Below the pieces are notes generated by a model that made no database searches, had not been told where the DNA came from, and was given only the letters and a program-made list of their open reading frames with translations. Shown one piece after another: positions 1 through 40,230 of a stretch of 40,230 nt of DNA. The DNA lies in the IMG/VR virus record IMGVR_UViG_3300023171_000004, positions 1-40,230 of that record; one strand, written 5' to 3'. The translations under genes were made by a program, and so were the position numbers. Origin of the DNA: a virus. Every line of letters starts with the position of its first letter. Position 1 is the first letter of the stretch.

Positions 1-127
1 AGTAATATATCTGGTATAGGCGTTTCGTCTGCGGGAATAGAATATTTCAGCTCTGTGGGTGGAGGAACTGGAGTTCATTATTTTAGAGGGGGAACTATTA
101 ATATAGATGGCAGTATGAACGTAGGCA
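1..127. repeat. Exact 127-bp direct terminal repeat, copy 1 (identical to 40104..40230); circular-closure or terminal-redundancy overlap
   Basis: Base-by-base comparison: agtaatatatctggtatagg...cagtatgaacgtaggca occurs at both window ends. The reading frame is preserved across the join. Confidence 0.97.
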
Positions 128-924
128 GATCTGTTACATCTTCTTCTGCTTCCTTGCCTTTTATAAATCTAGGTGACGCATCTTTTTCTAGTACAGCAAA
201 TACGCCCGCAAATGCAAAAATAAGACTTTTTGCTAATACTGGCTTTGGCGTTTCATCAGCAGGATTAGAGTATTTTAGTCAAGTTAACGGAGCAACACAT
301 AGATTTAGAGGTAATAGTGTTATTATAGATGGAGATATGAATGTTGGGGAAAACGGCGGTACACCAGTCTTGAGAGTGGGCAATACGATTACTGGACTTG
401 TTTCTGTAACACCTAAAATTTCAATTAGTCCCACTAGTTACGCTAGCTCTGCGGATGCGACAAACTCCCTAAAAGTAGAGTTATTTACTAATACCGGAAT
501 AGGAGTTTCTACGGACGGACTGCAGTATCGGTCTTTAGGAACATCTGATAAAAACCATCACTTTAGGGATGGGAAAATGATAATAGATTACACTTTACAA
601 GTTAAAAATAAATCAAACGGACTACAAACCGATAGTTTAGTTACCTCAAATCCTACTACAGGTGAACTTAGAAAAATTGCTAATAATTATTCCATATCAT
701 CCAACTACACCGCCTCTGGCAACGGTTCGGCAACAACCATAGTTATACCTCACGGATTGACAGGGGTTAGTTCTACGAGTGCTGTGCAGGTCGGAGCAAG
801 AAACGCAGCTAGTGCTGGGATAAGCTATTGGACTAGTGATGCTACTAACATTAATATCGTATATACCGTAGCACCAGCGAGCGGAACCAATAATTTGTCA
901 TATACCATCTCAATTAAACCATAA
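1..924 (+). CDS. 3' portion of a junction-spanning fibre-like SGNH esterase gene (5' portion is 38613..40230; bases 1..127 duplicate 40104..40230; about 2415 nt, 804 codons on the circular map)
   Basis: The frame of track ORF 55..924 is open from base 1 and in phase with 38613..40230 through the overlap. It encodes repeats 2-4 of a ~70-aa tandem repeat (ANTPAxxKIRLF..GxGVSSAGxEYFS..HxFRG..IDGxMNVG) plus a beta-rich C-terminal domain. Stop TAA at 922..924. Confidence 0.85.
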   Translation, partial: SNISGIGVSSAGIEYFSSVGGGTGVHYFRGGTINIDGSMNVGRSVTSSSASLPFINLGDASFSSTANTPANAKIRLFANTGFGVSSAGLEYFSQVNGATHRFRGNSVIIDGDMNVGENGGTPVLRVGNTITGLVSVTPKISISPTSYASSADATNSLKVELFTNTGIGVSTDGLQYRSLGTSDKNHHFRDGKMIIDYTLQVKNKSNGLQTDSLVTSNPTTGELRKIANNYSISSNYTASGNGSATTIVIPHGLTGVSSTSAVQVGARNAASAGISYWTSDATNINIVYTVAPASGTNNLSYTISIKP

Positions 925-1445
925 TGAAAAAGTTAATCATCTACCTATTATTTTTATTACCACTAAGTGGATTTTCTCAGGCCCTATCTTTGCCATCAGT
1001 ATTCTTTAGTACCCGAACAGATATGCGGGGACAAAAAGGAACAGAAGGTGTTCAAGTTCTCCTTAACGGATTACTAACAACAAACGACGGTAATGGAGGT
1101 GTTTATATGTGGAACGCGACATCCACCGATACGGATGATGGATTTGTTACGCTTGCTGTAACGGGTGTGACTACGGGGAGATGGAAGCGTATTGGGAACG
1201 GTAATACTTTAAAGTTTAGCAGAAATTCTAGCGGAACTGTATTACAAACGGCATATCAAATAAATTATGACGTCCCGTTACCTTTTGTGCCTATTACCGT
1301 TATCGCTATACCTAGATCCGCCCCTGCAGCTGCATTATGTTATGTGACAAATATCACTAATACCGGATTTACATTGAATTATTTAACGGTACCAATTTTA
1401 GGAACAAACAATATAATCAACGATTTTATCGTAATTAAACAGTAA
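924..1445 (+). CDS. Exported beta-rich protein of the fibre operon (Sec-type signal peptide)
   Basis: The ATG overlaps the upstream stop (TAATG). The N-terminus MKKLIIYLLFLLPLSGFSQA/LS is a canonical signal peptide. The C-terminus ...VPILGTNNIINDFIVIKQ resembles the end of the preceding protein (...APASGTNNLSYTISIKP). Confidence 0.7.
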   Translation: MKKLIIYLLFLLPLSGFSQALSLPSVFFSTRTDMRGQKGTEGVQVLLNGLLTTNDGNGGVYMWNATSTDTDDGFVTLAVTGVTTGRWKRIGNGNTLKFSRNSSGTVLQTAYQINYDVPLPFVPITVIAIPRSAPAAALCYVTNITNTGFTLNYLTVPILGTNNIINDFIVIKQ

Positions 1446-1762
1446 TGGCAAATTTTTCAGCAACGCAGTCTTTTCAAACCCAGGGTTTATGCGAAAAGAT
1501 AATCTCAACAGATACATCAGATTATGTAGGTAATACAGAGGGCTATACAGAGGATGATATAGAGTACAGGAGATGGACATTTAGAAATTCATCTGGAACA
1601 ATCATAAAGACGTTTGAAACGGATAATAAAACTATCAGATCTTGTGATTGTGCGATCAGCCTATTGACACTTAATATTAGTATTGAACTACTTGTTAGAT
1701 TTGATAACAATCAATCTTTCGGAGTTCAAAATACATTGCTTTTAGCCTGTTTAGGATTGTAG
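1445..1762 (+). CDS. Hypothetical protein, last gene of the fibre operon
   Basis: 105-codon ORF whose ATG overlaps the upstream stop (TAATG); followed by a hairpin at 1767..1796. No recognisable motif. Confidence 0.55.
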   Translation: MANFSATQSFQTQGLCEKIISTDTSDYVGNTEGYTEDDIEYRRWTFRNSSGTIIKTFETDNKTIRSCDCAISLLTLNISIELLVRFDNNQSFGVQNTLLLACLGL

Positions 1763-1766
1763 AAAT

Positions 1767-1796
1767 ATATAGCCCTTCTTAGTTGAGGGGCTATAT
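1767..1796. terminator. Hairpin between convergent operons (terminator candidate)
   Basis: ATATAGCCC (1767..1775) pairs with GGGCTATAT (1788..1796) around a 12-nt loop. It sits where + strand fibre genes and - strand YopX-operon genes converge. There is no clean T-run. Confidence 0.5.
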
Positions 1797-1925
1797 CCCC
1801 AAATGTATATCGCTATCATCTTCCTTATCATCCTTAACTCGTCGATCAGGTAATATGTAAGGCCAGAAGTAAAGGATTGCTACTAGTATTGCGACACCGA
1901 TTACAGCGAATAGTTCTTTTGTCAT
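1791..1925 (-). CDS. 44-aa single-pass membrane micro-protein
   Basis: Hand translation gives MTKELFAVIGVAILVAILYFWPYILPDRRVKDDKEDDSDIHLGI. The ATG overlaps the upstream stop (ATGA). It is below the ORF-track size cutoff. Confidence 0.45.
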   Translation of the reverse strand: MTKELFAVIGVAILVAILYFWPYILPDRRVKDDKEDDSDIHLGI

Positions 1926-2089
1926 TTATTTATCTCCTCCGTATTAATCATAAACCAATCATTTGGGGAAGTCCAGATCAGTGTATTCGTGTTCATTTCC
2001 AGAACTATATTACACTCAATGAACATGCCTTTCTGCATTACACCTTCCTGTTCAAACTCAGTAGGCTCTTTGAAATCTACCCTTACCAT
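1922..2089 (-). CDS. 55-aa hypothetical protein
   Basis: Hand translation gives MVRVDFKEPTEFEQEGVMQKGMFIECNIVLEMNTNTLIWTSPNDWFMINTEEINK. Start and stop overlap both neighbours (ATGGTAA upstream, ATGA downstream). Confidence 0.45.
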   Translation of the reverse strand: MVRVDFKEPTEFEQEGVMQKGMFIECNIVLEMNTNTLIWTSPNDWFMINTEEINK

Positions 2090-2190
2090 CCCTTATCTCC
2101 TTTCATAAAAGGTTTATCAGCAGGGAATATCTTGCAGTCTGAAAGCATCAGTGCGTAGATGGCGATTATTATTGCGATTGTTGCGATCAT
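2083..2190 (-). CDS. 35-aa membrane micro-protein
   Basis: Hand translation gives MIATIAIIIAIYALMLSDCKIFPADKPFMKGDKGW. The ATG overlaps the YopX stop (ATGA). Confidence 0.4.
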   Translation of the reverse strand: MIATIAIIIAIYALMLSDCKIFPADKPFMKGDKGW

Positions 2191-2564
2191 GATAGTAGGT
2201 TGTGTTGGTTAATATTGCCGATTACTTTAAAATGTTTACCTGTGCTATCATCCATGTGTGTTACGTCTGCAATCCATTCTTTGTTGCCGTTACACAAGCA
2301 AAAAGAACCATCTATAAACATTATTTGATATTTTGATGGCTCCCAATAGGAGCAACTAACTATATCGCTCTCGTAAATCTCGACCCCGTTCTTGTCGGTA
2401 AGTCCGGTGAATTGACCAACTGTATTTACATCTACCACCGATGTTTCAGTCCCATCTAATGAAGTAATATAACCAATTCCTGCGTAGTCTTTACAGAAAT
2501 AACCGTAAACCCATTCCTTTGAGGTTGTGCAGATCGCCCTAAACTTTATCTCTCTGTTTTCCAT
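2187..2564 (-). CDS. YopX-family phage protein
   Basis: MENREIKFRA..., VGQFTGLTDKNGVEIYESDIV and the C-terminal VIGNINQHNLL are the motifs I associate with YopX (PF09643). The start is moved to the ATG at 2564, which lies 4 nt after the box TATTATTG. Confidence 0.8.
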   Translation of the reverse strand: MENREIKFRAICTTSKEWVYGYFCKDYAGIGYITSLDGTETSVVDVNTVGQFTGLTDKNGVEIYESDIVSCSYWEPSKYQIMFIDGSFCLCNGNKEWIADVTHMDDSTGKHFKVIGNINQHNLLS

Positions 2565-2628
2565 AACACAATAATACACCATATTTAATTATTTCCGTAT
2601 ATTGTAACGAATTTAATACATAAGATAA

Positions 2629-2769
2629 ATGAAAACAGAAGATCGATTATTTTGTAAAGACAGATCAGAATGCCCGGCAGGTCATTCATGCTTAAACGGT
2701 AGGTGTGTTGAGGACATTACACCACCGCCCCCGGGAGATACCACTAAAAAACCTAAAGGCAAGAAATGA
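2629..2769 (+). CDS. 46-aa cysteine-rich mini-protein with a Pro/Lys-rich tail
   Basis: Hand translation gives MKTEDRLFCKDRSECPAGHSCLNGRCVEDITPPPPGDTTKKPKGKK, with Cys spacing C-x5-C-x5-C-x4-C. The stop overlaps the next ATG (ATGA). Confidence 0.45.
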   Translation: MKTEDRLFCKDRSECPAGHSCLNGRCVEDITPPPPGDTTKKPKGKK

Positions 2770-3158
2770 AATTAAAAGCTATTATATCTGGATTGATGGT
2801 TATATCTCACGTCGCTTTAATGGTGTGGTATTATAGCCGTCCGTCTGGGTGGGCTGTCGAAAATCACGAACTTGCTTCTTTAACGTTTTATGGTATAGGA
2901 TTTATGCTTATTGGTATAAATATGTTTATCGGGGCATCAAATGTATCATTCCCTATTCAAACTGAAATCGCCAAGTTCCATTCGGTTTTTGTTCTCCTTT
3001 TAGGTACGATTTATGTGTTACATTACACAGGTTTAATGACAACTACTAATAAGGAGAAACTCATTATGATATGTGCAGGGGCTTTGGTAATTTTGATTAT
3101 AATTCTTGTAAGTGCATGGAGGCATGGATTTTTCAAGAAAGAAACTTACGACTTATAA
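2766..3158 (+). CDS. Membrane protein with about four TM segments; holin candidate
   Basis: 130 aa with four hydrophobic stretches, located upstream of the endolysin. No family motif recognised. Confidence 0.55.
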   Translation: MKLKAIISGLMVISHVALMVWYYSRPSGWAVENHELASLTFYGIGFMLIGINMFIGASNVSFPIQTEIAKFHSVFVLLLGTIYVLHYTGLMTTTNKEKLIMICAGALVILIIILVSAWRHGFFKKETYDL

Positions 3159-3168
3159 ATCTAACCAA

Positions 3169-3432
3169 ATGACAAACGAGACGCTCGCAATAGCTGAGAA
3201 AATACTCTACACAATCGGGATTGTAACTGGCTTCTGGAAATTTACAGATACTTTTTTCGCATACTTACATAAAAGACAAAAAGGCTTCTTAGATGAGTTG
3301 ATCGAAGAAAAGTTAAAGTTAGAGCTACATTCTTTAAAAGAGGATATAGCCGAGATGAAAAGGCAACGTGAACAGGATAATAAAACCCAATTTGAACAAT
3401 ACAGGCAGATACTAAACGAACTAAAGAAATGA
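3169..3432 (+). CDS. 87-aa N-terminally anchored coiled-coil protein (lysis-cluster accessory, spanin-like architecture)
   Basis: The start is trimmed to the ATG at 3169, after the upstream stop. There is a hydrophobic ILYTIGIVTGFW segment followed by a charged heptad-like tail (LKEDIAEMKRQREQ). Confidence 0.55.
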   Translation: MTNETLAIAEKILYTIGIVTGFWKFTDTFFAYLHKRQKGFLDELIEEKLKLELHSLKEDIAEMKRQREQDNKTQFEQYRQILNELKK

Positions 3433-3692
3433 ACGGTATAGAAAATAGGGAGATAAGAGGTATAACCAATAGACTTGTAGTTACTATTGGTATTGCTGTG
3501 GTAACATTGACAGCTGGAGGTGTTGCTTTTTACAATGGGTTAATGAATAAAATTGATAAAGTAGCCAACACCCAGGAATCCCGTAAAATAGAAGTTGATC
3601 TCCAATTTCAAGCTATTAGCGAAAACATACAAGGTGTAAAGGAAGATGTTAAGGAATTAAAAGGCGATATTAAGGATATGCGGAATAACTAA
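3429..3692 (+). CDS. 87-aa N-terminally anchored coiled-coil protein (second of a pair)
   Basis: ATGA overlap with the upstream gene. TM segment LVVTIGIAVVTLTAGGVAF, then VKEDVKELKGDIKDM. Same length and architecture as 3169..3432. Confidence 0.6.
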   Translation: MNGIENREIRGITNRLVVTIGIAVVTLTAGGVAFYNGLMNKIDKVANTQESRKIEVDLQFQAISENIQGVKEDVKELKGDIKDMRNN

Positions 3693-3700
3693 ATTATAGT

Positions 3701-3708
3701 TATATTTG
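3701..3708 (+). promoter_or_regulatory. Bacteroidota-type -7 box TATATTTG upstream of the endolysin gene
   Basis: Exact TAnnTTTG match 16 nt before the ATG at 3725, in an intergenic gap. Confidence 0.4.
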
Positions 3709-3724
3709 ACTAAAACCAATCTAT

Positions 3725-4174
3725 ATGCCAGTATTAGGAAAAGCAAGTTTAGCAAAGTTAGAGGGCGTTCATCCTGACTTAGTAAAGGTCATTAAAGAAT
3801 CCATCAAAGAATCCCCAGTAGATTTCAGTATTGTTTATGGTGTTAGGTCAACTGCAGAACAGAAACGTTTATATGCTTTGGGCCGGTCGGTTGTTAATCC
3901 TGATGGTAAATCAGCCCGTAAGCCTTTAGGTAATATTGTTACTCAAAAGAACGGAACTACTAATAAATCAAATCATCAGGTTAAAAGCGATGGTTTTGGC
4001 CATGCAATAGATTTTGTCCCTTACATTAACGGATCTATTAATTGGAATGCTACCAATGAGTTTAAAGTAATTGCTGCTCACATTATGGCTACTGCTAAAT
4101 GTTTAGGCGTTAAGCTTGTTTGGGGCGGTTCATGGCGAACAATGGTTGACCTCCCGCATTTTGAGTTAGCATAA
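3725..4174 (+). CDS. Endolysin, zinc peptidase M15 family (VanY / L-alanyl-D-glutamate peptidase-like)
   Basis: LEGVHPDLVKVIK...YGVRSTAEQKRLY, SNHQVKSDGFGHAIDF and LVWGGSWRTMVDLPHFEL match the H..D...H zinc-ligand pattern of Peptidase_M15_4-type phage lysins. Confidence 0.85.
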   Translation: MPVLGKASLAKLEGVHPDLVKVIKESIKESPVDFSIVYGVRSTAEQKRLYALGRSVVNPDGKSARKPLGNIVTQKNGTTNKSNHQVKSDGFGHAIDFVPYINGSINWNATNEFKVIAAHIMATAKCLGVKLVWGGSWRTMVDLPHFELA

Positions 4175-4274
4175 TGGAAGAAATGCCACTAGAATTCTGG
4201 CAATCCATACGCCACATAAGTAGCTTCAAGAACAAAGATGAGTGGGATAAATATTTACAAGAACAAATAGAATT

Positions 4275-4547
4275 ATGGAAAAAACAATCATAGTAGACAA
4301 CCAGCCAGTACCAGAGTCACAAACTAAGGTTACTTTTGGCGCTATCAATTCAGCTACCCCTGATTGGGCTAAGTGGATATTCAGATCTGTTCTGATCATT
4401 ACATCAGTAGTATCTTTCTGGATTGCTAGTACATCACTGATAACCGAAGCTAATAAGCTGGAGATAGTATTGGCGTTAAAGGCATTAGACCTGCTTGCAT
4501 TCGGATTTAGTAAATTATTCGGTATCACTTTAGATGAAACGAAATGA
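4275..4547 (+). CDS. Small membrane protein (holin or lysis-accessory candidate)
   Basis: 90 aa with a hydrophobic core WAKWIFRSVLIITSVVSFWIASTSLI, immediately downstream of the endolysin. Confidence 0.55.
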   Translation: MEKTIIVDNQPVPESQTKVTFGAINSATPDWAKWIFRSVLIITSVVSFWIASTSLITEANKLEIVLALKALDLLAFGFSKLFGITLDETK

Positions 4548-4948
4548 GCCAACCCAAAACAATCTTCGGAAAGATCATAGCTGCAGTGCTATCCGTATTC
4601 ATTTCTAATTGGCCGAGCTTTGTTTCTAAGTTATGGAAGAAAGTACCAAACGATCTGCAGGATAAAGTAACAATCGGTGTTCGCGTAGTTGAACTTCTAA
4701 AGTCTTGCATTGATTCGCCTATTGCAGATGTCATTACCTATATTATCCCTGGCGAATTGGATGATAAGATTAAAGATCATTTACGCGCCGTTCTGCCTGT
4801 TATACTAGAGAAGTGGGAGTCTATGTCAGGTGAGGCCATTTATCATGGTATAGCTACTGAAATCAACTCAGAGCTAACGGGAATGACTTATGGACAATCC
4901 GCGTTAACTACTGAGGTTGCTTATCGGGCGGTTAAAGATGGTCTTTGA
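4544..4948 (+). CDS. Hypothetical protein with an N-terminal hydrophobic segment
   Basis: ATGA overlap with the upstream gene. IFGKIIAAVLSVFISNW segment. The 3' end overlaps convergent gene 4932..5141 by 17 nt. Confidence 0.55.
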   Translation: MSQPKTIFGKIIAAVLSVFISNWPSFVSKLWKKVPNDLQDKVTIGVRVVELLKSCIDSPIADVITYIIPGELDDKIKDHLRAVLPVILEKWESMSGEAIYHGIATEINSELTGMTYGQSALTTEVAYRAVKDGL

Positions 4949-5141
4949 GGGATAGGATAGATTTTTCTAATTTAGTGTACTCAGACGGATACAATTCCAA
5001 AGAATCGCAAGCTACCTCCGCTGCTTCGTCTAGTTTGGCGTTGGCATATAGTTTCATGGCTTCTAAACAATTATTTACAGATATGTAATCTGCATCACCA
5101 TTAGTTGTTTTGAATAGTACTTCAAGTGCTGTCTGTTTCAT
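4932..5141 (-). CDS. 69-aa hypothetical protein, last gene of the leftward early operon
   Basis: ORF with motif KLYANAKLDEAAEVAC, also present in 13267..13461. Confidence 0.5.
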   Translation of the reverse strand: MKQTALEVLFKTTNGDADYISVNNCLEAMKLYANAKLDEAAEVACDSLELYPSEYTKLEKSILSLKDHL

Positions 5142-5144
5142 AAT

Positions 5145-5675
5145 CTATTTTGTTTCTGATTGGAGGGCTTGCTTAACTTTTTGTCTGAATTCCGGCGCAA
5201 CTTCTAATAAATTGCCGTCAACTTCGTCGCAAATCAAATCGAAATCTTCAATTAAATCTTTAAACTTTTTATTTACAAGTTCTTCTTCACGAAGGCTCAA
5301 CATTAGGCTGGCATATTTCGCTTCAAGATGTTCTTTTAATAGAAGCAGATCATCAACTCTTGTTTGCAACTGATCGGATTTGGCTTTCGAATACAAAACA
5401 GCATACTCATGCATAGCATCAGTTACATCAGATAAATTGTGAACCGTGGTAACGTGTTTGAATAAAATATCTTCCTCGTTTGGCATTTCCTCCAACGTCA
5501 TCAGCTCTCCCGATTGAGGGGGTTGTTGTAATTGATCTATGGTATAGTCAGTACCATCTACAAAGCCAGCCTTATACATTGACTCTTTTGATTGGCTGTC
5601 AACTGTATCTTTTGACCTTGAAACAAATAACTTGTTTGCGTGGGATTCTATTTCTTCTTTACTTATTGTTTTCAT
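5145..5675 (-). CDS. Hypothetical acidic, coiled-coil-rich protein
   Basis: 176-codon ORF tightly packed in the leftward operon. No motif recognised. Confidence 0.6.
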   Translation of the reverse strand: MKTISKEEIESHANKLFVSRSKDTVDSQSKESMYKAGFVDGTDYTIDQLQQPPQSGELMTLEEMPNEEDILFKHVTTVHNLSDVTDAMHEYAVLYSKAKSDQLQTRVDDLLLLKEHLEAKYASLMLSLREEELVNKKFKDLIEDFDLICDEVDGNLLEVAPEFRQKVKQALQSETK

Positions 5676-5686
5676 CTCTGTTTATT

Positions 5687-5893
5687 TTAGTTAATTGGGG
5701 TGGTTAAGCATTTAGGTCGTATCTCGGTATTATCATTTCTATATTCGTATAAATGAATATCCTGTGGCAGGATAGGAAGCCATGCGTCATTCCTTTCATT
5801 AGAATACCATCCTTCTTCATCAATGCCCTTCTCAACTGTTTTTAATGGGAATCTTAAAACTTTTTCCCATGATTCTTTTATCTCTTTTTTCAT
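5687..5893 (-). CDS. 68-aa hypothetical protein
   Basis: The start is trimmed to the ATG at 5893 (MKKEIKESWEKV...), which overlaps the stop of a micro-gene (ATGA). Confidence 0.5.
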   Translation of the reverse strand: MKKEIKESWEKVLRFPLKTVEKGIDEEGWYSNERNDAWLPILPQDIHLYEYRNDNTEIRPKCLTTPIN

Positions 5894-6006
5894 AATAAAT
5901 ATTTTACAAATAAAAATATAGCTGATACGGCCACGCCTATAATCAGTGCTATAACTAAACATCCTTTTAGTAAGCTTTTCGCTATTTCATCGCCCATGTC
6001 GCCCAT
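5890..6006 (-). CDS. 38-aa single-pass membrane micro-protein
   Basis: Hand translation gives MGDMGDEIAKSLLKGCLVIALIIGVAVSAIFLFVKYLL, with an ATGA overlap to the next gene. Confidence 0.45.
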   Translation of the reverse strand: MGDMGDEIAKSLLKGCLVIALIIGVAVSAIFLFVKYLL

Positions 6007-6009
6007 CTT

Positions 6010-6396
6010 CTATCCTTCTTTAAGTATTAAATATTCATTGTTTTGAGGATTACCTCCTAGTGAGCGGATGAGGGAGTGAATGGATTGGATGGCGGTGCCT
6101 ACGTAACCAAATCCGACTTTGAATACTACTGTGTAATCATAGTAACTTTGGCCATAAACACGCTTAATTAAAGGCACCATCTCCCTAGCCTGTTCCTCTG
6201 TAATATCGGATAGCTTGGAGACTATTTGCCAGTTGCCAGATGGGATGTCTATTGATCCTAAAGTCATATCTGAATGCGGTGGATTCTGATACATATGCAG
6301 TCCATCAACATCAATTTCAAAATCATCTGCTTCGTTAGGCGTAGGCACAAACAACCATCTTTGGCCGTTGTGGGCGTGTGAAAATATTCTGCTCAT
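6010..6396 (-). CDS. Hypothetical protein
   Basis: 128-codon ORF in the leftward operon. No motif recognised. Confidence 0.6.
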   Translation of the reverse strand: MSRIFSHAHNGQRWLFVPTPNEADDFEIDVDGLHMYQNPPHSDMTLGSIDIPSGNWQIVSKLSDITEEQAREMVPLIKRVYGQSYYDYTVVFKVGFGYVGTAIQSIHSLIRSLGGNPQNNEYLILKEG

Positions 6397-6398
6397 AT

Positions 6399-6587
6399 CT
6401 AAGATATTACTTTACAGTTTGATTTATATTCATTTAACCCTATATCGTCATTTATTACTCTTCGAGTGATAGGATCTAATTGTTCTAATAATGTGTATTT
6501 TTCGTTATCGTAAGTATAGTTTTTGGCGGTAAAAACATCACCTACTGACGGGTATTTGTCAAGTGACTCTATTATTTGTACTATCAT
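6399..6587 (-). CDS. Hypothetical protein
   Basis: 62-codon ORF, 2 nt from the downstream gene. Confidence 0.5.
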   Translation of the reverse strand: MIVQIIESLDKYPSVGDVFTAKNYTYDNEKYTLLEQLDPITRRVINDDIGLNEYKSNCKVIS

Positions 6588-6590
6588 GAT

Positions 6591-6740
6591 TTATACTTCT
6601 TTAATCCGTAAAACACCAAACACAGTACCTACTTCTTTACCTTTAGGCATCTGCAATATGTACCATGCTTTGTAGGCAGCTTTGGTCACTCTTAACGATA
6701 CTTGACTGTCAAGCATTATTTTGCGTTGGGTTTTGGTCAT
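6591..6740 (-). CDS. 49-aa basic hypothetical protein
   Basis: Hand translation gives MTKTQRKIMLDSQVSLRVTKAAYKAWYILQMPKGKEVGTVFGVLRIKEV. ATGA overlap with the upstream gene. Confidence 0.4.
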   Translation of the reverse strand: MTKTQRKIMLDSQVSLRVTKAAYKAWYILQMPKGKEVGTVFGVLRIKEV

Positions 6741-7183
6741 GATTTCTGTAATTTACGTCCAGCATCTGTAAGCGCTTGTAATTTCTTCCACTCCTCAGGG
6801 TATGTTTTAGCAAACCATTTATTGCGGTCAGATTCTATTTTACAGTACTCCTCCTCGTCAAATTTTTTTGGTGCAAATTCGGGAGCATCATATTCTTTAA
6901 ATTCACCATCTAATGAAGCGTGAGTGTAATTAGGCCATCCTCCATTAATAAGTTTATGAACAGCCAACCCAGCTTGATTTGACAATAAGAAGCTACCGTT
7001 ATCATGAATTACCTTAACGGCAGGGATAAGAGCAAATTTATGCTTCCATTCAGCACCGACTTTATTCATATTGCATTCGTAGTTATACCAATAAAGAGGT
7101 TTTTCTAGGTTTTCTTTAACTGTTACGTATCCAAATTTAACCTCTACTGGTTCACCTTGCCATTTATATATCTTGCTTTTCAT
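6737..7183 (-). CDS. Hypothetical protein
   Basis: 148-codon ORF with a 4-nt overlap to the upstream gene. No motif recognised. Confidence 0.6.
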   Translation of the reverse strand: MKSKIYKWQGEPVEVKFGYVTVKENLEKPLYWYNYECNMNKVGAEWKHKFALIPAVKVIHDNGSFLLSNQAGLAVHKLINGGWPNYTHASLDGEFKEYDAPEFAPKKFDEEEYCKIESDRNKWFAKTYPEEWKKLQALTDAGRKLQKS

Positions 7184-7374
7184 CCTTCAATCCTTTTTAC
7201 ATCCTCAATCCTAACTCTTATGATCTCGGAATCATTTTCTATTTCCAGGAAGTTTACAGTTCCTGATCTGCTTAATTCTTGCGTAACCTCGATTGACGTT
7301 GCTTGTAGCTCCGAGACGGTTACATTCTTACCTTTGATAATTAAGGCTTGGGGGTTGGATAGGTGGATGCTCAT
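7180..7374 (-). CDS. Hypothetical acidic 64-aa protein
   Basis: ORF that shares one base (7374) with the upstream RHH-like gene. Confidence 0.5.
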   Translation of the reverse strand: MSIHLSNPQALIIKGKNVTVSELQATSIEVTQELSRSGTVNFLEIENDSEIIRVRIEDVKRIEG

Positions 7375-7559
7375 TACTTCTTAGTCCTCTTAATAGTTGC
7401 AATTAATTCCTCTCCTGAAATCCTAGTCACTAATCCATTATTTCTCGCTTCATATTCAAATTGACCTGAACGAGATCTGCCTTGCTCTTTTGCTCTCTCA
7501 TCAAAAATAGCCATGGCCGATGGAGTAGCATTAATTGTATATGTTTTTTTCTTTTCCAT
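7374..7559 (-). CDS. Ribbon-helix-helix (Arc/CopG-like) regulator candidate, first gene of the leftward operon
   Basis: A short beta-like TYTINATPS segment is followed by helical AMAIFDERAKEQGRSRSGQFEYEA. The gene sits at a divergent control region, with its ATG 4 nt after the box TACCTTTG. Confidence 0.5.
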   Translation of the reverse strand: MEKKKTYTINATPSAMAIFDERAKEQGRSRSGQFEYEARNNGLVTRISGEELIATIKRTKK

Positions 7560-7701
7560 AAATCAAAGGTATGTAATAGGTATGAATAAAGCAAATAGAA
7601 AATAAATAATAATTATTTTACTTTTAATTTGGAATTATGTTTTATTGTTCCGATACTTGTGATGTCGAAAGCAATAAAGCTTAGATATAGACTTCGAGGT
7701 C
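7560..7701. promoter_or_regulatory. Divergent early control region
   Basis: AT-rich 142-bp gap between the leftward (7559) and rightward (7702) operons. It contains a - strand box TACCTTTG (7564..7571) and two AGGTATG direct repeats (7567..7573, 7578..7584) spaced 11 bp apart. Confidence 0.5.
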
Positions 7702-7920
7702 ATGAAAACAGTAATTGAACAAAACATGAATACAGGTCACTATTTTTTAATAAGTGGCTCGTTAACTAAAACTGATATTTTAACTTTTTATAATGGTAGA
7801 TATTTCGGATTACATTCAAACAAATGGGTTTTATCTGAACCAAATAAAGAATGTGTTATAAATAACGCAAATCCAAAAGTATTCGTTAACGGTATTAATG
7901 GTCAAGACAAAATAAATTAA
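7702..7920 (+). CDS. Hypothetical 72-aa protein, first rightward early gene
   Basis: ORF directly after the control region. No motif recognised. Confidence 0.55.
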   Translation: MKTVIEQNMNTGHYFLISGSLTKTDILTFYNGRYFGLHSNKWVLSEPNKECVINNANPKVFVNGINGQDKIN

Positions 7921-7923
7921 CTA

Positions 7924-7984
7924 ATTCCCCTTTCCTCGAAGTCGGGGAATCTGCCACCGCAACGCTCACAAGGCTTGCGGTTTT
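7924..7984 (+). terminator. Two tandem hairpins; the second is a rho-independent terminator or attenuator candidate
   Basis: ATTCCCC (7924..7930) pairs with GGGGAAT (7944..7950). CCGCAA (7957..7962) pairs with TTGCGG (7975..7980) and is followed by TTTT. Confidence 0.5.
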
Positions 7985-8007
7985 GGCGGTACAAAACAAC
8001 TAACAAC

Positions 8008-8229
8008 ATGGCAAAGATTAAACCTTTTAGAGCAGCGAAGTACTGCTTAACAAATTACAAGTGCGGAAAATGCAATACTGGAGTAGTTCAGATATTTCAA
8101 GAAGTAAAACGAGGTGGAAATATAATCACTCAAGTATCAGGATGTAAGGATTGCGGCCATGAATATGGGATACTGCAATCTTCTAAACTTGAACTTTGTC
8201 CAGTTGATTACGATATTAGATGGTGTTAA
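8008..8229 (+). CDS. Zinc-ribbon protein
   Basis: The start is trimmed to the ATG at 8008. Two CxxC pairs are present (CGKC and CKDC). Confidence 0.6.
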   Translation: MAKIKPFRAAKYCLTNYKCGKCNTGVVQIFQEVKRGGNIITQVSGCKDCGHEYGILQSSKLELCPVDYDIRWC

Positions 8230-8498
8230 TCATGATAACATACAAACACTCAGAACAGGCCGATAAATCCGAAACGATTACAATTTGGCTAAGTAATGGA
8301 ATCAGCATTGACGTTAAACAAGACGATGTGCTAAACTGGATTGAACGCAGGGGGATGAATATCAGCCTATGCGGCACGGGGCTAGTATCAGACCCGAATG
8401 GCACCGAATACGAATCAGAGGTTAGCGCTGAGTCTGTGCTTGATGATAACTTCGACGGGGTAATGGAAAAGTATTATTTGGATGTTTTAAATAAGTAG
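8220..8498 (+). CDS. Hypothetical protein (alternative start at 8232)
   Basis: 92-codon ORF overlapping the upstream stop. No motif recognised. Confidence 0.5.
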   Translation: MVLIMITYKHSEQADKSETITIWLSNGISIDVKQDDVLNWIERRGMNISLCGTGLVSDPNGTEYESEVSAESVLDDNFDGVMEKYYLDVLNK

Positions 8499-8502
8499 GG
8501 AG

Positions 8503-8787
8503 ATGGGGAAGAACGAGATAATATCAGTACACGATCTCAAACGGCAAATGTGCGGTAAGTTTTACGGCTCAAAATATAAAGTGTTCCGCCAATACCAAGT
8601 TGACGAATTATTAAATACTTGGCAAGCTATACATTATTTATCTGAACTACATACAAGATGCCGAATGGTTTATAATGATGAAAAATTTAGGAAGCAGTGT
8701 ATTAATAGTTATAATTCCACACTAATTAGAGTTAAAAAAAAATATCCTTATATAAAAGAAATTCAACAAAAGAAGCAGATCATATGA
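8503..8787 (+). CDS. Hypothetical basic protein
   Basis: 94-codon ORF containing an A9 run at 8734..8742. Confidence 0.55.
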   Translation: MGKNEIISVHDLKRQMCGKFYGSKYKVFRQYQVDELLNTWQAIHYLSELHTRCRMVYNDEKFRKQCINSYNSTLIRVKKKYPYIKEIQQKKQII

Positions 8788-8990
8788 AAAACCTTAAACA
8801 GCCCATTTACGACAAGGCAAACCTAATCGATTTCTGGCGTAAAAACTTATGGCTAAACTCAGTTAAAGAAAGTAAAACAAGTTACATCCCAGCTGTACAG
8901 ATTACGGTATTGATGATTGCAGTGATGATTATTATAATCGGACTGCATTATATGGTAGTTATTGAAGTGGTAAATAATTTAGATAGATAA
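8784..8990 (+). CDS. Small membrane protein
   Basis: ATGA overlap with the upstream gene. C-terminal TM segment VQITVLMIAVMIIIIGLHYMVVI. Confidence 0.55.
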   Translation: MKNLKQPIYDKANLIDFWRKNLWLNSVKESKTSYIPAVQITVLMIAVMIIIIGLHYMVVIEVVNNLDR

Positions 8991-8994
8991 GAAT

Positions 8995-9675
8995 ATGAAC
9001 ACACTAAAAGAAGCCTTAGATAAATTAGAAGAGGCAAAAGAAATGTTAAGTAAGGCTATACAGAACAGCTTGCAAACAAAATCAATCCTATCAGGCAAAT
9101 GCGCTATACAGGTTAATAACGAACGTGAGTTTAATTTGATGATGCAATATCTGGAATCGCAAAAATGTTACTGGATTAGCGATGATCCCATACTTACATA
9201 TGCGCCAACAGTTAACTTCCCTTACAGGATTATTGTTGACAACAAAGTAATTACGTGGTCTAGCAATTCTGAGGTAGATACATTTAAGTTCGAAGATTTC
9301 GCTAAGGAAGTGGGGATCAAAGTGCCCGTATTCATTATGAAGTCAGTGGATGGAGTAGATTTGTATGAGGGGGATGACTATCACGAAGCCCACATAGATA
9401 GCGGCCCATATTCAACATGGTATTACTTGCACGGTGACCATTTTAGTGTATGCAAAGAAATTAGACCTGTTAGCATTCCTAATAAATCAAAAGCATTCTC
9501 CACCAAAGAAGCCGCCGAAGCATGGATTGAGGAGAAAAATTTAGTCAGAACCGTTGACACTGATAAGTTAGGAGAGATCGAAATTTATAGAAACGGTATA
9601 GGTAAAAACGGTATTATTCAGATAACTGATAGGCAACTCGAACAAATCTGGAACGCCTACCAATCCCTTAAGTAA
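8995..9675 (+). CDS. Hypothetical protein
   Basis: 226-codon ORF. No motif recognised. Confidence 0.6.
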   Translation: MNTLKEALDKLEEAKEMLSKAIQNSLQTKSILSGKCAIQVNNEREFNLMMQYLESQKCYWISDDPILTYAPTVNFPYRIIVDNKVITWSSNSEVDTFKFEDFAKEVGIKVPVFIMKSVDGVDLYEGDDYHEAHIDSGPYSTWYYLHGDHFSVCKEIRPVSIPNKSKAFSTKEAAEAWIEEKNLVRTVDTDKLGEIEIYRNGIGKNGIIQITDRQLEQIWNAYQSLK

Positions 9676-9722
9676 CCACATCGTTACACCTAACTAACAC
9701 CTACACTAACTATCTTTACGCT

Positions 9723-9947
9723 ATGAACCTACAAGAAATAAAAGAACACATACAGCGCCTTAACGACTGCATAACCAGAATTGAAATGGCCCAGTCTCAA
9801 ATAGAGGTAACTAAAACTTCCGAACACTTCTCAATATTCAGCAGCGAACAGGAAAGGCTACAAGAAATCGATACACTTCAAGCAAGACTGGAAAGGTTTG
9901 AGGAAACTTTATGCAGTGAGTTGAGGTTGGGAGCATTGCTACAATGA
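9723..9947 (+). CDS. Hypothetical coiled-coil protein
   Basis: 74-codon ORF whose ATG lies 4 nt after the box TATCTTTA (9711..9718). Confidence 0.55.
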   Translation: MNLQEIKEHIQRLNDCITRIEMAQSQIEVTKTSEHFSIFSSEQERLQEIDTLQARLERFEETLCSELRLGALLQ

Positions 9948-10153
9948 GCCTACAGTCACAATCCGACCTAACCAAACTAGGCAGGATATACCGGATGTTC
10001 GAAGTTATTGAACTAATGGAGTTCAATACCGATGAATGTAAAGATGTTCATGCTAAGTTAGTTCAGTCAATCAGTGAGGTAATTAAGCCCGAATTAGTAA
10101 AAACAGGAAATAAAATTAAGAACAATGGAAAACAACCAGATAACGCTATCTAA
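9944..10153 (+). CDS. Hypothetical protein
   Basis: 69-codon ORF with an ATGA overlap to the upstream gene. Confidence 0.5.
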   Translation: MSLQSQSDLTKLGRIYRMFEVIELMEFNTDECKDVHAKLVQSISEVIKPELVKTGNKIKNNGKQPDNAI

Positions 10154-10793
10154 TATTAAAGCTCCGACAATACAGGAATTGTATTTAGATCCTTGCAAAT
10201 CATTACAGCAGGATCAAATTAACGTATTGCTCAACCAGCCTCCGCCCGCAACATGGCTAAAAAAACATCCTTTCATATCTGGGTACACCTACCTGCCCAT
10301 TGATAAAGTTGAGTTTCTACTAAAGAAGCTATTCAAGAAAACCAGAATTGAAATATTAAGAGAGGGAACCAGTTTCAACGGGGTGTATGTAGTAGTTCGT
10401 GTGTGGTATCAAGATATTCTAACAGGGGATTTAGAGTTTAACGACGGTATTGGGGCCTGTCAATTACAAACCGCTAAAGGCACATCTCCTGCGGATTTGG
10501 TTAACATTAATAACGGAGCCTTATCTATGGCCTTTCCTATTGCTAAGACTATTGCTATTAAGGACGCTTGCGACCATTTGGGGAATATATTTGGGGCCAA
10601 CACGAACAGGAAAGATACATTAGGGTTAAGTGTTGATGATAAACTGATCGCGGTTGTATTGAGTGCCGAAGAAAAAAGGGTTTCTAAACTTATTGAAAAA
10701 GCAAAAGACAGGATAACATTAGAATCCTTGAAAACTCATCTAACAGAACAATTACAGGCTAAATTTGACGAAAAATGGAATCAGCTGAGTTAA
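10125..10793 (+). CDS. Single-strand annealing protein candidate (Rad52 superfamily, Sak/Erf/RecT-like)
   Basis: The pattern YLPIDKVEFLLKKLF...DGIGA...AKTIAIKDACDHLGNIFG resembles the Rad52/Sak core ending A.K.A..dA.K....fG. It sits directly upstream of an exonuclease gene. Confidence 0.5.
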   Translation: MENNQITLSNIKAPTIQELYLDPCKSLQQDQINVLLNQPPPATWLKKHPFISGYTYLPIDKVEFLLKKLFKKTRIEILREGTSFNGVYVVVRVWYQDILTGDLEFNDGIGACQLQTAKGTSPADLVNINNGALSMAFPIAKTIAIKDACDHLGNIFGANTNRKDTLGLSVDDKLIAVVLSAEEKRVSKLIEKAKDRITLESLKTHLTEQLQAKFDEKWNQLS

Positions 10794-11518
10794 TTGCAAG
10801 TAAATTCAAAATACGTGCATCTTCATGCCTTGATATAATGGCAGAAGGCAAAGGCGGTAAAATCTCTGCTGGTGCAATGACCTACTGTAAAAAATGGCTA
10901 AAGGAATACCTTTATAATCGCAGGAAAGACATTAAATCAAAATACATTGATAAGGGCAACAAAACCGAGGAAGATGGATTTACAATTATGGCAACCGAAT
11001 TAATTAAAGAGATGGTGTATAAAAACACTGAGCGTAAATCTAATGAATGGTGCGAGGGTGAATGCGATCTATTCCATAATAAAATAGTTTACGATAACAA
11101 GGCGTCATATGATTTGGATACATTCCCTATGTTTGAAATTGAAAATCCAGAGAAAAAATACTGGCAACAATTACAAGTATATGCCTGGTTATGGAATGCT
11201 GAATCAGCAGTTCTTTGCTATACGCTAAATGACGCTACACCAGATATGATTGAGGCAGCATTGAAATGGGTAGTGAATGAAGATGATGCGTATAAAATAG
11301 TTCAGGGGATGGTGTTTACCCAGGAAAACTTCGATAACTATCAAAGAGAATATTTCCCGCTATCAGAACTTGATACCTTCATTGAAATACCAGACGCTGA
11401 TCGTATTAAAAAATTTGATATTTCAGTTGATCTACATAACAGGGATAAAATCAAGAAGCACGTAGAACTTTGTAGAGAATATATTATTTCACTTATAAAA
11501 CAAAAATCAAATGGGTAA
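10775..11518 (+). CDS. PD-(D/E)XK exonuclease (YqaJ / lambda Exo-like recombination nuclease)
   Basis: GECDLF...IVYDNKAS gives a D..(D/E)xK arrangement, followed by a QLQVYAWLW (QxxxY) motif. It is paired with the annealing-protein candidate. Confidence 0.6.
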   Translation: MESAELIASKFKIRASSCLDIMAEGKGGKISAGAMTYCKKWLKEYLYNRRKDIKSKYIDKGNKTEEDGFTIMATELIKEMVYKNTERKSNEWCEGECDLFHNKIVYDNKASYDLDTFPMFEIENPEKKYWQQLQVYAWLWNAESAVLCYTLNDATPDMIEAALKWVVNEDDAYKIVQGMVFTQENFDNYQREYFPLSELDTFIEIPDADRIKKFDISVDLHNRDKIKKHVELCREYIISLIKQKSNG

Positions 11519-11876
11519 CATTTCAAGCAAGATAAATCTTGCCGCGTTAAAGAACGCTTCTATTTTAAAAATGGGTAAAAACAAAGATGTGGATTGTATA
11601 ATAATTCCTATTGTGCAAAACCATCTATTTAAGTCTGAAAAAGGGGCCGTATATCTTGACTTGCAAGGATTTGAACTAAAAACGAAGCGTGAAAATTCAA
11701 AAGATACTCACATGATAGTTCAGTCTTTGCCAAAAGAGGTAAGAGAAAAACAAACCGAAGAAGAGAAAAAACAAAATCCTATCATCGGTAATCATATTGT
11801 GTGGGATGAAGCAAACAATACTCAAACAGAACAATCTGCTATTACTGCAGCTACGGAGGATGATCTTCCATTCTAA
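11511..11876 (+). CDS. 121-aa protein with an SSB-type acidic C-terminal tip (EDDLPF)
   Basis: The C-terminus ...AATEDDLPF mimics the bacterial SSB tail DDDIPF. It is the third gene of the recombination module. I see no OB-fold motif. Confidence 0.5.
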   Translation: MGNISSKINLAALKNASILKMGKNKDVDCIIIPIVQNHLFKSEKGAVYLDLQGFELKTKRENSKDTHMIVQSLPKEVREKQTEEEKKQNPIIGNHIVWDEANNTQTEQSAITAATEDDLPF

Positions 11877-11911
11877 AACTTTAACGGGGGCGTAACTGCC
11901 CCTTTATTATT

Positions 11912-12388
11912 ATGAGAGTAGGAGATAAAAGATACAGAATTAACGGGTATGAACTGGAGGAACTGGAATATAGAGGGTCAAGGGTGAAGAACTTAATTTT
12001 CCACAACCAGAATAACGCGGAAGTAATATTAAGTAAGCATGTTTCCAACTTATTGAACTCCAGCAAAAGAATGGTAGTTTCAGAATTGGAAGAAAAACTA
12101 AGGATTAGTATAGGTAAAGTACATTCTATCATGCAGGAAATGAATATGAAGTTTGATCCAATAAACAAACCAGCGGTTGTATATGTGCCTTTAACTTACA
12201 AAAATAAATCAGTTCATAAATACGATGAAAAGGGATTTTACATTGAAAGCTACTCCTCTATACAGACAGCAGCAAGAGAAAACGGGGCAACATCCCCTAA
12301 GTCAACAATCATCGGTAGGGCCTGTAAAGACAGGTCAATAAAAGCATATGGCTTTAGATGGAGTTTAATTAAAAAAGATAGGATATGA
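11912..12388 (+). CDS. DNA-binding protein candidate (HTH plus NUMOD/IENR-like C-terminus, no nuclease motif)
   Basis: YDEKGFYIESYSSIQTAARENG...KAYGFRWS resembles the DNA-binding tails of homing endonucleases. The N-terminal half lacks GIY-YIG or HNH motifs. Confidence 0.45.
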   Translation: MRVGDKRYRINGYELEELEYRGSRVKNLIFHNQNNAEVILSKHVSNLLNSSKRMVVSELEEKLRISIGKVHSIMQEMNMKFDPINKPAVVYVPLTYKNKSVHKYDEKGFYIESYSSIQTAARENGATSPKSTIIGRACKDRSIKAYGFRWSLIKKDRI

Positions 12389-12609
12389 CCAGAACCCCCT
12401 ACACCTACCCGCCCTACATCAACATCGGAACGCCCGTAATCCGCAAAACATTACAACGTGGCGATACCTACGAGATAAAGGGATATGACAGCGTTAATAC
12501 TGTTTTGGATATATTAGACGGATATCAAAAGATAAGGCGTCAGGATAGTTGGATTGTACGCTGTTACTTCGATAGCGAGGTTATGGATGAGGTGGTTTAT
12601 AAATTATGA
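12385..12609 (+). CDS. Hypothetical protein
   Basis: 74-codon ORF with an ATGA overlap to the upstream gene. Confidence 0.5.
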   Translation: MTRTPYTYPPYINIGTPVIRKTLQRGDTYEIKGYDSVNTVLDILDGYQKIRRQDSWIVRCYFDSEVMDEVVYKL

Positions 12610-12785
12610 CAGAGCAAACCGCCTTCGACCGCTGGGCATCTGGTTTAGACTGGGGCAAGGAAGAAACGCTTATCGAACAGCGTGATAGGATATTGCGTGA
12701 GGTTCTTCCACATATATGGCAGAAACAACAGGAAAGTAGCAAGGATGTTACAAAAAGTGTCGGACAATTAACGTTATTTTGTTAG
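12606..12785 (+). CDS. 59-aa hypothetical protein
   Basis: Hand translation gives MTEQTAFDRWASGLDWGKEETLIEQRDRILREVLPHIWQKQQESSKDVTKSVGQLTLFC. ATGA overlap with the upstream gene. Confidence 0.4.
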   Translation: MTEQTAFDRWASGLDWGKEETLIEQRDRILREVLPHIWQKQQESSKDVTKSVGQLTLFC

Positions 12786-12805
12786 GAAGTTAAAAAAGAA
12801 GAAAA

Positions 12806-12946
12806 ATGATAGAGCAGCAAATAATAAATAAAGATTCAAGGGCATTAAGTAATGTGCCGACTATTGAGTATTATTTAGAAATAGGATGGCTAATTAAACA
12901 TATTGTCTATATTCAAGATCAACATATTGTTCAATACATAATTTAG
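12806..12946 (+). CDS. 46-aa micro-ORF in an AT-rich island
   Basis: Hand translation gives MIEQQIINKDSRALSNVPTIEYYLEIGWLIKHIVYIQDQHIVQYII. Confidence 0.3.
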   Translation: MIEQQIINKDSRALSNVPTIEYYLEIGWLIKHIVYIQDQHIVQYII

Positions 12947-12962
12947 AAAAAATATAAATAAT

Positions 12963-13094
12963 ATGATAAGATATCGAATAACATTTATACACGGAACATT
13001 TACTGAAATGATTGGATTTGATTTATTGTCAATAATTTCTGGCATGAGCGAATACAGGAGGAACCAAATTAAAACAATAGAAAAATTAAATTAA
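12963..13094 (+). CDS. 43-aa micro-ORF in an AT-rich island
   Basis: Hand translation gives MIRYRITFIHGTFTEMIGFDLLSIISGMSEYRRNQIKTIEKLN. Confidence 0.3.
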   Translation: MIRYRITFIHGTFTEMIGFDLLSIISGMSEYRRNQIKTIEKLN

Positions 13095-13095
13095 A

Positions 13096-13242
13096 ATGGA
13101 TAAGAAAGCTATGAATTTTTTGACGTATATAATAATTGGTACGTCTTTGTATTTTTGGAATACAAATTCCATTAGTACAGCAGAATTATTAATAATTCAA
13201 TCAATTAACCTACTAACTATAGCGTTTATAAATAAAAAATAA
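13096..13242 (+). CDS. 48-aa membrane micro-ORF in an AT-rich island
   Basis: Hand translation gives MDKKAMNFLTYIIIGTSLYFWNTNSISTAELLIIQSINLLTIAFINKK, with two hydrophobic stretches. Confidence 0.35.
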   Translation: MDKKAMNFLTYIIIGTSLYFWNTNSISTAELLIIQSINLLTIAFINKK

Positions 13243-13266
13243 CATGTAAATAAAAATATAATAAAT

Positions 13267-13461
13267 ATGGATTTAAAAAAAGAATGCTATTATCAAGAGC
13301 AAATTAATGATTCCTATCATTACGGACATTGTATTGACATTGATCATGCCATAATATTAGCAAAAGAATACGCAAACTATAAATTAGATTTAGTAGCAGA
13401 AGAAGCAGATTCTTATTATTTAGATAAAGATGCAGTCTTGAATTTTAAAGATGTTATTTAA
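13267..13461 (+). CDS. 64-aa hypothetical protein in an AT-rich island
   Basis: Track ORF. The motif KEYANYKLDLVAEEAD is shared with 4932..5141. Confidence 0.5.
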   Translation: MDLKKECYYQEQINDSYHYGHCIDIDHAIILAKEYANYKLDLVAEEADSYYLDKDAVLNFKDVI

Positions 13462-13654
13462 ATAACTTAAAATATAAGCACTAACTATTACATCAATATA
13501 ATATCCAAACTATTTTAGTATATTGCATCATCATTTAAACAGTTAAAGTAGTAGAGACCTTTAATTGTTGGGTTCACACCTTATCCAGCCTGATCGATCA
13601 CTACTCGACGGGCTTTTATTTTGAATTGTCAATTACAATATGTAAATTAGCATT

Positions 13655-13813
13655 ATGAAAAAAGAAATACTCATAGATCCTCAAAAGACATTTACTAAGT
13701 CTGAGTATCATAAAAAGTTTGGTGTTAATCGAGTCAAGATTGACCAAATGATAAAAGATAAAGACCTCGCAACTATACAAGTAAAAGGCACTACTTTAAT
13801 CATAATTAAATAA
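13655..13813 (+). CDS. 52-aa helix-turn-helix protein (excisionase/AlpA-like HTH_17 pattern)
   Basis: Hand translation gives MKKEILIDPQKTFTKSEYHKKFGVNRVKIDQMIKDKDLATIQVKGTTLIIIK. The ATG lies 4 nt after the box TAAATTAG (13643..13650), with TTG 19 nt upstream of the box. Confidence 0.55.
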   Translation: MKKEILIDPQKTFTKSEYHKKFGVNRVKIDQMIKDKDLATIQVKGTTLIIIK

Positions 13814-13843
13814 TTTTTAGGCACCAAAATTTTACAATTAGTA

Positions 13844-14164
13844 ATGGATATAAGAAAAAAAGGGGATCATAGGCGATATAAAGTATATGTACTTTACTAT
13901 GATGGCGCTCCTGTTTATGTTGGTCGAACATTAAATTTAGATGAAAGATTATATCAGCATAAATTTAGAGGGAAATTGTTTGATAGCTATAGTATAGCAT
14001 TTGATTTCTACTCATTTGATAAAGCAGAAACTGCGGAATATGTACTGTTATCATATTTTAAATCTATTTATCCAAATTTCACAAATAAAAATAGTGTTAT
14101 TAGTTGTGGTGAAATAATTAAAATTGGAAAGGAGGATAAATGCAAGAACAATCATTCCCACTAA
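13844..14164 (+). CDS. Stand-alone GIY-YIG nuclease-domain protein
   Basis: YKVYVLYYDGAPVYVGRTLNLDERLYQHK fits the GIY..YIG..R..H pattern. At 106 aa it has no appended DNA-binding domain. Confidence 0.65.
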   Translation: MDIRKKGDHRRYKVYVLYYDGAPVYVGRTLNLDERLYQHKFRGKLFDSYSIAFDFYSFDKAETAEYVLLSYFKSIYPNFTNKNSVISCGEIIKIGKEDKCKNNHSH

Positions 14165-15423
14165 AGTTTTTTCCTAAACAGCTAAGACAAATTATACTTG
14201 AAGTATGTGAGGTATTTCAATTCAATCCCGACTTTTTAGCCGCTTCCATACTTTTAACATCATCGAGTGCAATAGGGAACACTTTTCATATAACTGTTAA
14301 AGATGGATGGATTGAACGAAACTCTTTATTTCTTGCTATTGTAGCTTCCCCAGGTATAAATAAATCAGCTCCTTTATCATGGGCTTTAAAGCCATTGGAA
14401 AATAAAGAAAAAGAGCTTTATAAAAAGTATAAAGAATACTTAAAGGAATTTGAAGCGGATCCAGAAAATAAAGACAAACCAGCGCCGACCTTAATCAAAA
14501 CAATAGTATCTGATGCGACTCCAGAAGCAGTGGTACAACAGCTAGATAAAAACGAACGAGGTATACTTATTTACAACGATGAGTTATCTGGATTTTTAAA
14601 CACATTCCAAAGGTATAGCAAGGGTAATGATGAGCAATTCTACTTGTCTGTGTGGTCAGGTAAACCCGTAGTTGTTGACCGTAAAACATCAGTTTCAATT
14701 AGAATAAATGAGCCGGTACTAAATATTGTTGGTACTATTCAGCCTTCTGTTTTTGATAAGTCTTTTAATACTAAGGAAGATAGCGGATTCTTTGATAGAT
14801 GGCTGATTGTTAATCCTAAGAACGCTAAGAAAATGGCATGGACCGATGAGCAAATCAACCCATTTACCTATGACCTGTACCATAGCATTATCAATAAACT
14901 ATCTGATCTCTCATTCCATGAAAACCAATGGGGAGAACTGGAAAGCCAAAACTTAACCTACTCTTCCGAAGCATGGAGCCTTATTAAGCAATGGCAGTAT
15001 AAAAATACATCGTCAATCAACCAGACTGATATGGATCATGTTAGGGCCATTCGGGCAAAGATGGAAATATACGTTCATAGGTTCTGCACTATTGCTCACT
15101 TGATTCAGTTTTCAGTTGATGATAAGGCGTTTGTTGAGTCTCACATCTCAGAAGAATCAGCTGGCAAAGGAATATTATTGTGTGACTACTTTATATCCAA
15201 TGCCATCACCGCCCGTTCTCTTGATGACAGCAATAACTTGACAGACAATTGGAAGGCGCTTTATGATAGCTTGCCTAACAACGAACAACAGTTTACCTAT
15301 GCGGATTTTGCTAAATATGCTGATTTCTTGGATATACCGGAAACATCAGCAAAAAGGTGGCTGAAATCTCAAATAGGAAAAGTAATAATCAAAATCAAAC
15401 ATGGCACGTACTCTAAGAAATAA
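14140..15423 (+). CDS. DUF3987-type replication protein (helicase/primase-associated, YfjI-like)
   Basis: SPGINKS (P-loop-like), YNDELSGFLNTFQRY..., SVWSGKPVVVDRKT and LNIVGTIQPSVF match the DUF3987 pattern common in Bacteroidota mobile elements and phages. Confidence 0.7.
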   Translation: MQEQSFPLKFFPKQLRQIILEVCEVFQFNPDFLAASILLTSSSAIGNTFHITVKDGWIERNSLFLAIVASPGINKSAPLSWALKPLENKEKELYKKYKEYLKEFEADPENKDKPAPTLIKTIVSDATPEAVVQQLDKNERGILIYNDELSGFLNTFQRYSKGNDEQFYLSVWSGKPVVVDRKTSVSIRINEPVLNIVGTIQPSVFDKSFNTKEDSGFFDRWLIVNPKNAKKMAWTDEQINPFTYDLYHSIINKLSDLSFHENQWGELESQNLTYSSEAWSLIKQWQYKNTSSINQTDMDHVRAIRAKMEIYVHRFCTIAHLIQFSVDDKAFVESHISEESAGKGILLCDYFISNAITARSLDDSNNLTDNWKALYDSLPNNEQQFTYADFAKYADFLDIPETSAKRWLKSQIGKVIIKIKHGTYSKK

Positions 15424-15757
15424 ATACCTATCCATTTTCAAATGCGTAATGGAATCAGATCCAAAACATGAATTTGAAATCTATCATAGCTCATTTGGGT
15501 TCATAGATTCAGAATGGGAGTGGTGCGAGGAGAAATTAAACAAACTTAAATCATTAAGGGACTCGGAATGTACCTCAGAGTTTCATAAAATAGCTGGCAT
15601 ACTGATTATGTATATCAGGTACCGATTAATAAACCCAGCGCCAAAATACAAATACCAGACACCACAATACAAACTTTCAGTTAATATGCCAACAAATACA
15701 GGCAACTGGATTGGATATAGGTTAGAGAAAATTGATATTTTTTTATCTGATTTTTGA
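15401..15757 (+). CDS. Hypothetical protein (start uncertain, 15401 or 15449)
   Basis: 118-codon ORF that ends exactly where the iteron region begins. Confidence 0.45.
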   Translation: MARTLRNKYLSIFKCVMESDPKHEFEIYHSSFGFIDSEWEWCEEKLNKLKSLRDSECTSEFHKIAGILIMYIRYRLINPAPKYKYQTPQYKLSVNMPTNTGNWIGYRLEKIDIFLSDF

Positions 15758-16086
15758 ACATTTGGACATTTGTGAACATTTGAAAACATTGATAAACATA
15801 TTAAAAACCCCGAAAACACTATGAAAAGTCCAAAAGTCCAAAATGTCCACTTTACTGAATATCGGTTAAAAAGAGAGGTTGAACATGTTATATATATACA
15901 TTATATATTAATTATTAATTAATATATATAATATAAAGTAAATAGTACATTTATATGGATTCACTAAATATTATTAAAACGCTTATATTTGGACATTTTG
16001 AACATTTGGACATTTACCGCAATAATCGATGCCTAGATATGATTAAACCCCGAAAACAAAAGTCCGCCAAAAGTCCAAAAGTCCAT
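15756..16086. repeat. Origin-of-replication-like region: two direct composite iteron blocks flanking an all-A/T palindrome
   Basis: Left block: five (G/A)AACATT units (15756..15800), AAACCCCGAAAACA (15805..15818), and AAAGTCCA x2 plus AAATGTCCA (15823..15850). Right block: three GRACATTT units (15991..16015), the same 14-mer (16045..16058), and AAAGTCC x3 (16057..16086). The centre is a 27-nt perfect A/T palindrome (15902..15928). Confidence 0.55.
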
Positions 16087-16091
16087 AACAT

Positions 16092-16304
16092 ATGAAAAGA
16101 ATAATAAATTGGATCGATGATCTACCAGAAGAATCACGGATAATGGCTAAAAGAAACATGGCTATAACACCTTATTGCAATCCGCTTGACATAGTCCCAT
16201 CATTACAATCTGCTTTGCTTAGAGCGTTTATATGGGGTGTTGGTCAAGGTGACTGTAAATACTGGAATGAAGTTTATCAAGGGAAAAATAATAGATTATT
16301 TTAA
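16092..16304 (+). CDS. Hypothetical 70-aa protein
   Basis: First ORF after the iteron region. No motif recognised. Confidence 0.55.
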   Translation: MKRIINWIDDLPEESRIMAKRNMAITPYCNPLDIVPSLQSALLRAFIWGVGQGDCKYWNEVYQGKNNRLF

Positions 16305-16305
16305 G

Positions 16306-16698
16306 ATGGAAACATTCAAGGTTATAGTTGCTGGAGGTAGAACTTTTAAAGATATGAGGTTGGCTTTTGAAGAATTGGATAGACTTCTTATCGATAAAGG
16401 AGAAACTGTAGAGATTGTTTCAGGTGGGCAATGTACTACTGACCCTAAAACAGGTAGAAAATATGGTGCTGATTATATCGGTGAAAAATATGCTACTACT
16501 TATAGACACTGTAAGCTAACTAAGTTTCCTGCTGATTGGAATACACATGGTAAGTCCGCAGGGCCAAAACGCAATAGACAAATGGCTGAATATGCTGATG
16601 CTTTAGTTGCTTTTTGGGATGGTAAAAGTCATGGCACTAAGAATATGATAGATTATGCAAAAGGAAAAGGTTTAAAAGTTAGAATAATCAGGTATTAG
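16306..16698 (+). CDS. SLOG-superfamily protein (DUF2493 / YspA-like)
   Basis: The start is trimmed to the ATG at 16306. KVIVAGGRTF...EIVSGGQ...GADYIGEKYA...FPADWNTHGKSAGPKRNRQM...ALVAFWDGKSHGTKNMIDYA matches the DUF2493 pattern. Confidence 0.7.
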   Translation: METFKVIVAGGRTFKDMRLAFEELDRLLIDKGETVEIVSGGQCTTDPKTGRKYGADYIGEKYATTYRHCKLTKFPADWNTHGKSAGPKRNRQMAEYADALVAFWDGKSHGTKNMIDYAKGKGLKVRIIRY

Positions 16699-16757
16699 TG
16701 TAATCTACTACTTATCAGTTAGTGCAAAAAATGCACATACTTAAAAACTATAATTAT

Positions 16758-17276
16758 ATGCCTAAAAAGAAAATATCCGCCCTCCAAGTACTTTCCCAAA
16801 TGGACGCTATCCAACGCCGCTTAGATGCTCCTTCAATACCACCTCAATACGTAGTCGGAACTAAGTACACAGAGAAGAATGCAAACGATATTGAGAAAGC
16901 AATAGAACGGTTTGCCAGGATAGTTGGGTTCCATGCCGAGCGTACCAAAACTCAAGGTAGGTTAATGGGAGCTACTTACAAGGATACGCCTAATGGAAGG
17001 CTAACGGTATCTAAAGAAAAATTCGTAACTTCGACCAGCAGGAAGGGGTCATCAGACATGAAGCTGCTGATTAAAGGTTCGCTTATTACTGCTGAAATAA
17101 AATTCGGTAAGGATACCCAAAAGGCTGATCAAAAGAAGTACCAGCAGGATATAGAACGAAATGGAGGGATATATGTTATATTCAAGACATTCGAGGATTT
17201 CTTGATATGGTATGTTGAAAGGTACGGCCGCCCACAGATAATGCAACAGGCTATTAACGATTTGAAGAATAAATAA
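16758..17276 (+). CDS. VRR-NUC-like PD-(D/E)XK nuclease
   Basis: The start is trimmed to the ATG at 16758. GSSDMKLLIKGSLITAEIKFGKDTQKADQKKYQQDIERNGGIYVIF fits D...ExK...Q...G of VRR-NUC domains. Confidence 0.6.
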   Translation: MPKKKISALQVLSQMDAIQRRLDAPSIPPQYVVGTKYTEKNANDIEKAIERFARIVGFHAERTKTQGRLMGATYKDTPNGRLTVSKEKFVTSTSRKGSSDMKLLIKGSLITAEIKFGKDTQKADQKKYQQDIERNGGIYVIFKTFEDFLIWYVERYGRPQIMQQAINDLKNK

Positions 17277-17277
17277 C

Positions 17278-17285
17278 TATATTTG
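17278..17285 (+). promoter_or_regulatory. -7 box TATATTTG upstream of the terminase genes
   Basis: Exact TAnnTTTG match 19 nt before the ATG at 17305, in the intergenic gap. Confidence 0.4.
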
Positions 17286-17304
17286 AACTTTACCAATCTT
17301 TACC

Positions 17305-17751
17305 ATGCAGGAAAACCATAAAAGATTTACGGATAAATATTTTGAGACTTTAAATGCCAAAGAATCAGCTATTTACGCTGGTTTTTCTGAGGACACAGCA
17401 AAACAACAAGGCTGGCAATTATTGCAGAGGGACGATATACAGGAATATCTAACAAAACTAAGGGCTGAATACACTCAAAAGGCTGGCATCACTAAAGAAT
17501 GGATTGTTGAAAGATTTAAGAATATATCTGACAGATGTGTTCAAGCTGAGCCAGTAATGATACCTGACGGGGATGGTGGCTGGATGGAATCTGGAGAGTA
17601 TAAATTTGATAGTTCTGGCGCTAACAAAGCTACTGAAATGCTGGGTAAAATTGCGGGTGTATTCGAGAAGGATAACAACCAATCTAAACCAGAAACAACT
17701 AACATCATCAATCTAGGCGGGGGAGTAGATCCGAATGCAGCTCCTGAATAA
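17305..17751 (+). CDS. terS: Terminase small subunit
   Basis: FTDKYFETLNAKESAIYAGFSEDTAKQQGWQLLQRDDIQEYL fits the Terminase_2 N-terminal HTH pattern. It is immediately upstream of TerL. Confidence 0.75.
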   Translation: MQENHKRFTDKYFETLNAKESAIYAGFSEDTAKQQGWQLLQRDDIQEYLTKLRAEYTQKAGITKEWIVERFKNISDRCVQAEPVMIPDGDGGWMESGEYKFDSSGANKATEMLGKIAGVFEKDNNQSKPETTNIINLGGGVDPNAAPE

Positions 17752-19039
17752 ACAAAACCATGCTGTTTATTACCTTAACGACAAGGTAACAGAGGAGATA
17801 CTTTATGGCGGCGCTGCTGGTGGGGGCAAGTCGGCCTTAGATTGCTTGCACCTTATCGAAAAGTGCCAGAAATACAAGGGTAGTCGCTGGTTGATGGGCC
17901 GATCTAAGTTAAAGACACTAAAAGAAACAACGCTAAACACTTTTTTTGAGTTATCATCTAAACTAAAAATATCAGATCAGTTCAAGTTTAATGCTCAAGA
18001 AAATATAGTTCACTGGAAAAATGGCAGCGATATTCTACTGAAAGATTTATTTCTATACCCTTCTGATCCAAATTTTGATAGTTTGGGTTCACTAGAGATA
18101 ACTGGTGCAGTTGTGGATGAGTGTAACCAAGTTGTATTTAAAGCGTGGCAGATTGTTAAGTCCAGGATCAGGTATAAACTGACTGAATTTGATATGATGC
18201 CTAAGATGTTAGGAACTTGTAACCCAGCAAAGAATTGGACTTATTCTAACTTCTATAAGCCATCAAAAGATGGTAACTTACCAGAGTATAGGAAATTTAT
18301 ACAGGCATTACCAACGGATAACCCGCACTTACACCCTACTTACTTGCAATCCCTTCTTAGGATGGATAAGAATAGTAAAGAGCGTTTGTATTACGGTAAT
18401 TGGGAATATGACGATGATCCTAGCGCGTTAATGACTATTGACCACATAAACAACATATTCACAAACACATTCGTTAGAACCGGGCAAAAATATATATCTG
18501 CAGATGTTGCAAGGTTCGGTAATGATAAAACGGTAATTGCTTTGTGGGACGGGTTAAGATTGGTTAAGCTGGTTATTCTGGAAAAGAAACCAACTACATG
18601 GGTTGCAAGGGAAATATCAGAATTAGCCAATGAATACGGGGTTCCTATGTCAAATATTGTAGTAGATGAGGATGGTGTCGGTGGCGGTGTAGTTGATCAA
18701 CTAATAGGGTGTAAAGGCTTTGTAAATAACTCTAGCCCTAAATACGGTGAGAACTTCGATAATCTTAAATCACAATGCTATTTTAAGTTAGCAGATATAG
18801 TTCGGGCCAATGAATTATTTATAGCTCCAATTAGAAATAGTGAGATAATCGCTGATATCATTGAGGAGCTTGAGCAGGTTAAGCAAAAGGATATGGATAA
18901 GGACGGTAAGAAAAAAGTAATAGGCAAAGACACCGTAAAAGAAATGATAGGCCGGTCTCCAGATATGTCAGATGTATTGATGATGAGGATGGTATTTGAA
19001 TTAGCACCGAGAGATAGCGAAGACTTCGAATGGTTCTAA
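17735..19039 (+). CDS. terL: Terminase large subunit
   Basis: Walker A YGGAAGGGKS and Walker B-like GAVVDECNQ. 434 aa, positioned between TerS and the portal gene. Confidence 0.9.
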   Translation: MQLLNKQNHAVYYLNDKVTEEILYGGAAGGGKSALDCLHLIEKCQKYKGSRWLMGRSKLKTLKETTLNTFFELSSKLKISDQFKFNAQENIVHWKNGSDILLKDLFLYPSDPNFDSLGSLEITGAVVDECNQVVFKAWQIVKSRIRYKLTEFDMMPKMLGTCNPAKNWTYSNFYKPSKDGNLPEYRKFIQALPTDNPHLHPTYLQSLLRMDKNSKERLYYGNWEYDDDPSALMTIDHINNIFTNTFVRTGQKYISADVARFGNDKTVIALWDGLRLVKLVILEKKPTTWVAREISELANEYGVPMSNIVVDEDGVGGGVVDQLIGCKGFVNNSSPKYGENFDNLKSQCYFKLADIVRANELFIAPIRNSEIIADIIEELEQVKQKDMDKDGKKKVIGKDTVKEMIGRSPDMSDVLMMRMVFELAPRDSEDFEWF

Positions 19040-19042
19040 CCC

Positions 19043-19072
19043 TTTGCATTTGTAAATTTATTGTTACATTTG
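19043..19072 (+). promoter_or_regulatory. Bacteroidota-type promoter (TTTG, 18-nt spacer, TACATTTG) abutting the portal start
   Basis: TTTG at 19043..19046 and TACATTTG at 19065..19072. The ATG at 19077 is only 4 nt downstream. Confidence 0.45.
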
Positions 19073-19076
19073 ATTT

Positions 19077-20465
19077 ATGCAAATAAAACAGTACTTAAAG
19101 GGAATTGCAGTAGCGGCGTTAAGTCCCGTAATTAAATCTTTTTCGGAGTCTTATCCTTACTACGGTGCTGGCATACAGATTCTATCAGGTGGTGGATTCA
19201 GTTATTCAACCTCTGGCATGTCCGCTTACCGGAATAAAATATTCTACACGGGCCAAAACCTTTTGGTAAGGAAATTAACAGAGGTTAAGTTAAATTTCAA
19301 TAAAGCCAAGCCGAAGTCGGGTCAGAAATTCGAAAAGTACTATTCTAAAGCAATATCGAACGAGCAAAGAGCGGCATTAAAAGCGAAGTCTTTAGATGAA
19401 TTGGCTGATCATGATTTGAATAAGTTATTCGACACACCTAACACTTACCAATCGGGTATTGAGTTAATGGTGGACTTTTGGCATAACTACGGATTCGGAG
19501 ACGGTTTCTTGTTCTTTGAATCTATGGATTCAGAATTGACCAGGAATACACAGCCTTATCGGGTTCATTCATTAAACAGAAACAGGATAACAGCGATAAG
19601 ATCAAATGACAGATTCGATACGATTGTTAGTTACAGATATACTTGTTGGAATGGAGATTGGATTGAAATACCTAAATCACAGATATTACACCTTAAACAT
19701 TGGAACCCAAATTTAAGCGATTTAAAGGGTTTAGGTGTTGATGTAATTGCAGGGATGGATATAGGTCTCAACCAGGCCAATTCAGAGGCTAAGGGAGCCG
19801 CATTTATTAACGGTGGGCGTGGCACTCTATTTAGTTCAGATGCAGATTTGAATACCGACGGTAAAATGGTGGGTAAATGGACGAAAGAGCAAAAAGAATT
19901 GATGCAGGCCACTATCGATAAAGATATGGTAGGCGCAAGGAATAATCAACGTATGTTAATGACTAATGGCTATGTAAACGTACAGGCATATGGTGATACG
20001 GCTGCAGAATTAGAGTTAAACTTATCACAAGAATCTGATTGGCAGAATATATTTGCTATCATGGGCATTCCGTGGGCGCTTACCCCTGTTGCATCTAAAT
20101 CAAGTGAGAATAGCATAATAGCAGGATACAAGGCGTTAGTAACAAACCTGATCATTTCAGAGTTACGAAAGTTCGATCAGAAGTTAACTCAGATCATTCA
20201 GCAATGGTGGAAAGGTGTAATTGCCTGTCACGATTTGACTGAATTTACAGAGCTTGCACCAGACTTAAAGTTAATGAAAGAGGTTTATGGAACTCCATCG
20301 TTAACAGAGGATGAAAGGCGTGCTATATTTGGTTATGATCAGATTGGAGGCGCTGAGGGAGGTGCTATATTGGTAGCATCGGGGCTTATGCAGTTGAAAG
20401 ATGTTATAGACCCTTTTGGCGATGTGCCTAATCCTGGTAGTGATAACCCGATAACAGAATTATGA
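19077..20465 (+). CDS. Portal protein
   Basis: 462 aa, directly after TerL and before the MuF-like gene. Called from size, position and general resemblance to HK97-type portals. Confidence 0.75.
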   Translation: MQIKQYLKGIAVAALSPVIKSFSESYPYYGAGIQILSGGGFSYSTSGMSAYRNKIFYTGQNLLVRKLTEVKLNFNKAKPKSGQKFEKYYSKAISNEQRAALKAKSLDELADHDLNKLFDTPNTYQSGIELMVDFWHNYGFGDGFLFFESMDSELTRNTQPYRVHSLNRNRITAIRSNDRFDTIVSYRYTCWNGDWIEIPKSQILHLKHWNPNLSDLKGLGVDVIAGMDIGLNQANSEAKGAAFINGGRGTLFSSDADLNTDGKMVGKWTKEQKELMQATIDKDMVGARNNQRMLMTNGYVNVQAYGDTAAELELNLSQESDWQNIFAIMGIPWALTPVASKSSENSIIAGYKALVTNLIISELRKFDQKLTQIIQQWWKGVIACHDLTEFTELAPDLKLMKEVYGTPSLTEDERRAIFGYDQIGGAEGGAILVASGLMQLKDVIDPFGDVPNPGSDNPITEL

Positions 20466-20593
20466 TCGAATTAGATGCATCATTGATTATGGAAGCGTTT
20501 AACGCTGGTATGGAAGCAGGGTTTATAATGGGTCAAGATACTAGCGAACTGGATACTGAATTGAAGATAAACGGAATAGAACCAGAACAATGA
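20462..20593 (+). CDS. 43-aa acidic micro-ORF
   Basis: ATGA overlaps at both ends (portal stop, MuF start). Hand translation starts MIELDASLIMEAFNAGMEAGF... Confidence 0.35.
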   Translation: MIELDASLIMEAFNAGMEAGFIMGQDTSELDTELKINGIEPEQ

Positions 20594-21423
20594 ACGAGTT
20601 TGATCAGGAGCGAATAGATTATGCTAAGTTTCATAGAACGGCTGAGAAACAATTGCTCCCGTTATTCCGTAAAGCATTAGCCACATCGGTACAACCCATA
20701 ATAGATTGGGTTAATCAATACGGCGTTGATGGTGTACCATATGAAATTCTGTTAAAAACAGATGTTTGGCGTTCAACTTATCAAAACGCTTTTAACCTTA
20801 TCGGTATGAAGTCGGCCCGCAAAGAGTTTTACAGACAAAGAACGTTAGATGGTCAAGCACAAGAAAAAGCAAGCGCCATAGAGTTTTTGGTAGATATATG
20901 GACTGGAATATTACGCGATTACGCATTGACATATACTTATCAGATTGAACGAGAATTGAATGATCGGACTAGATCAATAATTGAGCAAGCATTAGGGGAA
21001 ACAGGTGTATTGGAGATAGATAGAGAAGGTAGATTGCGCTTCTTTTTAACTAAGATCAAAGATGTATTGCAAAAACGTTCGCTTACCATCTCAAGAACCG
21101 AAGCCACAAGGACATCTAACTTAGGTAAAGAAATCGGCGCAAGGTCATGGATAAATCAGTCAGGAGAAGAAGGGTATAAGGTTTGGTTAGGACGGGTTAC
21201 TGGCGAGAGACCGACACACTTAGCTGTAAATGATACAATAATTGGTATTGACGACTATTTTACTGTTGGTGGCGAACAAGCTTTACGCCCTGGAGATATT
21301 AGCCTATCTGCGGATGAGGTCATAAACTGCAGATGTACACAGAGCATAATGTCTTCTATCCGCTACAACGCATATGTTAAGCAAGGGCGTATAGTTAACG
21401 GAAAATTAGTTGGAGCTAGTTAA
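20590..21423 (+). CDS. Head morphogenesis protein (Mu F / SPP1 gp7-like)
   Basis: SRTEATRTSNLG..., RPTHLAVNDTIIGIDDYF and the C-terminal INCRCT fit the Phage_Mu_F domain pattern. Confidence 0.8.
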   Translation: MNEFDQERIDYAKFHRTAEKQLLPLFRKALATSVQPIIDWVNQYGVDGVPYEILLKTDVWRSTYQNAFNLIGMKSARKEFYRQRTLDGQAQEKASAIEFLVDIWTGILRDYALTYTYQIERELNDRTRSIIEQALGETGVLEIDREGRLRFFLTKIKDVLQKRSLTISRTEATRTSNLGKEIGARSWINQSGEEGYKVWLGRVTGERPTHLAVNDTIIGIDDYFTVGGEQALRPGDISLSADEVINCRCTQSIMSSIRYNAYVKQGRIVNGKLVGAS

Positions 21424-21429
21424 ATTTAA

Positions 21430-21459
21430 TTTGCAATTCCGATTTAATCACTATATTTG
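21430..21459 (+). promoter_or_regulatory. Bacteroidota-type promoter (TTTG, 18-nt spacer, TATATTTG)
   Basis: TTTG at 21430..21433 and TATATTTG at 21452..21459, upstream of the protease/capsid genes. Confidence 0.4.
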
Positions 21460-21484
21460 ATTATTGTAACATTAATGATACATT

Positions 21485-21613
21485 ATGAGCGATAAATCGA
21501 AAGCATCAGAAAAGGAATTGCAGGAGACTAAACAAGTTGTTAAAGATCCTAAGTTAAAAAATGCAATCGAGGAAAAGCAGAAGTACATTAATAAAAAGCC
21601 AATCTGTAAATAA
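21485..21613 (+). CDS. 42-aa lysine-rich micro-ORF
   Basis: Hand translation gives MSDKSKASEKELQETKQVVKDPKLKNAIEEKQKYINKKPICK. The stop shares one base with the next ATG. Confidence 0.35.
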   Translation: MSDKSKASEKELQETKQVVKDPKLKNAIEEKQKYINKKPICK

Positions 21614-22473
21614 TGGTATTTAAATGTGTTGAATTTCCTGATCGTGAATTTGCTACAAAAGAAGCAATGTTCAAAGAACTCAAAAGCAATGAGGATAAAC
21701 TCATTGGCTTAAAGAAGGCTCAAATATACGAGGGCCGTATTAAAGGGCAATTTAGCTTTCTAAATCTTGATGCAAGTAAAATGTCATCTACTGTAAAGGC
21801 AAACTTTGATGTTAAAGATGGCTTTATTTATCCGGTGATCAGTACTACACGATTTATGGATAGCCATAAAGATGTTCATTTTGACGGATGTTTCACTAAG
21901 ACCAAAAACGAGCAGCAAGGAAAGGTGTACTATGCATTAGATCATAAGTTAGATTTCGCTAATGTTGCTGCGTGGCCTAAAGATGTAAATATGTTTACCG
22001 CTATGTTAGATTGGGCATTAGTGGGCAAAGATTATTACGGAGAAACAGAAGGGTTAGTATTTGAGATTGCTAAAAACAATGTTAGACCAGACGTATTAGA
22101 GGCTATTGAAGCAAAAAAAGCAGATTTCGAGAACTCTATCCGCATGGTTTATCATAAGATAAAGTTAGCCGCTAATTCAACAGACAAAGATTTAGCCGAA
22201 AACAAAGCCTATTTCGATAGTCGTGTTGAGTCTATCGCTAACAAAACAGAAGCCTATGAAAATGGCTATTTTTGGGGAGTAGAAGAATTGGGAATATACA
22301 GAGAAGGTAGCTTAGTTATAGCTGGCGGATCTAATTCTGCAACAAGTATTATATTATCAGAAGCCGACATGAACACTTCTGAAAAGCAAGACCCGCCTTT
22401 TGAGCAGTCTAAATCGGTGTGGGACGATTATATATCCCCAAAAGGTAACACAATGTTAGATTATTTAAATTAA
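21613..22473 (+). CDS. Prohead protease candidate (HK97 / S78-like), possibly with a scaffold function
   Basis: Located between the MuF and capsid genes. FMDSHKDVHFDGCF, ALDHKLDFANVAAW and ENSIRMVY loosely match the S78 His/Ser blocks. Confidence 0.5.
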   Translation: MVFKCVEFPDREFATKEAMFKELKSNEDKLIGLKKAQIYEGRIKGQFSFLNLDASKMSSTVKANFDVKDGFIYPVISTTRFMDSHKDVHFDGCFTKTKNEQQGKVYYALDHKLDFANVAAWPKDVNMFTAMLDWALVGKDYYGETEGLVFEIAKNNVRPDVLEAIEAKKADFENSIRMVYHKIKLAANSTDKDLAENKAYFDSRVESIANKTEAYENGYFWGVEELGIYREGSLVIAGGSNSATSIILSEADMNTSEKQDPPFEQSKSVWDDYISPKGNTMLDYLN

Positions 22474-22480
22474 AACGAAA

Positions 22481-23893
22481 ATGAAAAAAGTATTTATCCC
22501 TATTATGGGAGCGGGTTCTGCATCGGCATCAAGTTTTTTCAGAGCTAAACTATCTCCAAACGGAGGCGGTGAAGGTGAATTAACCGAAGCTCAAAAGAAA
22601 GAAGCGGCAGAAAAGTTTGTAAAAGACACAGCTATGAAAGCCGCAAAAGACGCTTTACCAGCATTCTTAAAAGCTGAGTTAGGTTCTGAGGAAGCTAAAT
22701 CTATCATCGAAGCAATCGCAAAAGAGTTAGTGAAAACTATCACTGTTGAGGATTTCGACGGAGAAGAAAAAGCGCTAAAAACCATTGTTAAGGCTTTACA
22801 AGAGCAACACGACAACTTAGCTAAAATGGTTAAGGATGGTGGCATCAATGGTTCTAAAAAAGGATCATATGTTGAATTTGTTGAGAAAAACATCAGCGAA
22901 AACCCTGGTACTTATGATGAGAAGAAAGACTCAGGTATTTCAGCTAATCGTAACTATCAAGCATCATTCACGGTAAAAGCACCTGCATTGATGACAACCG
23001 CCAACGTTACACCAAACGTAGCTGGAGGTTTCTCACCATTGTTCGGTAACTTTATAGACACTGAGATCGGTCACGTTCCAAAACCAGAAAACATTATCCT
23101 TCCATTGGTAACTGTACGTAACCAGCCTGGGACTGAAAGTATCTGGTACACTGCTCGTGTAAACGAAGAGGGAGACGCTGAGTTTATCGCTGAGGGCGCA
23201 TTGAAACCATTGGCTGATGCTGAATGGGCCACATACAAAGCCGCAATATTTGAGGTTGCTGTTAGGTGGAAATTTACTAAACGTTTAATGAACCATGCTC
23301 CGGCTGTTGTTTCAGATTTCCTGGAGCATGCTTACGAATTGGTTGAGCAAAAGATTGATGATAACTTGCTATCTAGCGTGGCTTCTGCTACTCAGTATGC
23401 AGGATTAGAGCAATCTGCTGCTGCGTTCATCGTGCCACCTCAATTAGCTGGATACTATACATTCGCGAATATCTATGATGTTATCAACGCAATGGCATCA
23501 CGTATCCGTTTATCAAACTTTAAAGGACAGTTAACCGCTGTATTGAATACTGTTTGGGAAGCTAAAATGATGGGTATTAAAGACGCAGAAGGACGTTATA
23601 TTACGCCTCCGTTTGTTACTCCTGATGGCCGTAAAGTTGGTTCTGTTCAAATCGTGTTTAGCAATAAAATCGATGATGACGGAATCTTGATCGGTGAATT
23701 GAGAAGGTTTAACGTTGTAATGGCCGAAAACGTACAATACGATGAAGGTTATGAGAACGATGATTTCTCTAAAAACTTAGTGTCTCGTAAACTTGAGGCG
23801 TTCTTAGGAACGTATATCAATCCTGCTTATGCTGGTTCGATCCTGTACGATGAGATTTCAAGTGTATTAACTGATATTTCTTCTGAGGTATAG
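22481..23893 (+). CDS. Major capsid protein (HK97-fold candidate) with an N-terminal coiled-coil delta-like region
   Basis: 470 aa at the canonical position, with a Lys/Glu/Ala-rich first ~110 aa. Ends in TAG and is followed by a hairpin. Confidence 0.8.
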   Translation: MKKVFIPIMGAGSASASSFFRAKLSPNGGGEGELTEAQKKEAAEKFVKDTAMKAAKDALPAFLKAELGSEEAKSIIEAIAKELVKTITVEDFDGEEKALKTIVKALQEQHDNLAKMVKDGGINGSKKGSYVEFVEKNISENPGTYDEKKDSGISANRNYQASFTVKAPALMTTANVTPNVAGGFSPLFGNFIDTEIGHVPKPENIILPLVTVRNQPGTESIWYTARVNEEGDAEFIAEGALKPLADAEWATYKAAIFEVAVRWKFTKRLMNHAPAVVSDFLEHAYELVEQKIDDNLLSSVASATQYAGLEQSAAAFIVPPQLAGYYTFANIYDVINAMASRIRLSNFKGQLTAVLNTVWEAKMMGIKDAEGRYITPPFVTPDGRKVGSVQIVFSNKIDDDGILIGELRRFNVVMAENVQYDEGYENDDFSKNLVSRKLEAFLGTYINPAYAGSILYDEISSVLTDISSEV

Positions 23894-23910
23894 TCTGTAA
23901 TCTGGGTTCT

Positions 23911-23934
23911 GGGGGTATTCGAAAGATCGCCCCC
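23911..23934 (+). terminator. GC hairpin after the capsid gene (partial terminator or mRNA stabiliser candidate)
   Basis: GGGGG (23911..23915) pairs with CCCCC (23930..23934). No T-run follows. Confidence 0.35.
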
Positions 23935-23957
23935 ATTCCTTTAAATAACTAAAGAAA

Positions 23958-24362
23958 ATGAAAAAAATATTACTATTAATTACGCTAACGTTCGGAGTAT
24001 TGTTTACTCAAGCTCAGAACAGTGGTGATTTCGCTGGGTCTGTCCAGTTGAATAAAACAATGACTAATGCTCAAACAGATTCGGTTCTGGTAAGCATCGG
24101 CGGTTCTCGTTCTGCTGTTACGTTTAAGTACGATATTACAAAAGTTTCCGGTACTGTTGCAGGTACTATTACTTTGCAATATAAATTAACTAACTTAGGA
24201 TCGGAGAAATGGTTTACCTATAACACGTACACGCTAACAGATGCGAGCGCAGTGGTTACGGTTCCATTGACGAACAACCCTGCATTACGGTGGAAGATTA
24301 TAACCGCTACTACAGGAACATCGGTCAGCACTCATAACAAGTATTTACTTTACAGAAAATAG
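23958..24362 (+). CDS. Exported beta-rich 134-aa protein encoded inside the head module
   Basis: MKKILLLITLTFGVLFTQAQ/NS is a canonical Sec signal peptide. The mature part is rich in Thr/Val/Ser beta-strand pattern. Confidence 0.6.
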   Translation: MKKILLLITLTFGVLFTQAQNSGDFAGSVQLNKTMTNAQTDSVLVSIGGSRSAVTFKYDITKVSGTVAGTITLQYKLTNLGSEKWFTYNTYTLTDASAVVTVPLTNNPALRWKIITATTGTSVSTHNKYLLYRK

Positions 24363-24365
24363 ATT

Positions 24366-24623
24366 ATGGCAAAACAGAACGAAAACGATTCCCCTAGCGT
24401 TAAACGCAACGAGGAATTTGATGCGACATTCAGCTCTAAAAAGATGTTGAAGGAAAACGCAGAAAAAGGCACTAAAATTAAATACAACGACAGGCTGAAA
24501 GTTGAGATTATTCAACAAACACAGTTCTACAAAATTGGGCAGGTTATTAACCCTGCAAAGGTAAAGGGTCAGGCGCTTATCGATCAAAAGATCGCTAAGA
24601 AGTTTGTGCCTAAAGAAGATTAG
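24366..24623 (+). CDS. Lysine-rich 85-aa hypothetical protein
   Basis: Track ORF followed by a strong terminator. Confidence 0.55.
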   Translation: MAKQNENDSPSVKRNEEFDATFSSKKMLKENAEKGTKIKYNDRLKVEIIQQTQFYKIGQVINPAKVKGQALIDQKIAKKFVPKED

Positions 24624-24646
24624 GTGTTTTCATAGATTGTTAGTTT

Positions 24647-24680
24647 AATCCTCTCGTTGTGAAACGGGGGGATTTTTTGT
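24647..24680 (+). terminator. Rho-independent terminator ending the head operon
   Basis: AATCCTCTCG (24647..24656) pairs with CGGGGGGATT (24665..24674): 10 bp including two G-U pairs, with an 8-nt loop, running into T6. Confidence 0.65.
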
Positions 24681-24874
24681 TATAGGTATAAATTATAAAT
24701 GTATAGAATATACATACCGCTAAAAGCGGTTACACATATATTTATTATAAAGGTTGTGTAAAGCCAATTTGGTTCCTTATTTGCGAAGTGCATAAAAAGA
24801 ATGAAATGAAAATAACCTCCGCATATTCCAGATAAAGGAAATAAAACCAGGCATATATTATATATTGTTTCCAT
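24680..24874 (-). CDS. Antisense cargo gene: 64-aa two-TM membrane protein
   Basis: The start is trimmed to the ATG at 24874 (METIYNICLVLFPLSGICGGYF...), 4 nt after the - strand box TATATTTG. The gene is AT-rich and opposite in polarity to the flanking virion genes. Confidence 0.5.
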   Translation of the reverse strand: METIYNICLVLFPLSGICGGYFHFILFMHFANKEPNWLYTTFIINICVTAFSGMYILYIYNLYL

Positions 24875-24878
24875 ACCC

Positions 24879-24886
24879 CAAATATA
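24879..24886 (-). promoter_or_regulatory. -7 box TATATTTG (- strand), followed by GGGT then ATG
   Basis: The reverse complement of caaatata at 24879..24886. The arrangement TTTGGGGTATG is identical to that at 27947. Confidence 0.45.
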
Positions 24887-24933
24887 CAAAACCTACCTAT
24901 TGTCTTTTGTAACATTTTCACTACCTTTACCAT

Positions 24934-25542
24934 ATGAGTTATCAAATTAGAATTATCACAGATGTGCTGCCAGAAGATGAGCCAGTAACATTAGCTATGC
25001 AAAAGGCTTGGTCTAGGATTGATGATGATTACGCAATGGATGATCAGCAGTTATTAGCTCAGATAACCGCCGCCAGGGAATTGTTAGAGCAGCATACAAA
25101 TATCGGTATGGCTGTTAAAAAGCTGGAATTGCAATGGTATGGTGATAAGATCGAATTACCTTTTTCGCCTACTGGAGATATTATCTCTGTTACTAAGGCA
25201 GATGGAACCGTATTGACTACTGATGAATATTACGAAGATTCTTTTCAGGCTAAATCCATCGGAATTAAAGGCTGTCATACTGTTGCTGGTAATTGGTTTT
25301 ACTCAGAGATATTCGGGACTGCAGAGTTCACGCCGCTTATACCCGAATACGGGATCGAGAGAGAGGTATATAAATGCGTTTACGAAACTGGATATTCTGA
25401 AAACATCCCGGTATCACTAAAGAACGCGATAATGACTCAGGCTGATTATACTATCAAAAACTTTGGAATGCCTACTAATGAAATCGTATCTACCGAAGCA
25501 TTAAGAATGGCCAATAAATATTCCCGAAACCTAGTTCTATGA
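24934..25542 (+). CDS. Head-tail connector (gp6-like adaptor)
   Basis: DDQQLLAQITAARELLEQHTNIGMAVKKLEL fits the gp6-like connector N-terminal pattern. The ATG lies 4 nt after the box TACCTTTA. Confidence 0.65.
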   Translation: MSYQIRIITDVLPEDEPVTLAMQKAWSRIDDDYAMDDQQLLAQITAARELLEQHTNIGMAVKKLELQWYGDKIELPFSPTGDIISVTKADGTVLTTDEYYEDSFQAKSIGIKGCHTVAGNWFYSEIFGTAEFTPLIPEYGIEREVYKCVYETGYSENIPVSLKNAIMTQADYTIKNFGMPTNEIVSTEALRMANKYSRNLVL

Positions 25543-25889
25543 AAAAAATAAACTCAGGCGAACTTAACCAGAAGATAGAAATATACCGAATTATGAACGC
25601 TTCTAACGGTTCAGGCGGGACTATTCCTACTGAGACGTTATATTGGTCTACTTTCGCTAAAGTAACTCCATTGGGTAGCAATCAGACTTTAGAAGCTAAT
25701 CAGGAAATGTTAAAGGATGGTTTTAGTTTTCTAGTTCGGTATAGGAAGGATAAGACTATAACCCCTGAAATGATTATTAAGTATCGAGGTGGAGTATTGA
25801 AGATTACAAGTGCGCCGTTGGATTATCCTTATAAAGAATGGGTGTCGTTCAAAGCGATTTGGAATAATAGACCGCAGGGGGGAGAGTAA
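25539..25889 (+). CDS. Head-closure / head-tail joining protein (SPP1 gp16-like)
   Basis: GELNQKIEIYR...WSTFAKVTPLGSNQ...FLVRYRKDKTITPEMIIKYRGGVLKITS matches the Phage_H_T_join pattern. Confidence 0.75.
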   Translation: MKKINSGELNQKIEIYRIMNASNGSGGTIPTETLYWSTFAKVTPLGSNQTLEANQEMLKDGFSFLVRYRKDKTITPEMIIKYRGGVLKITSAPLDYPYKEWVSFKAIWNNRPQGGE

Positions 25890-25895
25890 GATACA

Positions 25896-26381
25896 ATGTC
25901 AAGAGTAACCAGCACAGTAGATTTAAATAGATTGTCTCAGGCCGTACAATTACGGGTTAAAGAGATCGTTGAGGTTAATACGGGTGATCTGGAAATGGAA
26001 GCTATACGTAATGCGCCAGGTCCAGGCGAAAGAATACAGACCGAACACGGAGCTGTTAGTGAATCAGATATACGTAATGGCAGATGGACTCCTATTAGTC
26101 AGGCAATAGGATATAGAATTAGTAATAGCGGTTATACAGGCAGGGTGTTCGTTGAAAGGTCGGCGGGAGATATAGCTGCGTGGGTGGAATTTGGAACAGG
26201 TCAGAGCGCCGCAAGATACCTAAGTACCGTCCCAGCTCGATGGAGAGAAATAGCTAGGAGATACTATATCAATGGGCGAGGCACGATCATTGGCCGCCCT
26301 TTTTTACTACCAGCATTCATGAAGTACTCAGTGATATTTCAGAAAGAGTTGAAAGAGGTGTTTAGGAATATTCGGGTGTAA
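25896..26381 (+). CDS. Neck / tail-attachment protein (HK97 gp10-like)
   Basis: Called from position and size (161 aa) after the head-closure gene. General gp10-like pattern only, so the family call is weak. Confidence 0.5.
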   Translation: MSRVTSTVDLNRLSQAVQLRVKEIVEVNTGDLEMEAIRNAPGPGERIQTEHGAVSESDIRNGRWTPISQAIGYRISNSGYTGRVFVERSAGDIAAWVEFGTGQSAARYLSTVPARWREIARRYYINGRGTIIGRPFLLPAFMKYSVIFQKELKEVFRNIRV

Positions 26382-26404
26382 AAAAGCCCCACCAAAGTGA
26401 GGCT
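26380..26404 (-). terminator. Hairpin plus T-run terminator for the antisense gene 26414..26650
   Basis: AGCCCCAC pairs with GTGAGGCT (one mismatch) around a 4-nt loop. The A-run at 26380..26385 gives T6 on the - strand. Confidence 0.5.
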
Positions 26405-26413
26405 GATGTATAT

Positions 26414-26650
26414 TTAATGCGGCTGGTATTGATTTGGGCCTCCAGTATCTTTTTGCACTACCTTTATTCCATCGTCAATTATTTCTAATTGGGAATGATC
26501 AATGTAAAGGGTTTCTCCTGCTTTATTGTCGATGCTTTTACCTGCAACACAATACTGTTTACATCCATTTAGATACTTTATTTCTGCGGTTGCAATTCCT
26601 TCGTATCCAGAAACAATGCATTTTACTTTGCTTCCTAGTCTTATATCCAT
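26414..26650 (-). CDS. Antisense cargo gene: 78-aa small beta-barrel-type phage protein
   Basis: The start is trimmed to the ATG at 26650. MDIRLGSKVKCIVSGYEGIATAEIKYLNGCKQYCV recalls a widespread small phage protein pattern (G.kVk..vtGf.G.v.....yl.GC.qy.V). Confidence 0.55.
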   Translation of the reverse strand: MDIRLGSKVKCIVSGYEGIATAEIKYLNGCKQYCVAGKSIDNKAGETLYIDHSQLEIIDDGIKVVQKDTGGPNQYQPH

Positions 26651-26731
26651 ATTTGTTATTTTAAGTGAAACCAAACATACCACTTAACCCCAACATTTCA
26701 CTATATGTAATACAATCGTTACATTTACCTT

Positions 26732-27196
26732 ATGAAATCAGTAACACTAGGAGTCAGAACCGCATTCGTACAGGCGTTGCAGGGTATAACGTTCGAGGGA
26801 GAAGCTATCCCTGTTTGGGAAGAGGTAGCTAATCCTGGCAAAGCAAACTTAACAATCGGCAATGTAGATGTAGAAGCCTATATTATCATCCAGAATCAAA
26901 CGGCTAACGATATGTCAGCTAAGTGCAGGCGAACAGATCAGACTTCAATACAGGTGCAGATTAATACATTGTTCCCGATTGGATCAGGGGGGAGTTGGAT
27001 AGCAGAGCAAATAAGTGAATTGGTTTGTGATAAGCTGTTTACTGCAACGAATCTAGGTACTAGTATAGTTATGCCAGAACCGTTTCAGATGTGGAGAAGT
27101 ACATTGGAATCAAGTAGAAACATCCCATACCAGACAGACGTTAACTTCGTGTGGGTACATAACATGACTTTTATAGCATGGGTAAGCCAGAATTAG
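26732..27196 (+). CDS. Tail completion / tail terminator candidate
   Basis: 154 aa between the neck and tube genes. The ATG lies 4 nt after the box TACATTTA (26720..26727). Confidence 0.5.
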   Translation: MKSVTLGVRTAFVQALQGITFEGEAIPVWEEVANPGKANLTIGNVDVEAYIIIQNQTANDMSAKCRRTDQTSIQVQINTLFPIGSGGSWIAEQISELVCDKLFTATNLGTSIVMPEPFQMWRSTLESSRNIPYQTDVNFVWVHNMTFIAWVSQN

Positions 27197-27292
27197 AAAA
27201 AATGGCTGAGGTTAAGTACCCATTCCCCCGTAAGTGTTGCGCGTTCTGTATAAAGAAGGTGATTTGGCAAAGGGAGGAATGGGTTAAACAAC

Positions 27293-27319
27293 AAAAAGCC
27301 CTAGTTAAAAACTAAGGCT
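27293..27319 (-). terminator. Hairpin plus T-run terminator for the antisense cassette 27363..27947
   Basis: AGCCCTAG pairs with CTAAGGCT (one mismatch) around a 7-nt loop. The A5 run gives T5 on the - strand. Confidence 0.45.
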
Positions 27320-27362
27320 CAAAAACTAAGTTTTGATTTTCACCAGCCTACAAGACATTGGT

Positions 27363-27563
27363 CTATTCAGTCGGATTTATTGTTATTCCAGTTGCAGTAT
27401 CTGTGATTTTTGTTTTAATATCGTAATAAAACAAAGTCCACAATTCTGAGCTATTCATTTTGTGATTATACGAAGTTGTTATTGATACGATTTGAATAGG
27501 AGTAATATTTTTATTAATCCAGTCTATCATACTCATTTTATTTAAAAACTCTTTCTCGTTCAT
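27363..27563 (-). CDS. Antisense cassette gene 3: 66-aa hypothetical protein
   Basis: Track ORF with a 4-nt overlap to the upstream gene. Confidence 0.5.
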   Translation of the reverse strand: MNEKEFLNKMSMIDWINKNITPIQIVSITTSYNHKMNSSELWTLFYYDIKTKITDTATGITINPTE

Positions 27564-27754
27564 ACTCTATACTTCTCTGGTAACGGTTTAACTTTTGGTT
27601 TCTCTTCTTTCCTATGTTCTACTGAACTATGCTGATTCTCTAACTGGAATACACGATCCTGTAAGTTTCGGATTTGTTTAAGATGTTCGCTTAGTGCTTT
27701 GCACATAATGAGTACAGCTAATAAGCTTACTAGTGCGCCGATTGTTGGTATCAT
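27560..27754 (-). CDS. Antisense cassette gene 2: 64-aa N-terminally anchored membrane protein with a coiled-coil, basic tail
   Basis: TM segment MIPTIGALVSLLAVLIMC, followed by LKQIRNLQDRVFQLENQ and KEEKPKVKPLPEKYRV. Confidence 0.55.
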   Translation of the reverse strand: MIPTIGALVSLLAVLIMCKALSEHLKQIRNLQDRVFQLENQHSSVEHRKEEKPKVKPLPEKYRV

Positions 27755-27758
27755 ATTA

Positions 27759-27947
27759 TTATTTATTTTTAAGCGTTAAATTAAAATCTTTAGGCAATTG
27801 AACTAGTTTTTCCTCTTTACTCATAGCGGCAACAAACGCATTAAGCATATCGCTTTGATTTGGTGTTAAACCTAATTGCACTATGTCTCCGTTATCTGTT
27901 TGCATTATCAATGCAACTTTGCCTTGTTCTAGTTCAGTGAATTTCAT
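27759..27947 (-). CDS. Antisense cassette gene 1: 62-aa hypothetical protein
   Basis: The start is trimmed to the ATG at 27947 (MKFTELEQGKVALIMQ...), 4 nt after the box TATGTTTG. Confidence 0.5.
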   Translation of the reverse strand: MKFTELEQGKVALIMQTDNGDIVQLGLTPNQSDMLNAFVAAMSKEEKLVQLPKDFNLTLKNK

Positions 27948-27951
27948 ACCC

Positions 27952-27959
27952 CAAACATA
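27952..27959 (-). promoter_or_regulatory. -7 box TATGTTTG (- strand), followed by GGGT then ATG
   Basis: The reverse complement of caaacata at 27952..27959. Confidence 0.45.
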
Positions 27960-28061
27960 CCTATTCCCAAAATAACTTTTTGCAACATTTCGGTTACGAA
28001 AATAACTATTGTATGTTTGTAACAATATTATTACCTTGCATGAACTTAAATAATATACAAA

Positions 28062-28520
28062 ATGACAAATTTACAAGGCACTGATTTTATTCTGGAAGTA
28101 GATACTACTACCGCCTTAACTGCTGATCGTGGAACGGACGCCAACTATCGCTTGATCGCGTGTCTTGTAACTAACGGCATCGAGATTTCTTTAGCGGAGC
28201 AATCCACTTCAAATAAGTGTGATGAGGGTTGGGGAACATCACTTTCCGGCATGGGTACATGGAGTTTCTCTGCTGACGGTCAAGCGGTATCGTTAGAATC
28301 TGGAGAAGCAGCAACTATGGCTAACTATCAAACATTGATCGATCTAGCCTTAGATAAGCAAATATTCTTTATGAGAATGACTGATTCGGGTAATACCGTA
28401 GTTAGAGAGGGTAAAGTAAGAATTTCAGCTTATTCTGAAACTGCACCTAACCAGGAGGCCTATTCATTTACAGCTACGTTTACAGGTATAGGCAAACCAT
28501 TTATCACTCCAGCAGTTTAA
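28062..28520 (+). CDS. Major tail (tube) protein
   Basis: 152 aa directly upstream of the chaperone/frameshift pair and the tape measure gene. It has a clear paralogue at 37669..38202. Confidence 0.8.
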   Translation: MTNLQGTDFILEVDTTTALTADRGTDANYRLIACLVTNGIEISLAEQSTSNKCDEGWGTSLSGMGTWSFSADGQAVSLESGEAATMANYQTLIDLALDKQIFFMRMTDSGNTVVREGKVRISAYSETAPNQEAYSFTATFTGIGKPFITPAV

Positions 28521-28521
28521 T

Positions 28522-28896
28522 ATGAACGGAATTGCTGTTATAACTATTCACGATGGTGAACTGAAAGGCGAACATACTTTGCGTTTTGGTATGCTTGGTT
28601 GCGCTGAGTTTGAGAGAAGGGTTACCGGACACACTGCAAGCCCCAACAATGTAAAGGTATTGCAGGATATGATCTATGGCGGCTTGTTCGGTGAGGCTAT
28701 GCGTAATGAGAATGTAGCGCCTGAATATTCTTTTGCCTATGATCTGTTAGAAGCGTTATCAAATCAGGATGATTACGTTGAGCAGTCTATGAAGTTGCAG
28801 GAGGTATACGAAGCAAGTAAATTTGGTAAAGCCTTTATAGCTAAATCCGAAGAATTAAAAAAAAAGTTGGAAGGCCTAGGAAATATGATCCCGTAG
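28522..28896 (+). CDS. Tail assembly chaperone (gpG-like, zero-frame product)
   Basis: Located between the tube and tape measure genes. It carries an A AAA AAG slippery site near its 3' end. Confidence 0.75.
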   Translation: MNGIAVITIHDGELKGEHTLRFGMLGCAEFERRVTGHTASPNNVKVLQDMIYGGLFGEAMRNENVAPEYSFAYDLLEALSNQDDYVEQSMKLQEVYEASKFGKAFIAKSEELKKKLEGLGNMIP

Positions 28897-29237
28897 CTGA
28901 GTTTAATAAATTACAGGAGTTGGCCTACGGATGTATGGGGTTAAGTGTTGCTGAATTTGCCGCCTTAACCCCATTTCAGTTTGAATTAAAATGCAAGGGC
29001 TATGTTAGGGCTAGGGATGAGGAAGAATCGAACTTTAGGAGATTAGCCTATATCAACTTTGCAATGAGTGCCGATAAAAAGACTGCAGCTAAATATACCA
29101 TTGATGACATTTGGCCTACGAGGTCTGGAGCGGTAAAACAGAAGGAACAAAAAGGGCTTACTAAGAATAAGGTTAACAAGATGCTACAAGGCTGGATTAA
29201 AAGTAAAATAGAGAACAACGATGGACGGAATAATTAA
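28522..29237 (+). CDS. Tail assembly chaperone fusion (gpGT-like) made by a -1 frameshift at 28860..28866
   Basis: By hand translation the -1 frame is open from 28866 (GTT GGA AGG CCT...) through track ORF 28920..29237. The predicted fusion is about 238 aa. Confidence 0.65.
28860..28866 (+). other. Programmed -1 ribosomal frameshift heptamer A AAA AAG (within an A9 run at 28857..28865)
   Basis: In the zero frame the site reads TTA AAA AAA AAG, the same heptamer as E. coli dnaX. Confidence 0.65.
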
Positions 29238-31446
29238 TGTAGAGCTGACAGCGGGTGTCGGCGGTCTTGTTAGCGGGTTAAATCAGGGTCAAGCGGCTAC
29301 TCAAAGATTTTATAGAGAAGCAAATGCTGCTACTACCGGATTAGATCGCAGTTTCGCTTTGCTCAGTACTAACATTCAGCAGAATATTGGTGTAAGGGCT
29401 GTTCGGTCTATCAATACGGCCAGTAGCCAGATTACACGTGATTTAGCAAGGGCTGGAGCGAGTGCTGCAGCTATGGGGCAGGGCGTAAGGGTTGGGTCAA
29501 ATCAAGCGGCTTTTGCTTTGACTAACTTAGGCCGTGTTGCTCAGGATGCGCCCTTCGGTTTTATAGGCATTCAGAACAACCTTAATCCATTACTTGAGTC
29601 ATTCCAGCGTCTACGCGTAGAATCTGGCAGTAATGCTGCCGCTTTACGTGCATTGGGTCAATCACTAGTCGGCCCTGCTGGTATAGGTGTTGCGTTGTCT
29701 TTAATTACCGCCGCATTGACGTTTGCTCAAATGGGATTCCGTGCGTGGACTGGATCAGTTAAGTCGGCAAAGGAAGAAGCTAAAGAGTTTGTAGATACTT
29801 TAGAAGATGTGCAAAAGGCACAATTTAAGGGTATAGATTCAGCTCAAAAAGAATTGATTTCTTTACGGTCTCTATATTCCGTTGCAACAAATACTAATAT
29901 TTCACTTAAACAGCGTAAAGATGCAGTAGATGCTTTGCAACGTCAATACCCTGCTTACTTCAAAAACTTATCAGATGAGTCTATCTTAGTTGGTAAAGCA
30001 CAGCAACAGTACTATGATTTATCAAATCAAATACTCGCTACGGCACGAGCTAGGGCGGCGGAGGGTATTATAGCTAAGAACTCAACCAGACAGTTAGAGA
30101 ATGATGAAAAACTCCTTGAACTAAGAAAAAACCTAGCAGCCGCCGCAAATCAACAAGTATTAGCCGAAAAAAGACTAGAACAATCTAAATCTAACGTTGG
30201 CGATAGAGAAACGGCAGGTATAAGAGGTGAGGCAGCTGCAGCTCCATTGAGGTTTATCCAACTACAAAAGGAAATCCAAAAAGAGATAAATGGGTTATTA
30301 ACAGACACGAATCTATTAGAAGAAAGAAATCTTAGGCTGCGTGAGGAGGTCACTAAACAAGTAATAAAAGGTGCTGATTTAGCTGACTTACCTGCTGAGA
30401 AAGACAAAAGAGAAAAGAAAATAAAAACTTTGTCTGAGGTATTAAAAGAGTTGCAATTAGACTTAATTAAAACCGATGTACAATTAGGGGATACATTTTC
30501 TCAACGTGATACTAAAAAGGTAGATGCTTACCAAAAGGCGATCAATGAACTGATTGATTTGGGCTACAAACCAGAATCAGCAGCTATTCAGGAATTGATA
30601 AAGCAACAGGTTAGATTTAATCAGTTACGTGATAGTGGAGCATACCAAGAAAAGAAGCCAGACTTAGGCCCGCTTGGGGGGAGTTTAATAGGTAAGGCTG
30701 GGCAAGGCATTAAAAACCTTGCTGTTCGATTGCCAGAGGATTACAAAGCGATTCTTACCGCAACAGCTAAGTTTAATGCTGACTTTAATAGCCTAATCAG
30801 CGACGGATTTCTATCAACTGTTAGTGGTATAGGTGAATCAATAGGCGAAGCATTGGCGACTGGCGGCAATCTGATTGAAGCATTAGGGTCTAGCATCTTA
30901 GATGCGTTCGGTGGCTTCTTATCTGAGTTCGGGGACTTACTAATCAAATACGGGGCAGCCGCAGTTCTTAAAGGCAAACTGGATTTAGCCGTAGCGGTTC
31001 CAGGCGCTGGTATATTCGCAGGAGCAGCAGCAATAGCGGCGGGTATAGCCTTGAAAGTAGCCGCAGGGGCTATTAACGGATTCTCGTCTGGAAATAAGTC
31101 AGACAGCACACCAAAACGAACAGCATTCGCAAATGGAGGTGTAGTTTCTGGTCCTACCAATGCGCTTATAGGTGAATACGCTGGAGCAAGCAATAACCCC
31201 GAAGTCGTAGCGCCATTGGATAAGCTAAACGGCATGATTGCTAAGTCTATCAGATCAGCATTAGCGACTGGATTAGGAGCAATGAATAGCTACGCAGGAT
31301 CAGGTAGATCAATGCCAAATGGTGGTAACATCAGGGCTATGGGAGGGGATTTACAGCCAATAGTGTTTATAGCGGAAAACAAGATTGAGGGAGAAGCAAT
31401 AGTAACAGTTTATAGAAGGACATCAGAGAGGTTGGGGAGAACGTAA
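29221..31446 (+). CDS. Tail tape measure protein
   Basis: 741 aa, following the G/GT pair, with long helical Ala/Gln/Leu-rich stretches and Gly/Ala hydrophobic segments. Confidence 0.9.
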   Translation: MDGIINVELTAGVGGLVSGLNQGQAATQRFYREANAATTGLDRSFALLSTNIQQNIGVRAVRSINTASSQITRDLARAGASAAAMGQGVRVGSNQAAFALTNLGRVAQDAPFGFIGIQNNLNPLLESFQRLRVESGSNAAALRALGQSLVGPAGIGVALSLITAALTFAQMGFRAWTGSVKSAKEEAKEFVDTLEDVQKAQFKGIDSAQKELISLRSLYSVATNTNISLKQRKDAVDALQRQYPAYFKNLSDESILVGKAQQQYYDLSNQILATARARAAEGIIAKNSTRQLENDEKLLELRKNLAAAANQQVLAEKRLEQSKSNVGDRETAGIRGEAAAAPLRFIQLQKEIQKEINGLLTDTNLLEERNLRLREEVTKQVIKGADLADLPAEKDKREKKIKTLSEVLKELQLDLIKTDVQLGDTFSQRDTKKVDAYQKAINELIDLGYKPESAAIQELIKQQVRFNQLRDSGAYQEKKPDLGPLGGSLIGKAGQGIKNLAVRLPEDYKAILTATAKFNADFNSLISDGFLSTVSGIGESIGEALATGGNLIEALGSSILDAFGGFLSEFGDLLIKYGAAAVLKGKLDLAVAVPGAGIFAGAAAIAAGIALKVAAGAINGFSSGNKSDSTPKRTAFANGGVVSGPTNALIGEYAGASNNPEVVAPLDKLNGMIAKSIRSALATGLGAMNSYAGSGRSMPNGGNIRAMGGDLQPIVFIAENKIEGEAIVTVYRRTSERLGRT

Positions 31447-31475
31447 AAGCCCGCCTATCTCACGACAGTCGGGCT
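31445..31475 (-). terminator. Hairpin plus T-run terminator for the antisense gene 31490..31762
   Basis: AGCCCG (31448..31453) pairs with CGGGCT (31470..31475). The A4 run gives T4 on the - strand. The loop is long (16 nt). Confidence 0.4.
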
Positions 31476-31489
31476 ACGGTCTATCAATC

Positions 31490-31762
31490 TTATTGTTCTT
31501 TCTCTGTTAGTTTTTCGAACGTTGTACCGTCTGAAAGCATAATATAGTAGTCTTTACCATTGAACAATGCAATAGACTTACTACCGCTTTCATGTAAAAT
31601 AATAGCGAATATTTTATCTCGCTCAGAACCAAAGTAAGGCTCTATTTTTAACAATTCTTCAAAATGTTCTGGTGACAGGCTCTTTAAAACGAGTTGATAA
31701 TGTTGGCCTAAAATGGTATTATCCCAAATACCACTAGTCATTAATTTTCTTAAAATAAACAT
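31490..31762 (-). CDS. Antisense cargo gene: 90-aa hypothetical protein
   Basis: Track ORF between the tape measure and distal tail genes. The box TAAATTTA (31769..31776) lies 6 nt upstream of the ATG. Confidence 0.55.
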   Translation of the reverse strand: MFILRKLMTSGIWDNTILGQHYQLVLKSLSPEHFEELLKIEPYFGSERDKIFAIILHESGSKSIALFNGKDYYIMLSDGTTFEKLTEKEQ

Positions 31763-31875
31763 AGTTAATAAATTTATAAATGAATGTATAAATCAAAGGT
31801 AATACAATACTTTATTAATCTCTTACGGGTTTCCGTAAATTATATTTCCCCAAATCAATTCCCTATATTTACATC

Positions 31876-34623
31876 ATGGCATTAATATTTGTTGACCGTA
31901 TCGAGTTTCCTTCACCAGACGTAAGTGGCGTTACTGAAATATATGAATTGTTCTTTAATAATATTTCCTTAGCGATCACGTACACTTATGAAGGTGCAAG
32001 CGGGCTAAGTTCATTAGATTCAACTCAACGCGGGCGCGCTGATAATAGCTTAATAACCCAGATCAACAACTCAACTGATACAAATAGCTATAAGATATAC
32101 GCCTCATTAATTTCGCCATTTGCTTATACAGGATCAGCAGAGGCACCACTTGATCCTCCGCCGCCTGATTGTGATTTGACATTAACTGTTAGTGTAACTG
32201 CAGAAACGGCTTTAGATGCTAATGACGGAACGGCTACGTTAGTTTCAAGTAGTTCGTTTCCACCGATACTATATTCTATTGGGAGTGGATATGTATCTGG
32301 CAATGTATTCACTGGACTAGCGCCAGGAAGTTATAACGGTTACGCCTTAGATGACAACGGATGCACACAAGCCAAATTGTTTAACATCCCAGCGTTCGAT
32401 ACTCCAACGGATGAAAGCCTAATATTCATAGATCACTTTGAGTTCCCATCGCCGGACTTTGCTGGAGTGAATGAGGTTTACGATATTTACCTAGATCCGA
32501 CTACTGATGAATTTGAAGTTGTGTATTCTGGTTCTTCGAGCTTATCCAGCGTTGATGAGTTGCAACGTGGCAGAATAAGCGGGTCACTGATAGGTAATTT
32601 TGATAACCCAGATGGAACGGTAAGGTATGTGATCAATGCAAGTCTAAACAGCCCATTTGCTGTTATTGCTGAAACAATCATTATTGATGATCCTAATCCG
32701 CCAAATGCAGAGTTTGAATACCAGCAATGGTATGGCGGAGATTTATGTGATGATTACGGAAATACAACGGAATGCCAGATTTACCGCCGTGTTCGTGAGG
32801 GGAGTATAGCGCCGTCTTTAAGACCAATTCAATTCTCAGGAGACAACCCGATAGTGATTGAATACCCAGACTCAGGAGAATATAAAATGAACCAGATTAA
32901 CGGCTCTGGCATTACATTAAACTTAGTGGCTTATGAAGGATTTGAGTTAGCCGACTTATACGCAACAGATGAAGCGGAATGGTGGGTAATACTGCAAGGT
33001 TACTATAACCATCAGGCATTTATCATTCCTGACAACTGCTACGAGCCTTATCAAAGCAAGCCTTATCCGATCACCATTAGATGTACTGACAGGATAGGGA
33101 TGCTTACAGATGTGCCGTTTCAGAATACTTCCGGCAGACCGTTTAAAGGCTTTGAAAATGACATCCGAATAGTTGCGACAATACTTAACAAAACCGGCTT
33201 ACAATTACCGATTGGCGTTGCCTGTAATACCTATGAGGAAAATATGGATACCTCGGATAGTCCTATTGAGCAAACGTTTATTAACCGCGAGGCATTTGTT
33301 GATGATAAGGATATACCGTTAACTTGTAAAGAGGTTTTAGAATCGATACTAAATAGGTATTCGGCCAGACTTCATCAATGGAACGGCAAATGGCAGATTG
33401 TGAATGTGCTGGAAAAATCTAGGGGGAATGTAACTATTTGGAACTTCAATGATATTGGCGAACCAGATGGCGGGAGTTCTGCTTTGGGTAGCCTAATGAC
33501 AGTAGGAGAACAGTATCGTGATATCATTCCTACCGAAGCGGGACAGAGGATTATTAAGGGTATTGCTTCATCTATGTCATACTATAAATACGGGTATCCA
33601 TCCAGTGAAGTTGAAAACGGAGACTTTGACGATTGGGATGTTTTAGACGCGGTGCCAGAAGGTTGGGAGATTATAGGAAGCATGTCCGTTGTTCGGGTTG
33701 AACGTATTGGCGAAGATGGTCCGACAGGTGACTTCTATCCAAAGATTGTAGCGAACACCGTACCTAGTTCGTTCTTACGCAACATTACGGGCATCCAGGT
33801 TCAGGGCGGTCAAAGGGTACAGATCAGTTTTGAAATGTTTGCTCCAGATGCAGCGGCTTATTTCTTAGATAATACACCAATCTATTTAGGCGTTCAGGTA
33901 TTAGATGTTACCAATTCTGAATACTATAACCCGTTCGGATGGACTGCGACACCTGTAACCTATGATATTATGTATCATCGTGGGGACTTTGAAAACCAGA
34001 TTACTGTTACGTTCAGCGTTGATCCTAAAGAAGATGATTGGGATTTAAAGATAGGACTTAGAATGCTTAATGTAAGCGCCGGCGATCAGTTCATAACCAG
34101 CTTCAATAATGTCAAGGTGTCTCCTGTATCTACACCACAAGCTGAACCAGCGATAGGCGTATTTACAAGACAAACCTCTCGATCATTTCAGACTTATCGT
34201 CGTGGCCCGATAGTGATATTACATGGTGATGAGACTAATTCAGAGCGTACCTCGCAGATCAGCATTGGTTCGGCTACTGTGATTACGCCTCCTACTACAT
34301 GGAGTAGAGCGGGTTTGACGGAAACTAAGACCTTATTACAAGTTATTGCTAATTCAGAGCTAAGGCAACACCAGAAACCATACATGGTGTTTGAAGCGTT
34401 GTATGTTCGTAACTATGGGTATTTTGGCGCTACGGTTGACATTAACACTTTGCTCACTATTGACAGGCTTGTAGGCGCTTATTTATTCCTGTCTGGTACG
34501 TTCAATATTAAAACAGGTAAGCACCGTTTACGCCATGCACAGGTGTATGTAGATGACGCAGTGTTTTATGAAGAAGGCAATGTTTTGGATTATGGCGCGG
34601 TTGACTTGAGTGGGAGTAAATAA
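31876..34623 (+). CDS. Large distal tail / baseplate protein with an N-terminal internal duplication and an SprB-type repeat
   Basis: 915 aa, first + strand gene after the tape measure. Residues 3-84 and 182-263 are repeats (LIFVDRIEFPSPD.../LIFIDHFEFPSPD...). Residues 98-164 (CDLTL...NDGTATL...FTGLAPGSYNGYALDDNGC) resemble SprB repeats. The ATG lies 4 nt after the box TATATTTA. Confidence 0.75.
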   Translation: MALIFVDRIEFPSPDVSGVTEIYELFFNNISLAITYTYEGASGLSSLDSTQRGRADNSLITQINNSTDTNSYKIYASLISPFAYTGSAEAPLDPPPPDCDLTLTVSVTAETALDANDGTATLVSSSSFPPILYSIGSGYVSGNVFTGLAPGSYNGYALDDNGCTQAKLFNIPAFDTPTDESLIFIDHFEFPSPDFAGVNEVYDIYLDPTTDEFEVVYSGSSSLSSVDELQRGRISGSLIGNFDNPDGTVRYVINASLNSPFAVIAETIIIDDPNPPNAEFEYQQWYGGDLCDDYGNTTECQIYRRVREGSIAPSLRPIQFSGDNPIVIEYPDSGEYKMNQINGSGITLNLVAYEGFELADLYATDEAEWWVILQGYYNHQAFIIPDNCYEPYQSKPYPITIRCTDRIGMLTDVPFQNTSGRPFKGFENDIRIVATILNKTGLQLPIGVACNTYEENMDTSDSPIEQTFINREAFVDDKDIPLTCKEVLESILNRYSARLHQWNGKWQIVNVLEKSRGNVTIWNFNDIGEPDGGSSALGSLMTVGEQYRDIIPTEAGQRIIKGIASSMSYYKYGYPSSEVENGDFDDWDVLDAVPEGWEIIGSMSVVRVERIGEDGPTGDFYPKIVANTVPSSFLRNITGIQVQGGQRVQISFEMFAPDAAAYFLDNTPIYLGVQVLDVTNSEYYNPFGWTATPVTYDIMYHRGDFENQITVTFSVDPKEDDWDLKIGLRMLNVSAGDQFITSFNNVKVSPVSTPQAEPAIGVFTRQTSRSFQTYRRGPIVILHGDETNSERTSQISIGSATVITPPTTWSRAGLTETKTLLQVIANSELRQHQKPYMVFEALYVRNYGYFGATVDINTLLTIDRLVGAYLFLSGTFNIKTGKHRLRHAQVYVDDAVFYEEGNVLDYGAVDLSGSK

Positions 34624-34750
34624 AAAAGCCCAATCGGTTAAGAGTAGACTTCCGATCAGCGACACGCCAATCCCCTATTAAGCATATTATTTGATGCTAC
34701 CACCTAGCGTTATTGCCTTATGGATTTTGTCTTTATATTTTTTCTGGCTA

Positions 34751-35125
34751 TTACTTTTTATACCATTCAATGAATTTAATTACCGCTTCGTAAACCATGT
34801 CTATTTTGCTATTATTATACTGAGCAGTACAATGGGCTGTTATATCGTCTCCGAGTAATATAGAGCAACATTTATAACTAATCAATACAGGAAACCCTAA
34901 AGACTATATTTCCTCAACTACAGGCATCAACTCGTTCCAATCCTTATCGTAATTTAAATTGAGTTTACTTAGGCGCTTTTTATGATCATACACTATGCAA
35001 TCTGTCCAACATTGTGCAGTCCCGCTATTGAAAACAAAAGACGTATCTTTTTCTTCAAATCGCTCTGTATATCCCATGAATAGTGCTATCGATCTATTTT
35101 TCACCTTTAACCTCCAATTCTTCAT
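34751..35125 (-). pseudogene. Small gene interrupted by an in-frame TAG (34904..34906); upstream part is 34904..35125 (or start at 35077), with a same-frame open continuation 34751..34903
   Basis: Hand translation gives ...DKDWNELMPVVEEI * SLGFPVLISYKCCSILLGDDITAHCTAQYNNSKIDMVYEAVIKFIEWYKK *. That is 50 further sense codons in the same frame in AT-rich DNA. Confidence 0.4.
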
Positions 35126-35486
35126 TCATTAAAGCAAAATACAGATTTTGTAATTGATGGACATAGACTATATGAGGTAATGGATACCATTTAAACATAA
35201 ATCCGTTAGTTGAAGTATAAGAGAATCTACCGCGATGAAAATATAACTTAGGATCGTAACGATATGAATTTATCTCAAATCCTAACCTACGAAGCCATTC
35301 TTCTGTTATAGTTATCCCGGATATGTCATCATTCAATATATTGTAATGAAAAGTTTTTATAATTTTTCCATGCAAAACAAGAGAGCGTGAAATATCCACG
35401 AAACTGTTATCTATTTTTTCTATGGTTACCTCACCTAATAGTTTTTCATTTACCAAATTACCTAATCTTAGTTCTTTTTTGTTCAT
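35094..35486 (-). CDS. Island protein, paralogue 2 (130 aa)
   Basis: Shares ELRLGNLV, ITEEWLRRLGF and IVYVHQLQNLYFALMNEELEV with 35483..35815. Confidence 0.6.
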   Translation of the reverse strand: MNKKELRLGNLVNEKLLGEVTIEKIDNSFVDISRSLVLHGKIIKTFHYNILNDDISGITITEEWLRRLGFEINSYRYDPKLYFHRGRFSYTSTNGFMFKWYPLPHIVYVHQLQNLYFALMNEELEVKGEK

Positions 35487-35815
35487 ATCACTAGTTCCCT
35501 TCCAGTTATAGCGAAGTAAATATTTTGTAATTGGTGTACATATAATATAGGGCTACTTAGCTTAATACCCTCCCCAGCTGAATAAAATAATCCCTCCTTC
35601 CAATATTCAAAACAACAGCCATCATGCGACCATTCTGATCCATCATTTCTAAATCCGAAATATTTTAACCATTGTTCTGTCAGCCGAACTCCTACACAAT
35701 AATCTGTATCATCCCAATCTTCTAGCTCTTCAATATCGTGGCCGCTTGCTATTCTGTATTCTCCCTTATCTTTTAGGCTTACTATGTTGCCTATACGTAG
35801 TTCAGACGCTTTCAT
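35483..35815 (-). CDS. Island protein, paralogue 1 (110 aa)
   Basis: ELRIGNIV, LTEQWLKYFGF and ILYVHQLQNIYFAITGRELV. 4-nt overlap with paralogue 2. Confidence 0.6.
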   Translation of the reverse strand: MKASELRIGNIVSLKDKGEYRIASGHDIEELEDWDDTDYCVGVRLTEQWLKYFGFRNDGSEWSHDGCCFEYWKEGLFYSAGEGIKLSSPILYVHQLQNIYFAITGRELVI

Positions 35816-35816
35816 A

Positions 35817-35969
35817 CTACCAACTCCCTAAACAAGTAACCGAATTAATTGAATCTTCACTTATTCTGTATTTTTGACAAGCAATCTGTATCGCTTGAGC
35901 TACACTCATAGCTGGAACTTCTGCTGATGAGCTATCCCAATTCCCCCACTTAACTTCGTATTTTTTCAT
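35817..35969 (-). CDS. 50-aa micro-protein
   Basis: Hand translation gives MKKYEVKWGNWDSSSAEVPAMSVAQAIQIACQKYRISEDSINSVTCLGSW. The stop is 1 nt before the next ATG. Confidence 0.4.
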   Translation of the reverse strand: MKKYEVKWGNWDSSSAEVPAMSVAQAIQIACQKYRISEDSINSVTCLGSW

Positions 35970-35985
35970 GTCTTATACTTTAGTT

Positions 35986-36210
35986 TTAAATTGTAAATAA
36001 ATGGCCTACTTGTTCGTTATATGACTTCTTCCACTCTAAATAACCTAAATGAATAGCTCTATTCATTTCCCAATCTATAGATATCCTTTTTATATCGCTT
36101 TGAGGACATAATCTTCGGGGACTATTTTTTGATTCTACCCAGCATTTAGTTATTGGGTCTAGCTTAGAAAGTATATTTTTTCTTCTCTTTTTATGAGACT
36201 TAGTTTTCAT
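35986..36210 (-). CDS. Basic 74-aa protein
   Basis: Track ORF with the N-terminus MKTKSHKKRRKN. Confidence 0.5.
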   Translation of the reverse strand: MKTKSHKKRRKNILSKLDPITKCWVESKNSPRRLCPQSDIKRISIDWEMNRAIHLGYLEWKKSYNEQVGHLFTI

Positions 36211-36358
36211 GTTGTTTTATTTTATGGTGTAAGAATATTATAGTTGCAATAAGAATACATATATACCAATTATCAAATTCGCATGGCTCAATAAACACAA
36301 TAACACCCCTTAAAAAGAATAATATTGACAAGCAATAATCTAAAGGCTCTAATTTCAT
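36200..36358 (-). CDS. 52-aa two-TM micro-protein
   Basis: Hand translation gives MKLEPLDYCLSILFFLRGVIVFIEPCEFDNWYICILIATIIFLHHKIKQHEN. ATGA overlap upstream and an 11-nt overlap downstream. Confidence 0.4.
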   Translation of the reverse strand: MKLEPLDYCLSILFFLRGVIVFIEPCEFDNWYICILIATIIFLHHKIKQHEN

Positions 36359-36573
36359 CTTATAATGATTGGTTTGTTTAAAATCTGACTTCTTATGCTA
36401 CTACCTATATCTCCTGAGATATTAAAGTTATCTGCTAAGTCGGCTAGAGTTTCATAAGCTATCTGATGCGCGAATCTTTTCATGGCTTCTTCTGCTACTG
36501 CAAACTCTTTTTCAGTAAGCCAAACTTTTTCCTGATCTAAAATGGTTTGTAATGTTTGTTTTGCTGTTTTCAT
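36355..36573 (-). CDS. 72-aa helical hypothetical protein
   Basis: Track ORF, 2 nt after the upstream gene. Confidence 0.55.
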   Translation of the reverse strand: MKTAKQTLQTILDQEKVWLTEKEFAVAEEAMKRFAHQIAYETLADLADNFNISGDIGSSIRSQILNKPIIIR

Positions 36574-36575
36574 AA

Positions 36576-37028
36576 CTACAAACTTTTTAAATGATCATCC
36601 ATTTCTTTACGCCAAGAGTTATGCGGTTCATTACGAAAAGCTACAAACCACGCGCAACTAATGGTAATGAATAATAAACAGCTTTTATATATCTTATAAA
36701 ATATTGTCTCGTAGCATTTACTATCTTCCCATACATCAATAAATGAAGTTATTATTAGTATAGACCCTGCAATTATAAATCCCATAGACCATAACCCATT
36801 TATGAAGTCCATAGTATCCGATCTCTCTTTTGGTCTGTTTTCTTTTATACGCATAAGATTGTGCAAGTCTTTTCTCAGTATAGGCTCAAGTTCTTTTTCA
36901 GACATTTGTTTTCCAAACGCACAATACGTGATTATGAACGCGTGATTGTTACGTTCAAATCTTACTTTGTATTGTAGTGATTCGTTATAATCTGTTTTTT
37001 CTACTGATAGTATTTCGAAGTGTTTCAT
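36576..37028 (-). CDS. 150-aa membrane protein (soluble N-domain plus two TM segments)
   Basis: The TM candidates are FINGLWSMGFIIAGSILIITSFI and IYKSCLLFITISCAWFVAF. Confidence 0.6.
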   Translation of the reverse strand: MKHFEILSVEKTDYNESLQYKVRFERNNHAFIITYCAFGKQMSEKELEPILRKDLHNLMRIKENRPKERSDTMDFINGLWSMGFIIAGSILIITSFIDVWEDSKCYETIFYKIYKSCLLFITISCAWFVAFRNEPHNSWRKEMDDHLKSL

Positions 37029-37082
37029 AACTCAAATATAACCATATACTCAATACAGTTTTGTACCGTTGTTGTTACAATT

Positions 37083-37114
37083 AAAAAAGGGTACGCCCAC
37101 CACACACGTACCCC
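37083..37114 (-). terminator. Rho-independent terminator after 37134..37571
   Basis: GGGTACG (37089..37095) pairs with CGTACCC (37107..37113). The A6 run at 37083..37088 gives T6 on the - strand. Confidence 0.6.
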
Positions 37115-37133
37115 GACAACCAAACAAACCAAG

Positions 37134-37571
37134 TTAAATGTAGGTATTTAATATATACTGCCAAATATCTATTTTGAGATGGTAAGCGTTAAGTATAGAA
37201 AATCCGCTAACTAATAATCCCACAATAGCGCCTATTGACATTTTGACAACTTGTAATGGGAAAAAACTTTTTGTAATATTATTCAATAATCCTGAAAAAA
37301 CCATAAATAATAAATAACCCACGAATAAAGGCCATTGAAAAGTAAATAAACCCATTAAAAGCCACAAAAACAAAGGTATCATATAGACCAACTTTGTTTG
37401 AAGGTCTTTCCGTAAATCTTCTGGCCAATCTTCATATTTGATAGGTTTAAGTTTTTTTGTTCTTTTCTGTAAGTCTAAATAAGCTCTAGTTTTTTCTACT
37501 GGGTTTATAATCCACAATAATTCGTAAGCCATAAACATTAGGCCGATAAAGTAATAAATAGCTTTAAGCAT
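37134..37571 (-). CDS. 145-aa four-TM membrane protein (own transcription unit)
   Basis: The start is trimmed to the ATG at 37571 (MLKAIYYFIGLMFMAYELLWI...). The box TATATTTG lies at 37597..37604 and a terminator lies downstream. Confidence 0.6.
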   Translation of the reverse strand: MLKAIYYFIGLMFMAYELLWIINPVEKTRAYLDLQKRTKKLKPIKYEDWPEDLRKDLQTKLVYMIPLFLWLLMGLFTFQWPLFVGYLLFMVFSGLLNNITKSFFPLQVVKMSIGAIVGLLVSGFSILNAYHLKIDIWQYILNTYI

Positions 37572-37596
37572 GTTGTTAGTTATTTTTAAATGTCCC

Positions 37597-37604
37597 CAAA
37601 TATA
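37597..37604 (-). promoter_or_regulatory. -7 box TATATTTG (- strand), followed by GGGG
   Basis: The reverse complement of caaatata at 37597..37604, 25 nt upstream of the ATG at 37571. Confidence 0.4.
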
Positions 37605-37668
37605 CCAATCTATCAAATACACTTATGTAACATTACTAATACATTACAATTTTCATTATATTTACCAC

Positions 37669-38202
37669 ATGAACGGCACTAGCTACATCATACTTATCGA
37701 TACCACCACCCCCAGAACAGCAGAACGCGGTACAGAGGCTAATTACCGACCCGTAGTCTGCGGTGTTACTAACGGGTTTAATATGTCATTTGAAGCCATA
37801 TCTTTACGCAACAAATGTGATGGTGGCTGGGATAATACCGAATCTGGTTACGGTTCATGGGGGCTTAACTTAGATGGGCAGGCCATAGCATTACGTAACG
37901 TAGAGAAGCTGATCAAAGCCAACTACGATGAGGTGGCTAATCTGGCGGTAAAGAAACGGGTGTTCTGGGCTAAGATGGGGGACTTAGATAACAAAAGGGT
38001 TATCGAGGGATTGGTTAGGATCGGTTCTTATAGCGAAACAGCAGATTTAGAAGAACCTTATACGTTTACAGTTGAGTTTGTGGGATTAGGTGAGCCGATA
38101 ATTGAAGAGAATGCGTTTATACTAGTGTTAGGAGCTAACGAAGCCAGAACAGAAATACTAGGTGATGGAATAGGAAATTTAATAGCAGATAAATATGATT
38201 GA
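37669..38202 (+). CDS. Tail tube protein paralogue with a C-terminal extension (distal-tail / adaptor candidate), first gene of the fibre operon
   Basis: The start is trimmed to the ATG at 37669, 4 nt after the box TATATTTA (37657..37664). The product aligns along its length with 28062..28520 (for example RNKCDGGWDNTESGYGSWGLNLDGQAI against SNKCDEGWGTSLSGMGTWSFSADGQAV). Confidence 0.75.
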   Translation: MNGTSYIILIDTTTPRTAERGTEANYRPVVCGVTNGFNMSFEAISLRNKCDGGWDNTESGYGSWGLNLDGQAIALRNVEKLIKANYDEVANLAVKKRVFWAKMGDLDNKRVIEGLVRIGSYSETADLEEPYTFTVEFVGLGEPIIEENAFILVLGANEARTEILGDGIGNLIADKYD

Positions 38203-38611
38203 TCCAGCGAATACCGATATAATATTGGTGCCTGAATTAGATGCAGGATTACCTGATAACGGTAGTCTGTTTGTATATTCAAACGCAGCAGGAAAACTGC
38301 TAAAACTTACACGAGCTGAGTTCTTAGCTTTTATAGCGACAAGCTCAGGTGTAGCAAAAACCACTTTAGACACTACCGCTGGCGTTCCTTTAGTTATTGA
38401 CTGGCAGAACGATATTGATCCAGACGGAGATGGTGAGGCTACTTACGGTCAAAGGCATGGATTTAATGTAGTCCCTGTTTTAGTTGCTTCATTTGAATCT
38501 GGCGGCGTAAATACCGTTTACAATACAAATTATTACTATACATCAAATGTTTCGGGCGTACTTATCTTAACCATACCCGATACTTTTGAAGGAAAACTTA
38601 CAATTATATAA
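38195..38611 (+). CDS. 138-aa fibre-operon protein
   Basis: 8-nt overlap with the tube paralogue, and the stop abuts the next ATG. Beta-rich C-terminus HGFNVVPVLVASFESGG...LTIPDTFEGKLTII. Confidence 0.6.
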   Translation: MIDPANTDIILVPELDAGLPDNGSLFVYSNAAGKLLKLTRAEFLAFIATSSGVAKTTLDTTAGVPLVIDWQNDIDPDGDGEATYGQRHGFNVVPVLVASFESGGVNTVYNTNYYYTSNVSGVLILTIPDTFEGKLTII

Positions 38612-38612
38612 C

Positions 38613-40230
38613 ATGAGAAAATCAATACTTACTTACTTACTACTACTGATCGGATTAGGGACATTCGCTCAGACATCACCTAGTTATCCATCAATTCCGC
38701 CAGGGTTTGCGCCTTATGGGTCACAGTATTACAAGAATGCCGCGGGTACGGTTATTATAGGCACCTCTGCTGGCGCTTTTAGGGTTGTTACGAATAAATA
38801 TTCATTGGATAGTTTGGCGGCGGCTGTTGACGGCAAGTTAGCTACTAAGGTTCCTAATACAAGAACGGTAAACGGTAAAGCATTAAGCACGGATATAACG
38901 ATAACCAAATCAGACGTTGGATTAGGAAATGTAGATAACATTTCTTCTTCTGGGTATAACCTACAATTAGTTACTACTAATGGATCTTCAACTAATAGAA
39001 GAATAGTAAGTTCTGTAGCTATACAATCAGATAGCTCGGTATTTTTTACAGCAAAATCAACTGGCAAGATACAGTTAGGCGATAACGTTAGATACATTGT
39101 AGATACAATATATAATTATGGAAATTCAATAACAGCTGGATTTGGGGTAACTCAACAGGTCGCCTATGCGCCTGTTTTTAGCGAAATTGTGGGGGCTTTC
39201 AATATTAATAGAGGTATATCGGGGACAAAAATGCAAAGATCTGCCGCTTCTCCGGCAGATAGCGCTATGTATAGTAGAATATCGGGCATACCTGAAAAGA
39301 AGTCAGGCAGAAGATATTTGATGTTTGCTTACGGAACAAACGACATAAACAATAGCCCGGCAATATATAACATTACCGATTATACAACAGACTACAACGC
39401 TGTGCTAGATGCAGCAATAGCTAAAGGGTGGAGTTCATCTGACATAATTATCATAGGGCCAAACTATGTTCATACAGGAGAAGGGACATCAGCGGGTAGT
39501 TTGTCTAGGGGAGCATCTTATAATAGTGTTACGCAGAGTATAGCAACATCCAGAGGTATAACGTTTGTAAATGTAAGAGATGCCTTTATAGCGGCTGGAC
39601 CACGAACAGTAATGATGTCCGATAGTATACACCCGAATAATCAAGGGCATCAGTTATACGTAAAATTATTGATGTCTGCTATCAACCCATATATTGCTCC
39701 TTCAATAGTAAACTTTGGTAAATCTTACTTATACAATACGACTTTTATTGGGAATAGGGGATTTGGTGGAGTTAATAACCCTACTTCTATATCTTTTGAT
39801 GGTACTTTTGCTAATTCTTCGAATGACGTAAGCCAGTCTAAATTGCTTTTGATAAATTCTGGTGCTTCAAGGGCAGGATTTTCAGTTAACGGGGCTGGGG
39901 TTTCTTATTTTTCAGAGGTTGGTAGCAATCAACATAGGTTCTATGGACTAGGAGGGGTAAATATTATGAATGGAAACATTCAGGTAAATAGTCTTAACAC
40001 TACTCAATCAGCTACACCACCATATATAGACTTGGGTTCTAGTTCTTTTGCTAGCGCGGCAAATACTCCTGCTAGCTCTAAAATAAGACTTTTTGGTAGC
40101 GGGAGTAATATATCTGGTATAGGCGTTTCGTCTGCGGGAATAGAATATTTCAGCTCTGTGGGTGGAGGAACTGGAGTTCATTATTTTAGAGGGGGAACTA
40201 TTAATATAGATGGCAGTATGAACGTAGGCA
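38613..40230 (+). CDS. 5' portion of the junction-spanning fibre-like protein: signal-peptide-like N-terminus, fibre motif, SGNH/GDSL esterase domain, start of tandem repeats (continues at 128..924 after the overlap)
   Basis: Hand translation shows no stop to the window end. It contains MRKSILTYLLLLIGLGTFAQ/TS and TRTVNGKALSTDITITKSDVGLGNVDN. The SGNH blocks are YGNSITAGFG (I), FAYGTNDI (III) and SDSIHPNNQGH (V). This ORF is absent from the track because it lacks a stop inside the window. Confidence 0.85.
   Translation, partial: MRKSILTYLLLLIGLGTFAQTSPSYPSIPPGFAPYGSQYYKNAAGTVIIGTSAGAFRVVTNKYSLDSLAAAVDGKLATKVPNTRTVNGKALSTDITITKSDVGLGNVDNISSSGYNLQLVTTNGSSTNRRIVSSVAIQSDSSVFFTAKSTGKIQLGDNVRYIVDTIYNYGNSITAGFGVTQQVAYAPVFSEIVGAFNINRGISGTKMQRSAASPADSAMYSRISGIPEKKSGRRYLMFAYGTNDINNSPAIYNITDYTTDYNAVLDAAIAKGWSSSDIIIIGPNYVHTGEGTSAGSLSRGASYNSVTQSIATSRGITFVNVRDAFIAAGPRTVMMSDSIHPNNQGHQLYVKLLMSAINPYIAPSIVNFGKSYLYNTTFIGNRGFGGVNNPTSISFDGTFANSSNDVSQSKLLLINSGASRAGFSVNGAGVSYFSEVGSNQHRFYGLGGVNIMNGNIQVNSLNTTQSATPPYIDLGSSSFASAANTPASSKIRLFGSGSNISGIGVSSAGIEYFSSVGGGTGVHYFRGGTINIDGSMNVG
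40104..40230. repeat. Exact 127-bp direct terminal repeat, copy 2 (identical to 1..127)
   Basis: See copy 1. The two copies are identical over all 127 bases. Confidence 0.97.

Follow-up and report, generated by a model that had tools for sequence, protein, structure and literature searches.

The window analysed here is the whole 40,230-nt stretch of viral DNA. At 34751..37571 its minus strand carries a compact block of ten open reading frames (g1–g10), wedged between the gene of a 915-aa post-TMP protein and that of a tail-tube paralogue, which heads a fibre operon. The original prediction of a 2.9-kb minus-strand block of ten small genes in this place was right almost to the base, although the ten reading frames make nine genes, g9 and g10 being one broken gene. 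The 915-aa product had been labelled a distal tail protein, which is unverified: it has no Pfam match, and its PHROG matches are all unnamed. The island is 96% coding, and its GC content of 32.4% compares with 42.2% for the 915-aa gene, 43.4% for the TMP gene and 41.5% for the tube paralogue. The GC skew is inverted at 35–37 kb of the window.

As had been proposed, the genes fall into two predicted transcription units; both have a TAnnTTTG box of Bacteroidetes type and end in a hairpin/T-run terminator (Table 1). Unit 1 consists of g1, with its own box and with the hairpin and T6 exactly where they had been placed. The gaps between the genes of unit 2 are, in order, +2, −4 (ATGA), −11, +16, +1, −4 (ATGA), −11 and +18, in line with the coupled chain of ATGA and short overlaps described before. 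The 105-bp spacer between g1 and g2 holds both the g1 terminator and the g2 promoter-like block.

Table 1. Genes and predicted regulatory features of the island and its borders (window coordinates)
Feature	Position	Strand	Description
g1	37134..37571	−	145 aa from ATG; ORF reaches GTG at 37622; 4-TM; single-gene unit 1
g2	36576..37028	−	150 aa; soluble N-terminal domain and 2 C-terminal TM; opens unit 2
g3	36355..36573	−	72 aa, acidic
g4	36200..36358	−	52 aa, small hydrophobic, 1–2 TM
g5	35986..36210	−	74 aa, basic, pI 10.1
g6	35817..35969	−	50 aa
g7	35483..35815	−	110 aa; diverged phrog_10066 member
g8	35094..35486	−	130 aa; phrog_10066 member
g9	34904..35104/35125	−	GTG start at 35104 with GGAGG upstream
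g10	34751..34885	−	in frame with g9 beyond TAG
Unit 1 promoter-like block	37597..37630	−	TTACATAA-N18-TATATTTG, 25 nt before g1 ATG; box at 37604..37597
Unit 2 promoter-like block	37033..37066	−	GTACAAAA-N18-TATATTTG, ends 4 nt before g2 ATG; leaderless-type; box at 37040
Unit 1 intrinsic terminator	37083..37114	−	GGGGTACG...CGTACCC then T6; fold −14.7 kcal/mol, z −1.8
Island-closing intrinsic terminator	~34620..34655	−	hairpin and T6 in minimum-free-energy fold; T6 overlaps TAA of 915-aa gene
Non-coding 3'-UTR block	34697..34735	−	39 nt; 95% identity to 3' end of L007 cassette
Restart promoter-like box	37657..37671	+	TATATTTA-CCAC-ATG; serves tube-paralogue/fibre operon; back-to-back with unit 1

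Promoters and terminators were called as sequence motifs, and the terminators were examined by folding. The composite motif [GT]TACAnAA-N16-20-TAnnTTTG occurs three times in the window (0.07 expected), each time directly upstream of an antisense membrane-protein gene. TAnnTTTG boxes on their own show hardly any overall enrichment (29 versus 20 ± 4.5 expected); TAnnTTT[GA]-N4-ATG is found 12 times (2.3 ± 1.5 expected). On the plus strand, a promoter-like box-N4-ATG arrangement follows not only the island but every other antisense insert as well (starts at 24934, 26732 and 31876). The plus-strand late genes carry a closely similar box, and the promoter class may therefore not separate expression times. 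Since the unit 2 promoter-like block ends so close to the g2 start codon, a leaderless mRNA is suggested; and as the 915-aa gene has the distal terminator right at its stop codon, antisense transcription should not run into it.

Several of these blocks are conserved in related loci. The unit 1 promoter block is shared with locus L012 and partly with L017, and the unit 2 block is kept upstream of the g2 homologue in L007. The loop of the island-closing terminator, CTACTCTTAACCG, is conserved in the terminator of the L007 cassette, and the 39-nt 3'-UTR block, which matches the end of the same cassette, is absent from all other sequences of the viral, genome and metagenome collections.

TM segments were called by hydropathy. 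The four segments of g1 and the two C-terminal segments of the 150-aa g2 product agree with the original prediction, as does the basic nature of g5; the 52-aa g4 product has one clear segment and a short second one, so that the two-TM topology first assigned to it is plausible and marginal. The uncharacterised g1 family comprises at least 416 clusters, and the AlphaFold2 model of g1 (pLDDT 96) has no PDB analogue in a Foldseek search. In the close relative L012, a homologue 75% identical to g1 separates the TMP gene from the 915-aa gene, and the g1 relatives P0125, P0126 and P0135 have RecT, methylase, DNA polymerase or primase genes around them.

With their multiple TM segments in small proteins, g1, g2 and g4 resemble holins and might act as holin, antiholin or lysis timer, and one of 80 g1 family members does give a weak match to NCBIfam holin_3 (E 1.4e-4). 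That match is confined to the one member, however, and the island products themselves match no holin family in Pfam or PHROGs. The endolysin gene (Peptidase_M15_4; 3725..4174) lies 7 kb from the island in the circular genome and is flanked by 4-TM, 1-TM and 2-TM proteins of its own, whereas the g1 relatives occupy replication and not lysis modules. We consider accessory lysis control very improbable.

A search of 5.8 billion proteins gave a single homologue of g2, P0122 (56% identity). Its gene is the first of an antisense cassette in L007, with a phrog_10066 gene next in line. No relatives of g3–g6 were found among ~50 fetched loci; g6 is also without a relative in Pfam and PHROGs, and for g5, the one of the four covered by a wider tblastn search of the phage collection, that search returned spurious matches only. 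The coding status of g3–g6, for want of homologues, rests on their tight packing.

The tandem paralogues noted in the original prediction, g7 and g8, are 31% identical (E 8e-14) and both belong to phrog_10066, an uncharacterised family of Cellulophaga and Flavobacterium phages. They match its profile full length, over positions 1–135 of 136 (E 9.4e-15 for g7 and 1.5e-20 for g8), and share its invariant R7, G9, TEEW and HQLQN positions. The predicted structure of g8 (AlphaFold2, pLDDT 84) combines an SH3/Tudor-like barrel at the N terminus with a C-terminal domain that contains the invariant HQLQN motif. This model, too, has no PDB analogue by Foldseek, its BFVD matches are uncharacterised phage proteins throughout, and all 356 homologues of g8 are unnamed. 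Elsewhere, members of phrog_10066 usually occur in early trains of small genes near DNA polymerase and replication genes, and also with YopX; in the window, by contrast, two diverged copies stand in tandem, antisense, in the tail module.

Taken together, no island product matches a characterised family (Pfam, PHROGs, PADLOC, PDB sequence search with the g7/g8 and g1 family profiles, Foldseek with the g1 and g8 models). The statement that no product could be assigned to a described family thus holds as far as characterised families are concerned, but g7 and g8 are members of phrog_10066, and g1 belongs to a large family of its own.

The gene at the end of unit 2 had been read as interrupted by a TAG. 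Across this in-frame codon (34904..34906), residues 3–117 of the fused g9+g10 product (~117 aa) align (E 1e-6) with gp74 of Flavobacterium 'elemo' podophages, whose gene is uninterrupted and belongs to a train of small genes that lies upstream of Erf and exonuclease genes. Together, g9 and g10 are one ancestral gene, and the TAG that splits it is a real stop. Recoding of TAG in this phage was rejected: there is no tRNA gene in the window, one interrupted gene was seen, and TAG is the stop codon of g2, g6 and g8, where these genes are coupled to the next.

A broken gene raises the question of whether the island is mostly decaying hitch-hiker DNA, acquired by illegitimate recombination, no longer selected and without present function. 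The low GC content and the lack of relatives of g3–g6 would fit such a history. On the other hand, the tight coding with its ATGA-type coupling, the intact and conserved reading frames of g1, g2, g7 and g8, with residues invariant across hundreds of homologues, and the conservation of the promoter and terminator blocks all speak against it. We regard decay as quite unlikely.

The position of the island was compared among 26 loci, the window included. In 22 of them, phages 11b and phi10:1 among these, the homologue of the 915-aa gene and the tube-paralogue gene are separated by at most 47 bp, compared with 2946 bp in the window. Larger gaps occur in three further loci: L017 has an antisense 37-aa TM protein and a 64-aa ORF, L024 an antisense HNH/NUMOD4 endonuclease, and L028 a 2.2-kb gap with portal-like and Mu-F-like genes in place of antisense cargo, which looks like a rearrangement or chimera. 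In L020, which has no tube-paralogue match, an antisense RNA-ligase-like gene follows the 915-aa homologue. Because the slot is closed in most loci and the GC content of the island is deviant, the island is an insertion between normally contiguous tail genes.

This comparison also bears on the idea that the products are native to the tail module, as factors of tail or baseplate assembly or as minor components of the virion. The setting inside that module, with the post-TMP protein on one side and the tube-paralogue/fibre operon on the other, is what such factors would have. Yet the genes are missing from this position in 22 of the 26 loci, run on the opposite strand with a deviant GC content and have homologues in early regions of other phages. 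In phi10:1, moreover, the two flanking genes are directly adjacent and their products are proteomically confirmed structural proteins. A native tail function is extremely improbable.

Parts of the island recur in other places. In L012, g1 and its own promoter lie in a different slot; in L007, the g2 homologue and the phrog_10066 gene occupy the pre-MTP slot; in L030, a phrog_10066 gene lies in the slot between the TMP and 915-aa genes; and L017 shares promoter-proximal sequence with the island and differs in cargo. The head module of an Elizabethkingia prophage contains an antisense block of nine genes with at least one phrog_10066 member and a second ORF of equal size (114 aa), whose membership is unconfirmed. 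Within the window itself, five further antisense mini-units are present in the structural module at 24.7–31.8 kb, contrary to the earlier view that all virion genes run on the plus strand; the antisense units of the window are biased to membrane proteins. Since g1 moves alone and g2 forms another cassette with a phrog_10066 gene, the island is a mosaic of movable cassettes and not the single undescribed system first suggested.

A moron-type module for superinfection exclusion had been put forward for the island. In phage HK97, the moron product gp15, a small inner-membrane protein encoded in the tail operon, excludes superinfecting phages (PMC3594210). The island resembles lambdoid morons such as HK97 gene 15 in being extra DNA between late genes that are adjacent in relatives, with a predicted promoter and terminator of its own (good evidence at the motif level), a GC content unlike that of its neighbours, a tail-operon position and small inner-membrane proteins as first products (PMC3594210). 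It differs in having nine genes in two units where these morons are single genes, in running against the late operon, with a predicted restart promoter as its counterpart, and in lacking sequence or fold similarity to gp15 or other characterised moron products. Expression from a repressed prophage, which defines morons, is also unlikely here: no integrase, recombinase or repressor domain was found in the ORFs scanned, and no unassigned ORF exceeds 300 aa. Predicted promoters and terminators of its own and a deviant GC content are what marks a moron in sequence; classical prophage-expressed exclusion is less likely, given that no integrase or repressor was found.

The HK97 precedent, the membrane-protein bias and the co-occurrence of g2 with a phrog_10066 gene in two phages would nevertheless accord with a coordinated system in which g1, g2, g4 and soluble partners block competing phages or neutralise host defence. 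The components are not co-inherited, however: g1 occurs alone elsewhere, and g3–g6 were seen only in this phage among the fetched loci. Neither Pfam, PHROGs nor PADLOC gives a match to known Sie or defence proteins, prophage expression is unlikely as noted, and one of the genes has lost its function to a stop codon. We judge a coordinated system unlikely. The products may have an anti-defence or host-takeover role.

PeSL-type cassettes form circular excision products (mini-circles). The PeSL and ORFan cassettes of T4-like phages are mobile promoter and stem-loop regulatory cassettes (PMC2839356). They share with the island conserved composite promoter and terminator blocks around ORFan-rich cargo of early type; differences between close relatives map to the blocks in PeSL and may do so for the island, on three comparisons (PMC2839356). 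PeSL promoters are, however, of the sigma-70 type, whereas the island consensus is of the Bacteroidetes type (TAnnTTTG); the PeSL motif reaches ~50 copies per genome compared with 3–4 for the island motif; and, unlike PeSL, the cassettes of the island are placed within the structural module, on the strand opposite to its genes. The island belongs to a known kind of phage feature, the moron-like insertions, and is not demonstrably a new system.

The reading we favour, and hold to be probable, sees the island as built from two or more moron-like or PeSL-like cassettes that were inserted antisense between the 915-aa and tube-paralogue genes, and whose early-type accessory genes would be dispensable for the virion. 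Each cassette would open at a promoter of the form [GT]TACAnAA-N18-TATATTTG and close at an intrinsic terminator, and on the opposite side the back-to-back TATATTTA-N4-ATG box would restart transcription of the tube-paralogue/fibre operon. The cargo would be small accessory genes of early type, because in other Bacteroidota phages the g1, phrog_10066 and g9–10 families are normally part of early or replication trains. Early in infection, the cassettes may be transcribed by the host RNA polymerase in its unmodified form, with no dependence on the late operon, a timing based on the positions of homologues in other phages and on the TTTG versus TTTA difference in eight boxes. Their products, three inner-membrane proteins and otherwise small soluble ones, would act on the host; since g9–10 carries a nonsense TAG, the cargo is probably dispensable for virion assembly. 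Cassettes could be exchanged between phages by recombination at the conserved promoter and terminator blocks, as for T4-like PeSL, a mechanism that we infer from three comparisons only (L007, L012 and L017).

A bolder version of this proposal is rather unlikely: Flavobacteriia siphophages of this lineage would possess a form of PeSL-like cassette shuffling undescribed for them, in which antisense units hop among the intergenic slots of the tail module. These units would have a conserved bidirectional promoter block of leaderless type at one end and a conserved terminator/3'-UTR block at the other. Their cargo would be a set of small proteins of the inner membrane (the g1 family, g2, g4 and others), of which one or more could be a new entry-blocking or host-takeover effector.

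No new system of defence or counter-defence emerged from the island; the candidates that it offers for functional screens are the 4-TM g1 family, with a very confidently predicted fold and no solved analogue, and phrog_10066. If the favoured reading is true, the tail module of this lineage would be a series of short operons split by self-insulated antisense cassettes and not one late operon, and it would show, in a testable example from phages other than the enterobacterial models, how ORFan cargo can be inserted while virion gene expression is spared.

The ten minus-strand ORFs of the island, g1 to g10, form the compact antisense block that the original prediction described, with a coding density of 96%. 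Its GC content is 32.4%, compared with 41.5-43.4% for the flanking tail genes, and the GC skew inverts. Both the TATATTTG box and the hairpin with T6 that had been assigned to unit 1 (g1) are present, and the spacings within unit 2 (g2-g10; +2, ATGA, -11, +16, +1, ATGA, -11) are typical of the translational coupling proposed for it. The tandem paralogues g7 and g8 share 31% identity (E 8e-14). The TAG-interrupted gene is also real, as g9 and g10 are in frame across the TAG and their fused product aligns to one intact gene; the count is nine genes in ten ORFs, rather than ten genes. Hydropathy agrees with three membrane proteins in part: g1 has four hydrophobic segments and g2 has two C-terminal ones preceded by a soluble domain of ~70 aa, but g4, described as a two-TM protein, shows a single clear segment plus a short second one.

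Features of the window discussed in the text
Feature	Position	Strand	Remark
YopX gene	2187..2582	minus	lone
M15 endolysin	3725..4174		
ORF-poor region	12610..13843		1.2 kb, 28% GC
153-aa protein	16237..16698		SLOG family match
Antisense unit	24680..24874	minus	2 TM
Antisense unit	26414..26650	minus	
Antisense unit	27363..28025	minus	three genes, one with TM segment
Major tail protein (MTP)	28062..28520		
Tape-measure protein (TMP)	29221..31446		
Antisense unit	31490..31762	minus	in TMP/915-aa slot
915-aa protein	31876..34623	plus	
915-aa N-terminus	31876..32720		tandem domain duplication
39-nt block	34697..34735		non-coding
Island	34751..37571	minus	ten ORFs
g10	34751..34885	minus	
Hairpin with T6	37083..37114		
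g1	37134..37571	minus	
TATATTTG box	37604..37597		
Tail-tube paralogue	37669..38202	plus	47% identity to MTP
138-aa protein			
813-aa SGNH/GDSL fibre-like protein			wraps round window end

At ~40.1 kb, the window represents what is essentially the complete genome of a siphophage, circularly permuted. Its proteins recur on a 40,133-bp Logan contig and on a 40,244-bp contig, and they include TerL, portal and major capsid protein (PHROGs). Since the closest isolates are Flavobacterium phage 11b and Cellulophaga phages (24-32% protein identity), the host is probably a member of the Flavobacteriia. The TAnnTTTG promoter boxes described below agree with such a host, as TAnnTTTG is the Bacteroidetes -7 consensus. 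Elsewhere in the genome, the ORF-poor region contains weak repeats only and could be a replication origin or control region, and the 153-aa protein matches the YspA/cpYpsA-related SLOG family (PF10686, E 1.2e-11) as well as DUF7768. SLOG domains have been linked to nucleotide-signal or defence-related systems.

The 915-aa product upstream of the island had been labelled a distal tail protein, a name that should be taken as tentative: it has no Pfam match and its PHROGs matches are all unnamed. Neither a search of IMG/VR with this protein nor a search of the JGI metagenomes with a two-sequence alignment returned any relatives. Its N-terminus carries a tandemly duplicated domain of ~100 aa (LIFVDRIEFPSPDVSGVTEIYELFF... 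and LIFIDHFEFPSPDFAGVNEVYDIYL...); in distant homologues the alignment begins only at residue ~250-340, so that they lack the duplicated domain.

Scanning IMG/VR with a tube-protein alignment yielded 33 related loci, in which the tail gene order is kept (MTP, two chaperone-position genes, TMP, 915-aa homologue, tube paralogue). In the 26 loci that have both genes, including the window, 11b and phi10:1, we measured the junction gap between the stop codon of the 915-aa homologue and the point where the next tube-like gene starts. It is at most 47 bp in 22 of them. The four larger gaps are those of the window (2.9 kb) and of loci L017 (534 bp), L024 (622 bp) and L028 (2.2 kb). L017 carries an antisense 37-aa TM peptide and a 64-aa ORF, and L024 an antisense HNH/NUMOD4 homing endonuclease (L024 9296..9817); the L028 gap, with its portal-like and Mu-F-like genes, resembles a rearrangement or a chimera. 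A further locus, L020, which has no tube-paralogue match, shows an antisense RNA-ligase-like gene after its 915-aa homologue (L020 8586..9143).

By this comparison, the slot is normally closed and, when open, usually holds unrelated antisense cargo. The cases of L024 and L020 show that mobile cargo lands recurrently at the junction after the 915-aa homologue, and the island itself is an insertion that is absent in relatives. A structural role for the island products is contradicted by the synteny, and we reject it. No credible target-site duplications or terminal inverted repeats were found at the island edges; a 16-nt repeat (81%) at 34777 and 37740 is probably due to chance.

The original prediction placed all virion genes on the plus strand, but the structural module also has antisense units. 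Besides the island there are five more such mini-units in this module, and a lone antisense YopX gene. These other units are all GC-poor (28-36%) and have a TAnnTTTG box at most 50 nt upstream, and two of them encode small TM proteins. Because more GC-poor, TAnnTTTG-preceded mini-units of this kind lie between structural genes, the 2.9-kb island is the largest of a series.

A common block, [GT]TACAnAA-N18-TATATTTG, precedes g1, g2 and the 24874 unit on the minus strand (three observed, 0.07 expected from shuffles), and a near-copy, GTTGCAAAA-N18-TATGTTTG, is found upstream of the ATG at 27947. The distance from box to ATG is exactly 4 nt for g2, 24874 and 27947. These promoter-like blocks travel with their genes, being kept upstream of the g2 homologue in siphophage L007 and of the g1 homologue on contig L012, and the g1 block recurs in its promoter-distal part in L017, where it stands ahead of different cargo. 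On the plus strand, every gene after an antisense insert starts with TAnnTTTA-N4-ATG (boxes at 24922, 26720, 31864 and 37657; ATGs at 24934, 26732, 31876 and 37669). The window contains 12 instances of TAnnTTT[GA]-N4-ATG compared with 2.3 +/- 1.5 expected (maximum 7 in 200 first-order Markov simulations), and in phages such as 11b, whose two tail genes abut, the junction leaves no space for a restart box.

We infer that each insert brings two promoters arranged back to back, of which one serves the cargo and the other restarts the late genes. A spacing of N4 points to leaderless mRNAs, and restart promoters of this type would divide the structural module into several operons. The last four letters are TTTG (the host consensus) in the four antisense boxes but TTTA in the four restart boxes, which hints at different timing but does not prove it.

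At its other end, the island is closed by a terminator-like hairpin and T-run, the latter overlapping the TAA of the 915-aa gene. The 39-nt block lies upstream of this terminator and is 95% identical to L007 4122..4160, the 3' end of an antisense L007 cassette, whereas protein identity between the two cassettes is just ~56%. The terminator loop CTACTCTTAACCG is also common to both. Searched as 20- to 27-mers in viral, genome and metagenome collections, the 3' block was found in the L007 phage alone. Among its possible roles are those of a recombination patch, RNA stability element or binding site. A small plus-strand ORF overlapping it (34694..34858) was dismissed, as in L007 the corresponding copy lacks a start codon and the similarity ends after 13 codons.

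Searches of Pfam, PHROGs and PADLOC with every island product agree with the earlier view that none belongs to a characterised family, but g7 and g8 do belong to an uncharacterised one, phrog_10066, the sole match obtained. The nucleotide sequence of the island has no match among 50,697 phage records, and 34.0-38.5 kb has none in Rfam (E <=1).

The nearest relative of g1, P0124 (75% identity), lies on the 3.1-kb contig L012, whose TMP and 915-aa N-terminus are 70-85% identical to those of the window, indicating a close relative of the window phage. There, the g1 homologue is antisense between the TMP and 915-aa genes, a slot that in the window is occupied by another antisense gene. The g1 family is apparently tiny in a word-indexed search; a profile search gave 416 cluster representatives (139 at E <=1e-10), nearly all 140-150 aa long, with conserved motifs GLFTFQW and N-x-YHL-x-ID. 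The predicted g1 model is very confident (pLDDT 96.3, pTM 0.86), and Foldseek found no analogue for it in the PDB (best E 1.9). Pfam and NCBIfam assigned 80 members to no consistent family (Colicin_V 3/80, holin_3 1/80). That the island serves lysis is unlikely, given that the M15 endolysin has 4-TM, 1-TM and 2-TM neighbours of its own. Three g1 relatives are, respectively, co-directional with RecT, methylases and DUF5131, adjacent to DNA polymerase A and Thy1, and located in a prophage between AAA_24 and a primase-helicase.

For g2, a single homologue was found in 5.8 billion proteins (P0122, 56% identity). P0122 is the first gene of a four-gene antisense cassette located between the tail-completion gene and MTP of L007, and a phrog_10066 member directly follows it; a second antisense cassette of L007 contains another member. 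In locus L030, a phrog_10066 gene in sense orientation separates the TMP gene from the 915-aa homologue. An Elizabethkingia miricola prophage (L004, MAHK01000014.1) has a nine-gene antisense block at 9107..12215, between portal-side genes and scaffold/capsid genes, with at least one 114-aa phrog_10066 member; a second ORF of equal size was not confirmed as a member. Here the architecture of the island is repeated in a temperate phage from a different genus of the Flavobacteriia.

The phrog_10066 family has at least 356 homologues, all unnamed, with invariant residues R7, G9, T61-E62, W64, H110-Q-L-Q-N114 and E123-L124. Conservation of residues across hundreds of homologues, together with the coding density, contradicts the notion that the island is pure junk. 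The AlphaFold2 model of g8 (pLDDT 84) predicts an SH3/Tudor-like barrel at the N-terminus and a C-domain of beta-sheet and helix. Foldseek matched it to generic SH3/Tudor/KOW barrels alone in the PDB (E >=0.18, barrel part only) and to uncharacterised phage proteins alone in BFVD. Profiles of the g1 family and phrog_10066 gave nothing real against PDB sequences, the PPK2 matches being traced to one fused sequence in the alignment. Elsewhere, phrog_10066 members occur in small-gene trains from divergent control regions or near DNA polymerase/replication genes, often with YopX.

No relatives of g3-g6 were found among the fetched loci, and tblastn of g5, the one of these four searched against the phage collection, gave spurious matches alone. 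Residues 3-117 of fused g9+g10 align to the uninterrupted gp74 of Flavobacterium 'elemo' podophages, and the g9-10 homologue elsewhere belongs to a train of small genes that precedes Erf and an exonuclease. Since TAG is the normal stop of g2, g6 and g8 and a tRNA scan of the window found zero genes, we read g9/g10 as a nonsense-disrupted, apparently dead gene and not as a recoded one. Judging from the genomic context of their relatives, all three island families with relatives (g1, phrog_10066 and g9-10) are ordinary early-region small genes elsewhere.

The components form a mosaic of separately inherited parts, and we found no evidence for the single new functional system originally envisaged. 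A coordinated superinfection-exclusion or anti-defence system has a precedent in HK97 gp15 (PMC3594210), but this reading loses weight because the parts are inherited independently, the searches found no homology and lysogeny genes are absent. We consider it reasonably probable that the island instead consists of at least two moron-like cassettes carrying accessory genes of the early type, which were inserted antisense at a tail-operon junction that is normally closed. Such cassettes would be transcribed early by the host polymerase, presumably as leaderless mRNAs; their products would act on the host, three of them in the inner membrane, and the genes would be dispensable for virion assembly. 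Cassettes may be exchanged by recombination at conserved boundary blocks, which would be analogous to the PeSL (promoter/stem-loop) cassettes of T4-like phages (PMC2839356). That a PeSL-like shuffling mechanism carries new membrane effectors here seems rather doubtful to us.

Morons and promoter/terminator-bounded ORFan cassettes are already well known. The island adds a new case of unusual size, from a siphophage lineage of the Flavobacteriia; its antisense orientation with paired putative restart promoters, its leaderless-type spacing and its hyper-conserved 3' block merit further attention.
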